This document shows positions 1 through 64,000 of a stretch of 64,000 nucleotides of DNA, piece by piece. Positions within the stretch are counted from its first letter, which is position 1, and the number at the start of each line of letters is the position of its first letter. The DNA is from an uncultured Acidobacteriota bacterium (GTDB lineage: Bacteria; Acidobacteriota; Terriglobia; Terriglobales; Acidobacteriaceae). Both the position numbers and the translations under genes were made by a program. Location of the stretch: the NCBI GenBank assembly GCA_963711675.1, contig CAVQFB010000002.1, forward strand, positions 427,632 through 491,631, written 5' to 3'. The notes under the pieces were generated by a model. It ran no database searches. It saw nothing but the letters and a program-made list of their open reading frames with translations, and had not been told where the DNA came from.

Positions 1-611
1 TGATTTCCACCGGAACCGCAATCTGTGGAGGGAGCGCCATCGCCGCAGTAGGGCCGATCTGCCATGCCAGCGACGACGAGATGGCGATTTCACTGGGTAC
101 GGTCTTTGTTCTCAACTCGGTTGCCTTATTGACATTCCCGTTCATCGGGGCCGCGCTCAAACTGAGCCAGACGCAATTCGGTCTATGGGCTGCCCTGGCG
201 ATTCATGACACCAGTTCCGTGGTGGGCGCGGCGGCCAAGTACGGGGCGCAGGCTCTTGCGGTGGGAACGACGGTGAAACTGGCGCGGGCCCTTTGGATTG
301 TTCCCATGTCGATAGGAACAGCCTTGGTGAAGCACTCGAAGGCGAAGATCCAGTGGCCGTGGTTCATTGGCTTCTTCTGTCTGGCTGCCGTCTGCAACAC
401 CTATCTCCCCGCCGGCGGACCTGCTTATGCAGCGCTCTTTAAGGCGGGCCGGCTTGGGTTGACGGTCACGCTCTTTCTGATCGGAACCGGGATATCGATC
501 GCCACCTTGAAGGAAGTGGGCCACAAGCCTCTATTGCAGGGGATTGCGTTATGGCTCCTGGTCTCGGTGGTGTCGTTGTGGCTGATCCAGAAGGGGTGGA
601 TCGCAATCTAA
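1..611 (+). CDS. YeiH/UPF0324-family integral membrane protein (putative sulfate-exporter family), 5' end outside window
   Basis: The frame of ORF 81..611 stays open back to nt 3 and reads ISTGTAICGGSAIAA, the conserved motif of this family. The rest is hydrophobic multi-TM sequence. Confidence 0.75.
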   Translation, partial: ISTGTAICGGSAIAAVGPICHASDDEMAISLGTVFVLNSVALLTFPFIGAALKLSQTQFGLWAALAIHDTSSVVGAAAKYGAQALAVGTTVKLARALWIVPMSIGTALVKHSKAKIQWPWFIGFFCLAAVCNTYLPAGGPAYAALFKAGRLGLTVTLFLIGTGISIATLKEVGHKPLLQGIALWLLVSVVSLWLIQKGWIAI

Positions 612-689
612 TCGAGGGCTCCTGGCGCGCCAGTTGTGGGTTTCCCCTCGAATAATTCTTTGAAGCGGTCGTAAGCCTCATTCCATCTG

Positions 690-1034
690 TTGAGCGATAT
701 GAAAGTCCGCGGCTCTCCTGACCGAAGTGCCAAATTGCGTGGGAGGATTCTGGCTGCGATTCGCCAGATTCCCCGCGGAAAAGTCTCGACCTACGGCGCA
801 GTCGGCCGGGCCGCAGGAATGGCACAGGGTGCGAGATACGTGGTGCGGGTGCTAAGCACGTCCGTGGGCCTTCCCTGGCAGCGCGTTGTGGGAGCAGGGG
901 GAGAAATCAGGACGCGAGGAGACTCGGCTGTAGAGCAGCGTCTGCGCCTGGAAGCCGAGGGAGTCACTTTGCGTGGAAAGCGTGTCAACATGGCGAGGCA
1001 CGAGTACAAGTTTTCCCGAAGCAAGAAGCGGTAA
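690..1034 (+). CDS. Alkyltransferase-like (ATL) / MGMT-family DNA-binding protein without the acceptor cysteine
   Basis: Resembles the MGMT C-terminal domain (IPRGKVSTYGAVGRAAG ... VGLPWQRVV). The PCHR active-site Cys is replaced by Trp (PWQR), as in ATL proteins. Confidence 0.75.
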   Translation: MSDMKVRGSPDRSAKLRGRILAAIRQIPRGKVSTYGAVGRAAGMAQGARYVVRVLSTSVGLPWQRVVGAGGEIRTRGDSAVEQRLRLEAEGVTLRGKRVNMARHEYKFSRSKKR

Positions 1035-1084
1035 CGGGCCGCTGGACAGCGAACGACCAACGACTAGCGACTAACGACCGGTTC

Positions 1085-1480
1085 CTACGTCCTGAACTTG
1101 TCGTCAATCTCTACCTGATACCCTGCGACCAGGCGATTGGTTTCGTTGGCCATTCCCACGACGGACATCAATTCCTTGAACATCGCGTCGGTCATCCCCT
1201 GTTTCCGCGCGCCTGCGGTGTGGGAGGCGATGCAGTAGCCGCATTGGTTGCTCACGCTGACCGCGAGATAGATAAGTTCCTTGGTTAGGGGATCGATTGC
1301 GCCGGGTGCCATGATCTGCTTGATGTCTTCCCACGTGCGGCGAAGCATGGGCGGATCGTTGGCAATCGCCTTCCAGAAATTGTTGATCCAGTCAGTCTTG
1401 CGGGTGGCCATGATGTCGTCGTACACGGCGCGTACTTCAGGGCTGGCGTCTTTGTATTCGATGAGTCCGAGTGTTGCCAT
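1085..1480 (-). CDS. Carboxymuconolactone decarboxylase / AhpD-like family protein
   Basis: CxxC motif in the typical context (SNQCGYCIASHT). I chose the start at ATG 1480, preceded by GGAGAG; the longer ORF from 1546 would overlap the upstream gene. Confidence 0.8.
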   Translation of the reverse strand: MATLGLIEYKDASPEVRAVYDDIMATRKTDWINNFWKAIANDPPMLRRTWEDIKQIMAPGAIDPLTKELIYLAVSVSNQCGYCIASHTAGARKQGMTDAMFKELMSVVGMANETNRLVAGYQVEIDDKFRT

Positions 1481-1523
1481 TCGCTCTCCGTAATGAAAGG
1501 TTCTCTGCGCGGGAAAAGCAAGC

Positions 1524-2393
1524 TCACTTCCCGCTCGGTACTTCACCGCTGAGCAACTTGCCCAGGTCCGCTGCGGGACATCTCACGCCCACGTAGAACT
1601 GCCCAAACAGCGCGTACACGGCGCTGACATGATCGAAGCGCATTTCATAAATCAGCTTCTTGAAGACCAGAGGCTCGTCCGCGAAGAGGTCTACGCCCCA
1701 CTCCCAATCGTCGAAGCCAATCGAGCCGGTAATGATCTGCTTCACCATACCCGCATAGCGCCGCCCGACCAACCCGTGCTCGTTCATCTGGCGCTGGCGC
1801 TCTTCCATGGGAAGCGTGTACCAGTTCTTGTCCTCGCCACGCTTACGATCCATGGGGTAGAAGCAGATGTACCGGTTGGGCGGGATGGCAGGGAAGAGGC
1901 GCGGTTGCATCGCCTCTTTTTGTCGCTTCAGAGTCTCCTGGATTTCGCGATTCCATTCCTCCGAATGCGGCTCGATTCCCCGATCAACCAGCGTCTTATA
2001 AGTTTTGTTGCTCGACTCATAGAGTCCGAGTTCGATGATCGAGAGATAGGAAGTCGTGGGTTCGAGATAGTCGCTGAGGCGCAGTTGCGCCAACTGCAAC
2101 TCCGCTTGATTCAGCTGATCGAAGGCCTCGCGGAAGTGAACGAACATCAAATCACCCTTGTGGCCGAGCAGGGAAAAGAGCGCCGACTGTCCGCCCGCAT
2201 TCTGTTCCATCTTGCCAAGCACGGACGCCGCCTCGTCGGTGACCTCGCGCTGCTGCGGGGGGCTAAGTGCTTTCCACGCGGTCCAGCGAAACCGCATCAT
2301 CTGATGCAGCACGCTGTAACCTTCCACGGTGAGTGGAACAGCAGGCGTCTCTGTGGATACGACTTCCGGATGTGCACTGCGACTCGATGACAT
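1524..2393 (-). CDS. Chlorite dismutase family protein (HemQ/ChdC-like coproheme decarboxylase candidate)
   Basis: Full-length 289-aa ORF with family-typical segments (YSVLHQMMRFRW..., FYPMDRKR..., NWYTLPMEERQRQMNEHG, RFDHVSAVYALFGQFYVG). Confidence 0.8.
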   Translation of the reverse strand: MSSSRSAHPEVVSTETPAVPLTVEGYSVLHQMMRFRWTAWKALSPPQQREVTDEAASVLGKMEQNAGGQSALFSLLGHKGDLMFVHFREAFDQLNQAELQLAQLRLSDYLEPTTSYLSIIELGLYESSNKTYKTLVDRGIEPHSEEWNREIQETLKRQKEAMQPRLFPAIPPNRYICFYPMDRKRGEDKNWYTLPMEERQRQMNEHGLVGRRYAGMVKQIITGSIGFDDWEWGVDLFADEPLVFKKLIYEMRFDHVSAVYALFGQFYVGVRCPAADLGKLLSGEVPSGK

Positions 2394-2450
2394 GTATGGG
2401 TCCTCAGTTTTTAGAGACTATTGTACCTGCGGATGGAACGAGACCTAAGG

Positions 2451-2487
2451 CCAAACAAAAACCCCAGCAGGTGGCGCGCTGCTGGGG
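2451..2487 (-). terminator. Rho-independent terminator downstream of the 2508..2831 gene
   Basis: 9-bp GC-rich stem (2462-2470 / 2479-2487) with an 8-nt loop, followed on the minus strand by TTTTTGTTTGG. Confidence 0.65.
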
Positions 2488-2507
2488 ACCAATATCGACG
2501 GCGGGGT

Positions 2508-2831
2508 TCAGGCTGCGACCGTCTCCAATAGTTTCTGGGAGATCGTGGTCTCGACGGCATAGAACTTCACGATCGGCGTGGCGTTCAGGAAGGGCTCCAT
2601 GAGCTGTTTGACCTTCGGGAAGGTATCTCTCTCATAGCGCTCCGCATCCATCTTGCTGTGCCAGAGGGTGACGACGAACGGCCTGGTTGGCTCCATCTCG
2701 TTGTCGAGAGCGATGATATCCACATAGCCGACCTGCTTCTTGACGATCGGGAGGATCTCGTCGCGTACTTTCTTGAGGAATTCCGGCTTCTTCTCGAGCT
2801 TCACGTTCAGTTCCAACGTGCGTGCAAACAT
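2508..2831 (-). CDS. Small ABM/Dabb-like (ferredoxin-fold) protein, function unknown
   Basis: ~107 aa. Start ATG 2831 is preceded by AAGGAGAG. Size and pattern (MFARTLELNVK...VTLWHSKMDAERYE) resemble antibiotic-biosynthesis-monooxygenase-like proteins. Confidence 0.55.
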   Translation of the reverse strand: MFARTLELNVKLEKKPEFLKKVRDEILPIVKKQVGYVDIIALDNEMEPTRPFVVTLWHSKMDAERYERDTFPKVKQLMEPFLNATPIVKFYAVETTISQKLLETVAA

Positions 2832-3185
2832 ATTGACACCTCTCTCCTTATGAAGTTGCACTGCGAGTTATGCCCATCCCGAGGATGGGGAGAGTTATTT
2901 GAGTTGCGGATCGCCGGTGGTTTTCGCTGCCCGACTCACAGGAAAGTGGTCGAATGCCGAGGCCTGATCGTCGCCAGTGGCGAAGGTAGTTGATGCAGGC
3001 GCAAGTTTGTTTTTCCTGGGAGTTCGACAGACGGCCCGATACTGCGCGTTCACGGCCCCGTAGTCAGTGATTTTCGGCACCCTTGGGTGTGATAAGCGCG
3101 AGCAAGCCCCACCGCCATTCTTGCTGGGGAAGATCTGCCCTGAGCGGATTGCGGCGCTGTGTCTTGATCCGGCTCGTGCCTGCCC

Positions 3186-5306
3186 CTATTTCTTGGGCGG
3201 CTGCTTCTTCTTCCCAAAGAGGTCCAGAATCTGATTTACGGTGTCCTGCTGCGGATTCGATTGGCCCTGGGTCCCAGCCCCGGCCTTCTGCCCGCCCAGC
3301 AGTCCACCCAGAATTCCCGCCGCGCCACCCGACAAAGGATTGCCGGAGGTCGGGAGCAGTCCTTTCAGTTTCATCTGCGCGATCTTCTGGACGTCGGGAG
3401 AAAATTTCGGGTTCTGGAAGGTTCCGGTCACAATCGCCGGAATCACGATCTCGCCCTGATTGTTGCCGAGGGCGGTATTCATGTATCCCCCAATGCCGCT
3501 GCCGCCCACCTGCTGGCTGAAGGTTTTGTTAAGCACTGCGGTAGCGTTCATATTGAGCGTCTGGCTCACCAGGTTCGCCGTGCCCGTGGCGCCGACGTTG
3601 CCGATGTCGAGAAGCGCCTGCAAATCGTTGGTCTGCGCCATTCCATTGCGCACAAGAATGTTGCCGGTCAATTTCAGGATGTTGGTGAAGCCTTGGTCTT
3701 TTTGCGCGGATTTTACGAAGCCGCCAATCGAACTGAGTTCGTGCGCGATGTCGACCCCGGAATACTTCACATTGTTGAAGTTCAGGTTCACGGTGCCGTT
3801 CAGCGCGCGCATCAGTTCGTCAGCGCTTACAGCTCCCAGGGGGCCGGCCGCGCGCATATCGAGGTTAAGCGTGCCTGCCCCGTTCACCTTATCCAACCCC
3901 GTAACGCCATAAGCCTTGGCCATGGAAATAAGGGCAGGGAGTTGCGCCTGAGGAGCTTTCAGGGTCGCGTCGATCATCGGCGTTTTCGAGGTGTACTGCG
4001 TCAGCGTGAACTGAGTGTTCACCGCCGTGCCGCCGGAGGTTACCTGGAAGTTATCGGAACGAACCTCGCTGGGAGTCAGAGCCAGATTGACGGCCTTGAT
4101 CTGTACCGGCTGTGGGATGTCTTTGCCCGAGGCTTGTATATCGCGGCCGGCAATCGTGCCATTCAGGGTGGGCTTGTCAGACGGCCCAGTGGCCCGGATA
4201 TCTGCGCTCACACGGCCATTCACGGTCGCACCGGGATTGAAAGCCACGCCCGCAGCGGCGGCCAGCTTGGCCATTTCGGCGATGGAAACATCATCTGCTT
4301 TCAGGCTCAGGTCGAGTACGGCGGGAGTAGGTTTGGAATTCACCGTGCCTGTCACCGAGAGCGGCGTCGGGCCCAGCTTCACCGTCGCCTTGTCGATCTT
4401 CAGCAGATCAGTGTTCAGGTCGTCATTCACGTCGTAGTCAGCGTTGATCGGGTATCCGACCTCTACCCCGTGAAGGCGGGGTTGTTCGATGTTCATTTGT
4501 CCGCTGGCCGATAGTTTTCCTGTATCGCTGCCGATGTTGGTGTGGCCGGTGAGGACGCCGTCGGTGTTGGCCAGGGCCGGAGTCTGGAGAAATTTCTGGA
4601 AATTGGCGATGCTCACGCCCTTGAAATCCAGTCCGCCATGGAAGGGAGTTGCGGCAGGATTACTTTGTGCGACCGGGCCGCCCTTGCCTTGCAGGCGAAT
4701 TTCCTGCGCACCCGCGCCGGGGAAGTGGACGGAAGCATCGATCGAAAACGGAGTGTCGGGAGCAAAGTCCGTCAGAGTCAGGTTGATGTGGTCGTAGATG
4801 GAGCGTGGCTTGCGATTCTGATTGTCAGTGACAGCAACCTGGCCGTCTGTAATCTCCAGCTTGCCAAGGGCAAACTGTCCGCCAGAACTTGATGTTGACG
4901 TGGACCCCGGCTTCGACTTTCCTCCCAAAGTCGAGAAGTTCCACACACCCTGCGCGTTCTTGATCAACTCGACGCTCGGTTTTTCAAGAGTCAGCGAATC
5001 CACCTCCACCGATTTTTGCAACAGGGGCATCAGCTTTACGGAGACATCAAGTTTGGAAGCCTGCACAAATGGTCTCAGGCTATTGAAGGCAGAGTCGTCG
5101 GCGATCGCGATGTTTTGTACCTGAAAGCGAAAAGGGAACAGGCCCAGGCTCATGTCGCCCAGCGTGACCTTCCTCCCCAAGGCGGCTTCGAGTTTGGTCT
5201 GGACCGTGCCTCGGTATTGATTGGGATTGAACAGCAGGACCGCTGCGACGATCAACACGACCGCGAGCAGAACGATGATTCCGATTACGATTCCGAGCTT
5301 GCGCAT
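3186..5306 (-). CDS. AsmA family outer-membrane assembly protein
   Basis: 706 aa with an N-terminal TM anchor (MRKLGIVIGIIVLLAVVLIVAAVLLF), a long beta-rich body and a Gly/Gln-rich C-terminal tail, typical of AsmA-like proteins. Confidence 0.8.
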   Translation of the reverse strand: MRKLGIVIGIIVLLAVVLIVAAVLLFNPNQYRGTVQTKLEAALGRKVTLGDMSLGLFPFRFQVQNIAIADDSAFNSLRPFVQASKLDVSVKLMPLLQKSVEVDSLTLEKPSVELIKNAQGVWNFSTLGGKSKPGSTSTSSSGGQFALGKLEITDGQVAVTDNQNRKPRSIYDHINLTLTDFAPDTPFSIDASVHFPGAGAQEIRLQGKGGPVAQSNPAATPFHGGLDFKGVSIANFQKFLQTPALANTDGVLTGHTNIGSDTGKLSASGQMNIEQPRLHGVEVGYPINADYDVNDDLNTDLLKIDKATVKLGPTPLSVTGTVNSKPTPAVLDLSLKADDVSIAEMAKLAAAAGVAFNPGATVNGRVSADIRATGPSDKPTLNGTIAGRDIQASGKDIPQPVQIKAVNLALTPSEVRSDNFQVTSGGTAVNTQFTLTQYTSKTPMIDATLKAPQAQLPALISMAKAYGVTGLDKVNGAGTLNLDMRAAGPLGAVSADELMRALNGTVNLNFNNVKYSGVDIAHELSSIGGFVKSAQKDQGFTNILKLTGNILVRNGMAQTNDLQALLDIGNVGATGTANLVSQTLNMNATAVLNKTFSQQVGGSGIGGYMNTALGNNQGEIVIPAIVTGTFQNPKFSPDVQKIAQMKLKGLLPTSGNPLSGGAAGILGGLLGGQKAGAGTQGQSNPQQDTVNQILDLFGKKKQPPKK

Positions 5307-5469
5307 ATGATCCTCCGCGCTAGGGGTTGCGGGGTATTCCCGAGTTTATAGATGACGGTCTTCGTGTCCTCGGTTTGCTTTTCCGAACCGTTTTGAGCCG
5401 TGCTTGTATGAGTGGCGTTTGAGAAGTTTTTCCTCGGCGAAAGCCCCGGTAAATGAGCCGGGAAGCGTG

Positions 5470-6486
5470 CTAGCCAGTTTCGCTTTTTGCACTGCGGGTC
5501 ATCAACTGGTGGATAGCTTCACGCGGCGTTTTACCATTGTGAAGGATCGCGTACATCTGTTCCGTGATCGGCATCTCGACGCCCCGGGCTTTCGCCAGAC
5601 CGACCGCAGCATTCGTAGTCAGCACGCCTTCAGCAACCATGCCGTGCATTCCCGCGATGATATCCGGCAAAGGGCGGCCACGCCCGAGCTCGACTCCCAC
5701 ACTGCGATTGCGGGAGAGGCCGCCGGTACAAGTAAGAACCAAGTCACCCAACCCGGCGAGGCCCGCCATGGTTTCCTGCCGTCCTCCACAGGCTACCGCC
5801 AAGCGGGTGATCTCCGCCAGCCCGCGGGTGATCAGCGCCGCGACCGAGTTGTGACCCAAACCGAGGCCGTCGCAGACCCCGGCCGCAATTGCGACGATGT
5901 TCTTGAGCGCGCCGCCGAGCTCCACGCCGATAGCGTCATCGCTGGTGTAGATGCGAAAACTGGGATCGCTGAACTCTGCCTGTACGGTCCGGGCGAGTTG
6001 CTGGTCCTGCGAAGCGATGGTGACTGCGGTCGGGTCTCCGCGCGCCACTTCGATGGCAAACGACGGGCCGCTGAGCGCGCCAATCCGAACCGGGAAGCCT
6101 GCGCTCTGCTTCACCACATCCGATATCACTTCCGTCATTCGTAAAAGGCTTCCTTCCTCGATTCCCTTGGTCGCGCTGACAAACAGCATTTCGGGTTTGA
6201 GGTGAGTGCGCAGCCTCTCGAACAAGCGACGGCAGTGGTGCGAAGGCATCACGCTGACGACAATTTCGGCGCCCGCGAGCGCTTCTTCCAGGAGGTTGGT
6301 TACGGAGACTGTGGCGGGAATCTCATGGCCAGGAAGGAAGAGCAGATTTTGCCGCCAAGTGCGAATCGATTCGCAAACCTCTTCTTCGTGCGCCCAGAGC
6401 CTTACGGAGTGCCCACCTTTGCGGCCGAGGACAATCGAGAGCCCGGTGCCCCACGCGCCTGCGCCGATGATCGCGATATGGCTCAT
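5470..6486 (-). CDS. gpsA: NAD(P)H-dependent glycerol-3-phosphate dehydrogenase
   Basis: N-terminal Rossmann motif IAIIGAGAWGT, NLLFLPG, SATKGIE. Overlaps plsY by 4 nt, the conserved plsY-gpsA arrangement. Confidence 0.95.
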   Translation of the reverse strand: MSHIAIIGAGAWGTGLSIVLGRKGGHSVRLWAHEEEVCESIRTWRQNLLFLPGHEIPATVSVTNLLEEALAGAEIVVSVMPSHHCRRLFERLRTHLKPEMLFVSATKGIEEGSLLRMTEVISDVVKQSAGFPVRIGALSGPSFAIEVARGDPTAVTIASQDQQLARTVQAEFSDPSFRIYTSDDAIGVELGGALKNIVAIAAGVCDGLGLGHNSVAALITRGLAEITRLAVACGGRQETMAGLAGLGDLVLTCTGGLSRNRSVGVELGRGRPLPDIIAGMHGMVAEGVLTTNAAVGLAKARGVEMPITEQMYAILHNGKTPREAIHQLMTRSAKSETG

Positions 6487-7172
6487 GGGTGCCTCAGTGA
6501 GAATCGGGGCTCACTGCCTGACAGAAGCCGGAGAATGTTCTGATAATGGCGCAGGATCACTAATAAGGAGGCAATACTCATAATTAAGATGACCGTCGGC
6601 GAGAATTCGCCGCGATAGATGAGCCACGCCAGCCACGGAAAGGCTGCCGCAGCAAGCACCGAACCGAGGGAAACGAAGCGAGTGGCAACCACAGCCAGCA
6701 GGAACAACGCGAAGGCGCCCAGCATAGCCTCAGGCGCGAGGAGGGCAAAGCCTCCCACCGCCGTGGCCACCCCTTTGCCGCCTTTGAAGCCGAGCCATAC
6801 GGGAAAGCTGTGACCAATGACTGCGAAGAGTGCGGCTAGCGCTGCCAGCAGATGGATTTTATCGAGGAGGGCCCGCGCTAACGCTCTTGCCGCTGCGATC
6901 TGCTCGGGATCGGCAGCTAGGATCGCCGCATGATGCGACCCTTGCCTTGCCAGCCACATGGCGAAAGCGACAGCCGCGAAGCCTTTGGCTGCATCGAGAA
7001 CCAGAGTCAAAATGCCCAGGCCCGGGGATGACCGCGCTACGTTGGTGGCGCCGATATTCCCGCTGCCGGTGCTGCGAATGTCCTGACCGCGAAACATGCG
7101 GACGAGCAAGTATCCGAAAGGGATCGACCCTAGCAAGTAGCCGACGGCAGCGGCGAAAAGAATGGCCAACAT
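6483..7172 (-). CDS. plsY: Glycerol-3-phosphate acyltransferase (acyl-phosphate dependent)
   Basis: GSGNIGATNVAR motif, multi-TM, about 229 aa. Confidence 0.95.
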   Translation of the reverse strand: MLAILFAAAVGYLLGSIPFGYLLVRMFRGQDIRSTGSGNIGATNVARSSPGLGILTLVLDAAKGFAAVAFAMWLARQGSHHAAILAADPEQIAAARALARALLDKIHLLAALAALFAVIGHSFPVWLGFKGGKGVATAVGGFALLAPEAMLGAFALFLLAVVATRFVSLGSVLAAAAFPWLAWLIYRGEFSPTVILIMSIASLLVILRHYQNILRLLSGSEPRFSLRHP

Positions 7173-7195
7173 TCAGTTTGGACGTGCGCTCCCGG

Positions 7196-7783
7196 TCAGC
7201 GCAACGGGAAGCGTTCCAGCTTCGTGTAGCGCGATCCGCCGGGCGAGAGCTGGCTCTGATACAGAAAAAAGTCGTGGGCCCTCATTGTACCGAACTCAGG
7301 CACGGCCCGTGCGGCCAATTTCTCCTGCAGCCGCTGGAAGATGTTGTTGGGACGATCGCCCTTCTGCCGCGTCGGCGCACCCGAGCCGCGTCCACCGCGA
7401 GCCAGAGTCAAATGCGGGCTGAAGGCGTGGATTTCTTTCGAGACTCCACAGGTTGCCATGGCGTTATCGACTGCGGAGGCAAGAGTGGCTAACACCGGGC
7501 CGGATTCGATTCCGACCCAGAAAACCCGTGGAGCTTTGGGGTTGGGGAAGAATCCGGAACCGTGAAAGGTGACTTCGAATGGAGGTGCTTGCACGGCTGA
7601 CAAGGCTTTCTTGATCGTATCGACAGTTTCAGCAGGCTTCTCGCCAACAAACTTGAGCGTGACGTGCAGCGACTCCGGCTTCACCCATCGTGCTTCCGGC
7701 GCGAACCCGCTCACCCCGCTCATAAAGAGTTGGATACGCTCGCAGATCGCTTCGTCGATGTCTAGTGCGATGAACAGACGCAT
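7196..7783 (-). CDS. thpR: RNA 2',3'-cyclic phosphodiesterase (2H phosphoesterase, LigT/ThpR)
   Basis: Two HxT motifs (HVTLKF and HLTLAR) at the expected spacing; about 195 aa. Confidence 0.9.
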   Translation of the reverse strand: MRLFIALDIDEAICERIQLFMSGVSGFAPEARWVKPESLHVTLKFVGEKPAETVDTIKKALSAVQAPPFEVTFHGSGFFPNPKAPRVFWVGIESGPVLATLASAVDNAMATCGVSKEIHAFSPHLTLARGGRGSGAPTRQKGDRPNNIFQRLQEKLAARAVPEFGTMRAHDFFLYQSQLSPGGSRYTKLERFPLR

Positions 7784-7870
7784 GGTTGAGGAATATTGGT
7801 TCCAGCCCGATTAAGGGACTAACGCCTCCGACTAACGACCAGCGACCAGCGACTTGTCACCATCATCTTG

Positions 7871-9115
7871 TCACAGCAGTTTTCTTCTGATCATATCTAG
7901 AGCCTGCTGAGTGGCGAACCAGCGGATACGTTTCCGGTCGCCCGGAAAACTTCGTTCGACCACTTCCATTCCGCTCTCCGAGGCCAGCGCGTGGAACACC
8001 AGCCCCACCGGTTTTTCCGGAGTACCACCGGTCGGCCCGGCCACGCCCGTGATTCCCACTCCTAGATTGGCGTTGCAGCGTTTGCGAATTCCCTCGGCGA
8101 GCGCCACTGCGACTTCGCGGCTCACTGCTCCGTGCTTCTCGACCAGGTCGGCAGGCACACCAGCAAACTCCGTTTTCAACTCGTTCGAGTAAACGATCGC
8201 CCCGCCGACAAAATAGCGAGAGCTGCCGCTGATGGACGTGATCCGCTCGCCAAGAAGTCCTCCGGTGCAGGACTCCGCGACCGCGAGTGTGAGGTTTCGC
8301 ATTTGCAGGTAATAACTGACAATTTGCTCGAGCGACTCGCCCTGGTGCGAAAAAACGTAGTCGCCAAGCTCCTCTTCGATTTCGTCCGCGAGCCGATCCA
8401 CCCGTTCTTCGGCGGCCTTCAGGGACTCGGCTCTTGTCTTCAGGTGCAACTGAATCTCCCCAGCGCCTGCCAGGATGGTCGTTTGCACATCGGCATATTT
8501 CTTGTAGATCGGTGCGATTCGTGCGTCGCAAGCCGATTCCCCCATCATGGCCACCTTCAGAACACGTGTCGCGATGAATTGAACGGGCAGCTTGGCGCGC
8601 AGGCGTTCCACGCACTGCTCATCAAACAGAGCTTTCAGTTCATGGGGCGGGCCGGGCAGCAAAAGGATAATGCGCTCGCGACCGTCGTATTTCCCACTCA
8701 GCCACTGTCCGGGTGCGGTGCCGTTGGCATTGCGAAGCACGACCGCGCCGGTGAGAACGTCGGCCTGCTTGCTGTTGTTAGGGGTCATCTTCCAGCCGCG
8801 GCTGGCAAAGCGCTGCTCGATGGCAGTCAGGATTTCGGGATCACGATGCAACTGGAGGCCGAGCGCCTGGGCCACAGCTTCGCGCGTGAGGTCGTCTTCC
8901 GTGGGTCCAAGACCGCCCATGAAAATGACAATCTCTGCTCGGGCAACCGCCTGGCTAGCTGCGGTGAGAAGGTGTTGGGGATTGTCGCCGACGATGGTCT
9001 TGAAGATTACGTCTACACCCAATTGATTCAGCTTCTCCGTCAGGTAAAGCGAGTTTGTGTCCTGACGGAAAGGCGTGAGCAGTTCCGATCCGATAGCGAT
9101 GATCTCCGCGTTCAC
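7871..9115 (-). CDS. cinA: CinA family protein (MoCF-binding domain + nicotinamide-nucleotide amidohydrolase PncC domain)
   Basis: N-terminus MNAEIIAIGSELL..., C-terminal ESCTGG motif, 414 aa. Confidence 0.9.
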   Translation of the reverse strand: MNAEIIAIGSELLTPFRQDTNSLYLTEKLNQLGVDVIFKTIVGDNPQHLLTAASQAVARAEIVIFMGGLGPTEDDLTREAVAQALGLQLHRDPEILTAIEQRFASRGWKMTPNNSKQADVLTGAVVLRNANGTAPGQWLSGKYDGRERIILLLPGPPHELKALFDEQCVERLRAKLPVQFIATRVLKVAMMGESACDARIAPIYKKYADVQTTILAGAGEIQLHLKTRAESLKAAEERVDRLADEIEEELGDYVFSHQGESLEQIVSYYLQMRNLTLAVAESCTGGLLGERITSISGSSRYFVGGAIVYSNELKTEFAGVPADLVEKHGAVSREVAVALAEGIRKRCNANLGVGITGVAGPTGGTPEKPVGLVFHALASESGMEVVERSFPGDRKRIRWFATQQALDMIRRKLL

Positions 9116-9168
9116 GGCAAGAAGTGTAAATGATCAGACAAGTGAAATCAGGAGAGGGTGCGCGAGGT

Positions 9169-10227
9169 CTATTCGGGCAACAGCGACAAGCCCTGAAGAT
9201 TCCAGGAGAGATGGTGGACGGCAGTGGTCGTGGCCAGAATAACGGAACGGCCGGGAGCGAAGGCCAGCCCGACCAGACCTTGTCCCGCGACTTCAATATT
9301 GGCTTTTCCCTGCGGCGATATTTTCACGATGCCTCGTTTGCCCGAAAGGGAAGCGGCCACGTAGAGATTGCCGTCCGAGTCGAACGCCAGCCCTTGCGGG
9401 CGCCCGAGACCGCGGAAGTAGTTTGACACCGAGCCATGCGGGTCAACTCGGTAGACAGAGTCAAAACTCGAGGTGGTCGGTCCAGTGACGAACAGATCGC
9501 CGGAGGGACCGAACGCGAGGTGGTATGCGGAGACGCTGGGCTCGAGGGTGGCGAATACGAAGGTCTGCCGGTCGCGGCTGATTTTGAAAATGGTGCCGCT
9601 GCGGTCGCCCACATATAGATTTTGCTCCCGGTCGAAAGCGATGCCTGTTGCAATCCCCATTCCCTCAGCATAAGCAGACATGGTGCCGTTCGGGGCGACA
9701 CGGTAGACCGTTCCATCGTGCCGCGACGAGACGTACATCTGGCCTTCGCGGTCGAAGGCGATGGAAGTCGCATTCATCATCTCCGCCACAAAGGGCTTGG
9801 CTGCGTAGTTGGTGTCGATCTTGAAAATAGAAACCGGTACTTTCTGGCCGCGCGATCCGGAGAATGTTGCATAGATGTTGCCTTCATGATCGAGCGCAGG
9901 ATTGGTAACGGGATGCAAACCTTCGGCGATCTGCACTGCCACCTTAACTTGCTGCGCGTTGCTGACGCTTCCGTTGGCTGCGACCACCACGGGACCGGTA
10001 GTTGCACCCTCGGGAACACGTGCGACAAGGAAGTCGTCCGAACTGATGATGACCGCGCCCTGCACGTGGCCAAACTGAACCTCGGGCCGGCGCAATTCGT
10101 GGGGCCGAAGGCTGGTGCCGGTGATGCGAATTTCACCGCCGGGCAGGGCAGCTGCGGGAGACACACCTTCAATGTGCGGCTTCCCGTTGACGTTTTTCTT
10201 GCCCAGCAACCGGTCGGAAATTCCCAT
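9169..10227 (-). CDS. IPT/TIG + NHL/SMP-30-like beta-propeller repeat protein
   Basis: The N-terminus (IEGVSPAAALPGGEIRITGTSL) looks IPT/TIG-like. It is followed by about 6 repeats of the G.(L/M)YV....G.(I/V).(R/K)(I/V) type (GNLYVAAS..IVKI, QNLYVGDRSGTIFKI, GQMYVSSRHDGTVYRV). Confidence 0.7.
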   Translation of the reverse strand: MGISDRLLGKKNVNGKPHIEGVSPAAALPGGEIRITGTSLRPHELRRPEVQFGHVQGAVIISSDDFLVARVPEGATTGPVVVAANGSVSNAQQVKVAVQIAEGLHPVTNPALDHEGNIYATFSGSRGQKVPVSIFKIDTNYAAKPFVAEMMNATSIAFDREGQMYVSSRHDGTVYRVAPNGTMSAYAEGMGIATGIAFDREQNLYVGDRSGTIFKISRDRQTFVFATLEPSVSAYHLAFGPSGDLFVTGPTTSSFDSVYRVDPHGSVSNYFRGLGRPQGLAFDSDGNLYVAASLSGKRGIVKISPQGKANIEVAGQGLVGLAFAPGRSVILATTTAVHHLSWNLQGLSLLPE

Positions 10228-10261
10228 TAACTCGAGTTCCCCAGGCGCGACAAAGCAACGC

Positions 10262-10783
10262 TTAGCTTATTAGAAGACCAAAATGCAGCAACAGATGCAT
10301 GCAAATCAGCGCGTACAGTCCGGCGCCGACGTCATCGATCACGATGCCGGTGCCTTCCGGAAGCTGCTCCAACGTTCGGATCGGAAACGGCTTCAGGATG
10401 TCGAATACACGAAAAAGTATAAAGCCCGCCAAAAGAGATTTCCAAGCCAGGGGAGCACCCACCAAAGTGATCAACTGTCCGGCGACTTCGTCGATCACGA
10501 CGAACTGCGGGTCTTTGCGGCTACTGGCGCGGGCAAGCGCCGTTGCTGCGGGTATCCCTATCAGTACTGCCGCAATTGCGACCATAATTGCGGCCGGAGC
10601 ATGCCATGAAAGCGGTATCCAGCGAGCTATAACCGCCCAAAGTACGACAGTGGCCGCCGACCCCCAGCTGCCAGGGCCGGGCTTTAGGTACCCGACGCCG
10701 AAGAACGTTGCGACTAGCGTTGCCCAGAGTGGCGCCCGAGGCAGAACTGGTGTCGAAGGCGCAGGTTCAGCAGTAGCGGTCAT
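10262..10783 (-). CDS. pgpA: Phosphatidylglycerophosphatase A
   Basis: LKPGPGSWGS motif, DEVAGQ, FRVFDILKP; membrane protein of about 173 aa. Confidence 0.85.
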   Translation of the reverse strand: MTATAEPAPSTPVLPRAPLWATLVATFFGVGYLKPGPGSWGSAATVVLWAVIARWIPLSWHAPAAIMVAIAAVLIGIPAATALARASSRKDPQFVVIDEVAGQLITLVGAPLAWKSLLAGFILFRVFDILKPFPIRTLEQLPEGTGIVIDDVGAGLYALICMHLLLHFGLLIS

Positions 10784-10827
10784 AAGGGGGTATTGTCAGG
10801 CAAAGACTGGAGGTTGCGGAAAGTTTT

Positions 10828-11034
10828 TCAGTCCTCGTCGGAATTGGGCAGGTTTTCGTCGATGGCATCGCTGGTGTCGGAAACGGGCGAGGAAACGACG
10901 TAGGCTCCGCTGGCCCATTTCCTCAGATCGACAGTGCGACAGCGTTCGCTGCAGAAGGGGAATTCGGGATCGGTATTCTTCACCGGATTCTTGCAGATCG
11001 GGCAACGAAGCTTGAGTGTGCGCTTACGCGGCAT
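10828..11034 (-). CDS. yacG: DNA gyrase inhibitor YacG (zinc finger)
   Basis: CPICKNPV...FPFCSERCRTVDLRKW, the C4 zinc-finger pattern of YacG. Confidence 0.85.
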   Translation of the reverse strand: MPRKRTLKLRCPICKNPVKNTDPEFPFCSERCRTVDLRKWASGAYVVSSPVSDTSDAIDENLPNSDED

Positions 11035-11058
11035 GGCAACCCGTGTTAGGTGCAGGCT

Positions 11059-12570
<1,512 letters not shown>

Positions 12571-12735
12571 GCAATCTTCTTATTCTAGCATCCGATAACG
12601 GCCCAATCTGGGCGCTTCCGGCGAGCCCAGAGGCACCACAGAAGGTAGTAGCCGCTCTGGGAAGCGGCACAAACCGCATGCTAACCTAGGGCAAAATCTA
12701 CATCTTACGGTCATGATCCACTCCCTGGAGGAGAG

Positions 12736-13365
12736 ATGCCCCTGAAACGGTCCCTGATTGCAGGTCTGGTCGCTCTCAGTGCTCTTGTGAGCACTGGGAC
12801 GGCGCAGCAGAAGAATGAGATATCGGGACTCTTTGGCAGGACCTTCATCAGCAACGAACCGATCACCGGCGCGACTTTTTTCGACAACACGGTGAACTAT
12901 GGCCGAGGGCTCACGGTCGAAGCGAATTACTCGCGGCATCTGTGGGGAGAGGGTTTCACCGGCATTTCACTGGAAGTCCCACTGGTCATCAATCACGATG
13001 AGGATTTGAACACAGGGCAGAATCTCATCCCAAGGGACTACAGTTCGCTTTTTATCACTCCGTCGGCGCGCGTGAACGTGTTTGCGGCGAATGCTTTTTC
13101 TCCGTGGGCAAGTTTTGGAGGAGGCCTCGGGCACTTTAGCCCAAGTTCAACGCTTCTTTTCGGCGGACAGAATACCGGCAAGGGTGGGTCGACCACCGGA
13201 GTCCTTCAGTTGGGGTTTGGACTGGACGTAAAGTTCACCGAAAGGCTCAAAGCTCGTCTTGCGTTTCGCGATCTCTGGGCCGGTGTACCGAATCTTAACG
13301 TCGACATCGGCCGGACCCGGCAGACGAACCTCTTCTGGGGCGGCGGCATCGTGTGGAGTTTTTGA
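12736..13365 (+). CDS. Outer-membrane beta-barrel protein (OmpW/porin-like), signal peptide
   Basis: Signal peptide MPLKRSLIAGLVALSALVSTGTAQQ, alternating beta pattern, C-terminal aromatic residue (VWSF). Confidence 0.65.
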   Translation: MPLKRSLIAGLVALSALVSTGTAQQKNEISGLFGRTFISNEPITGATFFDNTVNYGRGLTVEANYSRHLWGEGFTGISLEVPLVINHDEDLNTGQNLIPRDYSSLFITPSARVNVFAANAFSPWASFGGGLGHFSPSSTLLFGGQNTGKGGSTTGVLQLGFGLDVKFTERLKARLAFRDLWAGVPNLNVDIGRTRQTNLFWGGGIVWSF

Positions 13366-13390
13366 GACCCCATCCCCGGCGCGTGCTGTC

Positions 13391-13600
13391 TCACTTGTGG
13401 TTCGCAGTCTTGATCTCTTCGTACAATTCCGGCAATCGCTGAGCATCCTCCGCGGAATCACCGAATCGTGCCGACTCATAGTGACGCGTGAAATTCTCCA
13501 CGCGCTCGCGCAACCGTTCATCTTCGATGGCAGCGGTGAATTCGTGAGGAGTCTGTGTTGGCGATTTGCTCCAGCCTCGCCTCGCCAATGACCGGGTCAT
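13391..13600 (-). CDS. DUF4129-like C-terminal segment that belongs to the upstream transglutaminase gene (displaced by a frameshift)
   Basis: ...ARRGWSKSPTQTPHEF... is the usual C-terminus of TgpA-like proteins. This frame is open upstream to about 13770 and reads a TM helix plus IWYEEM before the annotated Met. Confidence 0.6.
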   Translation of the reverse strand: MTRSLARRGWSKSPTQTPHEFTAAIEDERLRERVENFTRHYESARFGDSAEDAQRLPELYEEIKTANHK

Positions 13601-15591
13601 CTCCTCGTACCAGATAGTGGCGGCAAATCTTGGCTTGCGCCCAGGGTGCGTCCGTATCCGGTAATTTCGAACCGTAAGCCATATTCTCCGCAGGTTGCCC
13701 AGAAGGAGCAGGAAAAAGAAAACACCAGACCCGCGAGCCCCCAGCGTCCGGGTGACTGGAGGATACGATCATGGACGCGCCGAGCGCGATGCAGCAACGT
13801 CAGATACTGAACTCGTGCCCACCATCGACCATTCTCCAGCAGACTGCGGCTACTGCTGGCTGCGTCCTGCCCCAGGCTCTTTTGGTGGGTGGCGTCGTAA
13901 TTGACCACCCACTCCCGCCAGAAAGAAGCGGCGGCATCCACATAGAGCATGACGCGGTCCCATCGGTTGTGGACGAGAGGAGGTCCCGCAGGCGTCGGGT
14001 CGAAACTGATCCACCCATAACCAGGAAAATAGGCTTCGACCCATGAGTGGGCGTTGCTGGCGTGCACCACGTACTTGGAGGTGAGGTCGTTGAACTCGCC
14101 GGTACGAAATCCGTTGATGACACGAGACGGGATTTGCAGCGTGCGCAGCATGAGGGCCATGGACGACGCGAAGTATTCGCAATGTCCACGCTTACGCTCG
14201 AAGAGGAAGTTCGCCACCGGATCCGCGGGCGGTGTGAGCGGCAATTGCAGGGTATAGCCATATTTCGTCGTGAGATAGTTTTCGAGTGCCACGGCTTTGT
14301 CATATGGGTTGCCCGCCGAAGCTGTAACCTCCTGTGCCAGGCGAGGGATGCGGGGATCCAGCCGGGGTGGCAACTGCAGATAAATGAGCGAGAACCCAGG
14401 AGGATAGCTTCCGGTTGCCGAGCGCAGCTGCTCCCTGGAAGGCTGAGCGATATTCGAACTTGCTTCGTAACGGCTGACGGGATGCTCCCCGTCCGCGTCG
14501 TAGACGGCGTCCCCCCGATCCACGGTCACCATGCGGTATTCACCCTGGAGCGTTTCCGGTTTTGCAGCCAGGAAGAATACGTTGGACCCGATCGGCTCCA
14601 TCATCACGCGGTAGTGAATGGAATGGGCCGAACGCTGAGCCGGTTGATCGCTGGTGGGGTCCGCGAACCAGCGCGGAAGGGCCAACGAAAAACTCCCATC
14701 CGGCAACCGAGGTGATACCGCATGCTCCAGCGGATTTGTCCACATCCGGCCATCGAACGAGGTGAGCGCGACCCCGCGCCACTTCAGGTCGTAGGCACCC
14801 GCAGTGTCGCCGTCGATCTGCACGTGCATCACTAACGCGCTGGATTGCTGGATCTGCCCGATCAATCCCAGCTGCACGCGGTCACTGAATCCCGTGCTCA
14901 AATCATTGCTGGGAGCGTAGGCGGTCAGATAGCGCGACGAGACGCGCGGCAGGAGAAAGAATATTCCCCCGGCCCCGGCCAGAATTAACAACATAAGGAT
15001 CGGCGCGACTCCCGCCAGGGAGAGCGCCATAGAGCGCCGAGTTTGGCTGCCTTCGGGGTCTCGCGCGTGGATGGTAGCGGTCACCGAAGAGTGGCGCATT
15101 TCCATCAGGACAAACGTCACCACCGCGATCAGCATGAATCCCGCGAAGGCGAACATAAAGATGCTGTCCACGGTGAGGACCGCGGCCGCCAGCACCATCA
15201 GGAACGCGAGCACAGCGAGCATGTAGTGATCGCGCTCCCGCTGCGCCGAGAAAAGCCGAACGGCCATGCCGAACAGGACAAGATGCACCGTAGACGTCAG
15301 GAAGCTTCCTGACAGCACGAGGTAATCGAGCAGGTAAAATCCTACGTAGACGAGCGTCAGGTAAGTGGTCCAGCGCTCAGAGATAAGGATGCGGCGGCCA
15401 GGAGCGAGAAAGTAACCGCGGACGAACAATGCGAGTCCGACCAGGACGACGGTAGGGAAGTCGAGGCCTCCTGTGCTCGCGAGGGTACCGAAGCCGGTCA
15501 GGACCAGCAGGTACAACGAGACTTCGAAGTAGCGACCTATCACAGCATCGATCGTGGGCCGGTCGGCACGCTGGGTGAGTGTCTGGGACAT
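13597..15591 (-). CDS. Transglutaminase-like family protein (DUF3488 multi-TM N-terminus + transglutaminase core), 3' end frameshifted
   Basis: Six or more N-terminal TM helices. Core motif RKRGHCEYFASSMALMLR (catalytic Cys), then HSWVEAYF and SFDPTP. Confidence 0.85.
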   Translation of the reverse strand: MSQTLTQRADRPTIDAVIGRYFEVSLYLLVLTGFGTLASTGGLDFPTVVLVGLALFVRGYFLAPGRRILISERWTTYLTLVYVGFYLLDYLVLSGSFLTSTVHLVLFGMAVRLFSAQRERDHYMLAVLAFLMVLAAAVLTVDSIFMFAFAGFMLIAVVTFVLMEMRHSSVTATIHARDPEGSQTRRSMALSLAGVAPILMLLILAGAGGIFFLLPRVSSRYLTAYAPSNDLSTGFSDRVQLGLIGQIQQSSALVMHVQIDGDTAGAYDLKWRGVALTSFDGRMWTNPLEHAVSPRLPDGSFSLALPRWFADPTSDQPAQRSAHSIHYRVMMEPIGSNVFFLAAKPETLQGEYRMVTVDRGDAVYDADGEHPVSRYEASSNIAQPSREQLRSATGSYPPGFSLIYLQLPPRLDPRIPRLAQEVTASAGNPYDKAVALENYLTTKYGYTLQLPLTPPADPVANFLFERKRGHCEYFASSMALMLRTLQIPSRVINGFRTGEFNDLTSKYVVHASNAHSWVEAYFPGYGWISFDPTPAGPPLVHNRWDRVMLYVDAAASFWREWVVNYDATHQKSLGQDAASSSRSLLENGRWWARVQYLTLLHRARRVHDRILQSPGRWGLAGLVFSFSCSFWATCGEYGLRFEITGYGRTLGASQDLPPLSGTRR

Positions 15592-15953
15592 GCGAAGTTC
15601 CTATTGTTCTTCAATTTTGGATGAAGTGGAAGAGCACATCGGTGTACGCATGGCAGCTAAGACCGAAGTCCGCCTCGGCAGGATGCTAGAATGTTTGGGT
15701 CAGGCATCGGTCCCGCGCGACGTCTTCTCGCCAACCCCGCCAGGTCCGGAAGGAAGCAACGGTAACGAGCTCTTGCGTGTGCAGTGGGTAACCGGTGTCT
15801 GGCTTTAAGTGCTCCAGCCTCGGAAGCTCCACGCACATATCGTTCGATGCCGCGGTGCGCCTTCACCAGTCGGATTCGACTCTGACAATCCGTTAGACAT
15901 TCTTTCGGCGATACCTCAGAATATTCAGTTTCACTCATAACCTGGAGACCTCA

Positions 15954-16952
15954 TTGAGCAAACCTCTTCGCGCGAAGATCAGCGCTCTCGGCACCTATGT
16001 CCCACCTCGAATTCTGACCAACGCCGACCTGGAAAAGATGGTCGAAACCTCGAACGACTGGATTCTGGCGCGCACGGGCATTCGCGAGCGCCATCTTGTG
16101 GATAAGGGAGTGGCCACGAGCGACCTGGCCGCGGAGGCCGCCAAGGCCGCGATTGCGCAGCGCGGGATCCCGATTTCTGAGATAGAAGCCATCATCGTGG
16201 CGACGGTCACGCCGGACATGTTCTTTCCCTCCACTGCCTGCCTGGTGCAGCACAAGCTGGGGGCAAAGAATGTGTGGGGATTCGATCTCTCCGCTGCCTG
16301 TTCCGCGTTCGTCTATGCGCTGCAGACCGGAGCGCAATTTATCGCCAGCGGTGCGCACAAGAAGGTAGTAGTGATAGGTGCGGATGTGATGTCGTCGATT
16401 ATCGACTACACGGACCGTGCGACCTGTGTGATTTTTGGAGACGGAGCCGGGGCTGTGATCCTCGAGCCCGCCGAAGATGATTCGGTCGGACTGATCGACT
16501 ACCTGCATGAGATCGATGGCTCAGGCGGTTGTTCGCTTTACATGCCCGGGGGCGGCAGCCTGAATCCGTCGACCCATGAAACAGTCGACAAGAAAATGCA
16601 CTACGTCCATCAAGACGGACAGGCGGTTTTCAAGTTTGCAGTGAAGAAGCAGGTCGAGCTCTGCCAGAAGCTGCTCGAACGAAACGGGCTGAAGGGTACC
16701 GATATAAAGGCGTTCATACCGCATCAGGCGAACCGGCGGATCATCACGGCGTCAGCAGAACGGCTGGGACTGGCTCCGGAGAGCGTGATTATTAATATTG
16801 ATCGTTACGGCAATACCACGGCGGCGACCATTCCGCTGGCGATGCATACCGCGCGCGAAGAGGGTAAGCTGAAGAAAGGTGACCTGGTGATGCTGGCTTC
16901 CGTGGGAGCTGGCTTCACGGTAGCGGCTGCTCTGCTGCGCTGGGCGTTCTGA
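15954..16952 (+). CDS. fabH: Beta-ketoacyl-ACP synthase III
   Basis: TTG start; [16 protein letters not shown], active-site Cys (LSAACSAF), [16 protein letters not shown]. Confidence 0.95.
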
Positions 16953-16992
16953 AATCCCGAGCAGCAGGTTACACGTGAAGATTCCGGGTGTG

Positions 16993-17217
16993 TCAGTTGA
17001 TCATTTTCCGGAGCTTTTCTTCGAGCACCCACAGCTCGCGCAAGGCTTCATCAATCGCACTCTCTTCGTCAGGACCGCCGCCAAGGGCCGCGAGTTCGAG
17101 CGTTCTCTGCTGCATGAGTCGGCGCGCCTTCTGGCAAAGTTTCAGCCGTAGAGCGAGGGATTCCTCTTGCTGGATGGACTCGTACACGCTTTTCCAGTCA
17201 TTGCGCCGGCCGGCCAT
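16993..17217 (-). CDS. Small hypothetical protein (74 aa, helical)
   Basis: ORF with a GGGAG about 6 nt upstream of the ATG. No recognisable motif. Confidence 0.4.
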   Translation of the reverse strand: MAGRRNDWKSVYESIQQEESLALRLKLCQKARRLMQQRTLELAALGGGPDEESAIDEALRELWVLEEKLRKMIN

Positions 17218-17725
17218 TTCAGACTCCCAGGAGGAGTGAAAGACTGCGCTACTGACTTAAATCGCGTGAGCGACTGCAACGCCCACAGGGATTATGCGCA
17301 CAACGTCGGTGTGATGCTGCCCCAGCAAACACAACATCCGGATAAGGAAGTTGTGGTGACCTTGTCCTAAGTGTAGAGAGGAGCTACCACGATACGCAGT
17401 GATAACGTCGTGCAGCACAGAAAATGCTCCCGGATTTGAGAAAGAACTATCAGAGCGTCACCTGGGTCGAAAATCACGGATGCACGCAACGAAATCCTAT
17501 GACATGGAAAAAGTGATTACCACACCTAGTAGATACCATCAGAATGCAGTCTTTATGCCGGCCTTTACGAAAGTTTACCGTGATTTAACAATTCTCTACT
17601 TGCTGGAGAGACCGCGGTTGCCCTAATAGTATTATGCGGTGGGTTGCGAGCACGCGCCGGTTTTGATACGAATCGGGTGCGATTGGCTAACCTCCTCTCG
17701 ATCCCTTCGAAGTGCCAAAAATACG

Positions 17726-18112
17726 ATGAGACCATTGTTCCAGAAAGCCCTGGCCATCCTGCTATTGATGTGCGCCCTCCTCGCCTGGGCGGGTGGCAGC
17801 AAATGGAAGTCCGCGAAGGTATTAGAGGTGCGAGACGCCAGCGAGACCGGTGCGAGCGTGGCTGCCAACAACTCGGTGGGCGTAGCGGATACGGCGCTGG
17901 TGGGCGGCGTGGTTCCCCGTTGCCGGGTGACGGTTGCACTGGATGGCGTCAGCTACAGCGCTATTTTCCCCGTGGATAAGCACTTCAAGCCCACCGATCT
18001 GGCCGAGGGTGAGGAAGTGTCAGCCCGAGTTGAGGGAAACAAACTCGTCCTGGAACGGCCGGACGGTAAGGAAATGAAAGCCAAGGTCGTGAATCAAAAG
18101 CGGATCGAATAA
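17726..18112 (+). CDS. Small secreted/lipoprotein-like hypothetical protein
   Basis: Internal ATG 17726 gives signal peptide MRPLFQKALAILLLMCALLAWAGG. A terminator follows the gene. Confidence 0.55.
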   Translation: MRPLFQKALAILLLMCALLAWAGGSKWKSAKVLEVRDASETGASVAANNSVGVADTALVGGVVPRCRVTVALDGVSYSAIFPVDKHFKPTDLAEGEEVSARVEGNKLVLERPDGKEMKAKVVNQKRIE

Positions 18113-18143
18113 AGTTTTCCAAGCCCCCCGAATGCTGCACGTT

Positions 18144-18181
18144 GGAGCCAGGTGAAGGATCGCCTGGCTCCTTGCTGTTTT
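18144..18181 (+). terminator. Rho-independent terminator
   Basis: GGAGCCAGG (18144-52) pairs with CCTGGCTCC (18163-71), followed by TTGCTGTTTT. Confidence 0.6.
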
Positions 18182-18192
18182 GGACGCGGAGG

Positions 18193-18540
18193 CTATTTTC
18201 GGAAGGGCAGGCCGCGGGTCTTCTGGGCGGTTTCGAGAAATTTTCTCAGCTTTGCCTTGTCTTCCTCAGGCATGCGGGTGAAGCGTATGCCGTTGCCGAT
18301 GTTGGGATGCTTGCAGACCACCTCTGCCCGGGCACGGATTTTTTCGTCCCCCAACCACAGCACGACCTCGACCATAGCCAGAGGATCGAGGGTTTGCAGC
18401 ATTTCTATGTAGCAGCCGCCCTCGCTGACGTTGGAGGTTTGCGCGCGACGCGGAAAGTTCTCCAGCGGGTGCCGCATCTCAGCGGGCACGGCCAGCTTCA
18501 CGCGCTGAAACTTCCGCTCCTTCTCCCACGACATGGACAC
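18193..18540 (-). CDS. PilZ domain protein (c-di-GMP receptor candidate)
   Basis: QRVKL (RxxxR-like) and NVSEGG (D/NxSxxG) motifs at the correct spacing; 115 aa. Confidence 0.8.
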   Translation of the reverse strand: MSMSWEKERKFQRVKLAVPAEMRHPLENFPRRAQTSNVSEGGCYIEMLQTLDPLAMVEVVLWLGDEKIRARAEVVCKHPNIGNGIRFTRMPEEDKAKLRKFLETAQKTRGLPFRK

Positions 18541-19148
18541 CTTTGGGCTCCCGTGGGCTGATTGTAGAGACTCGAGCCTCTAACCGGAAGATAACCCAAG
18601 TGCAGTGGCAGATACCTCTCTGGGATGCAGGGAGCCGCCAGGGTGTTTCCACCGAGGCGGGCCGAACCAGCCCAGCAGAATCCGACCCGTATGAGCGCTG
18701 GCAGGGAATCCCACCGCATAATCTGTACAAGATATAGATAATATTAGACTTATTAACTTTTTAGTCATATGACAACAGCAGGGCCGTTTTCCGCCAAATT
18801 GTTCTAGGCCGAACCCATTGTTCTAGGCCACCCCGGGGGATTCTGAGCATTAACCGGAGGGCGGGTTCGTGCTAACTATCCGGTTAGAGAAAGACGACGA
18901 ACACGCGCCATCCTCCCGACGCTCCTCCGGCCCCGGCTTGAATCGCTCTTGAGAATCAGAGGCTTGCCGAAAGGCGACATGTCGCTCGATCCGCAACTCG
19001 GCGTGGCGCATCGCGTGCAATAGCACGGGCGACAACTGGTTATCAAAACCATTGTGATGATGTAGGGACGGGCAAAACGAGCAGTCGGACCGGGAGAATT
19101 CAGAACCGATCCAGTTGGACTCACCGTTCTTGCAGCGAAGGAGGAGTT

Positions 19149-19565
19149 ATGAAACGCCAAATTCTCACTCTCGTCGGCGGGCTCAGCCTGCTGCTGGCAG
19201 CGGGATCAGCATACGCGCAGACCATTCACGTCAAAGCGGACGTTCCTTTTGGCTTCATCGCTGACAAGGCGAGTCTCGCACCTGGACAGTACATGCTGCA
19301 GACCGTGGGATCTGACCGGGTAGTCTTGATTCGCAGCGCTGACAACCAACCCGTTGCTATTTTGATCTCGAACGCAGTTAAAACGACTGAGCCTTCGGAA
19401 AAGACCAAACTGGTTTTCCGGCGCTATGGCGATCGCTACTTCCTGTCGCAGATCTGGGTTGCGGGCGAGAACTCAGGTCATCAGCTCCGGAAGGGCGCGC
19501 GGGAGGCTGAAATGGCTCGCGGTGCCAGATCTCACGCAGAGGTCGTGGCAGCGCTCTCGAACTAA
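19149..19565 (+). CDS. Small secreted hypothetical protein
   Basis: GGAGGAG RBS, signal peptide MKRQILTLVGGLSLLLAAGSAYAQ. A terminator follows the gene. Confidence 0.6.
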   Translation: MKRQILTLVGGLSLLLAAGSAYAQTIHVKADVPFGFIADKASLAPGQYMLQTVGSDRVVLIRSADNQPVAILISNAVKTTEPSEKTKLVFRRYGDRYFLSQIWVAGENSGHQLRKGAREAEMARGARSHAEVVAALSN

Positions 19566-19591
19566 CCCGAGCAACCATGAGTTCGATCGGG

Positions 19592-19620
19592 AAGGGCACA
19601 ACCTGATTGTGCCCTTTTCT
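19592..19620 (+). terminator. Rho-independent terminator between convergent genes
   Basis: AAGGGCACAA (19592-601) pairs with TTGTGCCCTT (19607-16), followed by TTCT. Confidence 0.65.
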
Positions 19621-19675
19621 GATATATCTCTCCATATTTCTTTATCACGCCAGATGAATCTCCGCCATCAGCAGC

Positions 19676-20038
19676 TCACTTCTTCTTCGTTGCCTTGGGC
19701 TTCAGCGTCTGGGCGTACTCGTAGCTTGCTTCCAGATACTTCCCCAGCTCTTTCGCATTCTTTAACAACGAATCGGGAACCGTGACGTACTCCTTCATGA
19801 CGGCGCCATACGCCTCGAACAGCTTCGTCTTATGTTTCTTCATGAACTCTTCCCGCTTGCCCTCAGGTAGCCGGATGGCCAGCGTGCTCGACTGGTGCAG
19901 CAGGGTGAACATGTTGCCATTCACCGCCGTATAGGGATTGGCCGCGCCTTTGCGTTCGATTCCAAGACTGGTTGCGATGAGCTTGTCGTACAGAGCTACT
20001 TTCTCATTGGCAATTGCGCCCTTTTTCGGTGTACCCAC
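19676..20038 (-). CDS. Hypothetical protein (120 aa, Lys-rich C-terminal tail)
   Basis: Clean ORF in convergent orientation with a shared terminator. I cannot name a motif with confidence. Confidence 0.5.
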   Translation of the reverse strand: MGTPKKGAIANEKVALYDKLIATSLGIERKGAANPYTAVNGNMFTLLHQSSTLAIRLPEGKREEFMKKHKTKLFEAYGAVMKEYVTVPDSLLKNAKELGKYLEASYEYAQTLKPKATKKK

Positions 20039-20271
20039 GGTGTGACCTCAGAGAAATAGGTTGATGACGCAGGCGCATGAGGATACATCGCTTCCCGATA
20101 CGAGTGCTACAGTGCCGGGGGCAAGCCTCGGCAGCGGGCAACCAAGCCACCGGCCAGGTTTCTCCATTCTCCAACTACCGAAAGTAACTTTCGCGGGATG
20201 GCGGGTGAAGCTTGGTCCGGGATGTGCCGATAGTGTCCAGACCTCAATCCAATCGTGTTCTGGCAGGAGAC

Positions 20272-20760
20272 ATGGAAACAGCGGGCACCGCTAAAAAACT
20301 CGACATGAGTGACTGGCTTTTAACGCTGACCCGTTCGGTCCAGGAGGTATTCGAGACCATGCTGTCCACGAAGGTGGCGCCCGTCTGCGAAGCCTCGAAG
20401 ACGGTTCGGCTCGACTGGACGGCCATGGTGGGACTGGCAGGCCAGCTGCACGGGATCGTGACCTTCAGCTGTGACGAGAAAGCCGCCATTCGGATCACTT
20501 CGAAAATGCTGGGTGTAGAAGTCAAGGAAGCCGATGAGCGGGTTTACGACGCGGTCGGCGAAGTCTGCAACATGATCGCCGGAAACTTCAAACACCAGAT
20601 CAGCGAGCTCACCGATGATTGCTCGCTCTCGCCGCCTACGGTCGTAGTCGGCACCGACTATCGGCTGTACCGCGTGGCTGCGGGATCGGTGACCTCATTC
20701 CAGCTCACCTTTACCTTCGACGGAATCCCTGTTTTCACGCGCCTTGATGTACGCAAGTAG
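20272..20760 (+). CDS. cheX: CheX-like chemotaxis phosphatase family protein (start uncertain)
   Basis: SVQEVFETML ... MVGLAGQLHGIVTFS ... GEVCNMIAGNFK pattern typical of CheX/CheC-like proteins. Possible starts are 20212, 20272 and 20305. Confidence 0.75.
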   Translation: METAGTAKKLDMSDWLLTLTRSVQEVFETMLSTKVAPVCEASKTVRLDWTAMVGLAGQLHGIVTFSCDEKAAIRITSKMLGVEVKEADERVYDAVGEVCNMIAGNFKHQISELTDDCSLSPPTVVVGTDYRLYRVAAGSVTSFQLTFTFDGIPVFTRLDVRK

Positions 20761-21062
20761 AGGGCACGAGTAGCGGTCATGATTGGCTCGCGTGTGCGAC
20801 CCCGCGAGACCAGACTCAAGGTGCGGAGTTCGATCACACCGCCATGCACACCTCACTTCTACGCAAACCCCGCGAATGAGTTGTCCTCCCGCCTGAGTGA
20901 TTAGAGTCAGCGCGCCACACCGTCGGCGGTTGATCCAAAAGCAGCGCAGAGTTAGTGTCCTCAATCAGACGGGTGTACACTTTTTGCCGCGTCCCTAAGG
21001 CAATCAGGGAGGTTCGCGCTTGCTTTTCCTGGCGCGTGGCCTCCTCGAAGACCTGGGTCATC

Positions 21063-23057
21063 ATGGACAAGGCCCCTACCCTTTTTTATCGGCGAGCATG
21101 GAATCACGAGTTTGCCAAAGTCTGGGCTCCAATCCTGGGACTCGCCGTCTGTACCGGATTGCTGGACTTTCTCCATGAGTATATCTATTACCGTTTGAGT
21201 AATCGGGTCTCGCCATGGGCCATGATCGCGCATGGATTAGCGGTATGGTGGTTGAGTTACATCATCCTTGTCGTAATTGCACTCCTCATGGCCCACTGGT
21301 TTGTGCTGGCTCCTGACGTACTTGCCCGCAATCTTGGCATTCATTTTCTGGCCGCTCTGCTGTTGGCCTATGGTCACACGATCAGCAACGCTCTGCTAAC
21401 CCCTGTCCCCGGCGTCACTGGTTCACCTCTGAGCAAGGTTGTTTTCATGGCTGGGCTGAACTTTCCCATTGATTTTGTTTCTTATTGGGCCATCATCGGA
21501 CTCAATTCGGCCTTCTCCTACTACGCGATCGCTCGGCGTAACGAAGAGCGATCAAACAAGGCTGCGTTGCACACGAGAACCTTGATCGAAACCAGCCTCG
21601 ACCCGCTGGTGACGATAAATCGCGGAGGCCAGATAACGGACGCCAATCGGGCGGCCGAGCTGGTGACCGGGGTCGGTCGGGGAAGTTTGATCGGCAGCGA
21701 TGTGGCGGCGTACTTCACCGAGCCGGAGAAGGCGCGCGCTGGCTGCGATCAGATTTTCGCAGAGCGGACGCTTCGGAACTTTCCGTTGACGATCCGCAGC
21801 GTTTCGGGCGGCGTCACCGACGTATTGTGCAACGCGAGTGTGTTCAAGAATGAGGCGGGAGAGGTGGAAGGAGCGGTCGCTGCCGCCCGCGATATCACGG
21901 ATCGCAAACAGCGCGACGAACAGCTGCTACAGTCGCAGAAGCTGGAAGCCATCGGCCAGTTGGCCGGGGGCGTAGCTCACGATTTCAACAACATCATTGG
22001 CGTCATCCTCGGGTACGCTGAACTCGCGCAGGCCCGAACATCCCTGGATGACCCTCTGGCCAAGCATATTGGCCGCATCCGCAACGCTGCCGAGCGCGGC
22101 GCCGCCCTCACCCGGCAGCTATTGGCCTTCAGCCGCAAGCAACCTCTGCAGCCGGAGATCTTGAATCTGAACGACATCGTCATCGAACTAGCCAAGATGC
22201 TAGTGCGCCTGGTGGGCGAGAACATTGAGGTCGTGGTTCAGACGTCTGACGATCTCGGCAGTGTAAAAGCCGACCCGATTCAGATCCAGCAGGTCCTGAT
22301 CAACCTGGCCATCAATGCGCGCGATGCTATGCCGAATGGCGGAAAACTGGTGATTTCCATCGCCAATACCCGAATGGATGAAGGGTCGCCGGTTCCCAAC
22401 GGTGACTATGTGATGATCTCCGTCTCTGACACCGGCGTTGGCATGGACGAGGAAATCCGATCCCACATCTTCGAACCCTTCTTCACCACCAAAGGATTCG
22501 GGAAAGGCACGGGCCTCGGACTTTCAATCATCTACGGAATTATCCGGCAGAGCGGAGGTCACATATGGATCGAGAGTGAACCCGGCAAAGGGTCGACCTT
22601 CAAAATCTGGCTGCCGCGAGTAAGCGAGCTTCCGGAACCCGGGGTGCGGGAGGCAAGCGTGATCCCTATCGTCCAGAAGGCGGTAGAGACGATTTTGCTC
22701 GTGGAGGACGAAACCGAACTCGCCAACATGACCCGCGAAGTTCTCGAAGAGAGCGGCTTCCGGGTCTTGCAGGCTGCCAGCGCAGAGGAAGCCCTGGATT
22801 TATCTGCGGCTTTCAAAGGCAAGATCGATCTGCTACTCACCGATGTTGTCTTGCGCACCGGTATGGACGGAACCATGCTCGCCGAACGCCTGCGCGCTTC
22901 GCGTCCCGACCTGAAGGTAATCTACATGTCCGGCTACAACGAGGTAATGGTGGCCTTCGGCGGCAAACGCGCCCTGGGCGCAGAGCTGCTGGAAAAACCC
23001 TTCACCACGATCACGCTCCGCAGCAAGCTGCGCGAAATTCTAGATAGAGACTCGTAA
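21063..23057 (+). CDS. Hybrid sensor histidine kinase/response regulator (TM sensor + PAS + HisKA + HATPase + REC)
   Basis: About 5 TM helices; PAS ([26 protein letters not shown]); H-box [14 protein letters not shown]; N-box [10 protein letters not shown]; G-boxes DTGVGMD and GTGLGLS; receiver LLVEDE...LLLTDVVL...LEKPF. Confidence 0.9.
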
Positions 23058-23427
23058 CCCGCGCAGCATCTTCTGGTTTCTCGTCAGCTGGTTCTCGCCA
23101 GCCGGCCCAGCAAGTGCGATTACTACGTCACCAACAAGACCCCGGCCTCATTCGAGGTTCACGAGCTTGGGGGCGGTACTTCCAGCGTTCGTTTCGACTA
23201 CCGCATCATCGCCCTGCGGAAAAACTGCGAGAACATCCGTCTCAAGGACTACACCAACGCTCCCGATCCCCGCAAGATGATGAAGCGGCCAAAGGAAATG
23301 CGCCAAGGGCCAGCCGACGATCAGTCCGGCGGCACAAGCCGCGCCTGCCCTTCGATAAGAGCAAAGGTGTTGTCAAGAGCGTAGTGATCCTGGGCGGTGC
23401 AACGCTGCCACGCACTCACTGACTCCG

Positions 23428-24669
23428 CTAGTGCTGTTTGTGGTTGGCCGACGCGTCGCTTGCCAACTCTGACTTTGTCGCCTCAGTATCGAGCACTCGG
23501 TACATCGTCTGCATGCCGCCCTTCATGTGGTCGTCCACATGACAATGGAACATCCATGTCCCAGCCATATCCGGCGTCATGTCGGCGGTCACGAACTGCG
23601 CCGGTCCGATGGTCGGCAGCACGTCCATATATTGACCGCGCACACTCACCAGGTTGCCGTGCCAGTGCGGGGTGTGAAAATTGAAGCCATTGCCCATGGT
23701 CATCACGTACCAGCGGACATGCTCGCCCTTGCGCATAGTCATCATCGGACCATTGCTGAACATGTATCCGTTGATCGTGGATTTCGTGTTGCTGATCGCA
23801 AAGCCGTGGCCCAGCGGAAGGTCGGCATTGCCTTCGGGATCTTCCGGCACAGCCTCGAGCCGATTCAGCTTGGCTGGATCGGCGATATGCGCATGCACGT
23901 TCTGGTTGAAATACTGGCTCTGGTTTTCGTCGACGATCATGAACAGGGCGAAAAACTCGTGGTCCATGTCCTTGGGCGAGCCGTCGGGGCGAGCCATGCC
24001 GCGGCGCGTGATGACGATAGGGCCAATCAGGCCGGCGTTCACATCTTTCGGTTCGTAATTGTGCGAGTGGTAGATCCACACCACGGAACTGCCGTCCTGC
24101 GGGCCAGGACCGGCCTGCTCGCGCGCGGTCCAGTTATATATGTGTGTCTTGCCCGGCGGGACCAGGCCATCGGCTTCGGGATGGTCCATGCCGTCGGCGT
24201 ACATCGCGCCTTCGGAATCGCGCGAGTAGGCAACACCGTGCGGGTGCAGGCTGAACGGGAAGCTCGCGTTGTTACGAAACACAACTTTGATGGTGTCCCC
24301 AACTTCAGCGCGAATGACGGGTCCGAGCAGGCCCATGTGGGCCAGCTCCGGCGGCCGGGGCTTGAGCGTGCCAAAGGTGTCGTCGGTGTACTCACGAAAG
24401 ACGGCTTTGCGATACGTGGCGCCAATGCGGTCGGCGGCGGGTGAGGCCCACACACGCGCGTAGGGATCGAAGGCCCGGGCCATCATCATGTCCTTGCCGT
24501 CCGGTGTGTAGTTCCACTCGATCTCTTCGGCAGCGATGTAATACGTGCGGGTCGTGCCAGTCGGCGTTTTGGCAGCGAGTTTCGACGCAGCCGGCGCGTC
24601 GATCGGCAAGAGCATGCAACACAGACACAGCAGCACGAGCACACAACCAGATTTGCGGACACGCCGCAT
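23428..24669 (-). CDS. Multicopper oxidase domain protein (secreted)
   Basis: Copper-ligand motifs HPHG, HSH, HWHG and HCHVDDHMKGGM. Signal peptide follows ATG 24669, which is preceded by GAGGAGG. Confidence 0.85.
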   Translation of the reverse strand: MRRVRKSGCVLVLLCLCCMLLPIDAPAASKLAAKTPTGTTRTYYIAAEEIEWNYTPDGKDMMMARAFDPYARVWASPAADRIGATYRKAVFREYTDDTFGTLKPRPPELAHMGLLGPVIRAEVGDTIKVVFRNNASFPFSLHPHGVAYSRDSEGAMYADGMDHPEADGLVPPGKTHIYNWTAREQAGPGPQDGSSVVWIYHSHNYEPKDVNAGLIGPIVITRRGMARPDGSPKDMDHEFFALFMIVDENQSQYFNQNVHAHIADPAKLNRLEAVPEDPEGNADLPLGHGFAISNTKSTINGYMFSNGPMMTMRKGEHVRWYVMTMGNGFNFHTPHWHGNLVSVRGQYMDVLPTIGPAQFVTADMTPDMAGTWMFHCHVDDHMKGGMQTMYRVLDTEATKSELASDASANHKQH

Positions 24670-24727
24670 GGTTTCCTCCTCGATCTTATATGAGCAGAGT
24701 GTAGGGAGAGAGTGTGTGGAATTGTGC

Positions 24728-24822
24728 ACTACGGGTCGACACGGCGCAAGACAATTCCGAGGAGAGCCGTGATCAGGCGTGAGCAGTATTAGAAAACGAC
24801 CTCAGAGCTGAGCGTGCCGTGT
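24728..24822. repeat. Left copy of a ~95-105 bp direct repeat (partner 25517..25621)
   Basis: ACTACGGGTCGACACGGCGCAAGACAATTCCGAGG..GTGATCAGGCGTGAGCAGTATTAGAAAACGACCTCAGAGCTGAGCGTGC recurs at 25517 with a few substitutions and a 10-nt insertion. Confidence 0.9.
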
Positions 24823-24882
24823 GCTCCACCCTTTTCGCGCTTTTTGCGGAAGGGTGGGATTCCACGTTCCTCTCTCACTCGG
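24816..24882 (-). repeat. REP-like hairpin element, copy 1 (inverted relative to copies 2 and 3)
   Basis: The reverse complement aligns with 25457..25516 and 27120..27178 (..GTGGAATCCCAC..TCGCAAAA..GGGG.ACCCGGC-type core). Internal hairpin CCACCCTT...AAGGGTGG. Confidence 0.75.
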
Positions 24883-24936
24883 AACTTGGCTTTTAATTCT
24901 TTAGTTCCTTCGCATGCACCAGAATGGTGTATACTG

Positions 24937-25197
24937 GTGCGCGTGGCAGAAAGCAAACAGGTTCGTCGCAGTGTTACGCTTCCCGTCCAGATCGCGAAAC
25001 AGGTCGATTCCATCGCCAAGCGCCGTCGTCTGAGCGACAATCGGGTCCTGCTGGAACTGATTGAGGAAGGGATGGAAGCTCGAAAACAGAAGGAGAAGGC
25101 GTTCTTCGATCTCGCCGAACGCTTCCGTCAGTCCAAGGACCCGGAGGAAATCAAGCGTCTGGGAGACCAGTTGGGAACCTTCGTCTTCGGTGAGTAA
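24937..25197 (+). CDS. Ribbon-helix-helix (CopG/Arc-like) small DNA-binding protein; antitoxin-like
   Basis: RRSVTLPVQIAKQVDSIAKRRRLSDNRVLLELIEEG is a typical RHH beta-strand plus two helices. There is no in-frame ATG; GTG 24937 or 24943 lies just after a TATACT box. Confidence 0.6.
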   Translation: MRVAESKQVRRSVTLPVQIAKQVDSIAKRRRLSDNRVLLELIEEGMEARKQKEKAFFDLAERFRQSKDPEEIKRLGDQLGTFVFGE

Positions 25198-25442
25198 TGC
25201 CGCAAATCGAAAGCTGGTCGCGCCTGCCTGCCGCTGTCCGCGAACACCTCGCTGAACGGATGCGCGACCGCCATATCAGCATCAGCGATCTCAACCAATT
25301 GCGCCTATGGATCGAAACCAAACCAACTGTGCCCGAAGGCCCCTGGTATAAGGATTTCGGTACCTTCAAGCTCTGCGGCGAAGGCAAATACCCCAAGACT
25401 TTCCTTCTCGCCGGACAGCCTGCCCTCGGCCAAGAACTGTAA
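25197..25442 (+). CDS. Hypothetical 81-aa protein coupled to the RHH gene (toxin-like partner?)
   Basis: Its ATG overlaps the TAA of the RHH gene (TAATG). No recognisable motif. Confidence 0.5.
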   Translation: MPQIESWSRLPAAVREHLAERMRDRHISISDLNQLRLWIETKPTVPEGPWYKDFGTFKLCGEGKYPKTFLLAGQPALGQEL

Positions 25443-25456
25443 ACGAAAAATCCACA

Positions 25457-25516
25457 GTGGGTTAGTGACGTGCCATCCCACCCTTCGCAAGGAACAAAAA
25501 AGGGCGGGGACCCGGC
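25457..25516 (+). repeat. REP-like hairpin element, copy 2
   Basis: GTGGGTTAGTGACGTGCCATCCCACCCTTCGCAAGG..AAGGGCGGGGACCCGGC, alignable to copy 3. Confidence 0.75.
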
Positions 25517-25621
25517 ACTACGGGTCGGCACGGCGCAAGACAATTCCGAGGGAGAGGCGTGATCAGGCGTGAGCAGTATTAGAAAACGACCTCAGAACTG
25601 AGCGTGCGGAGGCGTGCCGTG
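25517..25621. repeat. Right copy of the ~95-105 bp direct repeat
   Basis: See 24728..24822. Confidence 0.9.
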
Positions 25622-25644
25622 CCAAGAGGTGAGGGATTCTCATG

Positions 25645-26079
25645 TCACACCCGCAAAATCATGACCTCGGTTGCTTTGATGAGCGCCGCCGCCGTCTGGC
25701 CCGCTTTGAGTTTCATTTCGCGAGCAGAGCTGGCGGTAATGATCGAGGTGATTTGCTGATCCCCGATCGAAATCACGACCTCGGCCATAAGCCCGCTAAG
25801 GCGCACGCTGTCAATCCGCCCGACTAGTTGATTTCTTCCACTCACGCGCCGGATCAGGAGCGCCCTCTCCTGCCAGGTTTTGGCTCTAGTCCGGTACAGG
25901 AAGCGATCTACTTCACTCTGAGGAATACGATGGTGGCCTCCGGCTGTACGAACGCTTCGAATCTTCTCCTTGTAAATCCACTGCTTGATGGTGGGGAAAC
26001 TGATCCCCATTTGCAGAGCCGCATCACGCAGCTTTAACAGGTCGTCACTTCGCTGCCCGGATTTGTCCTTCGGCGTCAT
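25645..26079 (-). CDS. MerR/excisionase-type HTH + TOBE (Mop) domain transcriptional regulator (molybdate/oxyanion-sensing type)
   Basis: N-terminus LLKLRDAALQMGISFPTIKQWIYKEKIRSVRTAGGHHRI (excisionase-type HTH). C-terminus SGRNQLVGRIDSVRLSGLMAEVVISIGDQQITSIIT..KLKAGQTAAALIKATEV (TOBE). Confidence 0.8.
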   Translation of the reverse strand: MTPKDKSGQRSDDLLKLRDAALQMGISFPTIKQWIYKEKIRSVRTAGGHHRIPQSEVDRFLYRTRAKTWQERALLIRRVSGRNQLVGRIDSVRLSGLMAEVVISIGDQQITSIITASSAREMKLKAGQTAAALIKATEVMILRV

Positions 26080-26255
26080 CGGACCGAAATCGTACAGTCA
26101 ACGGAAGGCGTGGTCAAATGCGGAGGGCGTGACGTTAATCAGGCGTAAGTTGCTTTTGTTAACAGCATGGAACCGCATTGTATTAGACAACATAACCGTA
26201 TGTCATATACACTTCTGAGTTCTTTCAGCACTATCCCTATCCGTCTGGAGGCAAA

Positions 26256-27083
26256 ATGCGTAGACCTGCTTCGGTTTTCGTGGTCGTTGTGCTCTGTCTT
26301 CTTTCAAAGCTGACCTTTGCACAAGACGCATATTTTGATAATTGGTTTACTCGTGTGGACAAGACACAGGCGGAGCAGCCTCACTGGATCACACCATTAG
26401 CGACCACGACACCGCGCCTGGAGGAAGAGTTCCGCTACGACCAGTTGTGGCAGGTGAACGCAGCGGGTGTGACGACCAACAACCACGACGGTGGCAAGGG
26501 GTTGGAACTGATTCCACTGGAGAAGGTGGAAGTGATATTCAATTTGCCTCCCTACCTTGACCACAGTAACCACAAGGTGAAAAACGGCTGGGGGGACGTC
26601 GCGTTTCTTGTGAAATACCGGTTGCTTTCCTCCAACGAGGAACACGGCAATTACATTCTGACGGCATTTCTGGGCTGGAGCCTGCCCACCGGGTCCTTCA
26701 CCAACGGCGCGCCGCACGCGGTCATCACACCGACCATTGCTTATGGAAAGGGCCTTGGCCACTTTGACGCACAAGGAACGTTCGGAATTGGAATGCCCGT
26801 CGCCGATACCAAGATCGTGGGTCGAACCTACGCCTGGAACAACGCCTTCCAATACCGTGTGCTTCGGAAGTTTTGGCCGGAGGTCGAACTCAATTCAACC
26901 TTCTTTCAAGATGGCCCGAACGATGGAAAGAAACAGAACTTCGTGACTCCGGGTCTGGTCATCGGACGGCTTCACCTTTTCAACAGAATCGGCTTTAGCT
27001 TCGGCGGCGGATACCAAATCGCTACGACCCGCTTTCATACCACTAATCACAACGCCATTTTGTCGTTCCGCTTCCCCTTCTGA
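26256..27083 (+). CDS. Outer-membrane beta-barrel 'transporter' family protein (MetA-pathway/phenol-degradation-like OMP)
   Basis: Signal peptide ending in AQD, alternating beta pattern, C-terminal ...SFRFPF. Confidence 0.65.
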   Translation: MRRPASVFVVVVLCLLSKLTFAQDAYFDNWFTRVDKTQAEQPHWITPLATTTPRLEEEFRYDQLWQVNAAGVTTNNHDGGKGLELIPLEKVEVIFNLPPYLDHSNHKVKNGWGDVAFLVKYRLLSSNEEHGNYILTAFLGWSLPTGSFTNGAPHAVITPTIAYGKGLGHFDAQGTFGIGMPVADTKIVGRTYAWNNAFQYRVLRKFWPEVELNSTFFQDGPNDGKKQNFVTPGLVIGRLHLFNRIGFSFGGGYQIATTRFHTTNHNAILSFRFPF

Positions 27084-27119
27084 GGCTGGCAGCTTCGGGC
27101 GTCTGAGGAAGAATCCCAA

Positions 27120-27178
27120 GTGGTTTGGCGAGGTGGAATCCCACGTCTCGCAAAAGCGCGAGACATGGGGCACCCGGC
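27120..27178 (+). repeat. REP-like hairpin element, copy 3
   Basis: GTGGTTTGGCGAGGTGGAATCCCACGTCTCGCAAAAGCGCGAGACATGGGGCACCCGGC, with hairpin GTCTCGC/GCGAGAC. Confidence 0.75.
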
Positions 27179-27191
27179 TCTCGAAACCAGG

Positions 27192-27461
27192 TTAAGCACC
27201 GAAGCGCTCGGCGGCGCGTGCTTTCGCTTTGGCGGCCTCTTCTTCGCGGTTCTTGGGCGGAGCCGTGGTGTCGAGCGAGTGAAGCAGACGCGCGGAGACA
27301 GCGGCGATCTCGTCGACAGCGGCCAGGAAGGCTGGCTCATTGGCCTTCGACGGCTTGGTGAAGCCGCTGATCTTGCGTACGAACTGAATGGAAGCGGCGC
27401 GAATTTCTTCGTCAGTGACGGGTGGGTCGAAATTGAACAGGGTTTTGATGTTGCGGCACAT
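27192..27461 (-). CDS. DUF2277 family protein
   Basis: Starts MCRNIKTLFNFDPPVTDEEIRAAS.QFVRKISG, the signature N-terminus of DUF2277. Confidence 0.75.
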   Translation of the reverse strand: MCRNIKTLFNFDPPVTDEEIRAASIQFVRKISGFTKPSKANEPAFLAAVDEIAAVSARLLHSLDTTAPPKNREEEAAKAKARAAERFGA

Positions 27462-27533
27462 GCGAGAAGACCTCGGAGTCAGAACGATAAAGCGGTGTGA
27501 CGTCAGCTGCAATTATAGGACAGAAAAAACCGG

Positions 27534-27956
27534 TTATTTCTTCGCCGCGATGCGTTTCTCCCAGGCTTCCTGCTCGGCTTTTCCCCAGTGTGAAACGAGG
27601 ATGGAATATCCGTCGGGGTCGGCGAACTGGATTTCGCCGCTGGGCATGTATTCCGGGTAGCGGATCAGCGGCACCTTGACGCCACCGGCCAACAGTTGCT
27701 CGCGCAGTCCGGCGAGGTCAGGCGTGTACAGGCAGAGCATGACGCCGTTGTTGGAACCGTTAACCGGCTCTTCCGCGCGGAGAAACATGATGGCGCCACC
27801 CTCGCAGTGAAGGCGCGCCCAGCAAAGGGGATTGCAGCGGTCCGTGTCGATGGTGGTGAATCCGAGAAGTTCGTAAAAGGCGATTGACTTCTCGATCTCC
27901 GCGACGTGAAACATGGGAGTGGAGTAGGAAGCTTTGGCGGTCATGGCGCCCGTCAT
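27534..27956 (-). CDS. VOC (glyoxalase/bleomycin-resistance/dioxygenase) family protein
   Basis: Size and pattern (MFHVAEIEKSIAFYELLGF ...) typical of VOC proteins. Confidence 0.75.
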   Translation of the reverse strand: MTGAMTAKASYSTPMFHVAEIEKSIAFYELLGFTTIDTDRCNPLCWARLHCEGGAIMFLRAEEPVNGSNNGVMLCLYTPDLAGLREQLLAGGVKVPLIRYPEYMPSGEIQFADPDGYSILVSHWGKAEQEAWEKRIAAKK

Positions 27957-28013
27957 TTTAGCGCTTCGGGAAGGCGTGCGGAGGCCGCTGGAAATGGGGC
28001 CCGAGGAAGGTGG

Positions 28014-28388
28014 TCACTTCCTGACCTTGGAGCGGGCCTCGTTATCCTTGATACGCGCCTTGACCATCTTTTTCACGAGCGCGGCCGGGAGCGGTTGGTC
28101 GACAGGGAAGCGGATGGTCCCTTTGGAAAGGCCGTAGGATTTGAGATCAGCCTTGTGCGCGGCGATCAGAGACGAGTTCATGGGAAAAAAACTGCAGTGG
28201 TCCTTGAAGGCGGCGAAGGCGACGAGAGAGCGTAGGTAGTGGAACGTGGGGATGCCGTAGCTGATCTTCTCGGTGGCTTTGGGCGCGGCAGCCTGGATGA
28301 TTTCGCGCATTTTCTCGAGAGTGCTGCGCGCCGGTTCGGGGACGGATGATAAGTAGCTGTCGATGTCTTTTGGCGGAGCGGATTTCAT
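28014..28388 (-). CDS. DUF1801 (YdhG-like) domain protein
   Basis: IDSYLSSVPEPARSTLEKMREII...EKISYGIPTF...AFAAFKDHCSFFP pattern. Start chosen at ATG 28388. Confidence 0.75.
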   Translation of the reverse strand: MKSAPPKDIDSYLSSVPEPARSTLEKMREIIQAAAPKATEKISYGIPTFHYLRSLVAFAAFKDHCSFFPMNSSLIAAHKADLKSYGLSKGTIRFPVDQPLPAALVKKMVKARIKDNEARSKVRK

Positions 28389-28456
28389 CGAAGATTTCAC
28401 AAGTGGAATTTCCTTTCTGTCCTCAGCATAACGACCGGGTTCCGGCGCCACTACGG

Positions 28457-28753
28457 CTATCCCCCGGCGATGGCGCCGATAATTATGAACGGCTCCTTGC
28501 CGGAAGCGACGGCGTCAGGCAAAGGAGCGTCGGGCGATTCGTGCGAGAGGTCCTCTTCGCAGGCGAAGAAGCGCAGGAAGGGGCGGCGCTGTTGAGTCAC
28601 GTAGTCGCGGATAGTGCCGCGCAGCATGGGATAGCGGGCTTCAATCGCGTCGAGGACCGATCGCTGCGTGACGGGAGCGGCGACGTCGAGAGTGAGTTCG
28701 CCATCGACATGGGCGAGCTTGCGGAGATGGAAGGGAAGGAGGATGCGCATCAT
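28457..28753 (-). CDS. MoaD/ThiS-family ubiquitin-like small protein (C-terminal Gly-Gly)
   Basis: 98 aa ending ...IIIGAIAGG directly before the stop codon; beta-grasp-like size. Confidence 0.65.
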
Positions 28754-28776
28754 GGTTAACCGCTATTGCGCAGCAT

Positions 28777-29259
28777 CTACGCGGCCGCTTGTCCGTCGTA
28801 CGCTTTCTGCAAGTCTGCGATGATGATCTTGTCCATCTTGAGCATAGCCTGCATGACAGCTTGCGCTTTTTGAGGATTGGGATCACTCATCAGCTTGCCC
28901 AGGGCCTTGGGAATAATCTGCCAGGAAAGTCCGTATTTGTCCTTGAGCCAGCCACATCTGCTTTTCTCTCCGCCGGCCGAGAGCTTTTCCCATAATTCGT
29001 CGACTTCTTCCTGCGTGTCACAGTCCACAAAGAGCGATATAGCTTCCGTAAACTTGAAGTATGGGCCACCATTCAACGCCATGAACTCCTGGCCGTTGAT
29101 CTGGAATTCGGCGATCATGACCGTGCCCTTGGGTCCGGGACCCGCATCTCCATAGCGAGTCACGCGTCCAAGTTTTGAATTCTTGAAAATGGAAGTGTAG
29201 AAGTTCATGGCTTCTTCGGCGTCATTGTCGAACCAGAGGAAGGGTGTGATTTTCTGCAT
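28777..29259 (-). CDS. VOC family protein, PhnB-like (3-demethylubiquinone-9 3-methyltransferase domain)
   Basis: N-terminus MQKITPFLWFDNDAEEAMNFYTSIFKNSK is the family hallmark. Confidence 0.8.
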   Translation of the reverse strand: MQKITPFLWFDNDAEEAMNFYTSIFKNSKLGRVTRYGDAGPGPKGTVMIAEFQINGQEFMALNGGPYFKFTEAISLFVDCDTQEEVDELWEKLSAGGEKSRCGWLKDKYGLSWQIIPKALGKLMSDPNPQKAQAVMQAMLKMDKIIIADLQKAYDGQAAA

Positions 29260-29388
29260 GTTGGTTGGCTCCTTGTGAGTGGCTATGAACTCTTGTCTCT
29301 TCGAGCTCCAGGGGCTGAAAACCCTGTTCTACGGCGAAGCAACGGAGGGCCTGAAGCCGTGCCCTCCGTTTGTCGAACAACATTCGGA

Positions 29389-30573
29389 TTATGCCAGCGT
29401 CTGCACCTCAACGGAAAGCACAGCGGGAAGATCGCGCACGATCGGATTCCAGCTGTCGCCCGCATCGGCGGACGCATAAACCTGCCCGCCGGTCGTGCCA
29501 AAATACACGCCGCATTTGTCTAGCGAGTCGATGGCCATGGCGTCGCGCAATACGTTGACGTAGCAGTTGCTCTGGGGCAGACCTTTAGTGAGGGCTTCCC
29601 ATTCGTTGCCGCCGGTGCGGCTGCGGTAGACGCGCAGCTTGCCTTCGTGCACGTAGTGCTCGGAGTCGCTCTTGATGGGGACGACGTAGATGGTCTCCGG
29701 CTCGTGCGCATGAACGTCGATGACGAAGCCGAAGTCGGTGGGCAAGTTGCCGCTGATCTTGGTCCACTGGTCGCCGGCATCGTCACTACGCATGACATCC
29801 CAGTGCTTCTGCATGAAGAGCACGCCCGGACGCGACGGGTTCATCGCCACATGGTGAACGCAGTGGCCGACCTCGGCAGTCGGGTTGGGAATGTATTTCG
29901 AGTAAAGGCCCTTGTTGATGGGCTTCCAGCTGTTGCCCCCGTCGTCAGTGCGGAAGGCGCCCGCGGCGGAGATGGCGATGAAGATCCGCTTGGGATTCCT
30001 GGGATCCAGAATGATCGTGTGCAGGCACATGCCACCGGCGCCGGGTTGCCACTTGGGGCCAGTGCCATGGCCGCGCAGCCCGGACATTTCCTGCCACGAT
30101 TCCCCGCCGTCGGTCGAGCGGAATATGGCAGCGTCTTCGACTCCGGCGTAAACGGTGTCGGGATCGGTGAGCGAGGGTTCGAGATGCCACACGCGCTTGA
30201 ACTCCCAGGGATGTTGGGTGCCGTCATACCACTGGTGGGTGGTAAGCGGCTTTCCAGTTTCCGAGGTCGCGTCGTAGACGAACTTGTTGCTGTCGCTCTT
30301 GGGCATGGCCGGCGGAGCGGCTGGCTGGCCGGGCGTGGTTCCGGGCTGATGCCAGGTTTTGCCGCCGTCGTCAGAGCGTTGAATGATCTGTCCGAACCAG
30401 CTGCTGGACTGGGACGCGTAGAGACGATTGGGATCAGCGGGCGATCCCTTGAGGTGGTAGAGCTCCCAGCCGGCGAAGTGAGGACCGCTGACATCCCAGT
30501 TTTCACGCTTGCCGTCCGAGGTAAGTATGAATGCGCCTTTGCGTGTGCCGACGAGTACACGGACTTTGCTCAT
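29389..30573 (-). CDS. BNR/Asp-box repeat beta-propeller protein (sialidase-fold glycosyl hydrolase-like)
   Basis: Five SxDxGxxW Asp-boxes ([43 protein letters not shown]). Confidence 0.75.
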
Positions 30574-30645
30574 GCCTTGCTCCTTGATCAGTTCTCAGTT
30601 GCGAACTTCTTGGTCGACAGACAGGCGGACAGTCCTCCGCATCCT

Positions 30646-31134
30646 TCAGGTTCCGCGCCGGACTCGTCCCAGATTGCGGGCGACACCCTCGTTAAATGTG
30701 GGAATCAGCGGTGTCGAATCCCGTTCCTGCCAGCGGCGCCGGGTTTCGGCGATGACCTGGTCGCGATTCTTCTCCATGTTGTCGATGAGAGCGCAGGACG
30801 CTCCCGCCTCCTCGTGACGCGATCCCCAAATTAGCAATTCGAGCATGACCGGCGCCAGATCAATTCCTTTTTCCGTCAGCCGGTAGTTCACCTTCCGCCC
30901 ATCTGTCTCCTCTTTTTCCTGCAGGATGATTCCGGATGCTTCCAGTTTTCTTAGACGGTCGGACAGGATGTTGGTAGCAATCCGTTCGCCTGCCCCCTGG
31001 AAGTCCTTAAAGGACCGGTAGCTGCGAACCATGAGATCGCGAATGATCAAGAGCGACCAGCGATCGCCGAACCGCTCGAGGGAGAGGCTCACGGGACAGC
31101 CGGAGCGCCGTTCGGGCCTGGGTTTCAGGGACAC
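30646..31134 (-). CDS. HxlR-family winged-helix transcriptional regulator with C-terminal extension
   Basis: CPVSLSLERFGDRWSLLIIRDL...FKDF...ATNILSDRLRKLEASGII...YRLTEKG. In-frame GTG 31134 is the nearest start; the 277-aa ORF from 31479 is rejected. Confidence 0.8.
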   Translation of the reverse strand: MSLKPRPERRSGCPVSLSLERFGDRWSLLIIRDLMVRSYRSFKDFQGAGERIATNILSDRLRKLEASGIILQEKEETDGRKVNYRLTEKGIDLAPVMLELLIWGSRHEEAGASCALIDNMEKNRDQVIAETRRRWQERDSTPLIPTFNEGVARNLGRVRRGT

Positions 31135-31384
31135 AGCCGGACAAGTTATCAATGTCACTTGCACAATGCAAGTTAAAAATGCTGAGGGAAAACGATCTGT
31201 GAGCCTGGAAACCGATGGATCGGTCTGGACCAGCGCCGTCCCTCGATTTGACTTTGGAATCTGACAGGAGCAATATTCCGTCGTTTTCGTCCCAGGTGAC
31301 ACCCACGTGGGAGCCCATCGGACCCCAGGGAAGAAGAGGCAATTCCAGAAGTGCCTCCAGGCTCGGTATTTCTTCGGTACAACC

Positions 31385-31750
31385 ATGCCTGCGCAGTACG
31401 TCATCGACAGGGCGCTTCTCACCGTGTTGACCAAGTTCAGCGGTGAGCTAACTTTTGGCGAAGTTGTCGAGCACATCAAGAAGCTGGGTACCGACTCGGA
31501 TTTTGACCGAACCTTCGCCGAGATCGTTGACCTTAGCGAGGCGACGGACGTTCAACTGGATTACCTGGATTTCCAGCGACTTAAAAGCATCGATCCCTTC
31601 TCCGAAGGGTCGCGTCGAGCTTTTGTGATTCCCTCCAGAAACGTGGTCTACGGCGTGACCCGTATGTTTCAGGCGCTGCGCGAGGGCGAGGCTCACATCG
31701 AAATCTTCGAGAGTGCAGAAGATGCTCGGCGGTGGGTGTCGGAAGGCTAA
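31385..31750 (+). CDS. Hypothetical protein (about 121 aa; STAS/SpoIIAA-like size)
   Basis: ATG 31385 begins MPAQYVIDRALLTV... No confident motif. Confidence 0.45.
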   Translation: MPAQYVIDRALLTVLTKFSGELTFGEVVEHIKKLGTDSDFDRTFAEIVDLSEATDVQLDYLDFQRLKSIDPFSEGSRRAFVIPSRNVVYGVTRMFQALREGEAHIEIFESAEDARRWVSEG

Positions 31751-31911
31751 GCGCGATTTTTTCCCAGTTCCCAAGAAAAATTGAAGGGCGAGCCGTGACC
31801 AGCCGTTTTGGCGCATACGAGCCGGAACTTTCCAGGCGGTGCGTCCGTACCTTTAATTGACCGCAGTTTAAAGACATTCCTGTTTCGCGCCGTGCGCGCC
31901 GAGGAGAGGTC

Positions 31912-32265
31912 ATGGACGGAAATATTGTTGGGCTAGTGGCGGTAATCATGGTGTTCGGGATCCCGTTGGGCGCGATGTACACGTTTTATCGAGTGCGGAA
32001 GCTGCGCAGTGAAGAGCGGCTGGCGGCGATCGCGCGAGGAGTGAGCGTGCCCATGCAACCGGAGCTTCCGGAGGCGGCCCGTTCCCGGCGATCCGGCATT
32101 TTGCTGGTCACAGGGGCGCTCGGCTACATGGCGACATTCGCGCTGATCGCACGGGTAGAGTCGGATGCCTGGACAGCCGCCGCGTTCGGATTCATTCCGC
32201 TGGCGGTGGGTATTGGGTTCTTCGTCGATTCAGCCCTGATCCGGCGGGATATGCAGGCTTCGTGA
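31912..32265 (+). CDS. Small integral membrane protein (3 TM)
   Basis: Three hydrophobic helices separated by Arg-rich loops. Confidence 0.55.
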   Translation: MDGNIVGLVAVIMVFGIPLGAMYTFYRVRKLRSEERLAAIARGVSVPMQPELPEAARSRRSGILLVTGALGYMATFALIARVESDAWTAAAFGFIPLAVGIGFFVDSALIRRDMQAS

Positions 32266-32389
32266 GTGCGAAAGCGAGGTCACGCGCAAGCGCGGCGCCG
32301 AGCCACAAATAAGTAGAGGCGAACGCCCAAGCCCGTTCGCCTGATACCTGATCGTCTGATGCGAAGTATTTGGAGTACCTAAGGTTGGA

Positions 32390-32647
32390 CTATTTTCGGT
32401 CGTCGTGATCGGCGAATTCCACCCCGGCTCTAACTTCCTGAATGGCACTCTGAGTCAGATCCAGAGCCTTCTCCCGGTGGCCGCCTTTGTCATGTGCCGC
32501 CATTTCTAACTCCTTCTTGGCTTCCTCGAGATGGTGCAGAGCGGCGCGCATATGCGGCTGTCGCTCGTCGGCGAGAGCGCGATATCCCGCCAGTGATCCC
32601 AGGGTCAATGCAATGGTCAAAGCGGACGTAGCAAGGTAACGTTTCAC
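32390..32647 (-). CDS. Small secreted His-rich helical protein
   Basis: GTG 32647 is preceded by AAGGAGAA. Signal peptide VKRYLATSALTIALTLGSLAG. Confidence 0.45.
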   Translation of the reverse strand: MKRYLATSALTIALTLGSLAGYRALADERQPHMRAALHHLEEAKKELEMAAHDKGGHREKALDLTQSAIQEVRAGVEFADHDDRK

Positions 32648-32726
32648 TCGTTTTCTCCTTGGGAATGCAGATTGGGTTCCATGATGGTGCACGAAAACGA
32701 GCTTCCGAGTCCAGTCGAAAACGCTT

Positions 32727-32996
32727 CTAGACGCGGTGGAACATTAACGTCGGAGGTATCTCCACGTCCTGTTGCCGCCCCGCCTTCGCGCTGGGGAGAA
32801 ACTGCTGGCAGTCATGCCCGTCGTACCAGCGTCTCGCGATACGCTGCTGGAATTCGAGGGGAGTCTCAGGGGTCAAGGGTTTCTGGATGTGAAACCGCCA
32901 TTCACAGAGACTGCAGAAGAAGCCGGCAACGGCACCATCGCTGGGCCAGGAAATCATCTCGCGCATAGGAGACCTTTTCGAACGGATGCCGCGCAC
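32727..32996 (-). CDS. Hypothetical small protein (Cys/His pattern CSLC...H.C)
   Basis: ORF only; weak support. Confidence 0.3.
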   Translation of the reverse strand: MRGIRSKRSPMREMISWPSDGAVAGFFCSLCEWRFHIQKPLTPETPLEFQQRIARRWYDGHDCQQFLPSAKAGRQQDVEIPPTLMFHRV

Positions 32997-33236
32997 CGCG
33001 GCCTCTCGAAGAAATCGGCTCGAATTCTAAATTCCGAATGTTGCAGAAGTATGAATTCTTTTCGACAGACCGCGCTTCAGGACGTGTCAGAATTTGTCAA
33101 CCGTGCCGAGACAGTTGAATTTCGGTGCTGAGATATACTTCTCCACATTAGCGGAGAGAGTTTTGGCGGAAGGCTGGCGCAATTTCCACAATTTGTGTTT
33201 CGAACTTGGAATCGTAGTTCGTGAGGGAACAGGATC

Positions 33237-34328
33237 ATGGCCTTTTGCGTGAATTGCGGTTCGAAGTTGCTTGAGAGTGCTGCTTTTTGCACAGAGTGTG
33301 GATCGCCGATCGAGAAAACAGAACCGGCGCCACCAACGGAGACGGTTCCAGCAGCCGAGCCGGTGGCGGCAGCACCGTTGCCGCCAGTCGTTGAGTTGCC
33401 GCAGGCCGAACCGCAGGCCTTACCGACGACAGATGCGGAACGATCCGTGGATGCCGATCTCCAGGCGCACGTCGCGGAAGCGACGAAAGCGTTTGCACCT
33501 GTTCCATCTCCATCGGATGCGCCGACTACAGAACTTCCTGCCGCTGTCGAAGCGTCGACGACTGTGACAGAAGCTGCTCCGGCAGAAGCGCTGCCCGTGG
33601 TTGAGGTTGAGCCAACACCCGCCGTTGAGGTCGAGCCGACGCCTGCGGTCGCTGAGCCGGTCTACGTTGCGGTGCCACAGGCCATTCCAGCTCAGGTTGA
33701 CACAGCCGTTCCTGACACTAGTGTTCCAACCCCTCCGGTCCAAATGTCAACGGCGCCTGCCGCGCCAGTTGCGCCTGCAAAAAGCGGCGGCGCTCTGAAG
33801 ATCATCCTGATTGTGTTCGCGGTGATTGCCGTGATTGTAGTCGCCATTGTGGGAGCGGGCGTCTACTTCGGTTACGATAAATTTCAGGAAGCGAAGCAGT
33901 CGTTAGGCATGAACAAGGGCACGAGCAGTTCAGAAGGGAAGACGACGGCCGCCGATCCGTGCGCGCTGGCGACGAAAGAGGAAGTGAGCGAAGCTTTTGG
34001 CAGCATGATCACCAGCGCAGTGCCGCACGGAAACAAGTGCACCTATTTGATCGCAAACTCAGGAAACCGGGGCATCACAGTCGCAGTTTTTTCGGGGGAT
34101 GCGAGCGCCAACTTCCGTCTCGCGGTGAGTGGAGCAAAGGCTCAGCCCCTTGATCTAACCACGGGCCAATTCAGCCCGTCCGGGCAACAGGCTGCGTACG
34201 CGTTCGGCACTCTTTATTTCTATCAGAGCGACACATTTGTGACCCTCTATATGAGTGGCGCGTACGCGGGAGCGGACGCGCCTCAGAAGGCTGCTGCTAT
34301 CGCCCGAAAGATGGCCACGCACATGTAA
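33237..34328 (+). CDS. Zinc-ribbon domain membrane protein with Pro/Ala/Glu-rich linker
   Basis: N-terminus CVNCGSKL..CTECGSPI; low-complexity PAE-rich region containing a 24-nt tandem repeat (33600-33647, VEVEPTPA x2); one TM helix (ALKIILIVFAVIAVIVVAIVGAGVYF); globular C-terminus. Confidence 0.7.
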   Translation: MAFCVNCGSKLLESAAFCTECGSPIEKTEPAPPTETVPAAEPVAAAPLPPVVELPQAEPQALPTTDAERSVDADLQAHVAEATKAFAPVPSPSDAPTTELPAAVEASTTVTEAAPAEALPVVEVEPTPAVEVEPTPAVAEPVYVAVPQAIPAQVDTAVPDTSVPTPPVQMSTAPAAPVAPAKSGGALKIILIVFAVIAVIVVAIVGAGVYFGYDKFQEAKQSLGMNKGTSSSEGKTTAADPCALATKEEVSEAFGSMITSAVPHGNKCTYLIANSGNRGITVAVFSGDASANFRLAVSGAKAQPLDLTTGQFSPSGQQAAYAFGTLYFYQSDTFVTLYMSGAYAGADAPQKAAAIARKMATHM

Positions 34329-34486
34329 GGCCATCGCGCGCGGCGAACCTCATCTGCAAACTGCAACTTTAATCCTCCGCCCGGTCGTAACTAGGCGGGT
34401 GGGTCTGCAGTCGTTAAAATAAAGGAATACGCTCAGGATGGCGCGGTGAACCCTAAACATAAGGAAAGTGTGAGGGAAACTCAAAA

Positions 34487-37150
34487 GTGACCCAAGTGGG
34501 ACAAGCGCGGGATGTGAGTTCTGTGTTGACGTTGGAGGAGATCAAAGAGCTGGCGGCGGAGACCGGAAAGCCAGCCGAGACTCTGACGAAGGTGGTGGCG
34601 CTGATTGCGAAGCGCTTTCAGACAGAGGTGTGTTCCGCGTATCTGCTGGAACCTGACCGCACGAACCTGGTGCTGGCGGCTACGGTGGGATTGCGGCCGC
34701 AGGCCGTGGGAACGCTGCGTATGGGTCTGAACGAAGGGTTAGCCGGCTTGGTGGCAGAGCAGGTGCAGCCGGTGGCGGTCGAGCAGGCGAGGAATCATCC
34801 CCGGTTCAAGTATTTCAGTGAGGCAGGAGAAGATGCGTACCAGACGTTCCTGGGCGTGCCGCTGATCGATCGAGGAGTTCTGCAAGGGGTGTTGGTAGTG
34901 CAGACGGTCGAAGCCCGGAGTTTTCGTGAAGACGAGATCAAGATGCTCGTCGATGCGGCGGGACAAGTGGCGCACGTGGTCAGCGAAGCCCGCACGCTCG
35001 ACCGGTTCGTCGCTCCGGCGCAGGAGCGGCTGTGGGCACTGGCTCGGAACCTCTGGTGGAGCTGGGACCACGATACCAGCAGTCTTTTCCGGGATCTCGA
35101 TGCGGCGCGCTGGCGACAGCTGAATCACAATCCGGTGGCGCTGCTGGCGGAGATTCCGCTGGCAGGAATCGAAAAGCGCGTGCGCGAGCAGGTGTTGCAC
35201 AGCCGAATCAACTACGCCTACCGGCGTCAACGTGAGTATCTGGAGGCGGACCGGACTTGGGGCGCGAGGCACGCGGGCATTCTCCGGCCACGTCCGGTAG
35301 CATATTTTTCCGCTGAGATCGGATTGCATGTTTCGGTTCCGGTCTACTCGGGCGGGTTGGGCGTACTGGCGGGCGATCACATCAAGAGCGCATCGGATTT
35401 GGGCATTCCTCTGGTTGCCGTAGGTTTGTTCTACGGTCAGGGTTATTTCCGGCAACGCCTTGACCGCAACGGCTGGCAACAAGAGGAGTACATCGAGACC
35501 GATGTTTATCAAATGCCGATGGAACCGGCCATCGGGACCAACGGCCAGCCGGTGACGGTGCAGATTGAGACGCGCAACGGATCGATCCGGGCAAAAGTGT
35601 GGCGCATGAAGGTGGGGCGCTGCGATTTGTTGCTGCTGGATTCGAATGTGGAAGGGAATGCACCCGAGGATCGCGAGCTGACTTCGCGCTTGTACGGTGG
35701 CGACGGGCGCGTTCGCATCCGGCAAGAGTTGCTGCTTGGAGTGGGAGGGTTCCGTGCCCTGAAGGCGATGGGAATCACCCCCGGCGTGCTCCACTTGAAC
35801 GAAGGCCACAGCGGTTTCGCTGTGCTCGAAGGCATACGCACACGTATGCAGGAGGAGGGCGTAGCTTTCGAGCATGCGGCACGGCGGGTTTCACGCGAGG
35901 TGGTCTTCACCACTCATACGCCAGTACCAGCGGGTCACGACAGATTTCCGGCTGATCTTGTGGAGGAGCACCTGGGACCTTTGCGCGACCAACTTGGGCT
36001 TCCACACGAAAGACTTCTGGAACTGGGGCGGCAGTATCCCGACAATCACGAAGAAGACTTCTGCATGACGGTGCTCGGTCTGAAGCTGTCGCGGCGCGCG
36101 AACGCGGTGTCAGCGCTGCACGGGGAAGTATCCCGGGCGATGTGGACGGGTGTGAAGGCGATCAATGGACATACGGTGCACATCGGACACATCACCAACG
36201 GAGTGCATGTGCCCTCGTGGCTGTCCCCACAGATGTTCCGGTTGTATGACCGGCACCTCGGCCCGGGATGGCACGAGCACAGCGGAGAAGCGAAGATCTG
36301 GGAAGGCATCGAGAACGTCGATGACGGGGAGTTGTGGGAGACGCATTTGAGCCTGAAGGCGAGGCTGCTGGAATTTGTGCGGCAGCGCGCGACAGATCAG
36401 GCGAAGTACCGCGGCGAAGGCGAGGAAGTGCTGCAGCGGCTGGGACGGGTGTTGAGTCCCGACGCGCTGACCATCGGGTTCGCGCGCCGTTTTGCGACGT
36501 ACAAGCGAGCGAACCTGATCCTGCGGGACATTGAGAAGCTGGCGTCGATGGTGAACGATCCCAAGCGGCCGGTGCAATTCATTTTTGCAGGGAAAGCGCA
36601 TCCCCGCGACGAACCCGGCAAGCGCGTGCTGCAGCAGGTTGCGGAACTGATGCGCAACGAGCAGTTCGCGGACCGCTTTGTATTTGTGGAAGATTACGAC
36701 ATCAACGTGGGGCGTCACCTGGTGCAAGGCGTCGACGTGTGGCTGAACAATCCGCGCCGACCGCTGGAGGCCTCGGGGACGAGCGGTCAGAAAGTCGTCC
36801 TTAACGGTGGGCTGAATCTCTCGGTTCTCGATGGCTGGTGGGCTGAGGCGTACGACGGCCTGAACGGATTTGCGATCGGAAACGGCAGAACTCACTCCGA
36901 CATGGATGTTCACGACGAACGCGACGGCGAGAACCTGTACCGGGTACTGCGCGACGAGGTTATCCCACTCTTTTATCAGCGCGACAGCTACGGGCTGCCG
37001 CGAGGTTGGATCAAGCGCATGAAGCGCACGATTCGCACCCTGGGATGGCGTTTCAATGCGAACCGCATGGTGATGGACTACACGCTGAAGTGTTACATCC
37101 CGGCGGCGGGCGGCGCCTCGAGCGACATGAGGTCACCGAGCCGGTTGTAG
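34487..37150 (+). CDS. glgP: Alpha-glucan family phosphorylase with N-terminal GAF domain
   Basis: GTG start; a GAF-like 170 aa region; DUF3417-type LARNLWWSWDH; PLP-Lys motif EASGTSGQKVVLNGG. Confidence 0.9.
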   Translation: MTQVGQARDVSSVLTLEEIKELAAETGKPAETLTKVVALIAKRFQTEVCSAYLLEPDRTNLVLAATVGLRPQAVGTLRMGLNEGLAGLVAEQVQPVAVEQARNHPRFKYFSEAGEDAYQTFLGVPLIDRGVLQGVLVVQTVEARSFREDEIKMLVDAAGQVAHVVSEARTLDRFVAPAQERLWALARNLWWSWDHDTSSLFRDLDAARWRQLNHNPVALLAEIPLAGIEKRVREQVLHSRINYAYRRQREYLEADRTWGARHAGILRPRPVAYFSAEIGLHVSVPVYSGGLGVLAGDHIKSASDLGIPLVAVGLFYGQGYFRQRLDRNGWQQEEYIETDVYQMPMEPAIGTNGQPVTVQIETRNGSIRAKVWRMKVGRCDLLLLDSNVEGNAPEDRELTSRLYGGDGRVRIRQELLLGVGGFRALKAMGITPGVLHLNEGHSGFAVLEGIRTRMQEEGVAFEHAARRVSREVVFTTHTPVPAGHDRFPADLVEEHLGPLRDQLGLPHERLLELGRQYPDNHEEDFCMTVLGLKLSRRANAVSALHGEVSRAMWTGVKAINGHTVHIGHITNGVHVPSWLSPQMFRLYDRHLGPGWHEHSGEAKIWEGIENVDDGELWETHLSLKARLLEFVRQRATDQAKYRGEGEEVLQRLGRVLSPDALTIGFARRFATYKRANLILRDIEKLASMVNDPKRPVQFIFAGKAHPRDEPGKRVLQQVAELMRNEQFADRFVFVEDYDINVGRHLVQGVDVWLNNPRRPLEASGTSGQKVVLNGGLNLSVLDGWWAEAYDGLNGFAIGNGRTHSDMDVHDERDGENLYRVLRDEVIPLFYQRDSYGLPRGWIKRMKRTIRTLGWRFNANRMVMDYTLKCYIPAAGGASSDMRSPSRL

Positions 37151-37180
37151 TCAATTCACGTGGTTCACTGCGTGAACTCA

Positions 37181-38962
37181 CTAAGTCGTTGGAGCCGGGC
37201 TCGACTCCTCGGCCTGCGCGTACATCTCTTCGATCTGGCGGTGGTAGCGTTCTTCGACGACGCGGCGCCTCAATTTTAGCGTTGGGGTCAGCGTGCCGGT
37301 CTCAGGCGAAAATTCATCGGCGATCAGCAGGACTCTTTTCATCGTCTCAAAGCGGGCCAGGTTGCGGTTTACTTCGGCGACAATCCCTTCATAAAGCGCG
37401 CGCACTCTCGCGTTCGCAATCAGTTCCTCACGGGAGACGAAAGCCACCTGGTTGGTGCGCGCCCAATCTTCCAGTAAAGGGAAGTGGGGAGAAATGATTA
37501 CCGCCGGAAATTTGCGCCGTTCACCCACCACCACGGCCGCAGCCACGAGCGCGTTGAGCTTCAGAGAGTTTTCTATCGGCTGCGGCGCAATGAACTTTCC
37601 CCCGGAGGTCTTGATGAGATCTTTCTTGCGGTCGGTGATGGAGAGAAATCCGTCTTCATCGAGGTTCCCGACATCCCCCGTGCGGAACCAGTCTGCAAGA
37701 AACGCGTTCGTGGTCTCTTCGGGACGGTTCCAGTAGCCCCTGAAGACGGAAGGGCCGCGCACCAGGACCTCGCCATCTTCGGCGATGCGCACTTCGACGT
37801 TAGAAAGGGGCTTACCTACGGTTCCGATCTTGTGCGCGCGCGGAGTATTAACCGCGATCACAGGCGAAGTTTCGGTGAGCCCGTAACCTTCGTGGATGCG
37901 AATTCCAATGGTGGCGTACCATTCGGCGATCTCGCGTCCCAGCGGAGCGCCGCCAGAAATAAAGACACGAACATTGCCCCCCATTCCGGCGCGGACTTGC
38001 GAATAGACAAGTCGGTTGGCAAGGCGCCAGGTTAGAGTGTTCGGCCGACGACCTGCCAGGATTTCCGGCTTATTTGAACGGCCGACGGATAGCGCCCAGT
38101 GATAGATGGAACTCTTGGGAAAACTTTTGGTCTTCTGCACGACCTGGGCATAGATCTTCTCGTAGACGCGGGGAACGGCCACGAAGACGGAAGGATGGAC
38201 TTCGGAAAGCGCTTCTGGAAGATGTTCGATCAACGGGCAGTATGCCAGTGTTACCCCATGGCTGAGCAGTGCGAAATCAACATGGCGAGCAGTTACGTGC
38301 GAGAGAGGAAGAAACGAGACGCTGATATCGCCGGGTTGCATGTCGAACCCGAGGAGAGAGCAGGAGATGTTCGAAGCCATGTTGCCGTGCGTGAGCATGG
38401 CTCCTTTGGAGGTTCCCGTGGTTCCAGACGTATAAATAATGGTGGCGAGATCCTCGGGTGTCACGGAGTGGCCAAGGGCTTCAAGTTCGGGATCGGGCTG
38501 CTCTGTGCCTTCCTGCATGAGCCGATGCAGATGGACGGCGTGGGCGGTTTCGACGGCGTCCATGACTATTACCCTTTCAACCGGTGTCTGGTCCCGGATG
38601 GCAAGAACCTTCTGCAGCTGCTTTGCGGTGGAGACTGCGACGACGCGAGCCCCTGAATCGCGAAGGATGGCGGCCGTCTGCACGTCGGTGAGCGTGGAGT
38701 AAATGGGAACCACGACAGCACCAAGCAACAGGGAAGCGAAATCGACAATGGCCCATTCGGGGCGATTCTCGCTGAGGATGGCAACCCGGTCACCCTTTGA
38801 AATTCCGAACGCGAGCAGACCCCGGGCGACGCCGGCGACATCGCGATAAAACTCCCGGGAACTCATGGGGACCCAGCCGAGGGCCTGGCGATGCAGCATG
38901 ACGCGGTCACGGCCGCTTTCGGCGATGGAGAAGAAGATGTCGTTAAGAGAGTTGAGAGTCAT
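37181..38962 (-). CDS. Long-chain fatty-acid--CoA ligase (AMP-dependent synthetase)
   Basis: AMP-binding motif IIYTSGTTGTSKGAMLTHGN, EGYGLTET, TGDVG..DEDGFLSITDRKKDLIK. Confidence 0.9.
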   Translation of the reverse strand: MTLNSLNDIFFSIAESGRDRVMLHRQALGWVPMSSREFYRDVAGVARGLLAFGISKGDRVAILSENRPEWAIVDFASLLLGAVVVPIYSTLTDVQTAAILRDSGARVVAVSTAKQLQKVLAIRDQTPVERVIVMDAVETAHAVHLHRLMQEGTEQPDPELEALGHSVTPEDLATIIYTSGTTGTSKGAMLTHGNMASNISCSLLGFDMQPGDISVSFLPLSHVTARHVDFALLSHGVTLAYCPLIEHLPEALSEVHPSVFVAVPRVYEKIYAQVVQKTKSFPKSSIYHWALSVGRSNKPEILAGRRPNTLTWRLANRLVYSQVRAGMGGNVRVFISGGAPLGREIAEWYATIGIRIHEGYGLTETSPVIAVNTPRAHKIGTVGKPLSNVEVRIAEDGEVLVRGPSVFRGYWNRPEETTNAFLADWFRTGDVGNLDEDGFLSITDRKKDLIKTSGGKFIAPQPIENSLKLNALVAAAVVVGERRKFPAVIISPHFPLLEDWARTNQVAFVSREELIANARVRALYEGIVAEVNRNLARFETMKRVLLIADEFSPETGTLTPTLKLRRRVVEERYHRQIEEMYAQAEESSPAPTT

Positions 38963-39191
38963 CCCAAACTTGGGTCTCGGAAAAACGCGCAGAAGTGGCA
39001 GAAAAGCTCACTGTCCCTGCATGCATGACTTTTCCCGCCAAAAGCCCATCGGCTGCGTGTATGCAGAAAATGTAATGGTTATGCGGCCCGCTGCGCAATG
39101 ACAAAGGCGGTTTCGCATTGACCAATAGCCGTCCACCGAATACGCTTTTGGGACAATCGCTTTTGTAACTACCAGCGAAGGGGTTTAGGAA

Positions 39192-39770
39192 ATGAGAAAA
39201 AGATGGAGAGGAGTGACGTCGGGCGGACTGCTGCTGGCGGCGATCATGGTGGCGAGCGTTTCGCAGCCGGTGCGAGCAGACGAGAAGAAGCCTGTGGCGC
39301 CTCCGAAGTGGAAGGTGGGAGACATGGCGCCGGATTTCAAACTGCAGTACTTCGATGGCACCGGCCTGAAGAGTGTGAGCCTGGGCCAATATCGCGGCAC
39401 AAAGAACGTCGTACTTGCATTTTATGTTTTCGCCTTCACCGGGGGTTGAACCGAGCAAATGAAAAACTTCCAGCGAAATCTGCAGAAGCTGGAAGCAGCC
39501 GACACCCAGGTCCTGGGTGTGAGCATGGATAGCCCCTTCGCAAACAAGGCCTTTGCCGACCAAATTGGAGTTACCTTCCCGCTGCTCAGTGACTGGGGCG
39601 GCGACACAACCCGTCAGTACGGCGTCTACTTCGACAAATATAAAGCGGCTCGCCGGGTGAATTTCCTGATCGGAAAGGACGGGAAAATTCTGGAGGAGCA
39701 GGTGGACGATGAGGCCATCGATCCGACCAAACTCGTGGTCGCATGCGAGCGCCATAAATTGAAGAATTGA
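39192..39770 (+). CDS. Secreted AhpC/TSA-redoxin family peroxiredoxin with in-frame TGA (probable selenocysteine) at the peroxidatic position
   Basis: ORFs 39192..39449 and 39459..39770 share one frame (offset 267 nt) and are separated only by TGA 39447-49 plus three sense codons. The join reads NVVLAFYVFAFTGG[TGA]TEQMKNF, where Prx proteins have ..FTxxCT... There is a signal peptide and a hairpin 17 nt downstream. Confidence 0.7.
39467..39495 (+). promoter_or_regulatory. Candidate bacterial SECIS hairpin
   Basis: CTTCCAGC (39467-74) pairs with GCTGGAAG (39488-95). The 13-nt loop starts with G, and the stem starts 17 nt after the UGA. Confidence 0.45.
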
Positions 39771-39938
39771 GGCGAGAGCGACCGAGTATCGGCTGATCGG
39801 GAAGCAGTCCGCGGCGCAGAGGGCTGGGCGCGAGCAGAATTGAGTGAAAAGCAGTCGACGACTGGCTGCGGTTGTTTCCCGATTTGGCTGACTTCTGTTC
39901 CGAACGAAAAATTAGGACACGACTTGGGCGTCGCGAGT

Positions 39939-39967
39939 TTGACGGCGCATGGCACGGTTGTTATGAT
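39939..39967 (+). promoter_or_regulatory. Sigma70-type promoter for tRNA-fMet
   Basis: TTGACG (39939-44), a 17-nt spacer, TATGAT (39962-67), then 5 nt to tRNA position +1. Confidence 0.55.
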
Positions 39968-39972
39968 GAATT

Positions 39973-40049
<77 letters not shown>

Positions 40050-40093
40050 TTTACGGATTTGAGGGACTACCGGCGTAGTCCCCAATTCCAAAA

Positions 40094-41293
40094 TCACTGG
40101 ATCGTGGCTGTTTCGGGCCTCAAATTCTTCAGGGAAACTTCCTTCGCCCTATCCTTCAGTTGCTTTTTGATCGCGGGTGGCAAAACAAGATCTGCTACCC
40201 GGCTATTGGCTCGGCGCTTGGTCTTCTCAAATGCTGAGCCGTAGGTATTCATGGTCGTCTTGATGTCGGCGTGCCGCATGAGGCGCTGCTGCACCCCGAG
40301 CGGCGTGCCGATATCATCAATCAGCGTTCGATAGGTGTGCCGAAAGCTGTGCCAGCCCACTCCTTGCAATCCGATCTTTTCACCCGCTGGTCGCAAGTAG
40401 TCTTTCTGAATGGCATCGCCGTGGACTGGGCGTTTCGTATCCGCATTAGCGAATAGCCAAGCCTCCGGCGTTTCGACACATCGCTTCCGCCAATCCTCCA
40501 GAACGGACACTAGCTTGGAATCCAGAAACACTTCGTCCTCTGAAGCTCCGGTTTTTCCGCCGTTCCAGACGTAGCGGCCCACAATAGATCGGGTCAACGT
40601 CAGTATCCGCCCCTTCAAATCAAAGTCCTGCCACTGCAATGCCCTGATCTCACTGATGCGCAAGCCCAGGCACATTGCAATCATGACCATCACTTGAATG
40701 TGGTACGGAAGCTCTGCGAGAAGAGCCTGATATTGCTCGACCGTAAGCACAACTTTCTTGCGAACCCGTTTCGTCACGCCCTTGATTTCGACTAACTGCA
40801 TCGGGTTTCTCTGAGTCTCCAAAATTTCCCATTTCATCGCGTACTCAAAAATGCGATGCAGGAGACCCTTTATGTTGGACTTCGTTTTGGGAGAATGCTT
40901 CAGCTCCTTCAACCACTGTTCCACCTTGAGGGGCTTTTTCACTTCGGCCACGGGAGCCTCGCCCCATTGTGGCAAAATGTGCACTTTCAAAATGGATACG
41001 TAGGACTTCTTGGTTGAATACCGTTCTGGCATTGCTTCGTGCATGTATCGCCTTACCAATGCTCCGAACGATTGACTGGAAGACTGCTCCATCCGCTGGT
41101 ATCGAAACTCTCTCGACCCCTGCCAGGCATGATCTTCCGTTGGCCATCCTTCCGCATCTCCCGCTAACATTACGCTGCGCTTTCGCGTAATGCCCATCTC
41201 GTCCGTTTCGTAAAAGCGCCAAACCCAGACATCCGGGCCTCGCGTTCTCTTCTTGCGGACAATCGTGCCCACGTCTTGCTGTGTGCGTTTCAA
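40094..41293 (-). CDS. Tyrosine-type site-specific integrase
   Basis: C-terminal catalytic motifs (LGLRISEI ... GWHSFRHTY ... LMRHADIKTTMNTY). I prefer TTG 41293, preceded by AGGAGG at 8 nt and overlapping the xis stop (TTGA), over ATG 41347. Confidence 0.9.
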   Translation of the reverse strand: MKRTQQDVGTIVRKKRTRGPDVWVWRFYETDEMGITRKRSVMLAGDAEGWPTEDHAWQGSREFRYQRMEQSSSQSFGALVRRYMHEAMPERYSTKKSYVSILKVHILPQWGEAPVAEVKKPLKVEQWLKELKHSPKTKSNIKGLLHRIFEYAMKWEILETQRNPMQLVEIKGVTKRVRKKVVLTVEQYQALLAELPYHIQVMVMIAMCLGLRISEIRALQWQDFDLKGRILTLTRSIVGRYVWNGGKTGASEDEVFLDSKLVSVLEDWRKRCVETPEAWLFANADTKRPVHGDAIQKDYLRPAGEKIGLQGVGWHSFRHTYRTLIDDIGTPLGVQQRLMRHADIKTTMNTYGSAFEKTKRRANSRVADLVLPPAIKKQLKDRAKEVSLKNLRPETATIQ

Positions 41294-41529
41294 GAAGCTT
41301 TCCTCCTTAAAGCGCGCACGGATGACGCTTCCGACTCTACACGACAACGCATGTGCGAAACTAGCTCTGAAATTCGAAAACGCCAGCGCTTGCGGACTCC
41401 GTTGCCTATGGGATGTGCGGGAAGCCAGCCCTCCCGAGCCATCTTCTTCACGGTCACCGGGCTGATCTTCAAAAAGTTTGCTGCTTCTTCGGGCGTTACG
41501 AAGGGTTCGTTGTCTTCGGCTGGATTCAT
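41290..41529 (-). CDS. Excisionase/AlpA-type helix-turn-helix DNA-binding protein
   Basis: FVTPEEAANFLKISPVTVKKMAREGWLPAHPIGNGVRKRWRFRISEL is the excisionase-family HTH pattern. It lies directly upstream of, and coupled to, int. Confidence 0.8.
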   Translation of the reverse strand: MNPAEDNEPFVTPEEAANFLKISPVTVKKMAREGWLPAHPIGNGVRKRWRFRISELVSHMRCRVESEASSVRALRRKAS

Positions 41530-41620
41530 TTTCTACTCCATCCCGGAACTTCGGACGGGCCTATTTGGCTGAGCGTGCAGCAATCCTTGCGACGTAGGTC
41601 GTCCGACCGGGGAGCAAACG

Positions 41621-42844
41621 TTGCACTTGACACTAACGCACGCGTACCAATACAGTCAATACGTAACGTTACGATATTTTAGTGAGGCTGACCCCTTGGC
41701 AGACAAGACCCCAATCCTGCAGCAGCCGGTGATCTCCATTCGGATTTCCGACGAGCTGCGTCAAAGGCTCGACACTTTGAAGGAAATCATGGCCGCCAAG
41801 AGTGGCGAACCCGTCTCAACATCGGAGGCGGCAAAGCAGCTCCTTGAGTCCTCTAAAGAGGAGCGATTAGAGTTCGTAAATCTACTCTCAGAGCCAACCG
41901 ATTCCCTGGTGAAGATTCGCGGGAAGGTAGACGCAAAGCTGCCACTTTCGCAAGCCGAATGGACCCTAGTTGCTTACTACTGTCAGCAGGGTGCGGAGTT
42001 ATTTGCAAATACCGGCCAGACGGACATTTCGTTTGAATCTCTCGCCGGAATTCTCGAAGCTTTCCTTGCCGTTTATGGACTTGTATCTAAACAGAGAAAG
42101 AGGGGCCCGATGGCCCCTTATCTCCTCACCACTCTGCCGTCACAAAAGCAAACTGAGGCGAAGCAGTCAGAGGAGATCGTAAACGATGATGTGCAGCGGG
42201 CCGTGAACCGAACCATCCACACGCTAAAGAACGCTGACAGCGAGACTGACCGACCGATTCATACCGCTCGACTTCTCTACATGGTTCTTGACAACGAAAA
42301 GTTTCTAAACATCGAGAAGCTGAACGAAGCGCTGCGACCGTACTGGCCGATTCTCTGGCGCGTGTGCGCCCGTGGCCATTACCTCCGCCATGAAGAACCC
42401 TTACGCGATGGTGCATTTTGGGGTGCCGATTCTAGGTTGAGAAATCCTGGGCCATTGCCTTCGTTTCAGGAAGGCGAATACCGTCTCGAATTTCACCGGG
42501 GGCCGGAGACGGAATTTTCTACCTGGTTGTATTTTCCCGGAAGATTTGCTCTGCAATATCCGCTCTTCGATTACCCGAGAATTGCGGAACTTCGGACGAT
42601 ACTAGAAGGGTTGTCGCTGCGCGACACACTGATCTTCTGGGAAGGTCGCTATTTCCTCGCGTCTACGTGGTTCGACGAAGAAGAAAAGGTCGGCGTCGTA
42701 TTTCGCTCTCGGGACCACGGGATCGCCGTCACATTTCATCATGACGATTGGCAGGCTATTAAGAGTCTGTTTCGCCGCGGCTGGCAGGCGCCGGAAGTGG
42801 TCCGTCTGTGGAATGCATTGGCGAGGGAGTATGGCGAGCTGTGA
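41621..42844 (+). CDS. Hypothetical protein with RHH-like N-terminus and a large unknown C-terminal domain (start uncertain)
   Basis: No ATG near the 5' end (TTG 41621 or a later TTG/GTG). VISIRISDELRQRLDTLKEIMAAK resembles an RHH strand-helix. About 330 aa further carry no motif I recognise. Divergent from xis-int. Confidence 0.6.
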   Translation: MHLTLTHAYQYSQYVTLRYFSEADPLADKTPILQQPVISIRISDELRQRLDTLKEIMAAKSGEPVSTSEAAKQLLESSKEERLEFVNLLSEPTDSLVKIRGKVDAKLPLSQAEWTLVAYYCQQGAELFANTGQTDISFESLAGILEAFLAVYGLVSKQRKRGPMAPYLLTTLPSQKQTEAKQSEEIVNDDVQRAVNRTIHTLKNADSETDRPIHTARLLYMVLDNEKFLNIEKLNEALRPYWPILWRVCARGHYLRHEEPLRDGAFWGADSRLRNPGPLPSFQEGEYRLEFHRGPETEFSTWLYFPGRFALQYPLFDYPRIAELRTILEGLSLRDTLIFWEGRYFLASTWFDEEEKVGVVFRSRDHGIAVTFHHDDWQAIKSLFRRGWQAPEVVRLWNALAREYGEL

Positions 42845-43022
42845 AAGGCGCGGTGCTTCGCACCGGAAGAATTTTGACACTCCACCCCTTCGAGGGAACT
42901 GTAGGGAAACTTGACATCTTTCTGGAGGAACCATCCTGGCATCCAATAGATAGCGTGGGTGGGGGTTCCGTAAGGAAACCCGTGACTCCTTGCGTAAACG
43001 CGGGTGCTGGGAGGTTGGAGCG

Positions 43023-43403
43023 ATGGCGCTGCTCGATGAGAAGAACCTTGCGGCGGAAGCGGCAAAGCGGGCGCGGTTCCGGGTGCATCACGTGGGGACA
43101 AAGCTGAACGAGGCGGAACTGCACGAGCTGGAGGGGCTGGCGGCGAAGCGGAACGAGACGCAGGCGGAGCTGATCCGCGGGCTGATCCTGCGCGAGATCG
43201 AACAGGACAAGACGGGGCTTCGACCCAGTGCGGAGATGGTGGAAATCACGGCGTGCCGGCTGTTGTTGGTGAACCTGCTGGGTCCGCTGGCGAAGGGCGA
43301 GGCAATGACGCAAGAGGGGTTCGACGGGATCGTGGACGAGGTCAAGAAGCAGAAGGCGCGTGTGGCGCGGGACCGCCTCAAAGACCACGAAGCGCGGCGC
43401 TGA
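43023..43403 (+). CDS. Ribbon-helix-helix protein, MobC/relaxosome-accessory-like
   Basis: GGGAGG RBS. The pattern KLNEAELHELEGLAAKRNETQAELIRGLILREI is typical of MobC/CopG-type RHH proteins. Confidence 0.55.
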   Translation: MALLDEKNLAAEAAKRARFRVHHVGTKLNEAELHELEGLAAKRNETQAELIRGLILREIEQDKTGLRPSAEMVEITACRLLLVNLLGPLAKGEAMTQEGFDGIVDEVKKQKARVARDRLKDHEARR

Positions 43404-43655
43404 GCAGCGGTGGCCGATGAGAAGCTGTCCGTCACCCGCAAAGGCTGACCTATGTCTCCGTCTCGCGTGGACGCTATGACGCGCAGATTTATACGAATAA
43501 TGCAGCGACGCTGGGGCAGGAACCCAGCCCCGATGTGTCCCATTCGCACGCGATTCAGCAAGAGCCAGCGATGCATAAAATAGAACTACAAACCACGCAC
43601 ACGAATCAGATCAGTCAGGGTTTCGGTTTAGGTCTGTGATGCAGCATTCCCGAAT

Positions 43656-43793
43656 GACATGCCCCGGATAGCCAGAGCATAGCCGAGGCCCGGCCAGTGT
43701 CAAGGCCGCGCTTCGCGCGCCGCGTTCGCGGTCGAAGAGCCTTGACACTGGCCTTTGCGCCTCGGCTTATTATTCAGCTATCCGGGGGATGTC
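43656..43793. repeat. 138-nt composite imperfect palindrome (three nested arm pairs)
   Basis: Arm pairs are 43656-72/43777-93 (17 bp, 1 mismatch), 43681-89/43759-67 (9 bp) and 43692-706/43739-53 (15 bp). The central 32 nt is CG-rich with mini-hairpins. Confidence 0.9.
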
Positions 43794-43896
43794 AGATTGT
43801 TACTTCCACGACCGGGCTCCGCGCCGAGTCGAACCGCTGTCGGAAGAGATCTGGGACTTGAGAAAGACGTGTTCAAACAAGCTTTCTCTTACGAGC

Positions 43897-44673
43897 ATGA
43901 GAATCATTACTTATAGCGACCTGCATCTTGAATTTGGCTCGGGCTGGATGTTGCCCCCGGCAGTGAACGGAGATGTCATGATCCTGGCAGGCGATATCGT
44001 CACGCTCAGGGATTATGAGCCGCTCGACCAGATTCTGCGGAAGTGGAAGAAACCAGTCCTCTATGTGACGGGAAACCACGAATATTACACGCGGCGGCCA
44101 ATGAACGAAGAAGACAACAGATTCAAGGCGTGGCTCGAAGACAGACATTCGCAGGTGAAACTGCTGCTTGATGAAGAGGTCAGCATCGGGGGTGTCAACT
44201 TCTTCGGCGGCACGATGTGGACGGATTTCAACGGCGCCGATTTGCGCGCCATGGAGACCGCCCGCTCTCAAATGAACGATTACCGCCTCATCTATAACCC
44301 CGACGAAACGCCTTTCACGCCAGCAGATTCGATTGCGCTACATAAAAACTTCGCGTCGAAATTGCTGAATTGGTTTGGCAAGAATCTAAGTGGTCCGCGC
44401 GTGGTTATCAGCCATAATGCACCCGTCATCAATCCCAACTCCAAATACAAGGGCGGCCCTCTCACGCCGGCGTTCAATTCCCTGGACATGGTGGAGATCA
44501 TTGAGACCCACCAGCCGGCCCTCTGGGTGTATGGCCACACGCATGAATGCGACGATCAGACGATCGGCCGGACCCGGATCATTTCAAATCAACTCGGATA
44601 TCCCAGCAACCTTGGCGGTTTTGAATGCAAGGATTTTGATGAAGCGGGTCTGCCAGTCGAGGTAGGCGTTTAG
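43897..44673 (+). CDS. Calcineurin-like metallophosphoesterase
   Basis: Motifs DLHLEF, AGDIV, GNHEYY, SHNAP, GHTHE in canonical order. Start at ATG 43897 (MRIITYSDLHLE). Confidence 0.85.
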   Translation: MRIITYSDLHLEFGSGWMLPPAVNGDVMILAGDIVTLRDYEPLDQILRKWKKPVLYVTGNHEYYTRRPMNEEDNRFKAWLEDRHSQVKLLLDEEVSIGGVNFFGGTMWTDFNGADLRAMETARSQMNDYRLIYNPDETPFTPADSIALHKNFASKLLNWFGKNLSGPRVVISHNAPVINPNSKYKGGPLTPAFNSLDMVEIIETHQPALWVYGHTHECDDQTIGRTRIISNQLGYPSNLGGFECKDFDEAGLPVEVGV

Positions 44674-44744
44674 CCCCGAGCGGGAAGAAGGTACCTTATG
44701 AGGGCAAGCGACATGCCGTGCATTCTGCCGAAGGTTGCCGAACG

Positions 44745-46229
44745 TCAAAGCCGGCCCAATACGATCCGTAGTTCGTCTGCAATCGGCGTAGAAATCGCAT
44801 CAACCGCTGCGGCCATAGGTACCGCCGTGAGCCATAACTGCACGGATCGCGAGCCAGCGGACAGCGACGCTCGATGGATGAGTCGCCCACGCTTCTTCAG
44901 AGAGTGCCAGCTTTCAGGTGAACAGGGATAGGTTAGACACGCGATTACTTTCGGAGTGGACGCCAGATTCGCGTAAGCCAGCACCTGTAGCATGTCGGTT
45001 CGATGCTGCTCCCGGAGTTGTTCTTCAAGCCGGGACCACGATTGCGCCTGCATCTCTTCCCAGTGACGCTTGTACTTTGCGTCAACAATCAACGTGAGGG
45101 AGTCCCACTCAAGCCATACATCGGGAATCAAGGACTTCTGTGAGCCGAGGTAGGGTGGTTCCCAGTTCACGGCATGTGTCGTCTCGTGTTTTCGCCCCAC
45201 CTTCATTCTGCCGCCTGTCCGGCGCGCAATCGTGCAAAACACCGTCTCCACCCACGCTTCGAAGAACTGGTCCATGCGCATCGTCCACGGAATTCCTGCG
45301 AGGTCGCTAAGTCCCGCCAGGCCCCGCTCCTCAACTGTCCACTCAATCGCTTGTAATCCGTCAGTGAACTGCTCGCTCCGCATCGGACGATGGAGCCAAG
45401 TTGCAAGCGTCGAGGAGCTAGGAAAGTAGGGGGTGACACCGTGCACTCTACGCATTAGCTCGTCCGCAAACTCAATTAGCCTATGAACAAATGCGCCTTG
45501 GTCCCTCTGTGTTTCAAGCGCTCGAAGTTGCCTCTCGACTGCGATCCGGATCGCGCCTTTCAGCAGACGATCATCGCGTAAATCGGGGAACACACACGGC
45601 ACGGAAAGAAAATTCGCCGAGGGTAAGCTCTTGGTGGCGTAGCGCGGCCAATTAACAGTTCCGCGTGGTGCACCGCGAGATTCATGGATCATCTCAAAGC
45701 GACGGTCGAGCGAGTCGAGTAGCGCCTTGAGGCGAGTGAGAACCATGAATGACAGCACCCAAACTGGGACTCTTCGCTCTGAACGGTGGAGCAGCGGCAG
45801 GCGAAGAGGCACGGGCGCTATGCGCCATCCCATCTCGGCTAACATCGGTCCGATTCCCGGCCACGGAAATCTGGGTTGGATAACCAGGCCGAAATCAAGG
45901 CGGGCTGTGGTTGCTGAGAACAGGGGAATTGCTCCTACAGACCGGCCGGATGAAACCACGAGCCAGAGGTCGCGACCGTCGTAATCCCCTTCCATTCGTG
46001 CATCGAGACGCATCATCAGAGCTCGGTTTCGCGTAATGAATTGTTCGGCGATCCGCGCTGCCTGCGCTGCGGGGTCGCGACTAGACCGCGTCTGGAAAAA
46101 GTCTATGGCTGAATATCGCGCCTCGGAATAATCTGGCAATTCGAGACAAACCTGTGCGAGATGGTCGGGCGCTTTAAGCGAGAGGCGGCTTCGAGGGGAC
46201 GACGAGCGCCTTAGAGACTGTCTAGCCAC
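44745..46229 (-). CDS. McrC-like PD-(D/E)xK nuclease subunit of a McrBC-type (type IV) restriction system
   Basis: C-terminal LIPDVWLEW...LIVDAKYK nuclease motif. It overlaps the 3' end of the McrB-like gene by 19 nt. Confidence 0.75.
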   Translation of the reverse strand: MARQSLRRSSSPRSRLSLKAPDHLAQVCLELPDYSEARYSAIDFFQTRSSRDPAAQAARIAEQFITRNRALMMRLDARMEGDYDGRDLWLVVSSGRSVGAIPLFSATTARLDFGLVIQPRFPWPGIGPMLAEMGWRIAPVPLRLPLLHRSERRVPVWVLSFMVLTRLKALLDSLDRRFEMIHESRGAPRGTVNWPRYATKSLPSANFLSVPCVFPDLRDDRLLKGAIRIAVERQLRALETQRDQGAFVHRLIEFADELMRRVHGVTPYFPSSSTLATWLHRPMRSEQFTDGLQAIEWTVEERGLAGLSDLAGIPWTMRMDQFFEAWVETVFCTIARRTGGRMKVGRKHETTHAVNWEPPYLGSQKSLIPDVWLEWDSLTLIVDAKYKRHWEEMQAQSWSRLEEQLREQHRTDMLQVLAYANLASTPKVIACLTYPCSPESWHSLKKRGRLIHRASLSAGSRSVQLWLTAVPMAAAVDAISTPIADELRIVLGRL

Positions 46230-47684
46230 TGGAGGTAGCTCCTAATGGGTTCGGCGAAGCCACCAACATAACCCTGAAACAAGTACTCCTGCAGTAGAGG
46301 CGCGAGGCTTGTTTTCAGCTCGCGCCTTGCTTTGTCTTCACTCATCTCGAGAAAATACGAGTGTCCCGGCACGAGCGCAAACGCATCGTCAGGCGCGTGT
46401 TCCACAAATATAGAGACGAGCTTCCGGAACGCGTCTTGCATCAGGGAGCATCCGTGCTGCTGAACAACACTCATCCGCGGCCACGCGGAAACGAATGCGA
46501 ATCGTCGCCTGACGGCAACGTCAACAATTGCGATGCTACGATCCGCGCTGTTCATCGTTCCGAGTATGTGTAGGTTCTTAGGTAGGTTGAGCGACCGATG
46601 GAACGGAGAGCCAAAGTCATAGGGCAAGCTGGATCACGCGCTCGCGGTCAGTTTCGGTCTCTAAGAGAAAGATCGCTTCGCCCAGGATCTTGCTTAAGTC
46701 GGCTCGGTTGATTTCGTCGATGTGCAGCAGATACGGTCGAGACAAGTCGGCTGACGCCAGGGCTGCTGCTTCCATCAGCACGCCGGGCGTCGCTTTGAAA
46801 CGCAGACCAACTCCACCATCGGAATTGTCAGGAGCAAGGCCTCCAATGAAGTTTTCGTACGTCGTGTTGGCGTGGAATTGGATGCTCCTCCCCAGGCCCT
46901 TGTACTCGTCGTCGAGAAGGTCGAGGGCCATTTTCGTTTTACCTGTACCAGGAGGGCCCTGGAGAATTATGTAGCGTCTGGAGTCCAACAGACCCTTTAA
47001 CTCATTGCGCTCAACTCCCGGCATAAGACAGTCGAGCCAGCCCGACCTGATTTCTTCGGCGCTCGGCTGCCACCGGGCCAGCGGCTCGTATCCCCTCTCT
47101 TCGAAAAGAAGATCCAGGAGAGCGCTCACCGCAGCCTCTGTCGTCGCTTTGTCGGTCGTCGGTCGAAATAGCGCGTAGACCTCTTTGCCATAGCGATCAA
47201 GGGCGGCCTTGTGGCTGGACCACTCTTTCTTGATTTCATCTGGAACCGAAATGTCGGTCCGGGTAGGGTCCTGTTTCGCCCAAGCAACGCGACTTCCTTT
47301 GCCATAACGGTGGTTTAGCCAACCGCAAATAGCTTTTGTCTTTCGTGCGTGGCCGGGCCGACCCAGAATCGCTTCGTCTGGCGTTAGACCTTGCGTCCCA
47401 ACCACTAGGCCGAGCAAACAAGGTGCCCCCTCTGCAGGGAAAATTACGAATGATAGCCCGCTGTAGGCGCCCGAGGGAGGGTTGGAAGGGTGGATGTACG
47501 CAGCAAACGGAACCCCAGTCTCGCCGCCCATTGCCGGCGCACGAAGCGCGATTTCGCCGCTTGCTGCTTGCGGATAACGCCCTTCCGCCGAGCCAAACAG
47601 AGACGCGAGGGCTGCCTCGTTTCGATCTTTCCAGCCTGCGTCAACCGACGAGTGGATAACTTCCACCAATTTCTCAAAAGCCAC
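46211..47684 (-). pseudogene. McrB-like AAA+ GTPase subunit, split by a 1-nt frameshift near 46620-46628
   Basis: ORF 46617..47684 has Walker A (GPPGTGKT) and Walker B (LLHIDEINRA). ORF 46211..46627 continues with LPYDFGSPF..NLHILGTMNSADRS..RRRF. Together they form one McrB AAA+ module in two frames. Confidence 0.8.
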
Positions 47685-47813
47685 TTGCGTTGAACCTCCT
47701 CTATTCGCTCCGCACCAATCTACTCCTGCAGGGCTCTTCTGTGGAGTTATTCCGGGTTGTTCGTGCCCACCTCAATTCGGCAACCGACATGCTTCACGTT
47801 GGTCAGCGTCCAA

Positions 47814-48410
47814 TCACAGCGCTTCGATATAGGGTCGAATGACATTGCTTACCCGGCAGACTTTGGCGTAGCGGTAGATTTCGTCGATGTTGGCTCGTTT
47901 CTGGCGAAGACAATCCTTTAGGGCTTCGATTGCGACATCGAGTCCGATTTTGTTCCGAAATTTGAAACAGTCGGCGACAGTCTTTGCGGCCGAATAGACA
48001 CAGACTGTGACGCCCTCCACCTGATGTTTGTCGATTCCCTCCGCGAGTGATGGCCCGGACAGCCGAACGATCCTGAGTGAGGGCGAAGCGAGAGCAGGGG
48101 TTCTTGCCCCTTTGGGGAGAGCGATCCAAACCGAAGCCGGACTCTGCGTCGTGATCTCGTGAAAGACGAGTGCCGAAAGCAGGCAGAGAGTAGCTTGCGG
48201 GACTCGCTTGGCGACTTCGGCGTAGGAGTGGTGTTCCGTCACGTCGGCATCTGGAAGTGTGTAGATTCCACGTGCAGGCCGATTGAGCTTGCCTTGCCGG
48301 TGGAGACGAACGAGATACTGCCGCGGAAAACCGATCACCTCGATATCACGGGACCTAACAATCCCGTGTTCGCCGATGTACTGCATAATCTTTTGAAGAG
48401 AATTGTCCAT
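47814..48410 (-). CDS. AbiEi-family (type IV TA antitoxin-like) winged-helix protein, no AbiEii partner
   Basis: N-terminus IMQYIGEHGIVRSRDIEVIGFPRQYLVRLHRQGKLNRPARGIYTL (AbiEi_4-like), with a C-terminal AbiEi-like domain. The next gene downstream is McrB-like, not a nucleotidyltransferase. Confidence 0.75.
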   Translation of the reverse strand: MDNSLQKIMQYIGEHGIVRSRDIEVIGFPRQYLVRLHRQGKLNRPARGIYTLPDADVTEHHSYAEVAKRVPQATLCLLSALVFHEITTQSPASVWIALPKGARTPALASPSLRIVRLSGPSLAEGIDKHQVEGVTVCVYSAAKTVADCFKFRNKIGLDVAIEALKDCLRQKRANIDEIYRYAKVCRVSNVIRPYIEAL

Positions 48411-48420
48411 AGCGGCTGTC

Positions 48421-48460
48421 CCAATACGTCATTACGTAATAATATCTGATGACGTATTGG
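48421..48460. promoter_or_regulatory. Perfect 12-bp inverted repeat, candidate AbiEi operator
   Basis: CCAATACGTCAT (48421-32) and ATGACGTATTGG (48449-60) with a 16-nt AT-rich spacer. It begins 11 nt upstream of the AbiEi start codon, in the divergent intergenic region. Confidence 0.5.
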
Positions 48461-48728
48461 CACACTCAATAGTATCCGCGCCGACGCAGGTTGCTGGCAG
48501 AAAAACGAAAAACATTAAGGTAATGTCGTGCCATACTAGCTGTCATATCCTCGTGAAGAATTTGCGTTCGCGTCAAGAAAGTCTACGCATATTCGCCTTT
48601 CATTCGCTATGATTGGTAGTGGCGCACTGACATGACTCGCTAAGCTTGATCGGGACAATGACTTCGGTCATCCCTAGCACGCTTCAGAGCAGGATGAGGA
48701 CTGATCTCAGATTGTTATAATTGCTGGC

Positions 48729-50693
48729 GTGACCGCAAAGAAGCCCAGCGCGAGCGTAGTTCCGGACTCGGCAAGCCCGACTCTGAATTCAGAAAGGCTT
48801 GTGCCAGTGAGTGCGCCATCGGGTGATCCTGATTTTATGCAAGAGTTGTTCCTGCCGATTCACGGTCACATTGAATTGCATCGCGAGGAACTCGCGGTGA
48901 TCGACCACCCATCCTTCCAACGACTCAGACGTGTGAGACAACTCGGACTTGCTCATATGGTGTTTCCAGGCGCAACCCACACACGGTTTGAGCATTGCGT
49001 TGGGGCTGTTCACGTGGCAAAGACGATCGTCGATCACGTGAACAAGAACTTCAAGAATGCCAAAAACGACTCCATCCAATGGAAGATGTGTGGCATTGAC
49101 AATCCTGCCGCAAGATTCATTCGATTGGGGGCTCTCCTTCACGATGTGGGCCACCTTCCATTCGGCCATACTCTCGAGGATGAACTAAACCACCTTCGCT
49201 CGCATGACGGCCCCGAACGACTAAATCGCGTCTCTACAATCCCCTATCCGAATCACGATGTCGACAGAACACTAGTGGATCTCAGCTTGAAACCGGACGG
49301 CGGGTGGACCCTTAAGGCCTTGATTAACGAGCTATATAAGAGCACTGCGAAGGAGTTGGGTCTAGGCAAGCACGATGCTTTCACCATTCTTTCTCACATC
49401 GTTTGTAAACCGCCAAAGAAGGAGTCCGAGAAGGCGGTCTGGATCAGTACCACCGCGAGTATTGCAGAGAATTTCCCCCTGCGCGTTTGCCAAGACATAG
49501 TGGGCAATACGATCTGCGCCGACTTTCTCGACTACCTTCACAGGGACTGGTATCACCTAGGCAAACCCTTATATTTCGACGAGCGACTTTATCAGTACAT
49601 GGAAGTCAGGCAGCGGCTGAGTCCAGTCGATGGTGATGCCGCGCCAAGATTCGTCATCAATGTGCGTGCTACGGAGAAGATCCGTCACGATGCCCTCACC
49701 GATATTCTCGAACTTTTGAACGCGCGGTACAAGCTTGCCGAAACTGTGTTGTTCCACCGAACAAAATTAGCCCTCACTGGATTGCTGGATCGCTCTTTGC
49801 TGGAAATCGGCGATCTCTATGAGAAAGTGGGCTTAAGATTCGAGAAACTCGCTGAATCGGCTGAGTCACTACTGCTGGAGGCGTCAGACGACGGCTTGCC
49901 TCTACTTCTCAAAGAACTTGCGAATGGGACCGAGAAGTCGGATCGAACAATAATCCAAGCGGCAATAGCGGAAGAGACTCGGGAAATCCAAATGGAGGTC
50001 GCTCCGCAGGCTTCGTTCGAGGAAGGAACCCCGAGCGGGAAACTTGGTTCCCAAAAGGATTTGGCCCTGCGTCTGATTGAGAGACTTCGCGACCGTGAAG
50101 TGTATACGCTTGCGTGCAAACTAAGGATGGCTGATTTTCCGGGCGCGCACTTGCCGGGAAATCCTCGGCTCCAGAAGGTCCTCGATATTTACAGAGTTCC
50201 AAAGAACAGATTAGCGTATCTGCGAATGATGGAAGCACGGTGCGGGCTTCCTTGGGGTTCTCTGGTCATGAATTGCCCACCGGACGCGACGATGAATGCG
50301 AAGGTCGCGAAAGTAAACCTCTTTATTGAGGATGAAGTCAGCCCGTTCGACAAGTATGAAGAACAAGGCGAGGCTAACCTGACGCGGGGAGCCCTTACCG
50401 CGCAAATTAAGCGGTTTTACGAGTTGTGGGCGGCGATCATCTATATTGACCGTAGAGTTTGGGATGCCCTATCAGAGGGTGAGCGCAAGAATCTGAGGTC
50501 TGTTTTGAAGACGTTCTTTTTCCTAGAGCCAGGTGCGGACCCCAGTGTCGTCCGGGCTCAAATGGAGCCCTCGCTCGACATTCTGAGGAAGCGAAGAGCG
50601 TCTCGGAGCGGGACGACAAGTGTGGACGAAGAACAATACCGTGGTTTGTTTTTCCCCAGTGGACTTTCGTTTGATAATCCCACTATTAAGTGA
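48729..50693 (+). CDS. SAMHD1/dGTPase-like HD-domain phosphohydrolase with a long uncharacterised C-terminal region (start 48729 GTG or 48837 ATG)
   Basis: FQRLRRVRQLGLAHMVFPGATHTRFEHCVGA, LLHDVGHLPFGH and DFLDYLHRDWYHLG together form the H..HD..D metal-ligand set of dNTP triphosphohydrolase-type HD proteins. Confidence 0.85.
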   Translation: MTAKKPSASVVPDSASPTLNSERLVPVSAPSGDPDFMQELFLPIHGHIELHREELAVIDHPSFQRLRRVRQLGLAHMVFPGATHTRFEHCVGAVHVAKTIVDHVNKNFKNAKNDSIQWKMCGIDNPAARFIRLGALLHDVGHLPFGHTLEDELNHLRSHDGPERLNRVSTIPYPNHDVDRTLVDLSLKPDGGWTLKALINELYKSTAKELGLGKHDAFTILSHIVCKPPKKESEKAVWISTTASIAENFPLRVCQDIVGNTICADFLDYLHRDWYHLGKPLYFDERLYQYMEVRQRLSPVDGDAAPRFVINVRATEKIRHDALTDILELLNARYKLAETVLFHRTKLALTGLLDRSLLEIGDLYEKVGLRFEKLAESAESLLLEASDDGLPLLLKELANGTEKSDRTIIQAAIAEETREIQMEVAPQASFEEGTPSGKLGSQKDLALRLIERLRDREVYTLACKLRMADFPGAHLPGNPRLQKVLDIYRVPKNRLAYLRMMEARCGLPWGSLVMNCPPDATMNAKVAKVNLFIEDEVSPFDKYEEQGEANLTRGALTAQIKRFYELWAAIIYIDRRVWDALSEGERKNLRSVLKTFFFLEPGADPSVVRAQMEPSLDILRKRRASRSGTTSVDEEQYRGLFFPSGLSFDNPTIK

Positions 50694-51587
50694 GTGCTTC
50701 CCTTGTCCCAACAGCGTGATCTGAAGAGCGAACTGTCGTCTGTCGCGACTTCACTTCGTCCGCTCGGGAAGCCGTTTGTGTCCGTCTTGGAACTTGCCAA
50801 TGATCTTGGAACGGCGGTGTCTCTCCGACTGCAGAACGCTCGAAGCAATAACACTGCCCAGATCGATCTCTGGACTAACCCCGCGAAAATCGTTGTTCAT
50901 CGGTTCAGCAAGCTAGAAGGTGAGAGGGAGTTGAAGGGCCAGGACGAGGGCCTGCTGAATTCTCGCGAAAGATTTTCGGTAGCTCACGAACTCGGACATT
51001 GGGTTCTTTTCAATCGCTTTCAGATTGGGCCGGAATCTGAGAGGCGTCCTTATTGGGAACAGGAAGAAGTGATAAACGCCTTTGCAGGTCAGCTGCTTGT
51101 GCCAGACTGGCTTGCAAAAAACTGGCTGGAGAGTACACCGAAACACCTACCCATCCCTCCCTTCGCGTTACGATCGTGGGCCGAGGATTGCCGCGTGTCA
51201 GAAGAGGTCGCTGCAAAAGCACTGGTGCGGCAGAGAAGTTTCATCGGTTTTCTCAGATTGGTCACGACTCGGAGAAAGCGTGATCAGACACGTGTACTTC
51301 AAGTTCTTTCATGTGCCAAGGGAGATGCATTGGAGCTGCCAAGCCAGCGTTCTCACATAGAGAATGCAAAGCTTTTCGAGATGTTAACGAATAGCACCGT
51401 TGGGTCCGGCTGGATTGAGCAGGTCAGTTTGGCGCGATGTGCACCTCAGGACCTTGGAATTGCTTGGCGTTACGCGAACAAGTGGCGTTCTGAAAATACG
51501 ATTTGGCTTTCACTCATTCGTGGAAGGAACACCGAGCTCGACCTCTATGGTGGTTCTCTCTTCAGCCACGCGAACGCGAAAATCTAG
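50694..51587 (+). CDS. ImmA/IrrE-family (DUF955, M78-like) zinc metallopeptidase domain protein
   Basis: GTG 50694 directly follows the TGA of the HD gene. HEXXH (VAHELGHW) plus the downstream EEVINAFAGQLLVP motif. Confidence 0.8.
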   Translation: MLPLSQQRDLKSELSSVATSLRPLGKPFVSVLELANDLGTAVSLRLQNARSNNTAQIDLWTNPAKIVVHRFSKLEGERELKGQDEGLLNSRERFSVAHELGHWVLFNRFQIGPESERRPYWEQEEVINAFAGQLLVPDWLAKNWLESTPKHLPIPPFALRSWAEDCRVSEEVAAKALVRQRSFIGFLRLVTTRRKRDQTRVLQVLSCAKGDALELPSQRSHIENAKLFEMLTNSTVGSGWIEQVSLARCAPQDLGIAWRYANKWRSENTIWLSLIRGRNTELDLYGGSLFSHANAKI

Positions 51588-51668
51588 CCATCGTCATCCT
51601 GCTTCGATTGAGGATTGAGGCGAGTTTCCTCGCGTGAGTGCCAAGCGGGTCACTGCCCGAGTAAAATG

Positions 51669-52004
51669 TGGTGCGGGCGGAGGGACTCAAACCCTCATGG
51701 GCCGTTTAAGCCCTGCGGATTTTCGTACCGTCTACGGCTTTCGCCGCCCGGGCTTGGACCTCTTTTGGAGGGCTCACGCCAGGTTTGCGGTCTGGACTAT
51801 CCCTTCACCGTCCTCCGGAAAAGTCCGAAGCTTAGGTGCTGCCCGTCTTGTCTCTACACCTTCCCGGCTGGTGTTTCTCCGGGCTCGGCTCGGGGTTGCC
51901 ATTTAAGGGCTCCCCGAATTTGAGCAGTTCTGCATCGCTGGTTTCCCAGACGAGCACTCAAGTTTTCCTTAGGTCCACTGCGTATGCCATTCCGCCACGC
52001 CCGT
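51669..52004 (-). tRNA. tRNA-Leu(UAA)-like gene interrupted by a group I intron (exons 52004..51971 and 51723..51669)
   Basis: The joined exons fold as a class II tRNA: acceptor, GCGGAATGGCATACGC D-arm, GUGGA/UCCGC anticodon stem, loop CCU|AAAA, 18-nt variable arm, GAGGG/CCCUC T-stem and encoded ACCA. The 3' exon closely resembles my recollection of the cyanobacterial tRNA-Leu(UAA) 3' exon. Confidence 0.8.
51724..51970 (-). ncRNA. Group I (IC3-like) self-splicing intron, 247 nt, no ORF
   Basis: Inserted after U34 of the anticodon. P1 can form with a U.G pair at the 5' splice site (CCU|AAG with CUUGAG), and the intron ends in G. Core blocks GGGAAACC, UCAAAUUCGG, AUGGCAACCCCGAGCCGAGCC, GGAAGGUGUAGAGACAAGACGG and CACCUAAGC match the tRNA-Leu/Azoarcus-type introns as I remember them. 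Confidence 0.8.
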
Positions 52005-52112
52005 GCGCGGCTCTCTGACTGCATTTCTATCATAGGGCAGATTCGCCGCGATTTATACTCCACGTGATTTACAGATTTTCGCGAAATCGCTCGCATAGAA
52101 CGAGGGACGAAG

Positions 52113-53363
52113 ATGGCGGAACAACACACGATCCTTGGCGGAAAAGTTTACGTCTACAAGCGGCCGAACAGCAGCCGCTGGCAATGCTCAAGCTTCTTCG
52201 CGGGCAAGAATCGTCGCACCAGCACGAAGGAAGAGAGCCTCGCCAAAGCCAAGGACGTCGCCGAGGACTGGTATCTACAGCTTCGGGGAAAACTTCTCAC
52301 TGGAGAGCTCAAAGCCGAAAAGACCTTTCGCGAGGTGTCTGAACAATTTTTACGCGAATGCGAGATCATGACGCGTGGAGAACGTAGCAAGCAATACGTG
52401 AAGGGCCAGTATTTGCGGTCGAGCGTTCACTTGGTGCCCTTCTTCGGAAACATGGACATCTCGAAGATCACCACGGGAAAAATCGTGGATTATCGAGTTC
52501 ACAGACACCAACAAGCAATTGCGAAACGCGGCAAGCCGCCGGCACACAGCACCATGCACCACGAAATCGTGACGCTGCGCCAGACCTTGAAGACCGCGCT
52601 GTGCCACGGATGGCTCGACCGGCTTCCAGATTTCTCTGAGCCGTACCGGCGATCATCGAAAGTCTCCTACCGGGCATGGTTTTCGCCAGAAGAATACGAG
52701 AAACTCTGTGAAGCGACTCGAAAACGCGCACTTGAGCCGAAGAAAAAGGGCTTCAAATGGCAAGCGGAGCAACTGCATGACTATGTCCTCTTCGCGGGCA
52801 ATACCGGGCTGCGGCCTGATGAGGCACGGCGCCTTGAGTTCCGTGATGTCGAGATCGTTGACGACGAGCCTTCGGGCGAGACGATTCTCGAGATTGAAGT
52901 GCGCGGAAAACGCGGATTCGGATATTGCAAGAGTATGCCCGATGCAGTGAGTCCATTTGAGCGACTTAGAAGCAGGCTCCGTCCGAGGCGCGTTGACGGC
53001 GTGCGTGCCCCCACCGAAGTGTCCGACAATTCTGATGTCCGGGGGAAGGAATGGCGCACGCCCGAACCGACCGACCTCATTTTTCCCAAATGGCAGAGCG
53101 AGCTCTTCAAGACCATCACTGAGGAGGAGAATCTTCGGTTCGACAGAGACGGCCGACCACGTACGGCGTACAGCCTACGGCACACGTATATCAGCATGCG
53201 GTTGATGGAGGGAGCCAACATCTATCAAATCGCTAAGAACTGTCGCACGAGTGTCGGAATGATCGAGAAATATTACGGGGTGCATGTCAAGAACTCGCTC
53301 AACGCCGCTGCCATCAATGTGGTCCGCTCGGGTAAAGACGAGATGGCGGAAGAAGAGGTATGA
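52113..53363 (+). CDS. Tyrosine-type site-specific integrase (second)
   Basis: C-terminal catalytic region (GLRPDEARRLEFRDV ... AYSLRHTYISMRL ... IAKNCRTSVGMIEKYYG); GAGGGA RBS. Confidence 0.9.
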   Translation: MAEQHTILGGKVYVYKRPNSSRWQCSSFFAGKNRRTSTKEESLAKAKDVAEDWYLQLRGKLLTGELKAEKTFREVSEQFLRECEIMTRGERSKQYVKGQYLRSSVHLVPFFGNMDISKITTGKIVDYRVHRHQQAIAKRGKPPAHSTMHHEIVTLRQTLKTALCHGWLDRLPDFSEPYRRSSKVSYRAWFSPEEYEKLCEATRKRALEPKKKGFKWQAEQLHDYVLFAGNTGLRPDEARRLEFRDVEIVDDEPSGETILEIEVRGKRGFGYCKSMPDAVSPFERLRSRLRPRRVDGVRAPTEVSDNSDVRGKEWRTPEPTDLIFPKWQSELFKTITEEENLRFDRDGRPRTAYSLRHTYISMRLMEGANIYQIAKNCRTSVGMIEKYYGVHVKNSLNAAAINVVRSGKDEMAEEEV

Positions 53364-53438
53364 GCGCAACAACAGCATTGCCCGTCTTTCTTCCGAAATC
53401 GTGCTTGCTTGCTCCCCCGATAGCGGTATCAACACCCA

Positions 53439-53490
53439 GTATATTAGGTTATTTTGATGCATTACGCGTAAAAGCCTCGTATATTAGGTT
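53439..53490. promoter_or_regulatory. Two 12-bp direct repeats (GTATATTAGGTT) upstream of the XRE gene, candidate operator
   Basis: Copies at 53439-50 and 53479-90. The second ends 1 nt before ATG 53492. Confidence 0.4.
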
Positions 53491-53491
53491 T

Positions 53492-53770
53492 ATGTTGCCC
53501 CTGTTCTCACTAGGCGAGCAGATCGCCATCAAGCGCAAAGAACTCGGCCTGACGAAGCCCACGCTTGCAAAAAAAGCCAGGGTCGGACTCTCCACGCTCG
53601 ACGCCCTGGAAAACGGACGGATGGGCGAACTGGGATATTCCAAGATCACCAATATTCTCGCGGCGCTGGGGCTGGAGCTGAAGCTTCAGCAAGCAAGCGC
53701 GAGCCGGCCGACGCTTGAAGAACTCATGGAAGAGGCACGGGATGATGATGGTCTGGACCGACGCCGCTGA
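53492..53770 (+). CDS. XRE-family helix-turn-helix transcriptional regulator (HipB-like)
   Basis: LGEQIAIKRKELGLTKPTLAKKARVGLSTLDALENG is an HTH_XRE pattern. Start chosen at ATG 53492. Confidence 0.75.
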   Translation: MLPLFSLGEQIAIKRKELGLTKPTLAKKARVGLSTLDALENGRMGELGYSKITNILAALGLELKLQQASASRPTLEELMEEARDDDGLDRRR

Positions 53771-53915
53771 GGCGGGAATACTCGAACGCATAGAGGCTGC
53801 GATTGCGGACACCTCAAAGGAACTGCACGCCTACATTAAAGCGCACGCGGAATTCATTGAGATAGGCAATCGCATGCTCCAGCAATGGGAGCAAGGTGTC
53901 GCGCTTTCGCTTTAG
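53742..53915 (+). CDS. Possible small ORF overlapping the XRE gene end
   Basis: ORF only (MMMVWTDAAEAGILERIE...). Confidence 0.25.
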   Translation: MMMVWTDAAEAGILERIEAAIADTSKELHAYIKAHAEFIEIGNRMLQQWEQGVALSL

Positions 53916-54328
53916 GTGCATTCCAAAAGGTTGCTTTCCTCGTTCCTCCGGGTGTACCGATTATTGTCGAGAGTTGGTACGAGATACAACGAACGGCTAT
54001 GACATTTTGGGAATGTCCAAGGACCCAGACCTTGCCTCCCAGCATTGGACCCGCGCTTCGAAACGTTGATTGGCAAGGCGCGCGAAGGTTCTGCTGCGAA
54101 GTAGAGATAATCAACGTTGGAAATGGTGAGTCGCTCGTCAGTTTCCCTTTGTGCTCACATCCACCACCGAACTCAGCGAGGAATCCTGATCTAGCGACCA
54201 AAGGGGTTAGCAAGCATGTAGTGACCTGACCCCATTGTTCGTTCAAATCGTATTCCAAATTGGGACGAATTTAGGGGGCAGGTCCGGTTGGAAAGGGCCG
54301 ACCAGGCTGAGGTCGGCCTATCCATTTT

Positions 54329-54775
54329 TCACCGACTCTTGAACCAAGTAACAATCAAATCGGGACGTTGCGCTAGAGCCTGCTGGACGGGCCCATTGTG
54401 TATCTGGGAGCAGAGTGCTGTATTCACCGCTGCGTTCACGAAGCCCATACGAAAAGCCGCTTGAGCGGCGTTCATCATGTTCGTGCGATCCCAGACATTT
54501 CCTAGAACCTGGTACTCGAATGGGACGTTCGGGAGCGATATCCCAGAGATCCCTTGCAGGGCGTTGACTCCGCACAGGCCGCCCTCATTGAAGCCGTGGT
54601 CCCCAGCGGACCAATCGAGATTGGCTTTCACAAAGCCGTAGTCCTGCGCGTTTGCTTGGCTGATCGTCAATGCCGCGCCCAGCAAGAGGGCAGCGAGAAC
54701 CATTGCTTTCTTGAGTAAGACCCCGCTAACGAACCGTTGTAAGGAAACTGATCGAAATCCTTTGCAGTTGTTCAT
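54329..54775 (-). CDS. Small secreted hypothetical protein
   Basis: ATG 54775 is preceded by GGAGGA. Signal peptide ...KKAMVLAALLLGAALTISQANAQD. Confidence 0.55.
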   Translation of the reverse strand: MNNCKGFRSVSLQRFVSGVLLKKAMVLAALLLGAALTISQANAQDYGFVKANLDWSAGDHGFNEGGLCGVNALQGISGISLPNVPFEYQVLGNVWDRTNMMNAAQAAFRMGFVNAAVNTALCSQIHNGPVQQALAQRPDLIVTWFKSR

Positions 54776-54912
54776 TTCATCCTCCGATAGTTGATTAGCT
54801 GGTTTGTTCTCAAGAGGCGACGACCAAGTTCGCACGTCCTCAGGGGCTCGGTTGATCGCGAGCCGTGAATTTGAGATTGTGGACGTCCGGCTTTCGGCCA
54901 AATAATTATTCT

Positions 54913-56020
54913 TCACTTTGCTTGCGTCTTTGCGGCCGGCGCGTTCAGAGTTTTAGGAGCCTCCGTCGAGGCGGGGGATAACTCCCAATTGACGGAGAAT
55001 TGACCCGTGCGCAAATCGGTTTCGACTGGTTTTCCCTTACACTTTTCATTGCGCCTGACGAACACAAACTTCTGAAGTGATCCGTGCGACGCAACTTGTT
55101 CAGTGGATCCGAAGCTCTGCGAGGTCAGGTTTTGAAGCTGTTCCGCTGACATGTCAACGAGCAACTCCTTGGACGCCGTTGTGAAACCTCCTCCCAAGAT
55201 GGCAACGGCTTGAGTGAAGCCGGAGCGAAAAGAAAGGTTGGATTGCGCTCCCGAGTGTGGCGAGAGCCTGGACCGTATTGAAATAGATCGCCCTTCGACC
55301 CGTTAGCTTGCGGTCAGCAGAGAAAATGCTAGTGACGTGATCGAGGGAAAAAGCAACAAGGGATCCCTCTTCCGTACAGGCGTCGTCCGGGGGCTGCGCG
55401 GCTTGGTGGTCGGTTACGACGCTTATGCCGCCCAATGGAACGACGATTGCCATGGGACACTCGTTGACGATAGAAAGCTGGATCGCGTAGAAGTTTTTAG
55501 CCACCCCGTTTCCATACTTATTTCCAGCTTGGCTCTTCGGAACAATCTGTGGAGCGAGCTTCACTTGTGATTTGAATTCGCAGGCCAGCGTTCCGGTTTC
55601 GAACGTAACGAAACTAGAGCCAGCCGATAAGGCCACCTCCTGCAGTGTGTAGTTCGAAGGGGCTGTGAATTGGGCAAGTATTTTCGAGTTGTCCAGTGAG
55701 CGCGATAATGCCGGGATTGGGTTTGGAGTGACGCCCACCGCAGGGAGTACCGCTATATGGACACTGTTCATGTCCGTGATGCCGGCGAAACCAGAACCCG
55801 TGATCTCAAGGACGAAATCCTGCGTTGCGCCTTGAGACGTGTTTTGGGTCGCTGCTTGTGGGTACACGGCTACCGATGAAATCTTCGGTTCAGTCGCGGC
55901 CGGTTGTGCAGCTGCCGCCTGTGGCTCCGGAGCCGTGGCTTGCGACGCTAACGATGTCGTCAGAGTAAGAATGGAAACGAACACTAAGACGCTGATACCT
56001 GAAATTCGAAAGACCGGCAC
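54913..56020 (-). pseudogene. Secreted hypothetical protein gene split by a frameshift near 55226-55236
   Basis: ORF 55154..56020 (signal peptide, IPT-like N-terminus) and ORF 54913..55197 join as ...AIQPFF/RSGFTQAVAILGGGFTTASKELL... if one nt is added or removed in the run GCGAAAAGAAAGG. Confidence 0.6.
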
Positions 56021-56265
56021 ATATCCTCCTCACATTCTTGAAGTTGACCTTTGTACCTAGACGACCGAAGCACCAACCTGTCCGCTCTCTTGGTAGCGCA
56101 AAAGTTTCTTAAATGGCGTCCAGGCCGTTCTTGTTCCTCTGTCTGTAGGAGACGACAGATAGCCGCGAAATCCTTTTTCAAATGGTGAATGACGGTAATT
56201 CATGGCAGACAACAACGGATAGCGTTGCTTCATGTAGAATTCGGGCACCCTGGTCGTGAGGTTCT

Positions 56266-56922
56266 GTGAGACGCCATTCGTCCATGACTGTGGAGGAGTT
56301 GATACGCGCTTGCGCCGAATCCCATGACGGCGCGGCTTGGGAAGAGTTCGTCTCCCGTTTTCAGAGGCCGATCAGTCTTTCAATCAAACGCACGGCCTGC
56401 CAATGGGGAAAAGACCCAGCGCAGTTTGTCGACGATTTACTTCAAGAGACCTATCTCAAGCTCTGTGCGGATAAGTGCCGCGTGTTGCTCGAATTTGCTC
56501 GGCAACATTCTGACGAGGCAGTGCTGGGATACATAAAGACAATTGCGATCAATGTTGCGCACGATCACTTCAAGTCACTCCATTCTCAGAAGCGCGGCGC
56601 GGGAGAGACCGATCAGTTGCACGAAGACTTCGACCCAGCAGCGCAGAGCGGCAGCTTTGGGGGCCCAGAGGCCATGGACCGCGAGGTCTTTCTGAAGCAG
56701 GTCGACGAGCAGCTACAGAATTGCGCGGCTGGCTCCAATCAGGAGCGGGACTGCCTTATTTTCTGGTTTTACTATCTGCAAGGTATGAGCGCTAAAGCAA
56801 TTGCTGCTTTGGCGACCATCAAACTCACAGCAAAGGGCGTGGAGGCCGTCATTTTCCGGCTCACTCGCTGTGTACGGGAGCATTTGGGCAACTCGGGCAC
56901 GGCAGACTCGGCGGAGGCATAG
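56266..56922 (+). CDS. ECF-type RNA polymerase sigma-70 family factor
   Basis: Region 2 (FVDDLLQETYLKL) and region 4 HTH (GMSAKAIAALATIKLTAKGVEAVIFRL). Confidence 0.85.
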   Translation: MRRHSSMTVEELIRACAESHDGAAWEEFVSRFQRPISLSIKRTACQWGKDPAQFVDDLLQETYLKLCADKCRVLLEFARQHSDEAVLGYIKTIAINVAHDHFKSLHSQKRGAGETDQLHEDFDPAAQSGSFGGPEAMDREVFLKQVDEQLQNCAAGSNQERDCLIFWFYYLQGMSAKAIAALATIKLTAKGVEAVIFRLTRCVREHLGNSGTADSAEA

Positions 56923-56979
56923 AAAGCGGACCGAAAAGGATTCCTCCCGCCAATGTCGTATTAGAAGGAGTAGCAGATT

Positions 56980-59900
56980 TTGACACGGCCATTCGACAAA
57001 CATCTCGACAGCGACGAACTGGATAGGCTCGTTTCGTTGCAAGAGACGAGTGTGTCCGGTTCGGAGCAACTCTCGGAGGCAGCTCTGAGAGAGGCCCAAC
57101 GCCACGTTGAGTCTTGCCAGGACTGCAGCCGAAAGGTGCAGAGGCACAGGTTCGTGCAGAGCGAGATTTTGCGTATGCGAGTGCCTAATCCATCGCCGCC
57201 GACTCCGCGAGTGCATGGGAGATGCCGAGTGGCTGGAAGTGGCGGCCGGGCTTTTGCCGGAAGCGAAGACAAGAGAACTGATGAAACATGCGGCACAATG
57301 CGGGCACTGCGGACCTCTGCTAAAGAACGCCGCAGAAGCACTCGTGGACGAAGCAACTCCTAGCGAGGAGGCACTGCTGGCCTCACTGCAAAGTGCGCGA
57401 CCCGAATGGCGGAAGAACATGGCCGCAACACTGCGAGACAGTGTGCGAGATCGGCAACCGAAGTCTTCGTGGTGGAGGGCGGTCTTCGCTTGGCCGGCTC
57501 CAGCATACGCATTTGCGGGGATTGTCGCCGTTGCCGTAGTGGCTTGGATCGGAGTGCGGGCTTTGCATCCTCCGTCTGCCGAACAATTGCTCGCGCAGGC
57601 CTATACGAGCATCGGACTTTAGAAGTGAGAATCCCCGGTGCAAAATATGCTCCGATGCAGGCAGCAGCGAGGCGCCGGGCGAGTCGGATTTCGACAAACC
57701 ACAATCTTTGTTAAAGGCCGAGGATCTGATTGGTGAAGCCCTCAACAAGAATCCGAACGACCCAAAGTGGCTGCAAGCACGGCCCGTGCCGAACTTGCTC
57801 GACGGCAACTACGAATCCGCCATCAAGTCGTTGCAGCGAGCGCTGGAGACGCAGCCCGATTCGCCCAGACTTCTGACCGACCTAGGCTCTGCATATTTCG
57901 TGCGTGCCGAATCCGCCGAATCGGCCCATTGACTACGGCAATGCCATCATGAATCGTTTGGCAAGGCGCTGGCCAAGTCGCCGGACGATCCGATCGCGCT
58001 GTTCAATCGCGCCCTGGCCTGCGAACACATGTTTCTCTACACCCAAGCCGTGGACGACTGGGAGCACTATCTACGCGTCGATCCACAAGGCGAGTGGGCT
58101 GACGATGCCCGCCGAAGGCTAACGGCTCTGAAACAGAAACTCCAGCAGCACGAGAAAGTCAAGTCCGAACCGCTGCTGAGTCCAGCAGAGATTGTAAGAG
58201 GCATCGGACGAATACGTGCTGCGAGGCAGAAAATTGACGATCGTATCGAGGAATACCTTCGCCTTGCAATAACTGACATGGCTGCCGCAGGCCTTTCCGG
58301 GTGGGTCCGAGCAATCTTCGATTGAGTAAGAAGTTCTCGCGCTGCCCTTTGGGTTTTGGCTGAGATTTGCCGCAGCGAACATGGTGACACGTGGCTGGCA
58401 GATTTGCTTAACCACCATCGGTGGCAATTTTCTGGTGGCATTAAGGCTTTGTCAGCAGCGCTTAAAGCGGACGAAAGAGGGGACTATTCCAGGGCCAGAA
58501 CTCCGCACGACAGTGCGACTCAATTGTTTCGGGACAGATGCGAACACAGCAGGGAGATACGGGCGCAAGCCGAGGAGGTCTATTCAGACCACTTGCTCTG
58601 GGAGGGGACCGCAGTGTTCACTCGCTGCTGAAACAAATGGCATGAACCGCTTAGGCGCAGCTAGCTACAGATGGCTCCGGGCTCAGATGAGTTTGGAGCA
58701 ATCGAACTGCGCCGACCTGGTCGGTGACCTCGGAACGTACGAAGCCGCGATCGACGAGGGACTGCAAGCGAAGCAGCGCGTCACCAGTAGCTATAGCCTC
58801 TTGTTCTGCGCGGTTGGGGTTTCAGGCGCTCTCTGCATGCTTCGCTCGGAGACGCCGGCCGATTTCGCCGGTGTCCGAAAGGATTGACGCTCTTCTGGTC
58901 TGGCCAGATTGACCTGATGAAGGGATACAACCTTTATTACGACTTGGACTCGGCCGCTGACGGTTGCGGCCTCGCCAACTTCCAAGTCATTGTATGGCGA
59001 GAAGCTGCTGCGTTGATCGATCGACATCCCGACGTGCTGCTGCGAGCAATGGCTCACCGTTGGTATGGAAGTGCCGCATACGTTGCAGACAAGCCGAGGC
59101 CTAGCGGCGGCGGAGTTTTCTAAAGCCAGTGCGTTATTTGCTGCTTCCCCCACAAACTGCGGCGACCGACAGAGATCACATGGACGCAGAGGTCTGGCTG
59201 GCGCAGACTGAAATCCGCCAGGGTGACTTGGATCAGGCTGCCACGCGGCTCCAACCATCAAGCCAAAATTGACAGAACACCCAGCTTTGACCCAGAAATT
59301 GTATTCTACACGGCGCAAGCGGACATCGCAATGCGGCACTCCGATTCCGACGCTGACAGAAGCCGCGCTTCGGTCGGCTATTTTTCTAGCCGAGTGGGCT
59401 CTCAACTCTTTTCCCATCCGAAAATGATCGGCACGAGTGGGCCGAACAAACTCGGGGCGCCTATAGAAACCTAGTGGAATGGAAGCTTCGTCAGGGTGAC
59501 GCCAATTCGGCCCTTGAGCTTTGGGAGTGGTATAGGGGGGCGGAATTGAGAGCGCTGACAGCACATTCCGTCACCTGGAGGACCCCGGAAATACGCCCCC
59601 CGATCCCCGCGATGCTCCGCCGCTTCCTTCGCCTAACGTAGTAATCGCGCAACTACCTCTACTCAGCGACGAAACAGTTATCGCTTATGGCAGTTTCCCG
59701 ATGGGATTGCTGTCTGGGCCTATGATGATCGTGGCGTTTCATCCCGATGGATTCCTACTTCCTTGCCGCCCGTGCAAGATATAGTAATTCGTTTTCAGCG
59801 TCTCTGCTCAGATCCCAATTCGGACCTCGCTACACTGCGTACAGACTGGGAGTGCGTATAGGACCTGCTATTGGGCCCGTGGAGGAACGCCTTGGGCCTG

Positions 59901-60664
59901 GCAGAACAATTGTGTTCGAACCGGATGACTTTCTAGAAGACATTCCGTGGGAAGCCCTGGTAGACCCCAGCGCACACTACCTCTTAGAACGCTCACCCGT
60001 ATTCTTGCAACCTGCCCTTTACCGAACCATGCATCTCCGGCCAGCGTCAGCAATTACCAAGGACGTGCAAGCCCTGATCGTCAGTGTCTCGGCAGCTAAG
60101 GAAGAGGGTCTGACGCCGCTGGTCGACGCCGACATTGAGGCTCAAACCGTAGCGAATGGATTTCAGTCCGCACATTGGCTTCAAGGCACCAATGCGACCC
60201 TATCGGCCATTCGCAAGGAAATTCGCGGCAGTGTTGTCTTCCACTTTGCGGGACATGCGATTTCGTCACCGCAGCGAAGCGGCCTTGTCCTAGCGGAAAC
60301 CGACCCTGACACACACGTCTCCCGTCTGGTCGACGCCGAAAGCCTTTCAGGCGAGAGAAACCGGAAATCTCCAATTAGCCGTATTATCCGCGTGCCAAAC
60401 CGGGGGAGAGTCTGAGCCTGGTAGTTCCGGTACCGAAAATCTAGTGGAGTCTCTTCTCCGCGCTGGCGTTCCGCACGTAGTCGCCAGCCGATGGAATGTC
60501 GATTCACGCGAAACAGCGGAATTCATGAAGCCTTTTACGAAAAACTCTTATCTGGAGCCGACATTGCCGATGCAGTTCACAACGCGCGGCGAACGCTAGC
60601 CTCCCAGCTTCTCTCCGAGCATCCGTACTATTGGGCTGCATTCGAAATCCAGGGCAGGAAATGA
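56980..60664 (+). pseudogene. Anti-sigma (zf-HC2) - TM - TPR - CHAT domain protein gene, broken by many frameshifts and stops
   Basis: Consecutive ORF fragments in all three + frames read as one protein: HVESCQDC / AAQCGHCGP zinc-finger parts, a TM helix (AYAFAGIVAVAVVAWIG), TPR-like LQRALETQPDSP.., ALFNRALACEHMFLYTQAVDDWEHYLRVDP, a CHAT core (VVFHFAGHAISSPQRSGLVLAE) and the typical C-terminus HPYYWAAFEIQGRK (stop 60662-64). Confidence 0.75.
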
Positions 60665-60686
60665 TGACCTCTAAGGAGAATTTCAA

Positions 60687-62069
60687 ATGAAACATCGGTC
60701 ACTAACAGTTCTATCTGCGGTCGTACTGTTGGGCCTCTGCGCCCCCACATTTGGGCAAACCTACTTAGACATTGCTCTAGAGGGTCCATGGATTCTTTAC
60801 GAAGAACAGCAATTCAAGAGTAAAGACCCGGTATCTGGCAACGATGTGTACGTTCCCGTGCTCGTTGCCATATCACCATCTGGTGCAACTGCATATTCGA
60901 TGTCACGCCACGACGTACAGGATCACCATGAGGCACAAATGAGCACAGGCGAAGGCTACTATATCCGCAGCAATGGTATTTTTTGTTTAACGTTTGGCGA
61001 CAAATGCTATCCGCAATCGAATGGGACATCATTAAAAGTCGACTCCCAATATCCCACTGGGGGGGCCAAAGGGCAGATTCTGCCCATACCTTTTGGTGCA
61101 TCAGGAGATACAAAATGGCCATGGCAGCTGCAGGGTGCTGCCAACCGTGTTTTGATTCTCCCCATGCCGGACTCATACCACAATGACGGTGTGTGGGCTA
61201 TGCGTTTCCGTGGCAAGCACGACCTCGGCTCCACTTTCAAAGAAATCCGAGCCAGCATCGGCATCGTTCTACACTATTCAAAAGGACCGGACAGGTTGGG
61301 TTTTTATGGTTGCGACACTAGCCACCCGGCGTGGGACAATTGCACGACACCTGAGACTGACTCTCAAGGTGACAAGGTATCTCTTGACAATACCGGTACG
61401 CTTCGCTTGCAAATGCGTGCGCCCGACAACGAAGATGCATGCGACCATCATGTGCGTCGCGGATACCATGTGCTCTTCCAGACGATCTCAAGCACGAGCA
61501 ATCAGGCTTATGCATTTATTGAGCCCGCTAAGAGGATAAACGCGGACGGAAGCGCTGTGTTCGAGTCTCCCGACAAGAACCAACATCCCTGCTGGACCAA
61601 AGATCTGAAGGTGCATGATCAAGATGATTCTTTTGCGAAAGTAAAGACTTCTCCACCTTCAGGGAATAAGAAAGCATTTCCATCGTTAGGCACAGAAATG
61701 TTCTCTTCGACCATGTTCATTGCCCCACTCATGGATATCCAGAACCAGCTCAAGCAGTTCATAACTGCCTCGGATACCAAGCTTCAGGTGCTCGACACAG
61801 CAGAGGGCGATGTGGTTATGGCGTTAAGCATAGCCAACAGCCGATTCCCGACATTATCCGATGTACGTCGAATAAAATCGTTGCCGAATGATGCGGCTGA
61901 CAGTATCAAGCAGGTCTTATCTGACAAAGACATCAAGATCAAACCGTTGGTGCGCGCCAAGCTCTTGATCATTGTGGGCAAGCTTAGAGCTCTCTCTGCA
62001 ACCATTAGCGGCGCGACAAAGAATGGAGCTGATTGCCGCGCCGCGATGGTTGTTCTGCGAAACAATTGA
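60687..62069 (+). CDS. Secreted hypothetical protein (460 aa), unknown family
   Basis: AAGGAG RBS, signal peptide MKHRSLTVLSAVVLLGLCAPTFGQ, 11 Cys. By eye it is AT-richer than the core. Confidence 0.65.
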   Translation: MKHRSLTVLSAVVLLGLCAPTFGQTYLDIALEGPWILYEEQQFKSKDPVSGNDVYVPVLVAISPSGATAYSMSRHDVQDHHEAQMSTGEGYYIRSNGIFCLTFGDKCYPQSNGTSLKVDSQYPTGGAKGQILPIPFGASGDTKWPWQLQGAANRVLILPMPDSYHNDGVWAMRFRGKHDLGSTFKEIRASIGIVLHYSKGPDRLGFYGCDTSHPAWDNCTTPETDSQGDKVSLDNTGTLRLQMRAPDNEDACDHHVRRGYHVLFQTISSTSNQAYAFIEPAKRINADGSAVFESPDKNQHPCWTKDLKVHDQDDSFAKVKTSPPSGNKKAFPSLGTEMFSSTMFIAPLMDIQNQLKQFITASDTKLQVLDTAEGDVVMALSIANSRFPTLSDVRRIKSLPNDAADSIKQVLSDKDIKIKPLVRAKLLIIVGKLRALSATISGATKNGADCRAAMVVLRNN

Positions 62070-62280
62070 TACACGCGATCCTGGTTTATGGGCATGACTG
62101 TAACGGGAGCTATTTGATCGGGCTGTATGCTGCCTTGGCGAAACTTTCTTGCCGACAATATTCGGTACGTGAGCCACATCCACCTTCTGAGGGGTCGAAA
62201 ATCGCATTCCGCGCTATTTTTAATCTTTGATTGCCGAAAATAGCGGGTTAGCTGCTTGAACAGGTGAAAGCATCGCGAGT

Positions 62281-62336
62281 GGCGAGGAAAGATCTGCTGA
62301 CGTGTGTACTTCGTCAAATTGCGAATGCGAATTGAC
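62281..62336. repeat. Left copy of a ~50-56 bp direct repeat flanking the Fic fragment
   Basis: GGCGAGGAAAGATCTGCTGAC..GTG.ACT.CGT.AAATTGCGAAT..TGAC recurs at 63010..63059. Confidence 0.85.
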
Positions 62337-62613
62337 ACGAATGCATAGTCGGGCGGGAAACGGCAGCTTTTTACGCTGCTGGGAGGGTCACCACGCTTGC
62401 GGGAAACTCGACTCTGGTCTAGAGATCAAGCATGATCCATGTTGGCGCGTGTTCGCTCGCGTTTTCCTGCCCACGCGCCCATCGGTCTACACCGCTGTCC
62501 ACCAGCCGGTCCGCGCTTCCAAGCGGGCGGGACTGGCTCCCGTCTCGACACAATAAGATAAAAATGGTGCAACGCAATAGGATAATAAACGTACAACGCA
62601 ATAGCGCAAGTCG

Positions 62614-62985
62614 ATGCATGTGCCACTGAACCGGGACGCTGTGAGGGACACCATGCCGGCGTTCTTCGACCTTCTGCGCGAAGAGCCGCATCCGGCTGTC
62701 CGCGTGGTGCTCGGGCATTTCATCTTCGTCTATATCCATCCTTATATGGACGACAACGGCCGCGTCGGGCGCTTCCTGATGAACGCGATGATGGTGTCGG
62801 GGGGATACCCGTGGACCGTCATCCCGGTAACCGACCGCAACGCCTACGTGAACGCTCTCGAAAAAGCGAGTGTCGGTGAAGATATCGTGCCCTTCACGGA
62901 CTTCCTCGCCGGGCTGGTGAAAAAACGACTGGCGGGCGAGCCGTTGCCAGCGGTGCCGAAACCTTCGCCCGTAGACGAACGCTAA
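62614..62985 (+). CDS. Fic/DOC family protein, N-terminally truncated remnant with deviant motif
   Basis: Fido core HPYMDDNGRVGR (canonical HPFxDGNGRxxR). Only about 40 aa precede it, versus 100 or more in intact Fic proteins. Confidence 0.65.
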   Translation: MHVPLNRDAVRDTMPAFFDLLREEPHPAVRVVLGHFIFVYIHPYMDDNGRVGRFLMNAMMVSGGYPWTVIPVTDRNAYVNALEKASVGEDIVPFTDFLAGLVKKRLAGEPLPAVPKPSPVDER

Positions 62986-63009
62986 AACAATTCTCGATCT
63001 GCAGGCAGC

Positions 63010-63059
63010 GGCGAGGAAAGATCTGCTGACTGGGTGCACTGCGTGAAATTGCGAATTGA
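63010..63059. repeat. Right copy of the direct repeat flanking the Fic fragment
   Basis: See 62281..62336. Confidence 0.85.
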
Positions 63060-63136
63060 CGAGAGTTGAGGCCGACGTCACAGTCCAGAGGCGGTGATTG
63101 ATGGCGCCTCTTGACCGTATGCAGATGCACAAACCA

Positions 63137-63970
63137 TTAGTGCTTTAGATTAGAGTCAGCCCTTGAGCCATGGCTGGAACGGAGGATCTTTATCAAAATC
63201 TCATCACGCGTGACTGAGAAATAGCTCTCGCCACCCGCTCGCATCCTCAGAACGGGAACATGAATCTTTCGGTCTCCGACTTTTCTCAAGACGTGGTGAT
63301 AGGCAACTTCCCGCTTTTGTACATTGTGGATCGTTTCTTTGAACAGGGTTCCTAGTTCCTGTCCGGTTGGGTATTGACCCTTAATGTAGGAGCGCCCCGT
63401 CCCGAATCCAATCTGCCCGGCACTAGTTCCGATAATAGAGGCGCGAGCTCCGCCCAGCAGAAATCGAACGTAAGCAACGTCAACAACTGGATGGCCGTGG
63501 AACTGCGTTTCGGTGAACTGGCGTGTATTCGTAAGGATAAATGGTACGACGTACACTTCCTTCATGCCTCTGAGTCCTAGGCGATTAAAGAGTTCTGAGC
63601 GCACACCGTCAAGGTGAGCCACGCACGCGTCTAGCTGTGTGGCAGCGAAATCGAGCTTTTGTTTGGCCTTCCATGCGTCATACATGCTATCGGGCTCAAT
63701 CACAATCTTGCACTGCCCCAAAAACAGGTACCCGTCTTTATATGCCACCAAATCAATGTCAGTTATTTCGCGATGGTTAACCTTGACGCTGAAATTTGCC
63801 AGGGCGAGAAATCCGGCATCTTTGAAGCATTGTTCGAGCTCTAGCACAGGAACGTAGCCCTTTTTCTTCTGGTCAAGGTCGGTCTCCGTTGCGATCAATG
63901 CGAATACGTTACGTTCAAAACGGCTTCCTCGTATATACGGCGTGGGCAGTACCACTGAGTTATTAGCCAT
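63137..63970 (-). CDS. Hypothetical protein with PD-(D/E)xK / NERD-like nuclease motif
   Basis: EITDIDLVAYKDGYLFLGQCK fits D-x(n)-(E/Q)-x-K of restriction-endonuclease-fold proteins. 277 aa. Confidence 0.45.
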   Translation of the reverse strand: MANNSVVLPTPYIRGSRFERNVFALIATETDLDQKKKGYVPVLELEQCFKDAGFLALANFSVKVNHREITDIDLVAYKDGYLFLGQCKIVIEPDSMYDAWKAKQKLDFAATQLDACVAHLDGVRSELFNRLGLRGMKEVYVVPFILTNTRQFTETQFHGHPVVDVAYVRFLLGGARASIIGTSAGQIGFGTGRSYIKGQYPTGQELGTLFKETIHNVQKREVAYHHVLRKVGDRKIHVPVLRMRAGGESYFSVTRDEILIKILRSSHGSRADSNLKH

Positions 63971-64000
63971 GAGCAGCAGCGGTTTGTAGAAGAGATCGAT

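Follow-up and report, generated by a model that had tools for sequence, protein, structure and literature searches.

Two open reading frames (ORFs) on the forward strand, 39192..39449 and 39459..39770, in the 64,000-nucleotide stretch of Acidobacteriota DNA analysed here (the window), raise the question of whether the in-frame TGA between them ends a gene or is read as an amino acid. A frame check showed that, as a preliminary description of the locus had claimed, both ORFs are in the same frame and TGA 39447-49 is their sole interruption. They constitute one gene of the AhpC/TSA peroxiredoxin family, the true stop of which is TGA 39768-70; the junction, when read through, is NVVLAFYVFAFTGG-U-TEQMKNF. 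It is very probable, judging from comparative analysis of the sequence, that 39192-39770 is a single gene encoding an exported peroxiredoxin with a peroxidatic selenocysteine (Sec) at the UGA, inserted by downstream RNA-directed recoding. The features of the locus, including two hairpins designated H1 and H2, are given in Table 1.

Table 1. Features of the peroxiredoxin locus, with positions in the window
Feature	Position	Strand	Evidence
Predicted complete selenoprotein CDS, exported AhpC/TSA-family peroxiredoxin	39192..39770	+	192 codons including Sec86; single frame; PF00578 across TGA
Predicted Sec-type signal peptide (MRKRWRGVTSGGLLLAAIMVASVSQPVRA / DE)	39192..39278	+	Positive n-region, hydrophobic core and V-R-A site read from sequence; putative cleavage site
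Active-site Thr codon (T83, TxxU motif)	39438..39440	+	100% conserved at codon -3; aligns with Thr of AFTQVC / AFTGIC in solved peroxiredoxins
In-frame UGA, probably read as Sec (U86), peroxidatic position	39447..39449	+	TGA in 87/87 sequences; catalytic Cys column of PDB peroxiredoxins
Hairpin H1, stem CUUCCAG(C)/(G)CUGGAAG of 7-8 bp, loop of 13-15 nt	39467..39495	+	Folding; RNAalifold consensus of 81 sequences; stem codons synonymously frozen
Hairpin H2, core ACACCCAG-GUC-CUGGGUGU (39502-39520) plus outer 2-bp helix GC/GC	39498..39524	+	RNAalifold; synonymously frozen codons
R154-R155 codons, one being the conserved peroxiredoxin active-site Arg	39651..39656	+	Both invariant in homologue alignments; align with Arg of AhpE and 2ywn
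C185 codon, sole Cys, candidate resolving residue	39744..39746	+	Conserved 100% in clade (codon +99), at least 90% in wider family

With U written as C, the 192-residue product matches PF00578 (AhpC-TSA) with an E-value of 4.6e-34 and a score of 117.5 bits (cut-off 26). The alignment pairs residues 42-166 with profile positions 1-121 of 124 and runs across the TGA, so neither half alone contains a complete fold, in agreement with the preliminary description. Among solved structures, 2ywn (4.6e-23) and AhpE (1xvw, 3.6e-19) are closest, and T83, U86 (TGA) and R154/155 of the window protein, all invariant in 81 sequences, align with their catalytic Thr, Cys and Arg. The TGA had been placed exactly at the peroxidatic Cys, and its column does match the catalytic Cys of Mycobacterium tuberculosis AhpE and of the Sulfolobus tokodaii Bcp-type peroxiredoxin. 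Two reference Sec-peroxiredoxins (Bcp and PrxU types), which show 31-32% identity to the window protein, have their Sec in this column too.

The Pro found at -7 in the canonical motif (PxxxTxxC) is absent. Val, already noted at this position, replaces it in the window protein and Ile is present in 75% of the clade. Close Cys-containing homologues also have Val, and Pro occurs only in the distant Cys form P0014. From these alignments, a residue other than Pro at -7 is a trait of the family and is not linked to Sec. The protein scored below the cut-offs of the PrxU model (NF040737; 70.3 bits against 270) and the Bcp/PrxQ model (NF006960, PRK09437; 72.5 bits against 140). Many members of Bcp/PrxQ have a resolving Cys at +5; there is none in the window protein, which reads U-T-E-Q-M-K. 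It also lacks a UxxC or UxxU redox motif, as Sec is followed by T-E-Q and C185 is the only Cys. This Cys near the C-terminus, earlier suggested as the resolving residue, is present and invariant in the clade, and its resolving role is a prediction. The preferred reading places the protein in an AhpE/Bcp-like branch of the AhpC/TSA family, with a predicted periplasmic location. Secretion, as originally proposed, is consistent with the predicted signal peptide, the architecture of which is the same in 79/79 evaluable homologues.

Homologues with 68-85% amino-acid identity were found in 80 species (Terriglobales/Acidobacteriota). All 80 species-level loci (87/87 sequences) have TGA at the Sec column, with no TAA, TAG or sense codon. 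Whether relatives carry Cys or TGA here had been proposed as a check, and the homologues aligned for this column have either Cys (TGC or TGT) or TGA. The Cys forms are the homologues P0012, P0014 and P0015; a separate variant, P0004, has Leu. Four distant homologues (44-59% identity) had been translated with W under code 4 and the DNA of all four has TGA. A Cys codon is only one mutation away from TGA, yet it occurs in 0/80 loci, a pattern that points to some benefit peculiar to Sec. Outside the hairpins, synonymous sites drift freely in both halves of the gene. Together with the 68-85% amino-acid identity, this indicates purifying selection on the whole protein, and both halves are, on this evidence, subject to it.

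Public records, including that of an NCBI contig, show two ORFs of 85 and 103 amino acids, the outcome foreseen for standard gene callers. At least nine metagenome contigs, independent of one another, carry the identical pair of ORFs, so a sequencing error does not account for the TGA. Of the 66 long ORFs in the window, 35 end in TGA, which also terminates the peroxiredoxin gene itself and is the commonest real stop. The genetic code is therefore not reassigned, and a change of UGA to a sense codon throughout the genome (code 4 or 25) is ruled out. When the window was scanned for further pairs of ORFs in one frame with a TGA between them, none was convincing besides the peroxiredoxin gene.

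H1, which begins 17 nt past the UGA, pairs 39467-74 with 39488-95 and has a 13-nt loop opening with G, had been pointed out as lying in the region of bacterial SECIS elements. This hairpin exists and is conserved (it is kept at 56-59% protein identity), with stem codons that are synonymously frozen and loop codons (+10 to +13) that are free to vary. However, its loop of 13-15 nt is larger than the 3-9 nt allowed for a SECIS. In a single sequence the fold is unremarkable (MFE -13.2 kcal/mol; z-score against shuffles -1.63). Codons +1 to +5 drift freely, so there is no further conserved structure between the UGA and H1.

H2, which is absent from the preliminary description, is conserved equally with H1. 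Its core is formed by 8 bp with a GUY triloop, or by 7 bp with a GGUCC pentaloop (MFE about -12.6 kcal/mol), and no other hairpin on either strand of the window has an RGUYN loop on a stem of 7 bp or more. Synonymous sites are frozen at codons +17 to +25, one of which, a four-fold Gly codon, is GGT in 100% of sequences. The 10 codons with a wobble base in a stem have a normalised synonymous entropy of 0.064, compared with 0.714 in the remaining 130 (Mann-Whitney p = 1.2e-7), and RNAalifold recovers both H1 and H2. There is clear constraint at the RNA level on both hairpins, the stems being too conserved for double-sided compensatory changes, none of which was seen within the clade. With its G-U apical loop, H2 is probably part of the recoding signal.

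The bSECIS model of Zhang & Gladyshev, as outlined in PMC13188914 (Fig. 2A), has a loop of 3-9 nt, a stem of 4-16 bp, a G in the first two loop positions, a distance of 16-37 nt from the UGA and an MFE of ≤ -7.5 kcal/mol. The spacing (25 nt) and energy of H1 are within these limits but its loop is outside them. In H2 the loop (GUC), stem (8 bp) and energy are within them, whereas the spacing of 60 nt is outside, becoming 31 nt if folded H1 is discounted. Rfam returned no SECIS-like family, either in a gathering search of the window or in a permissive search of 39400-39560, the only matches being miRNA families hit by chance. The SECIS of FdhA in related soil lineages (GGUGCCC-GGUCU-GGGCGCC) is supported by covariation and has its GGUCU loop 18 nt after the UGA. 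H2 has the design of this element and of the SECIS candidate in a deiodinase-like gene on contig L022, also from related lineages. A covariance model of FdhA only gave no match on H1 or H2 (best window scores were ~10 bits, E > 1, in unrelated places), so the resemblance of H2 to FdhA is one of design only.

Cys forms had been expected to be without the hairpins but do not clearly lack them: close relatives with Cys retain H1 (P0015) or both (P0012), so the link between hairpins and Sec is not a strict one. The Leu variant P0004 also has both, and among the Cys forms it is P0014, the most distant, whose hairpins are weakest. In Cys forms the hairpins may be left over from a recent change of Sec to Cys. 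L087 and L088, both distant Sec forms, have a single canonical hairpin at the position of H1 and lack H2. Conservation of H1 together with H2 in the clade suggests a bipartite element. We tentatively raise the possibility of a distinct bipartite class of bacterial SECIS, in which SelB would bind H2 at 60 nt, H1 would be an obligatory spacer of conserved sequence and the loop of H1 would be irrelevant.

Evidence for use of Sec in the host lineage comes from its relatives. Use of Sec is documented in Occallatibacter riparius, a cultured representative of the Terriglobales (PMC12013277), and L022, a contig of a sister MAG, carries both the peroxiredoxin gene and the deiodinase-like gene, which has TGA at the known Sec position. 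No selA, selB, selD or tRNA-Sec gene was found in the window or in the ~1.4 Mb flanking 80 homologous loci, which amounts to only ~20 kb per genome. For tRNA-Sec, ARAGORN was run on the window and 86 loci; for SelA, SelB and SelD, tblastn was used with E. coli queries and with closer SelA/B/D sequences from soil contigs L119, L130 and L153. A mini-SECIS scan of ~1.5 Mb of Terriglobales DNA gave no convincing further selenoprotein genes, and it also missed the deiodinase-like gene of L022. Peroxiredoxins with a TxxU motif are an experimentally verified class of bacterial selenoprotein (PMC13188914; PMC1794560), bearing out what had been assumed of peroxiredoxin-like selenoproteins in general. 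The gene described here is very probably a new, widely mis-annotated member of this class.

Were the UGA a genuine stop, only an 85-residue N-terminal fragment would be made and the downstream ORF would be that of a decaying pseudogene. The two ORFs reported by gene callers and public records fit such a view, as does a window devoid of Sec machinery. However, a stop would have to have been kept as TGA, and never TAA or TAG, at the same codon in 80/80 species, precisely on the catalytic Cys column, while selection preserved both halves of the protein at 68-85% identity. Termination is extremely unlikely and, as far as sequence conservation can tell, effectively refuted by this pattern. It is barely conceivable that the 85- and 103-residue ORFs are translated apart, with a restart at the invariant Met at +4, to form a two-piece peroxiredoxin. 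Codon +4 is ATG in 100% of sequences and is taken as a start by gene callers, but such an enzyme would have lost the catalytic residue itself from an otherwise intact active site (T83, R154/155), and the homologues are single chains with Cys at the Sec position.

If the UGA is read through, the residue inserted could be other than Sec: Cys delivered by SelB on a tRNASec-like tRNA(Cys), such as the 'tRNAReC' that Vargas-Rodriguez and co-workers are said to have described in 2018, or Trp or Cys from near-cognate read-through stimulated by the hairpins. Sequence alone cannot name the inserted residue, the hairpins depart from the canonical bSECIS model, and the enzyme evidently works in its Cys forms. 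Nevertheless, we consider this very unlikely, given that the 80 loci have not made the single mutation to a Cys codon, that L022 contains a second gene whose TGA falls on a known Sec position and that a cultured relative is documented to use Sec. It is also improbable, if less so, that the hairpins serve a different RNA role (mRNA stability, export pausing or regulation), with the SECIS being something else or H1 alone. Retention of H1 or of both hairpins in two Cys forms and of both in the Leu variant, the failure of the FdhA-trained covariance model to recognize either of them and the sufficiency of a single canonical hairpin at the H1 position in L087 and L088 all favour such a role. Against it, the constraint is limited to ~80 nt past the UGA, the freely drifting codons before H1 leave no other conserved structure there, H2 has the apical G-U that the bSECIS model calls for, and the weakness of both hairpins in P0014 is as expected of a decaying relic SECIS.

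With Sec at the UGA as the preferred reading, SelB and Sec-tRNA(Sec) would insert Sec at 39447-49, directed by a two-hairpin RNA element in the ~80 nt of coding sequence past the UGA. H1 is at the canonical SECIS position with a large, unconserved loop, and H2 has the short G-U loop typical of SelB-binding hairpins. Folded H1 may be a structured spacer, putting H2 at an effective distance of ~31 nt from the UGA for binding by SelB. In the enzyme, peroxide would be reduced via a selenenic acid at U86 with help from T83 and R154/155, C185 would resolve U86 as a selenenylsulfide, and some periplasmic thiol reductant would presumably recycle the protein.

Terriglobales are among the most abundant bacteria in soil. 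If this selenoenzyme is indeed exported across the clade, their periplasmic peroxide defence relies on selenium supply, and public annotation (NCBI, IMG) systematically splits the gene in two or mistranslates its UGA as Trp (code 4). The downstream RNA is outside any single-hairpin SECIS model; if the two-hairpin layout is functional, it would widen the search rules for bacterial selenoproteins and provide a natural test of the maximum distance between a UGA and the hairpin bound by SelB. A bipartite SECIS class, if it exists, would mean that standard predictors and pipelines miss an abundant soil selenoprotein and possibly others built alike.

PrxU of Eubacterium acidaminophilum (Söhling et al. 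2001; NF040737) and the Bcp-type Sec-peroxiredoxin WP_011365628.1 have in common with the window protein the AhpC/TSA fold and a peroxidatic Sec in TxxU context from an in-frame UGA. Their Sec columns align exactly with its own, they too have Cys-form homologues, and the PrxU-type sequence is 32% identical to it. In contrast to both references, neither of which has a signal peptide, the window protein has a predicted one, together with Val/Ile at -7, a conserved C-terminal Cys and the two-hairpin RNA element. M. tuberculosis AhpE (1xvw) and the S. tokodaii peroxiredoxin (2ywn/4g2e) differ in having Cys rather than Sec, no signal peptide and Pro at -7, and the segment containing C185 has no aligned counterpart at their C-termini. 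Selenoproteins of the peroxiredoxin-like thiol:disulfide oxidoreductase group (UxxC/UxxU) also belong to PF00578, and their Sec is part of a redox motif (PMC13188914), whereas the window protein reads U-T-E-Q, lacks a Cys at +3 and has the peroxidatic TxxU context instead. As in the canonical bacterial SECIS (E. coli fdhF type), the putative signal is a stem-loop structure in coding sequence just past the UGA, and H2 has a comparable 8-bp stem and small apical loop opening with G-U. Unlike in that element, the hairpin with the G-U loop is at 60 nt and the one at the canonical distance, H1, has an unconserved loop of 13-15 nt.

Two ORFs in the same frame are separated by TGA 39447-49 alone (see table), and reading through it joins them as NVVLAFYVFAFTGG-U-TEQMKNF, both as given in the preliminary description. 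The 192-residue product (U written as C) matches Pfam AhpC-TSA (PF00578, E 4.6e-34) over residues 42-166, spanning 121 of the 124 profile positions; as this match runs across the TGA, neither half is a complete fold, which had also been proposed. The TGA had been placed at the peroxidatic Cys, and it does align with the catalytic Cys of the nearest solved structure, the Bcp-type peroxiredoxin of Sulfolobus tokodaii (2ywn/4g2e, E 4.6e-23; AFTQVC), and of the next, Mycobacterium tuberculosis AhpE (1xvw, E 3.6e-19; AFTGIC). Overall, the original interpretation as a Sec-peroxiredoxin is supported. Sec-peroxiredoxins with a TxxU motif, which include the experimentally verified PrxU, are listed in PMC13188914 and are the established class they had been taken for; on sequence grounds, the gene belongs to them. 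In contrast to the reference members from the literature (Bcp-type WP_011365628.1 and PrxU-type, with Sec in the TGA column), this protein is predicted to be exported, and its identity to them is only 31 to 32%. A further distinction within the class is that, of the Terriglobales species genomes examined, the 80 that matched best all carry TGA.

Features of the window and of the contigs compared (window positions unless a contig is named)
Feature	Position	Strand	Remarks
ORF 1	39192..39449	+	ends at TGA 39447-49
ORF 2	39459..39770	+	same frame as ORF 1
Terminator TGA of the gene	39768-70	+	among the UGA-ended long ORFs (35/66)
Hairpin H1	39467-39495	+	stem CUUCCAG/CUGGAAG, 7-8 bp; loop 13-15 nt; RNAalifold
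Hairpin H2	39502-39520 (to 39498-39524 with 2-bp outer helix)	+	ACACCCAG-GUY-CUGGGUGU, 8 bp; RNAalifold
tRNA-Met gene	39973-40049		directly downstream of peroxiredoxin
Tyrosine-integrase-like ORF, 417 aa	40094-41347	-	after tRNA-Met
Bacterial small SRP RNA gene	15704-15801		Rfam RF00169, 68.7 bits
ORF pair, 145 and 140 aa	28451-28014, 27956-27534	-	one frame, TGA between
Deiodinase-like selenoprotein gene	L022:13838-14572, TGA at 14215-14213	-	FGSYT-U-PPFRRE
selD, selA, selB	L153:14662-18535		clustered beside fdhA; 75% GC
Sec-form selD, then tRNA-Sec	L119:311-1452		SCAG-TGA-AAK; tRNA-Sec within a few bases
Gene for P0004	L174:181-759		Leu at Sec column

A protein search returned relatives of two kinds: many fragments of about 105 aa, which cover the C-terminal 53% of the query alone and are therefore the signature of gene callers halting at the TGA, and full-length proteins in which the TGA column holds Cys or W. 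The W forms continue beyond the usual stop through another W and thus looked like code-4 translations; at the DNA level, four of four (on contigs L087, L088, L089 and L177) have TGA. Scanning one genome per species gave the 80 best matching loci; every one comes from a Terriglobales or Acidobacteriota MAG and shares 68 to 85% amino-acid identity with the product. TGA is present at exactly the same codon (context FAFTGG-TGA-T) in all 80, with no TAA, TAG or sense codon among them. Some slightly more distant relatives have Cys at this column, encoded by TGC or TGT, so homologues carry TGA or Cys there, the comparison that the preliminary description had proposed. Reassignment of UGA was ruled out because it is the commonest ordinary stop in the window, where 35 of the 66 long ORFs, this gene among them, end in it. 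Sequencing error was likewise ruled out because nine or more contigs, assembled independently (ENA, JGI, Logan and NCBI), bear the identical pair (85 and 103 aa).

That gene callers would report two fragments is borne out by the NCBI record (493,236-bp contig), where they are entered as separate proteins, and by JGI, where the C-terminal piece is labelled 'peroxiredoxin'. The gene is mis-annotated in public records, and pipelines keep it split because none of the curated NCBIfam models fits it (72.5 bits for Bcp, cut-off 140; 70 bits for PrxU, cut-off 270). For homologues P0001, P0003, P0011 and other JGI entries, the IMG/JGI pipeline used code 4 on short contigs, putting Trp at the Sec position and adding false C-terminal extensions beyond the true TGA stop. 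This is an annotation artefact, which incidentally flags selenoprotein genes.

Neither the active-site Thr (T83) nor the Arg (R154/155) varies. At -7, Val (already noticed in the window's copy) or Ile stands in place of the canonical Pro; close Cys forms share this family trait. Export of the enzyme, earlier described as secreted, is predicted from a signal peptide common to all 79 evaluable homologues (charged n-region, hydrophobic core and AxA-type site, which lies between ...VRA and DE in the window's copy). Several orthologues (L020, L022, L013 and others) have a lipobox-like motif in the signal peptide (LLAGC or LVAGC; LLAGC in L020 and L022), so that in some species the enzyme may be anchored, as a lipoprotein; the window copy has no Cys at that position. 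In the mature protein, U86 and C185 are the sole redox-active residues. C185, the resolving Cys suggested near the C-terminus, does not vary within the clade, and its conservation across the wider family is at least 90%. An atypical 2-Cys-type cycle would follow naturally, in which selenenic acid would form at U86, C185 would resolve it to a selenenylsulfide and a periplasmic thiol system would then reduce the U86-C185 selenenylsulfide.

The 8-bp hairpin with a 13-nt loop that had been described downstream of the UGA (39467-74/39488-95; H1) is real and, on folding of the window sequence, unremarkable by itself (MFE -13.2 kcal/mol; z-score -1.63 versus shuffles). The RNAalifold consensus contains both H1 and a second hairpin, H2, which had been overlooked. 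Synonymous-codon entropy, computed per codon for 81 sequences, revealed that synonymous sites vary freely nearly everywhere in the gene, the exceptions being codons -1, +6 to +9, +14 and +15, and +17 to +26 relative to the UGA. Mean normalised entropy was 0.064 for the 10 codons with their wobble base in a stem versus 0.714 for the other 130 (Mann-Whitney p = 1.2e-7), and the loop codons of H1 are free to vary. The Gly codon within H2 is GGT in 100% of sequences, whereas the gene's other Gly codons favour GGC. H2 is the sole hairpin on either strand of the window whose RGUYN loop is closed by a stem of 7 bp or more. Both hairpins are unchanged in relatives at 56 to 59% protein identity (L089 and L177). 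Because the stems are nearly invariant, no double-sided compensatory changes were seen within the clade (one-sided changes only, mostly to G-U); thus, the case for structure rests on synonymous constraint. We conclude that H1 and H2 are both likely to be functional parts of the recoding signal. In 96% of the 81 sequences, codon -1 (Gly, 39444-39446) is GGT, but all four synonyms occur at the preceding Gly codon, so the bases immediately around the UGA (GGU-UGA-A) may be under a constraint accounted for by neither hairpin.

In the published bacterial SECIS model (PMC13188914 Fig. 2A), five requirements apply together: the apical loop has 3-9 nt and the upper stem 4-16 bp, a G is found in the first two loop positions, the loop lies 16-37 nt from the UGA, and the MFE is -7.5 kcal/mol or lower. 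The proposal that H1 is the SECIS stands as regards spacing (25 nt), stem (7-8 bp) and energy (about -12.9 kcal/mol) but not its loop, which at 13-15 nt is too large. H2 has an acceptable loop (GUC, 3 nt), stem (8 bp) and energy (about -12.6 kcal/mol) but lies 60 nt from the UGA; with the 29-nt H1 folded and thereby bypassed, its effective spacing would be 31 nt, within range. For comparison, FdhA of Occallatibacter riparius was used as query to obtain 80 soil metagenome loci, with TGA in all 79 that have a readable codon. The FdhA hairpin (GGUGCCC-GGUCU-GGGCGCC, 11 nt after the TGA) shows covariation, the observed score being reached by 0 of 500 shuffles. H2, unlike H1, resembles this hairpin and that of a deiodinase-like gene on contig L022 in having a GC-rich stem of 7-8 bp that carries GGU at its apex. 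The reading tentatively favoured is that H2 would be the SelB-binding hairpin and H1 a structured spacer. However, a covariance model trained on FdhA hairpins alone detected neither H1 nor H2. Also, L087 and L088, which at 44 to 46% identity are the most distant of the Sec forms, lack H2; at the position of H1 they have a single canonical hairpin with a bulged U and a GGC loop, and one of its pairs is G-C in one sequence and A-U in the other, a compensatory change. The two-hairpin recoding element is the part that may be new; no single-hairpin SECIS model fits.

Relatives with Cys keep the hairpins to varying degrees. Both are intact in P0012 (TGC at the Sec column); in P0015 (TGC) H1 is intact and H2 is broken by a Gln-to-Lys change; and both are weakened in P0014 (TGT), the most distant and alone in having the canonical Pro. 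In P0004 (66% identity) both hairpins are intact, Leu (TTA) occupies the Sec column, and a Cys codon (TGT) stands two codons before it (FAFT-C-G-L). Sec appears to have been lost here very recently, and the catalytic thiol may have moved; alternatively, with a contig of only 995 bp, the sequence could be an assembly artefact. Persistence of hairpins in Cys forms leaves room for a function unrelated to Sec. The most economical explanation is that Sec was converted to Cys or lost not long ago and left a decaying relic SECIS, in agreement with the dynamic Sec/Cys exchange of peroxiredoxins, for which five independent Cys-to-Sec events have been reported (PMC1794560).

No selA, selB or selD was found in the window, where tRNA-Met is the only tRNA, and no Sec machinery in the DNA flanking the 80 homologous loci, a result of little weight at about 20 kb per genome. 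Indirect positive evidence for the Sec trait comes from other genomes. On L022, an Acidobacteriota MAG contig of 868,927 bp, the peroxiredoxin gene lies about 3.5 kb from the deiodinase-like gene, which is 55% identical to an Occallatibacter selenoprotein. The TGA of this second gene occupies the known Sec position of its family, and 10 nt beyond the UGA begins a candidate hairpin (GGCGGG-AGGUU-CCCGCC). O. riparius, a cultured member of Terriglobales, uses Sec (PMC12013277), and it encodes Sec-containing FdhA, AhpD-like and deiodinase-like proteins. Soil contigs with related FdhA also carry Sec genes, including selA (L130), tRNA-Sec (L123) and those on L153 and L119.

The 145- and 140-aa ORF pair elsewhere in the window is probably no more than two adjacent genes: the junction (SKVRK-TGA-PPSSG) has no redox motif, and a gap precedes the start of the second ORF. 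Downstream of the peroxiredoxin, the otherwise identical metagenome contig L002 has a shorter integrase (179 aa, PF00589) and different genes, suggesting a variable integrated element at tRNA-Met.

Follow-up and report, generated by a model that had tools for sequence, protein, structure and literature searches.

The window (the whole stretch of DNA analysed, 64,000 nucleotides in length) contained two adjoining genes, coding for an HD phosphohydrolase of the SAMHD1/EF1143 type, which is putatively a dNTP triphosphohydrolase, and for an M78 zinc metallopeptidase of the IrrE/PprI/CapP type, respectively (Table 1). This pairing occurs far beyond chance and is a conserved unit across more than ten phyla, for which one mobile functional module formed by both genes is the best explanation. 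The two genes have the look of a module that can be switched, has not been described before, and is probably directed against phages. No named system with an HD-M78 pairing was found among the PADLOC models or in the literature searched, in line with a preceding sequence-only reading of this DNA that knew of none. That reading also described two abutting ORFs of 654 and 297 amino acids, which was confirmed, as the stop codon TGA of the HD gene (50691-50693) is followed with zero gap by GTG 50694 of the peptidase gene.

Table 1. Features of the HD-M78 operon and of its surroundings in the window.
Feature	Position	Strand	Details
tRNA-Met	39973-40049	+	ARAGORN, Rfam
Tyrosine integrase	40094-41347	-	Adjoins tRNA-Met; together the left border of the island
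Upstream block AATGACTTCGGTCAT	48657-48671	+	5-bp inverted arms ATGAC/GTCAT
Extended -10 element TGTTATAAT	48713-48721	+	Read from sequence; includes TATAAT (48716-48721)
SAMHD1/EF1143-type HD phosphohydrolase gene (putative dNTP triphosphohydrolase)	48729-50693	+	GTG start, 654 aa
HD catalytic motif HTRFEH	48978-48995	+	Residues 84-89
HD catalytic motif LLHDVGHLPFGH	49134-49169	+	Residues 136-147
HD catalytic motif DFLDYLHRDWYHLG	49521-49562	+	Residues 265-278
HD family-specific C-terminal tail	50589-50690	+	Residues 621-654
IrrE/PprI/CapP-type M78 zinc metallopeptidase gene	50694-51587	+	GTG start, 297 aa
Peptidase domain of the M78 protein	~residues 1-180	+	AF2/Foldseek
Zinc-binding/catalytic motif of the M78 protein	50985-51065	+	HELGH 50985-50999 (residues 98-102); third ligand E124 51063-51065
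GAF/PAS-like C-terminal domain of the M78 protein	51240-51524	+	~Residues 183-277
tRNA-Leu(UAA), split by a 247-nt group I intron	51669-52004	-	Rfam Intron_gpI 26.4 bits, E=1.6e-4

The catalytic set of the HD protein is complete, all metal-binding and catalytic residues being conserved. The SAMHD1-type metal ligands that had been recognised from the motifs (H89, H138, D139, and D265) were invariant among 31 homologues, as were R86, H142, H147, E150, H159, Y269, R272, and D273. The Arg, Tyr, and Asp of the active site were present along with the catalytic His/Glu(Asp) pair, and the motifs aligned residue by residue with those of SAMHD1. The protein exceeded the cut-off of the Pfam HD model (PF01966; 27.5 bits, cut-off 22), and a search of the family profile against the PDB (hmmsearch) retrieved SAMHD1 with an E-value of 4.5e-26 and Dgt with one of 1.5e-3. 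Similarly, the AF2 model (mean pLDDT of 85.9) aligned with SAMHD1 and EF1143 over approximately 600 columns (Foldseek, E=1e-13), the best matches having target-normalised TM-scores of about 0.6-0.67. The approximately 330 residues in which no motif had been seen before turned out to be the rest of the SAMHD1 fold and not an unknown domain. The nearest solved structures in both profile and fold searches were all dNTP triphosphohydrolases, and the residues conserved suggest that the enzyme most likely hydrolyses dNTPs. One phosphate-contacting Lys of SAMHD1 aligned with the hydrophobic F266, so that the substrate may differ; among the guanine-site equivalents, D59 and Q64 were present and the third, R67, was variable across the family. 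The conserved core starts at ATG 48837 (M37), from which the protein would count 618 amino acids; the homologue P0004 begins at this position, and residues 1-31 were predicted to be disordered in the AF2 model. The peptidase-linked clade carries family-specific insertions (residues 161-258 and 401-440). Its C-terminal tail contains the conserved motif AAR...[FY]P-x-G-x-P, of which [FY]PxG recurs across clade A, the clade of the window, and had pLDDT values of 53 at residues 621-630 and of 82-93 at residues 631-650 in the AF2 model. Short SAMHD1-like relatives, which lack a neighbouring peptidase gene, are also devoid of this tail, making it a candidate for the site at which the peptidase docks or cuts.

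The second gene had been read as coding for an ImmA/IrrE-type peptidase with an HELGH motif, and its catalytic residues proved to be intact. Indeed, H98, E99, H102, and E124 were invariant among 31 homologues, EEVINAFAGQLLVP was present besides HELGH, and the catalytic motif aligned with those of CapP (7t5t) and IrrE (8slm). The Pfam model Peptidase_M78 (PF06114) was matched above its cut-off as well (26.1 bits, cut-off 22). The top four Foldseek matches of the AF2 model (mean pLDDT of 91.3) were all IrrE/PprI structures (8sln, 8slm, 3dti, and 3dte), aligned over 282-284 columns with target-normalised TM-scores of 0.68-0.71, and the C-terminal part alone resembled GAF/PAS/LOV domains. The protein is predicted to possess the full three-part IrrE/PprI architecture, consisting of a peptidase domain, a helical region, and a GAF-like domain, the latter suggesting a signal-dependent rather than a constitutive action. 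The best PADLOC match was capP (41.9 bits). A helix-turn-helix domain was found neither by Pfam nor in the AF2 fold by Foldseek. Further, no Cys was invariant among the 31 homologues, making a cysteine switch of the CapP type unlikely.

Upstream of the operon, the TATAAT box that had been noticed before the GTG codon was present, its position being 48716-48721 instead of 48715-48720. The box belongs to an extended -10 element that ends 7 nt ahead of GTG 48729 and that was not listed by a consensus promoter scanner because a -35 match is absent. Within the 46-nt block 48711-48756, no more than two positions distinguished the window from the related loci L081 and L082. The palindromic block further upstream (Table 1) was identical in these three loci and the intergenic DNA around it had diverged; judged from its sequence, it is possibly an operator or regulatory site of the operon. 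The pair lies between two tRNA genes, as had been read, with tRNA-Met on the left and an intron-split tRNA-Leu(UAA) on the right. ARAGORN and Rfam at gathering threshold retrieved tRNA-Met only; tRNA-Leu needed manual work, tRNA-Leu(taa) being called by ARAGORN on the sequence spliced in silico. The latter gene is convergent with the operon, has its 3' end 81 nt past the stop codon of the peptidase gene, and forms the right border of an 11.6-kb segment between both tRNA genes. The cargo of the island includes the integrase, a McrBC-like pair (McrC-like and AAA_5), and AbiEi, all three confirmed as the neighbours named by the sequence-only reading, as well as a PDC-S10-like gene.

The linkage of both genes was surveyed in 80 related genomic loci. 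A peptidase gene directly after the HD gene was found by tblastn in 41 loci, and an iterated HMM retrieved an M78 ORF within approximately 1 kb of the HD gene, mostly abutting it, in 58 of the 80 loci, versus three further M78 matches in all remaining flanking DNA. Nearly every long HD gene with readable flanks had an M78 gene alongside. The clade-A loci without a called M78 ORF represented contig ends or broken ORFs; in uncalled cases, either a truncated tblastn match (L018 and L024) or the M78 gene itself (L081 and L084) was seen. The adjacency noted in the window is thus conserved in many phyla. Short SAMHD1-like genes (426-463 amino acids) had no M78 neighbour in any of 12 cases. Start/stop overlaps of 4 nt between the HD and M78 genes were frequent. 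Moreover, the distance matrices of both proteins were correlated (r=0.83), none of 2000 permutations reaching a value as high, and dN/dS ratios of 0.06 and 0.13 indicated that both genes are under purifying selection. Between the window and L081, synonymous divergence (pS) was 0.72 for the HD gene and 0.28 for the M78 gene, a 2.6-fold difference. HD alleles can hence be swapped while the peptidase stays the same, so that a very tight co-adaptation is less likely.

Clade A is rare, patchy, and scattered over more than ten phyla, and a search of 1.84 billion representatives gave no more than 44 clusters of the peptidase subfamily at E<=1e-30. Of the loci inspected, about half fell in defence, toxin-antitoxin, or mobile islands. 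This is clearly the case for the window, L083 (PDC-S06 at 514 bits, an AriA/Old-like ATPase, PIN, and SLFN_AlbA_2), L085 (a type I restriction-modification system directly upstream of the pair), and L086 and L088 (rich in toxin-antitoxin genes and insertion sequences, with a reverse transcriptase). The proximity to defence genes seen in the window was hence found again at some loci only, as the pair elsewhere adjoined a class II ribonucleotide reductase gene (L087; 173 nt upstream, same strand), Ada/AlkA (L001), LeuA (L026), or metabolic genes (L004 and L005), the context differing at each of the Acidobacteriota loci. Among the 139 nearest flanking ORFs, the commonest Pfam families included DnaA, DnaN, and GyrB, rather than defence families. 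In 10 loci of Actinomycetota and Acidobacteriota, gyrB, gyrA, or dnaA lay no more than 10 kb from the pair, nine of these loci belonging to the sister clade B and L008 being the sole clade-A locus near a replication origin. Clade B looks vertically inherited in Solirubrobacterales, many genomes of which carry the pair, whereas the scatter and mobile neighbours of clade A are the pattern of horizontally moving accessory genes and not that of a core homeostasis regulator. Clustering of the flanking ORFs revealed no third conserved gene near the pair beyond local synteny. Neither did an iterated XRE HMM reveal a conserved XRE repressor gene beside the pair, be it in clade A or in clade B. Isolated cases were an XRE gene of a toxin-antitoxin pair beside the M78 gene in L003, an XRE-like ORF overlapping an overlong M78 ORF in L078, and an XRE gene in L043, divergent from the M78 gene and located between the M78 and HD genes. 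Characterised peptidases of this kind are all turned on by a stress cue, which is single-stranded DNA for IrrE and CapP, and then cut a partner protein. An XRE repressor is the substrate cut by every characterised member of the IrrE/CapP/ImmA peptidase family (PMC13228613, PMC6868357); given the absence of such a partner, the HD protein itself is presumed to be the target of the peptidase.

A defence module in which a peptidase gates dNTP depletion is the tentatively preferred reading, its probability coming close to an even chance without reaching it. Phage replication or DNA damage would yield single-stranded DNA, which would switch on the IrrE-like peptidase; the active peptidase would cut the latent HD enzyme, most likely in its family-specific C-terminal tail or in the exposed loop 425-437, and thereby license it; and the licensed enzyme would make the dNTP pool collapse, so that phage DNA synthesis would halt. 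Precedents exist for a regulated dNTPase in Clover (PMC12265719), for single-stranded DNA as the activator of CapP and IrrE (PMC13228613), and for protease-licensed effectors (10.1101/2025.11.14.688446). The non-uniform contexts, the origin-linked clade B, F266, and the pS mismatch between the HD and M78 genes were counted against a defence module. The sign of the control may also be the reverse. In the main rival, rather unlikely but to be taken seriously, the pair is a switch of dNTP pools for DNA damage or replication stress that has no dedicated antiviral role: the HD enzyme would keep dNTPs low constitutively and a peptidase triggered by single-stranded DNA would destroy or inactivate it, letting dNTPs rise for repair, as a bacterial counterpart of the regulated removal of SAMHD1. 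The nearest structural relatives of the peptidase, IrrE/PprI, are DNA-damage sensors of Deinococcus, one structure of which was solved with single-stranded DNA bound (PMC13228613), and the ribonucleotide reductase and Ada/AlkA neighbours, the 10 loci near gyrB, gyrA, or dnaA, and the recurrence in Solirubrobacterales fit such a role. It is less compatible with clade A, which is rare, occupies a different locus in each related genome, often adjoins tRNA genes, integrases, toxin-antitoxin genes, and restriction-modification systems, and lies near the replication origin just once.

A toxin-antitoxin or addiction module resembling Rosmer or the COG2856 pairs, in which the HD protein is a toxin neutralised continuously by the peptidase through degradation or binding, thereby stabilising the island, is improbable. 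Translational coupling between both genes is tight, L086 and L088 abound in toxin-antitoxin genes, and the peptidase matched 12 PADLOC RmrA models (at most 30.4 bits, residues 89-147 only) and the NCBIfam spr1629 repressor/antitoxin model (22.8 bits, cut-off 335); however, these matches span approximately 50 residues around HEXXH, far under the family cut-offs, and the lack of an N-terminal XRE helix-turn-helix domain and the GAF-like domain speak against it. There is likewise only a slim chance that the peptidase leaves the HD protein alone and, after the model of CapP/CapH and IrrE/DdrO, controls nothing but transcription of the operon by cutting an unlinked repressor or by binding DNA via its central helical region. 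The cleavage of XRE repressors by all characterised relatives (PMC13228613, PMC6868357), the XRE gene of L043, and the palindrome that the window, L081, and L082 have in common ahead of the promoter point that way, but neither clade has a conserved XRE gene adjoining the pair, and reliance on an unlinked repressor would hinder the spread of a two-gene unit across phyla. Finally, the HD protein may not be a dNTPase at all, its SAMHD1 scaffold being used for NTPs, a signalling nucleotide, or nucleic acid. This would agree with the large insertions that separate it from the characterised enzymes and with the Lys of SAMHD1 D-x-D-K-W-D-Y, which aligns with F/L/I, the HD family having C-A-D-[FLI]-L-D-Y. 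Downstream, the motif A-Y-Q-H-K of SAMHD1, which presumably holds two substrate-contacting residues, appears to correspond to L-F-H-R and was counted on the same side. Yet, the metal ligands, the His/Glu pair, and the SAMHD1 active-site Arg, Tyr, and Asp are all invariant, and the closest solved structures are without exception dNTP triphosphohydrolases, leaving this alternative with little likelihood.

Compared with known systems, the HD protein shares with the dNTP triphosphohydrolases SAMHD1 and EF1143 the whole-length fold, the H...HD...D metal site, the His/Glu pair, and the motifs FQRL..QLG, RFEH, and D-x-x-D-Y-x-x-R-D. It differs from both in approximately 200 extra residues, located in the two insertions and the conserved tail, from SAMHD1 in the hydrophobic residue that replaces the Lys of the active-site motif, and from the short bacterial SAMHD1-like relatives in that the long gene is nearly always paired with an M78 peptidase gene. 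A single-gene anti-phage dGTPase of the HD superfamily, reportedly described by Tal et al. in 2022, presumably restricts phages through the depletion of a dNTP. That enzyme is of the Dgt type and has no partner gene, whereas the HD protein of the window is of the SAMHD1 type. Indeed, the PADLOC dGTPase model was matched at 32.5 bits over the N-terminal 110 residues or so only, and the NCBIfam models NF041026 and NF003701 at 23.7 bits (cut-off 400) and 25.9 bits (cut-off 383), respectively, over residues 51-161 only. Scores so far under the curated cut-offs rule out a Dgt-type anti-phage dGTPase. Nor is the HD protein a housekeeping dGTPase of the Dgt type, in view of the 23.7 bits that it reached with the NCBIfam anti-phage model.

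Closer in its logic is Clover, a two-gene defence operon in which the dNTPase effector CloA is held in check and is released by its partner CloB, a nucleotidyltransferase making the inhibitory nucleotide p3diT (PMC12265719). In place of CloB, the window has a zinc metallopeptidase that carries a GAF-like sensor domain, which would make any control, unlike that of Clover, proteolytic and irreversible; membership of Clover was rejected on account of this M78 partner. A nucleotidyltransferase domain was not found by Pfam in 11 neighbouring ORFs (40094-57420; ORF 46211-46627, of 138 amino acids, was left out). As to the peptidase, CapP/CapH, IrrE(PprI)/DdrO, and ImmA/ImmR belong to the same family and share its three-part architecture; they respond to single-stranded DNA (CapP and IrrE) or to DNA damage, and CapP/CapH sits beside immune operons (PMC13228613). 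The partner in these three systems is an XRE repressor, whereas the conserved partner of the window peptidase is an enzyme and not a DNA-binding protein; in addition, CapP has a cysteine switch, for which the window family has no invariant Cys. RosmerTA (RmrT/RmrA) and the COG2856-Xre pairs (PMC3632139) likewise contain an M78 peptidase in a two-gene accessory module. The RmrA and COG2856 proteins have an XRE helix-turn-helix domain either in the same chain or in a partner, which the window peptidase lacks, its matches to these models being confined to the surroundings of HEXXH; without an N-terminal XRE domain or a full-length match, an RmrA identity was rejected. Lastly, protease-effector zymogen modules couple the gene of a protease with that of a latent effector, which site-specific cleavage, in one case at a C-terminal tail, is proposed to activate (Evans et al. 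2025, 10.1101/2025.11.14.688446). Fusions to STAND-type and other sensors characterise their proteases, which are trypsin-, caspase-, or subtilisin-like; M78 peptidases are unmentioned, and the ten effector families include none of the HD/SAMHD1 type (10.1101/2025.11.14.688446). The HD-M78 pair fits the gene arrangement of these modules, with a protease class and an effector family that fall outside the surveyed ten.

Both open reading frames proposed in the sequence-only reading were retrieved, each starting with GTG and encoding a SAMHD1-type HD phosphohydrolase (HD protein) and an IrrE/PprI/CapP-type zinc metallopeptidase (M78 peptidase), respectively. The TGA stop codon of the first (50691-50693) is followed immediately by the GTG of the second (50694), and all motifs quoted earlier were found in the two proteins. 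Pfam assigned an HD domain (27.5 bits; cut-off 22) to residues 86-152 of the HD protein and Peptidase_M78 (26.1 bits; cut-off 22) to residues 90-177 of the peptidase. The TATAAT box had been misplaced in that reading; it occupies 48716-48721, as part of an extended -10 element, TGTTATAAT, at 48713-48721. A consensus promoter scan did not report this element, because there is no -35 match. The block 48711-48756, comprising the extended -10 element, the GTG, and the first nine codons, shows only two differences between the window and the related loci L081 and L082; the next 26 codons are divergent, yet in frame and of equal length. A further block, AATGACTTCGGTCAT at 48657-48671, with an ATGAC/GTCAT inverted repeat, is also kept, and the DNA around both blocks diverges. 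The near-invariance of these blocks suggests that they may form a regulatory element overlapping the 5' end of the operon. Such conservation is compatible with translation from the GUG of a leaderless transcript as well as with translation from ATG 48837 behind a conserved 5' leader. In favour of the ATG, it is here that the core conservation, the HD homologue P0004, and the ordered residues of the AF2 model all start. An exact-sequence look-up of the HD protein read from the GTG returned no record.

SAMHD1-type enzymes hydrolyse dNTPs and restrict viruses. The HD protein is of this type and possesses an intact catalytic site. Indeed, a profile built from 31 full-length homologues (A1) matched SAMHD1 chains (E = 4.5e-26) and EF1143 (1e-21) in the PDB, and a Dgt-type dGTPase at only 1.5e-3. 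The metal ligands H89, H138, D139, and D265 are invariant among the 31 homologues, as are R86, H142, H147, E150, H159, Y269, R272, and D273; as aligned to PDB SAMHD1, these residues represent the SAMHD1 active-site set. The lysine of the SAMHD1 D-x-D-K-W-D-Y motif corresponds to F266, a position taken by F, L, or I family-wide. AF2 modelled the protein with high confidence (mean pLDDT 85.9; pTM 0.85), residues 1-31 being disordered, and Foldseek aligned ~600 columns with fungal and human SAMHD1 and EF1143, the best matches reaching target-normalised TM-scores of about 0.6-0.67. Since this alignment covers the whole length, the entire protein is predicted to be one SAMHD1 fold; the roughly 330 C-terminal amino acids, in which the sequence-only reading had recognised no motif, are the rest of that fold and not an unknown domain. 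Compared with short (~450 amino acids) SAMHD1-like relatives, the family has an expanded region 161-258, an inserted helix and disordered loop at 401-440, and an additional C-terminal tail (621-654) with a conserved AAR...[FY]P-x-G-x-P motif. An identity as a Dgt-type anti-phage dGTPase was ruled out (23.7 bits versus an NCBIfam cut-off of 400).

The catalytic site of the peptidase is intact too, H98, E99, H102, and E124 being invariant in 31 homologues. Its AF2 model (pLDDT 91.3) matches IrrE/PprI over the whole length (8sln, 8slm, 3dti, and 3dte; 282-284 columns; target-normalised TM-score 0.68-0.71), and the C-terminal part alone resembles GAF/PAS/LOV sensor domains in Foldseek. The nearest solved relatives by sequence are CapP (E = 0.0036) and IrrE, only around the HEXXH...E motif; similarly, capP was the best PADLOC model (41.9 bits). 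Pfam revealed no XRE helix-turn-helix domain in the peptidase, and the 31 homologues share no invariant cysteine. The subfamily is small: among 1.84 billion representatives, it comprises 44 clusters with E<=1e-30, or 201 when the threshold is relaxed to E<=1e-10, and many of its members occur on the same contigs as HD homologues.

Scanning GTDB with the A1 profile, one genome per species, yielded 205 relatives; 80 loci were fetched. The adjacency of HD and ImmA/IrrE genes, which the sequence-only reading had put forward for checking, is conserved: the window peptidase matched directly behind the HD gene in 41 loci by tblastn. In 58 of the 80 loci, an iterated HMM placed an M78 ORF no more than ~1 kb from the HD ORF, usually directly adjoining it, and the remaining flanks contained just three further M78 matches. 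Clade A, to which the window belongs (L001-L033 and L036 included), carries the motif RDW[YH]H[LIV]GK and the clade-specific tail motif, and its M78 gene follows the HD gene immediately in the same orientation, in many cases overlapping it by 4 nt. Clade B, found mostly in Actinomycetota and Acidobacteriota, carries the motif RDH..TG[LI] and has an M78 gene that is convergent, spaced from the HD gene, or present upstream in a short version. A few further long HD forms likewise have an M78 gene downstream; clade C consists of short enzymes (~450 amino acids) without M78 gene. Clade-A loci without a called M78 ORF are contig ends or broken ORFs, of which L018 and L024 keep a truncated tblastn match. 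Loss of the peptidase in L081 and L084 was rejected, as the gene is intact in both and had been omitted by gene calling. The linkage of the two genes is an obligate one. The hosts span Acidobacteriota, Alpha- and Gammaproteobacteria, Actinomycetota, Chloroflexota, Armatimonadota, Verrucomicrobiota, Omnitrophota, Calditrichota, and two archaea.

The distance matrices of the HD and M78 proteins from 24 clade-A pairs correlated with r = 0.83, a value reached in none of 2000 permutations. Comparison of the window with L081 shows purifying selection on both genes (dN/dS of 0.06 for HD and 0.13 for M78). Divergence between window 48729-51587 and L081 9893-12751 is mosaic: nucleotide identity is ~0.5-0.85 across the HD gene and rises abruptly to ~0.9 precisely where the two genes meet (50694), and synonymous divergence (pS) is 0.72 in the HD gene and 0.28 in the peptidase gene. 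This pattern implies that recombination has exchanged one gene of the pair, the partner remaining constant. When 1712 flanking ORFs (49 loci) were clustered all against all, only clade-level synteny (gyrB, gyrA) emerged and no third conserved gene. The canonical peptidase substrate is absent as well. Indeed, an iterated HMM over ORFs of at least 50 amino acids found an XRE repressor essentially never adjacent to the pair, the exceptions being L043 (beside M78), L003 (part of a toxin-antitoxin pair), and L078 (an XRE-like ORF overlapping an overlong M78 ORF).

In L043, the XRE gene (11669-12088, reverse strand; 139 amino acids, DdrO/CapH-like layout) separates the HD gene from the M78 gene, to which it is divergently oriented; this arrangement may be ancestral or intermediate. 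In the unrelated loci L085 (12968-15649, forward strand) and L088 (13565-15340, reverse strand), a large AAA ATPase gene directly follows the peptidase gene. Its ATPase domain matches PADLOC IetA models, and it could be a coincidence or an occasional third component.

Coordinates of the HD-peptidase module and neighbouring features in the window
Feature	Position	Strand	Remark
tRNA-Met	39973-40049
Tyrosine integrase	40094-41347		in 11.6-kb segment
PDC-S10-like metallophosphatase	43789-44673		in 11.6-kb segment
AAA_5 (McrB-like, 355 aa) and McrC-like (494 aa) genes	44745-47684	-
AbiEi, full-length	47814-48410	-	273 bits, PADLOC model
HD gene	48729-50693	+	GTG start, 654 aa
Peptidase gene	50694-51587	+	GTG start, 297 aa
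tRNA-Leu(UAA), with 247-nt group I intron in anticodon loop	51669-52004	-	5' exon 52004-51971, intron 51970-51724, 3' exon 51723-51669
Second integrase	52113-53363		after tRNA-Leu gene

The module is situated inside an 11.6-kb segment flanked by two convergent tRNA genes, in agreement with the position between tRNA genes noticed beforehand, and the integrase, the McrBC-like system, and the AbiEi gene recognised at that time all fall within the same segment. ARAGORN, and Rfam at the gathering threshold, called tRNA-Met only and missed the intron-split tRNA-Leu(UAA). The intron of the latter matched Rfam Intron_gpI (26.4 bits; E = 1.6e-4), and the sequence spliced in silico was called tRNA-Leu(taa) by ARAGORN, position 33 being C, not U. 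Group I introns of this type in tRNA-Leu(UAA) are classically known from cyanobacteria and plastids, and the best matches of the HD-peptidase pair suggest an acidobacterial host here. An att repeat of the tRNA-Met 3' end, sought to delimit the island, was not found. The AbiEi gene lies upstream of the AAA_5 and McrC-like genes, without an AbiEii nucleotidyltransferase gene after it; this regulator-effector combination is unusual. Further downstream, a 222-amino-acid ORF (59747-60415, forward strand) contains a CHAT protease domain (81 bits). It occurs among many ORFs at 54-64 kb of the window without Pfam match, so that a variable, possibly defence-related region reaches the window end.

Elsewhere, the gene neighbourhoods vary. 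Like the window, L083, L085, L086, L088, and L081 have surroundings of a defence-like or mobile kind: L083 contains PDC-S06 (514 bits), an AriA/Old-like ATPase, PIN, a separate M78 and HTH pair, and SLFN_AlbA_2; L085 has a type I restriction-modification system directly upstream and the IetA-like AAA ATPase downstream; L086 carries the toxin-antitoxin genes BrnT and RelE/HTH; and L088 contains a reverse transcriptase, MazEF (twice), ParDE, several insertion sequences, and the IetA-like AAA ATPase. Fragments of a transposase and an integrase are present in L081. Neighbours of other kinds occur as well: LeuA is found nearby in L026 (Hoeflea marina DSM 16791), metabolic genes in L004 and L005, and type II secretion genes in L089. 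In L087 (an Acidobacteriaceae MAG), a class II ribonucleotide reductase gene (6535-9828) lies on the same strand, 173 nt upstream of the HD gene, and in L001 (a Sulfotelmatobacter MAG), an Ada/AlkA alkylation-repair gene (6617-8119) adjoins the pair; these neighbours point to a theme of DNA or dNTP metabolism. Pfam classification of the 139 closest ORFs in the flanks, which is noisy because high-GC genomes yield spurious ORFs, gave 133 families, with DnaA, DnaN, and GyrB among the most frequent and no dominant defence family. In ten loci, gyrB, gyrA, or dnaA is no more than 10 kb away, namely in one of clade A (L008) and nine of clade B, from Actinomycetota and Acidobacteriota (L035, L039, L041, L042, L043, L044, L047, L055, and L073); tRNA-Ile(GAT) is close by in several of the actinomycetotal ones. 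Clade B may thus be a resident, replication-linked form near the replication origin. Plasmid, phage, and IMG/VR collections contained no clade-A member and just distant HD proteins (24-32% identity across the N-terminal half), neither of the two inspected having an M78 neighbour; no cultured plasmid or phage is therefore known to carry the module. Clade A is an accessory module of chromosomes, rare and moving horizontally, that often, though not always, resides in defence islands.

Bacterial dNTPases protect against phages and require regulation (PMC12265719), IrrE and CapP, peptidases that cut a partner protein, respond to stimulation by single-stranded DNA (PMC13228613), and protease-licensed effectors are common in defence (10.1101/2025.11.14.688446). 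In the mechanism proposed here, the peptidase would sense a stress or infection cue via its GAF-like domain and the interdomain groove, and would then cut the HD protein at its tail or at the exposed loop 425-437, a cleavage that would switch dNTP hydrolysis. Activation as the direction of this switch and defence as its role are tentatively preferred, because of the distribution of clade A and its frequent neighbourhood of defence genes. The most specific version is somewhat unlikely; in it, an IrrE-like metallopeptidase deprived of its former repressor substrate would act directly on a SAMHD1-like dNTPase, cleaving this latent zymogen when single-stranded DNA is sensed and so converting it into an active enzyme that depletes dNTPs. 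Clade B beside gyrB, gyrA, and dnaA may represent a housekeeping ancestor that uses the same switch to adjust dNTP pools to replication stress.

Control could also run in reverse, single-stranded DNA signalling damage and the peptidase removing a constitutive dNTPase, so that dNTPs rise for repair. The structural similarity of the peptidase to IrrE supports such a damage-repair switch, as do the ribonucleotide reductase, Ada/AlkA, and origin-proximal contexts; reverse control, the main alternative, is considered unlikely. It is improbable that the two genes form a Rosmer-like toxin-antitoxin pair, and transcriptional control alone, through an unlinked repressor, has a similarly low probability. 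An HD enzyme acting on a substrate other than dNTPs is equally hard to credit.

Nucleotide depletion is an antiviral strategy common to animals (SAMHD1) and bacteria (dGTPase, dCTP deaminase, and Clover). To our knowledge, the means by which such toxic enzymes are silenced until needed are still largely open. If proteolytic activation in defence were true, the module would be the first metallopeptidase-gated immune system acting by nucleotide depletion, and the HD protein would be the first non-repressor substrate of the ImmA/IrrE/CapP family, widening this family beyond repressor cleavage. In addition, proteolysis by a DNA-damage-type sensor would join the known controls on dNTPases. If reverse control held instead, the module would mirror, in bacteria, the way in which SAMHD1 is removed under regulation, with DNA-damage sensing tied to dNTP supply. 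As a compact two-gene unit with a clade-A copy in the cultured strain Hoeflea marina DSM 16791, it is directly testable, and it links two active fields, CapP/IrrE sensing of single-stranded DNA and protease-licensed effectors.

As surmised from the sequence, no named system with this pairing was found: full-text literature searches yielded no publication in which an HD/SAMHD1-type protein is paired with an ImmA/IrrE/M78 peptidase, and a 2026 survey of dGTPase architectures (PMC13519002) did not reveal the pair either. PADLOC 2.0 contained no model for the pair, giving a weak N-terminal dGTPase match besides capP and RmrA matches around HEXXH; NCBIfam scores were far under the cut-offs for both proteins, and PHROGs returned just families of unknown function or generic regulators. 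Unlike Clover, the window module has no CloB nucleotidyltransferase, and unlike CapP/IrrE systems, it has no XRE substrate. Both its protease class and its effector family are absent from the ten protease-effector modules surveyed (10.1101/2025.11.14.688446). The HD-peptidase module is a member of none of these systems and resembles a hybrid of a regulated dNTPase, as in Clover, a sensor peptidase activated by single-stranded DNA, as in CapP/IrrE, and protease-licensed effectors.

Follow-up and report, generated by a model that had tools for sequence, protein, structure and literature searches.

What gene lies on the minus strand at 51669-52004 of the window (the whole 64-kb stretch of DNA analysed here), does it still give a working tRNA, and what do its neighbours say about its history? 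A first-pass annotation had described an intact tRNA-Leu(UAA)-like gene interrupted by a group I intron. Our analysis supports this identification, which is in itself ordinary, and suggests that the copy in the window has begun to decay.

An interrupted tRNA-Leu(UAA) gene and its intron

Removal of the 247 nt at 51724-51970 joins a 34-nt 5' exon (51971-52004, tRNA positions 1-34, ACGGGCGUGGCGGAAUGGCAUACGCAGUGGACCU) to a 55-nt 3' exon (51669-51723, from tRNA position 35 to the encoded CCA, AAAAUCCGCAGGGCUUAAACGGCCCAUGAGGGUUUGAGUCCCUCCGCCCGCACCA), and ARAGORN calls the resulting 89-nt tRNA as tRNA-Leu(taa), with a cloverleaf, a long variable arm and discriminator A73; it is of class II and has anticodon UAA and an encoded ACCA end, as first proposed. 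The insertion point falls between U34 and A35 (CCU/a...g/AAAA in the window), exactly where the annotation had placed it, and the junction left by intron removal rebuilds the anticodon loop. Comparison with relatives identifies a conserved 5' flank of the gene at 52005-52066, with a TATGAT -10-like box. The unspliced gene is called neither by default ARAGORN nor by the Rfam tRNA model, in line with the expectation that standard tRNA scans would miss it. The intron holds no endonuclease ORF, since 247 nt are too short for one, and the ORFs that overlap the region have no Pfam match; the absence of a homing endonuclease noted earlier is thereby confirmed, and the intron falls outside the class of mobile group I introns that carry such an enzyme. 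Given a local match to RF00028, homology to published seed sequences and covariation, we consider it practically certain that 51669-52004 is a tRNA-Leu gene bearing a group I intron of IC3-like type.

The helices P1, P2, P3, P4, P5, P6, P6a, P7, P8, P9 and P9b were placed on the window sequence, and their pairs were counted on an alignment of 52 homologs (A2). On the minus strand, the pair list gives P1 (51956-51974) as exon ACCU plus intron AAG (51974-51968) facing CUUGAGU (51962-51956); P2 is a hairpin with a GAAA loop (51935-51953) in which six of seven pairs are changed on both sides. The core (51839-51927) runs from the 5' strand of P3 (51927-51922) to its 3' strand (51844-51839), and contains P4 (51917-51912 with 51895-51890), P5, P6 (51889-51887 with 51860-51858) and P6a (51883-51879 with 51867-51863, four covarying pairs). 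P7, the site of guanosine binding in group I introns, pairs 51854-51848 with 51799-51794, and within its span (51794-51854) it encloses P8 (51838-51835 with 51810-51807, two covarying pairs). The P9 domain (51727-51791), which has an inner variable stem, consists of P9 (51791-51788 with 51730-51727, one covarying pair) and the P9b hairpin with its GAAA tetraloop (51747-51734, three covarying pairs). The two group I hallmarks that were first noticed, a U.G at the 5' splice site in P1 and a terminal G (omega-G, 51724), are both present, and the splice-site pair (8-28) is U.G in 52/52 homologs.

Standard pairs occupy 94% of the alignment cells, compared with 27-43% in controls whose 3' partners were displaced by 1-3 columns, and both-side changes occur in 171 cells compared with 53 +/- 5 in shuffles. 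The covarying pairs number 20 in total, with P2, P6a, P8, P9 and P9b rich in covariation, and P7 contributes one compensated change (U-A to G-C, once, in homolog L127). The invariance of P3 and P4 is uninformative either way because their 5' strands belong to the search pattern by which homologs were collected. As pairing and covariation both exceed the slid and shuffled controls, the fold is a real and conserved group I fold, the P3/P7 pseudoknot included, and the folding of P1-P9 that the annotation had recommended could be completed, every helix being able to form in the window copy. By analogy with established group I chemistry, the precursor would fold into P1-P9, an external guanosine would attack the U.G-marked 5' splice site in P1, and the terminal G would then occupy the guanosine site of P7, exon ligation giving the mature tRNA; self-splicing is thus a property that the intron would have by virtue of its family.

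The comparison with RF00028, proposed at the outset as a check, gave a borderline answer. A local match over 51776-51980 is significant (26.4 bits, E=1.3e-4 in a 701-nt search) and falls under the gathering score of 50 bits, so the copy is no RF00028 member at that score, which is why a window-wide Rfam search at gathering scores yields only the SRP RNA and tRNA-Met. Six orthologs, used as calibration for the window score, reach 41.5-57.7 bits, only L149 exceeding the gathering score, and the window copy stands about 17 bits under its closest orthologs. According to Williams 2020 (bioRxiv 10.1101/2020.01.27.920355), the Rfam seed held no bacterial introns, and that survey applied cut-offs of 18-20 bits.

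Known relatives and distribution

The core blocks that the annotation had matched to known IC3 introns were checked against the seed alignment of Williams 2020 (bioRxiv 10.1101/2020.01.27.920355), which comprises 26 group I introns of bacterial tRNA genes; all of the blocks are present and agree with that seed, in particular with Azoarcus Aol6.Ile2.5Ug and with Ncf2.Leu.3Ug. The latter shares with the window intron its host gene, its helices and its insertion point (CUU/a...g/AAAA, 34/35), with 73.6% identity over the whole intron; J2/3-P3-J3/4-P4 is identical in the two and P7-P3'-P8 and J8/7 nearly so. The window differs in the triplet preceding the splice site, CCU where Ncf2.Leu.3Ug has CUU, with position -2 of P1 unpaired as a result, in a P7 strand GACAA instead of GACUA, and in P6a, P8 and P9a extensions of its own. 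This resemblance, the junction CCU/a...g/AAAA and the roughly 95 homologs found in the same setting among the matches listed place the window intron in the Leu.3Ug (IC3) class.

The intron of the cyanobacterial and plastid tRNA-Leu(UAA) gene (Sel1.Leu.3Ug, of the Anabaena/Synechococcus type) occupies the same site of the same tRNA, as had been pointed out earlier, belongs to the same IC3 subgroup and has the U.G, the omega-G and the absence of an ORF in common with the window intron. Its identity to the latter is just 59%, and its core reads GGUGCAGAGAC with GGGAGC-UACCC where the window has GGUGUAGAGAC with GGGCAG-CACC. The Azoarcus tRNA-Ile(CAU) intron (Aol6.Ile2.5Ug), for which solved structures exist, shares with the window AUGGCAAC-CCGAGCC and GGUGUAGAGAC-AGACGG, as well as CACCUAAG, GGUGAAGG-AUAGUCCAG and a GAAA tetraloop hairpin in P9. 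It nevertheless resides in another tRNA and at another position of the loop (after 36), differs in the length of P9 (shorter) and P5 (longer), and reaches only 54% identity overall. In its core blocks, the window intron looks closer to the proteobacterial/Azoarcus type than to the cyanobacterial one.

How widespread is this gene? A 20-nt pattern, GAACTGCTCAAATTCGGGGA, which covers J2/3-P3-J3/4-P4, gave at least 120 matches in a collection of species-representative genomes. Once the exons were mapped, about 95 of the 120 matches listed proved to be tRNA-Leu(UAA) genes with an identical interruption site (GGACUU/a...g/AAAAUC), and about 10 were tRNA-Met(CAU) genes of Burkholderiales and Neisseriales. 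Acidobacteriota account for at least 36 genomes among these 120 matches (Terriglobales, Acidobacteriaceae, Bryobacterales, Ca. Sulfotelmatobacter and Acidiferrales); the remaining hosts listed are mostly Alpha-, Beta- and Gammaproteobacteria, together with one genome of Tepidisphaeraceae (Planctomycetota) and one of Pseudobdellovibrionaceae (Bdellovibrionota). The closest copies among the matches listed are L153 (a Ca. Sulfotelmatobacter MAG, 93% intron identity), L172, L183 and L146, and acidobacterial orthologs are 87-93% identical to the window gene. These nearest relatives, MAGs of Ca. Sulfotelmatobacter and Acidobacteriaceae, and flanks syntenic with L183 bear out the acidobacterial origin that had been suspected from gene content. 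The clade-specific junction pattern in its U33 form matches at least 120 metagenome contigs, and a broad IC3 core pattern matches at least 120 viral contigs. A phage origin finds no support, because in the phage collection the tRNA-Leu gene has only short chance or tRNA-end matches and the integrase described below has no homolog.

Such introns have been catalogued before: 5292 of them were reported in 80,413 genomes, Leu.3Ug being one of four classical types (Williams 2020, bioRxiv 10.1101/2020.01.27.920355). With so many host genomes and an existing catalogue entry, an acidobacterial occurrence is no phylogenetic novelty, the gene being common in soil Acidobacteria and Proteobacteria; the suggestion that it would be phylogenetically informative does not survive the finding of the same gene in at least 36 acidobacterial genomes, many Proteobacteria and at least 120 metagenome contigs. 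The window copy is a local member of a widespread bacterial gene of the catalogued class Leu.3Ug.

A copy between two islands, with unusual bases

The Acidobacteriaceae MAG L183 presents the locus in an uninterrupted order: an acyl-CoA ligase gene, a small ORF, tRNA-Met (plus strand), about 190 nt, the intron-bearing tRNA-Leu (minus strand), about 95 nt and a homolog of the window ORF 62419-63132. The window has the same order with two inserted blocks, one on each side of tRNA-Leu, and its GC content, about 0.58 up to 40 kb, is lower beyond that point, at about 0.53. Island 1, delimited by synteny with L183, fills the space between the 3' ends of tRNA-Met and tRNA-Leu (40050-51668) and starts directly after tRNA-Met (39973-40049, plus strand). 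It encodes a classical integrase (40094-41347), an McrBC-domain protein (44745-46229) adjoining an AAA_5 ATPase (46617-47684), AbiEi (47814-48410), a dGTPase-like HD protein (48729-50693) and an M78/CapP-like peptidase (50694-51587). Island 2, of about 10.3 kb (~52059-62392, its end set by synteny with L183), begins about 55 nt upstream of tRNA-Leu, and homology to relatives ends near 52058-52066, where the island DNA starts. Its first gene (52113-53363, plus strand) is directed away from tRNA-Leu and encodes a divergent tyrosine recombinase, which scores 22.0 bits against Phage_int_SAM_3 (cutoff 22.6) with a weak Phage_integrase match in Pfam, the tyrosine-recombinase catalytic motifs being conserved in an alignment with homologs; an HTH protein is also encoded in this island. 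Direct repeats of att type, made of the ends of tRNA-Met or tRNA-Leu, were sought in the window, and none is longer than expected by chance.

Two related loci retain native DNA upstream of the gene, about 195 nt long, that is missing from the window. One of them, the metagenome contig L292, bears the same island end (integrase 97% identical, DNA 94-96%), and its tRNA-Leu part is just 88% identical to that of the window; the other, L230, has the same orientation, a truncated integrase and a consensus tRNA-Leu gene.

It is in the bases of the gene itself that the window copy stands apart. Between it and the clade consensus there are about 14 differences in 336 nt, and roughly half of those in the intron are ordinary polymorphisms common to other copies. 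Compared with the 15 closest genomic orthologs, whose exons are almost invariant, the exons carry five private changes, all of them transitions on the minus strand: G1 to A (52004), which breaks the 1-72 pair (A1xC72); C28 to U (51977), by which a G-C pair becomes U.G; U33 to C (51972), in place of the invariant U33; C56 to U (51689), in place of the near-invariant C56; and A57 to G (51688), a common variant. Two further private changes lie in the intron, an A to G in J4/5 (51910) and a U to A in P7 (51849) that creates an AxA mismatch. Among 95 genomic copies, G1, CUU at 32-34 and UUC at 54-56 are each found in 94, the window being the sole exception every time. In 100 metagenome copies of the same clade, A1, the G of J4/5 and the A of P7 never occur, U28 and U56 occur once each, and G57 occurs in 16. 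A junction pattern with C33 is matched by none of 241 million metagenome records, compared with at least 120 matches to its U33 form. Where a functional class II tRNA-Leu has the universal elements U33, G1-C72 and C56 with G19, this copy has C33, A1xC72 and U56.

Two of these changes reach into the helices of the ribozyme. Owing to C33, position -2 of P1 is a CxA mismatch; this pair (7-29) is UA in 47 of the 52 homologs, UG in 4 and neither in the window only. The P7 pair 165-225 is UA in 50, GC in one (the compensated L127) and AxA in the window only, the other five of the six P7 pairs being intact. Among the alignment columns conserved to 95% or more (220 in all), the window deviates at 9, when 88 of 101 sequences do so at 0-2; some metagenome copies (L326, L328, L302) are likewise off consensus. 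The annotation had treated the gene as intact, a view that is hard to maintain given private substitutions at tRNA and ribozyme positions otherwise invariant in 95 genomic and 100 metagenomic relatives.

Should these bases be read as decay, as tolerated variation or as error? We favour the first reading and put the probability that the copy is impaired or decaying at about 0.6, the pattern of substitutions being most likely that of a pseudogene in the making under relaxed selection, with lesions that we infer to impair both tRNA function and splicing. The copy sits at its ancestral chromosomal position, with tRNA-Met on one side and the homolog of ORF 62419-63132 on the other; it is now flanked by islands, has lost upstream DNA and has gained substitutions at positions invariant in its relatives. 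A working tRNA-Leu(UAA) would then be expected elsewhere in the genome. The tRNA-Leu gene of L292 has different lesions of its own (G4U in the acceptor stem, two D-stem changes, and the P2 loop), which means that the variants of the window are not a conserved feature of the lineage, and the separate damage to the gene in these close relatives is consistent with relaxed selection on it in that lineage. The consensus gene of L230, in a similar arrangement, indicates that the arrangement alone does not force decay.

Full function, with an intron that self-splices, a tRNA that decodes UUA/UUG and odd bases that are tolerated lineage variants, is in our view a distinctly less probable account, roughly a one-in-five matter. 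It can draw on helices P1-P9 that are all still able to form, on the intact U.G and omega-G, on the acceptance of the spliced tRNA by ARAGORN, on the conserved upstream -10-like box, and on an nhmmer profile search that found no second copy in the 64-kb window; if this copy were the only tRNA-Leu(UAA) of the genome, it must still work. Not every change need matter: C28U and A57G are neutral, the A to G in J4/5 could lengthen P5 or produce a sheared G.A, splicing may be no more than slowed by one mismatch in P1 or P7, and tRNAs with C33, A1xC72 and G19.U56 may keep partial activity. Such tolerance has nevertheless to accommodate three substitutions at positions invariant in 94 of 95 relatives, two conserved ribozyme pairs broken without compensation, the deficit of about 17 bits in RF00028, a C33 junction seen in no other sequence among 241 million metagenome records, and the unlike lesions of L292. 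Sequencing or assembly error, or the mixed-strain consensus of a MAG whose true gene is ortholog-like, would account for the five exon changes being all transitions and suits a source that is probably a metagenome-assembled genome, as its relatives are. We hold it to be very improbable: for errors to produce about 14 differences within 336 nt, their local rate would have to be extreme, roughly half of the differences in the intron recur as polymorphisms in other copies, the flanking ORFs are long and intact, and the tRNA-Met gene, at a distance of 12 kb, matches its L183 counterpart with 100% identity, which makes general sequencing noise unlikely.

An integrase beside intron-bearing tRNA-Leu genes

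Of 240 related loci, at least 49 have a homolog of the island 2 integrase directly upstream of an intron-bearing tRNA-Leu, with 57-78% protein identity across phyla and the tyrosine-recombinase motifs kept. In 18 loci the layout is complete and consists of an intronless tRNA-Leu(UAA) 5' half, an integrase gene on the same strand, and a complete intron-bearing gene with its own -10-like box; six more loci have the 5'-half fragment and lack the integrase, and L213 has two tRNA-Leu 5' halves in tandem. The 5' half ends 0-5 nt past the anticodon loop (e.g., GCCGGGAUGGCGAAAUUGGCAGACGCAGCGGACUUAAAAUCC). Remote homologs of the integrase are found on plasmids directly after the 3' parts of tRNA-Lys and tRNA-Met, which is the classical geometry of tRNA-targeting integrases. 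Inter-locus homology stops at the CCA, with variable DNA beyond. The window itself departs from this layout: its integrase is inverted, and an intronless tRNA-Leu 5' half was found there neither by a pattern allowing three mismatches nor by an nhmmer profile.

Several arrangements could produce a half gene followed by a whole one. Within the loci examined, exon 2 has an acceptor strand that pairs at 7/7 positions with exon 1 of its own gene; in the Acidobacteria examined, it makes merely 3-4 of 7 pairs with the upstream fragment. We therefore rejected a model in which the integrase element brought the 5' half with it on entering a native intron gene, since the upstream half does not pair with exon 2, and the same acceptor-stem pairing dismisses, for Acidobacteria, the idea that exon 2 is the 3' half of the resident tRNA, an assignment that is possible for some Alphaproteobacteria (L150, L213 and L217). 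These three are also compatible with a smaller element that ends at the junction between intron and exon 2 and is flanked by AAAAUC(CGU) repeats. Nor does a resident 3' half lie just downstream of the intron gene, none being found within 0.4-5 kb in the loci examined.

The simplest reading is that a family of islands uses the anticodon loop of resident, intronless tRNA-Leu(UAA) genes as its insertion site, leaves the target without rebuilding it, and carries a complete intron-bearing replacement beside its integrase. Tyrosine-integrase islands with a crossover in the anticodon loop are reportedly known as sublocation I (Williams 2002), and in the related loci the integrase likewise follows a tRNA-Leu(UAA) 5' half that ends 0-5 nt past the loop. 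Classical islands differ in rebuilding their target with the 3' half that they carry, whereas here a complete intron-bearing tRNA-Leu follows the integrase. It is tempting to hypothesize that the intron-bearing tRNA-Leu(UAA) is, or began as, the replacement tRNA of islands of this kind and that its intron gives immunity, an idea that we advance tentatively and consider less probable than not. Such an island would leave behind a dead 5' half of the resident tRNA-Leu; the intron would split the target of the integrase, the anticodon stem-loop, in the carried copy, so that the replacement gene would, speculatively, be immune to the integrase; and self-splicing would keep the carried tRNA gene functional. 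The window copy with its inverted integrase would represent a late, eroding stage, and, because the integrase is inverted and the 5' half absent, the island model bears on the window just as history. Our literature search found no paper on an intron that splits an integrase target in a carried tRNA copy, and the link to the integrase is a lead and not a result.

The nearest analogy to an integrase joined with an intron-bearing tRNA-Leu is offered by IStrons, chimeras of a group I intron and an IS605/IS200-type transposase (PMC4227781). In both, a group I intron of self-splicing type is physically linked to a DNA-mobility gene, and by analogy such linkage could explain spread without a homing endonuclease. 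In the window, unlike in IStrons, the mobility gene is a tyrosine recombinase, which is neither within the intron nor fused to it and is located upstream of the tRNA gene; no transposase is present, so the intron is not an IStron.

What follows for the biology of this gene family is of several kinds. The window copy adds one damaged member to a catalogued class of tRNA introns. Default tRNA finders and the gathering threshold of Rfam overlook intron-bearing tRNA-Leu genes, and genomes can therefore appear to be without tRNA-Leu(UAA). Intron-bearing tRNA genes can be pseudogenes, a condition that only comparison with orthologs reveals and for which a positive call is insufficient. The identification of the gene being ordinary, it is its decay and its island context that are modestly informative. 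The layout of a dead 5' half, an integrase and an intron-bearing gene points to a possible protection by the intron from integrases that target the anticodon loop, and if the replacement-island hypothesis is true, it would explain the occurrence of near-identical introns in Acidobacteriota, Proteobacteria, Planctomycetota and Bdellovibrionota.

Islands and other features of the window

The tRNA-Met gene is directly followed by a genomic island that resembles a defence island (window positions 39973-51668, tRNA-Met included). The island carries a classical integrase (40094-41347) and encodes a metallophosphoesterase (PDC-S10-like), a McrBC-domain protein adjoining an AAA_5 ATPase, AbiEi, an HD/dGTPase-like protein of 654 aa and an M78 (IrrE/CapP-like) peptidase. 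Upstream of tRNA-Leu, another block of about 10.3 kb has been inserted (52059-62392), its far end being placed solely by synteny with L183, an Acidobacteriaceae metagenome-assembled genome in which only about 190 nt separate the tRNA-Met gene from the intron-bearing tRNA-Leu gene. In this block the divergent integrase comes first, followed by an XRE-type HTH protein (53360-53770), and Pfam and PADLOC searches returned no match for most of its other ORFs (55154-56020, 58791-59564, 60687-62069).

Elsewhere in the window we found a bacterial small SRP RNA (15704-15801, plus strand, 68.7 bits) and an alpha-glucan phosphorylase (34487-37150) whose N-terminal residues ~14-186 match a GAF/PtsP-NifA-type sensor domain, which is an unusual fusion.

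Intron cores in other hosts and in viral contigs

Among the matches listed, tRNA-Met(CAU) genes are split by the same intron core, with the junction ACU/u...g/CAUAAUCC (L121, L137, L159, L170, L175, L190, L215, L231 and L239); the hosts among these matches are Burkholderia, Paraburkholderia, Comamonas, Aquitalea, Silvimonas and one Neisseriales metagenome-assembled genome. In the classification of Williams 2020 (bioRxiv 10.1101/2020.01.27.920355), these introns are presumably of the fMet.2Ug type. At least 120 IMG/VR viral contigs (L001-L120) matched the broad IC3 core pattern AAGGTGYAGAGACNNGACGG, so phage-like contigs commonly contain introns with this core.

Gene copies, fragments and integrases in related loci

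The island most closely related to that of the window lies in the metagenome contig Ga0307476_10044023 (L292, 2861-3021). Its tRNA-Leu copy bears private lesions of its own, namely G4U, C23U/G24A in the D-stem and a P2 loop that reads GGAA instead of GAAA, which suggests that this copy and that of the window decayed independently within the same lineage.

Truncated copies of the intron-bearing gene also occur in six metagenome contigs (L339, L244, L258, L255, L347 and L288), where the 5' exon and ~95-225 nt of intron are retained before the sequences diverge; they may have arisen by deletion or represent att-type remnants. Some complete intron-bearing genes are followed, 1-5 kb downstream, by isolated fragments of the 3' exon or T-arm (L193, 889-1296 and 6180-6233; L150, 5690-5740; L205, 2675-2726), a pattern that classical islands would be expected to leave if they, too, inserted into the gene's 3' part.

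One gene order recurs among the related loci of Acidobacteriota and Alphaproteobacteria: an intronless tRNA-Leu(UAA) 5' half that stops just past the anticodon loop, a tyrosine integrase homologous to that of the window (52113-53363), and then a complete intron-bearing tRNA-Leu(UAA). Examples are L197 (2030-3837), L192 (5636-7453), L181 (1386-3142) and L213 (3939-5780), the last of which holds a tandem pair of 5' halves, as well as L337, L271, L311 and L298. The recurrence of this layout suggests an island that disrupts the resident tRNA-Leu gene and brings with it an intron-bearing replacement.
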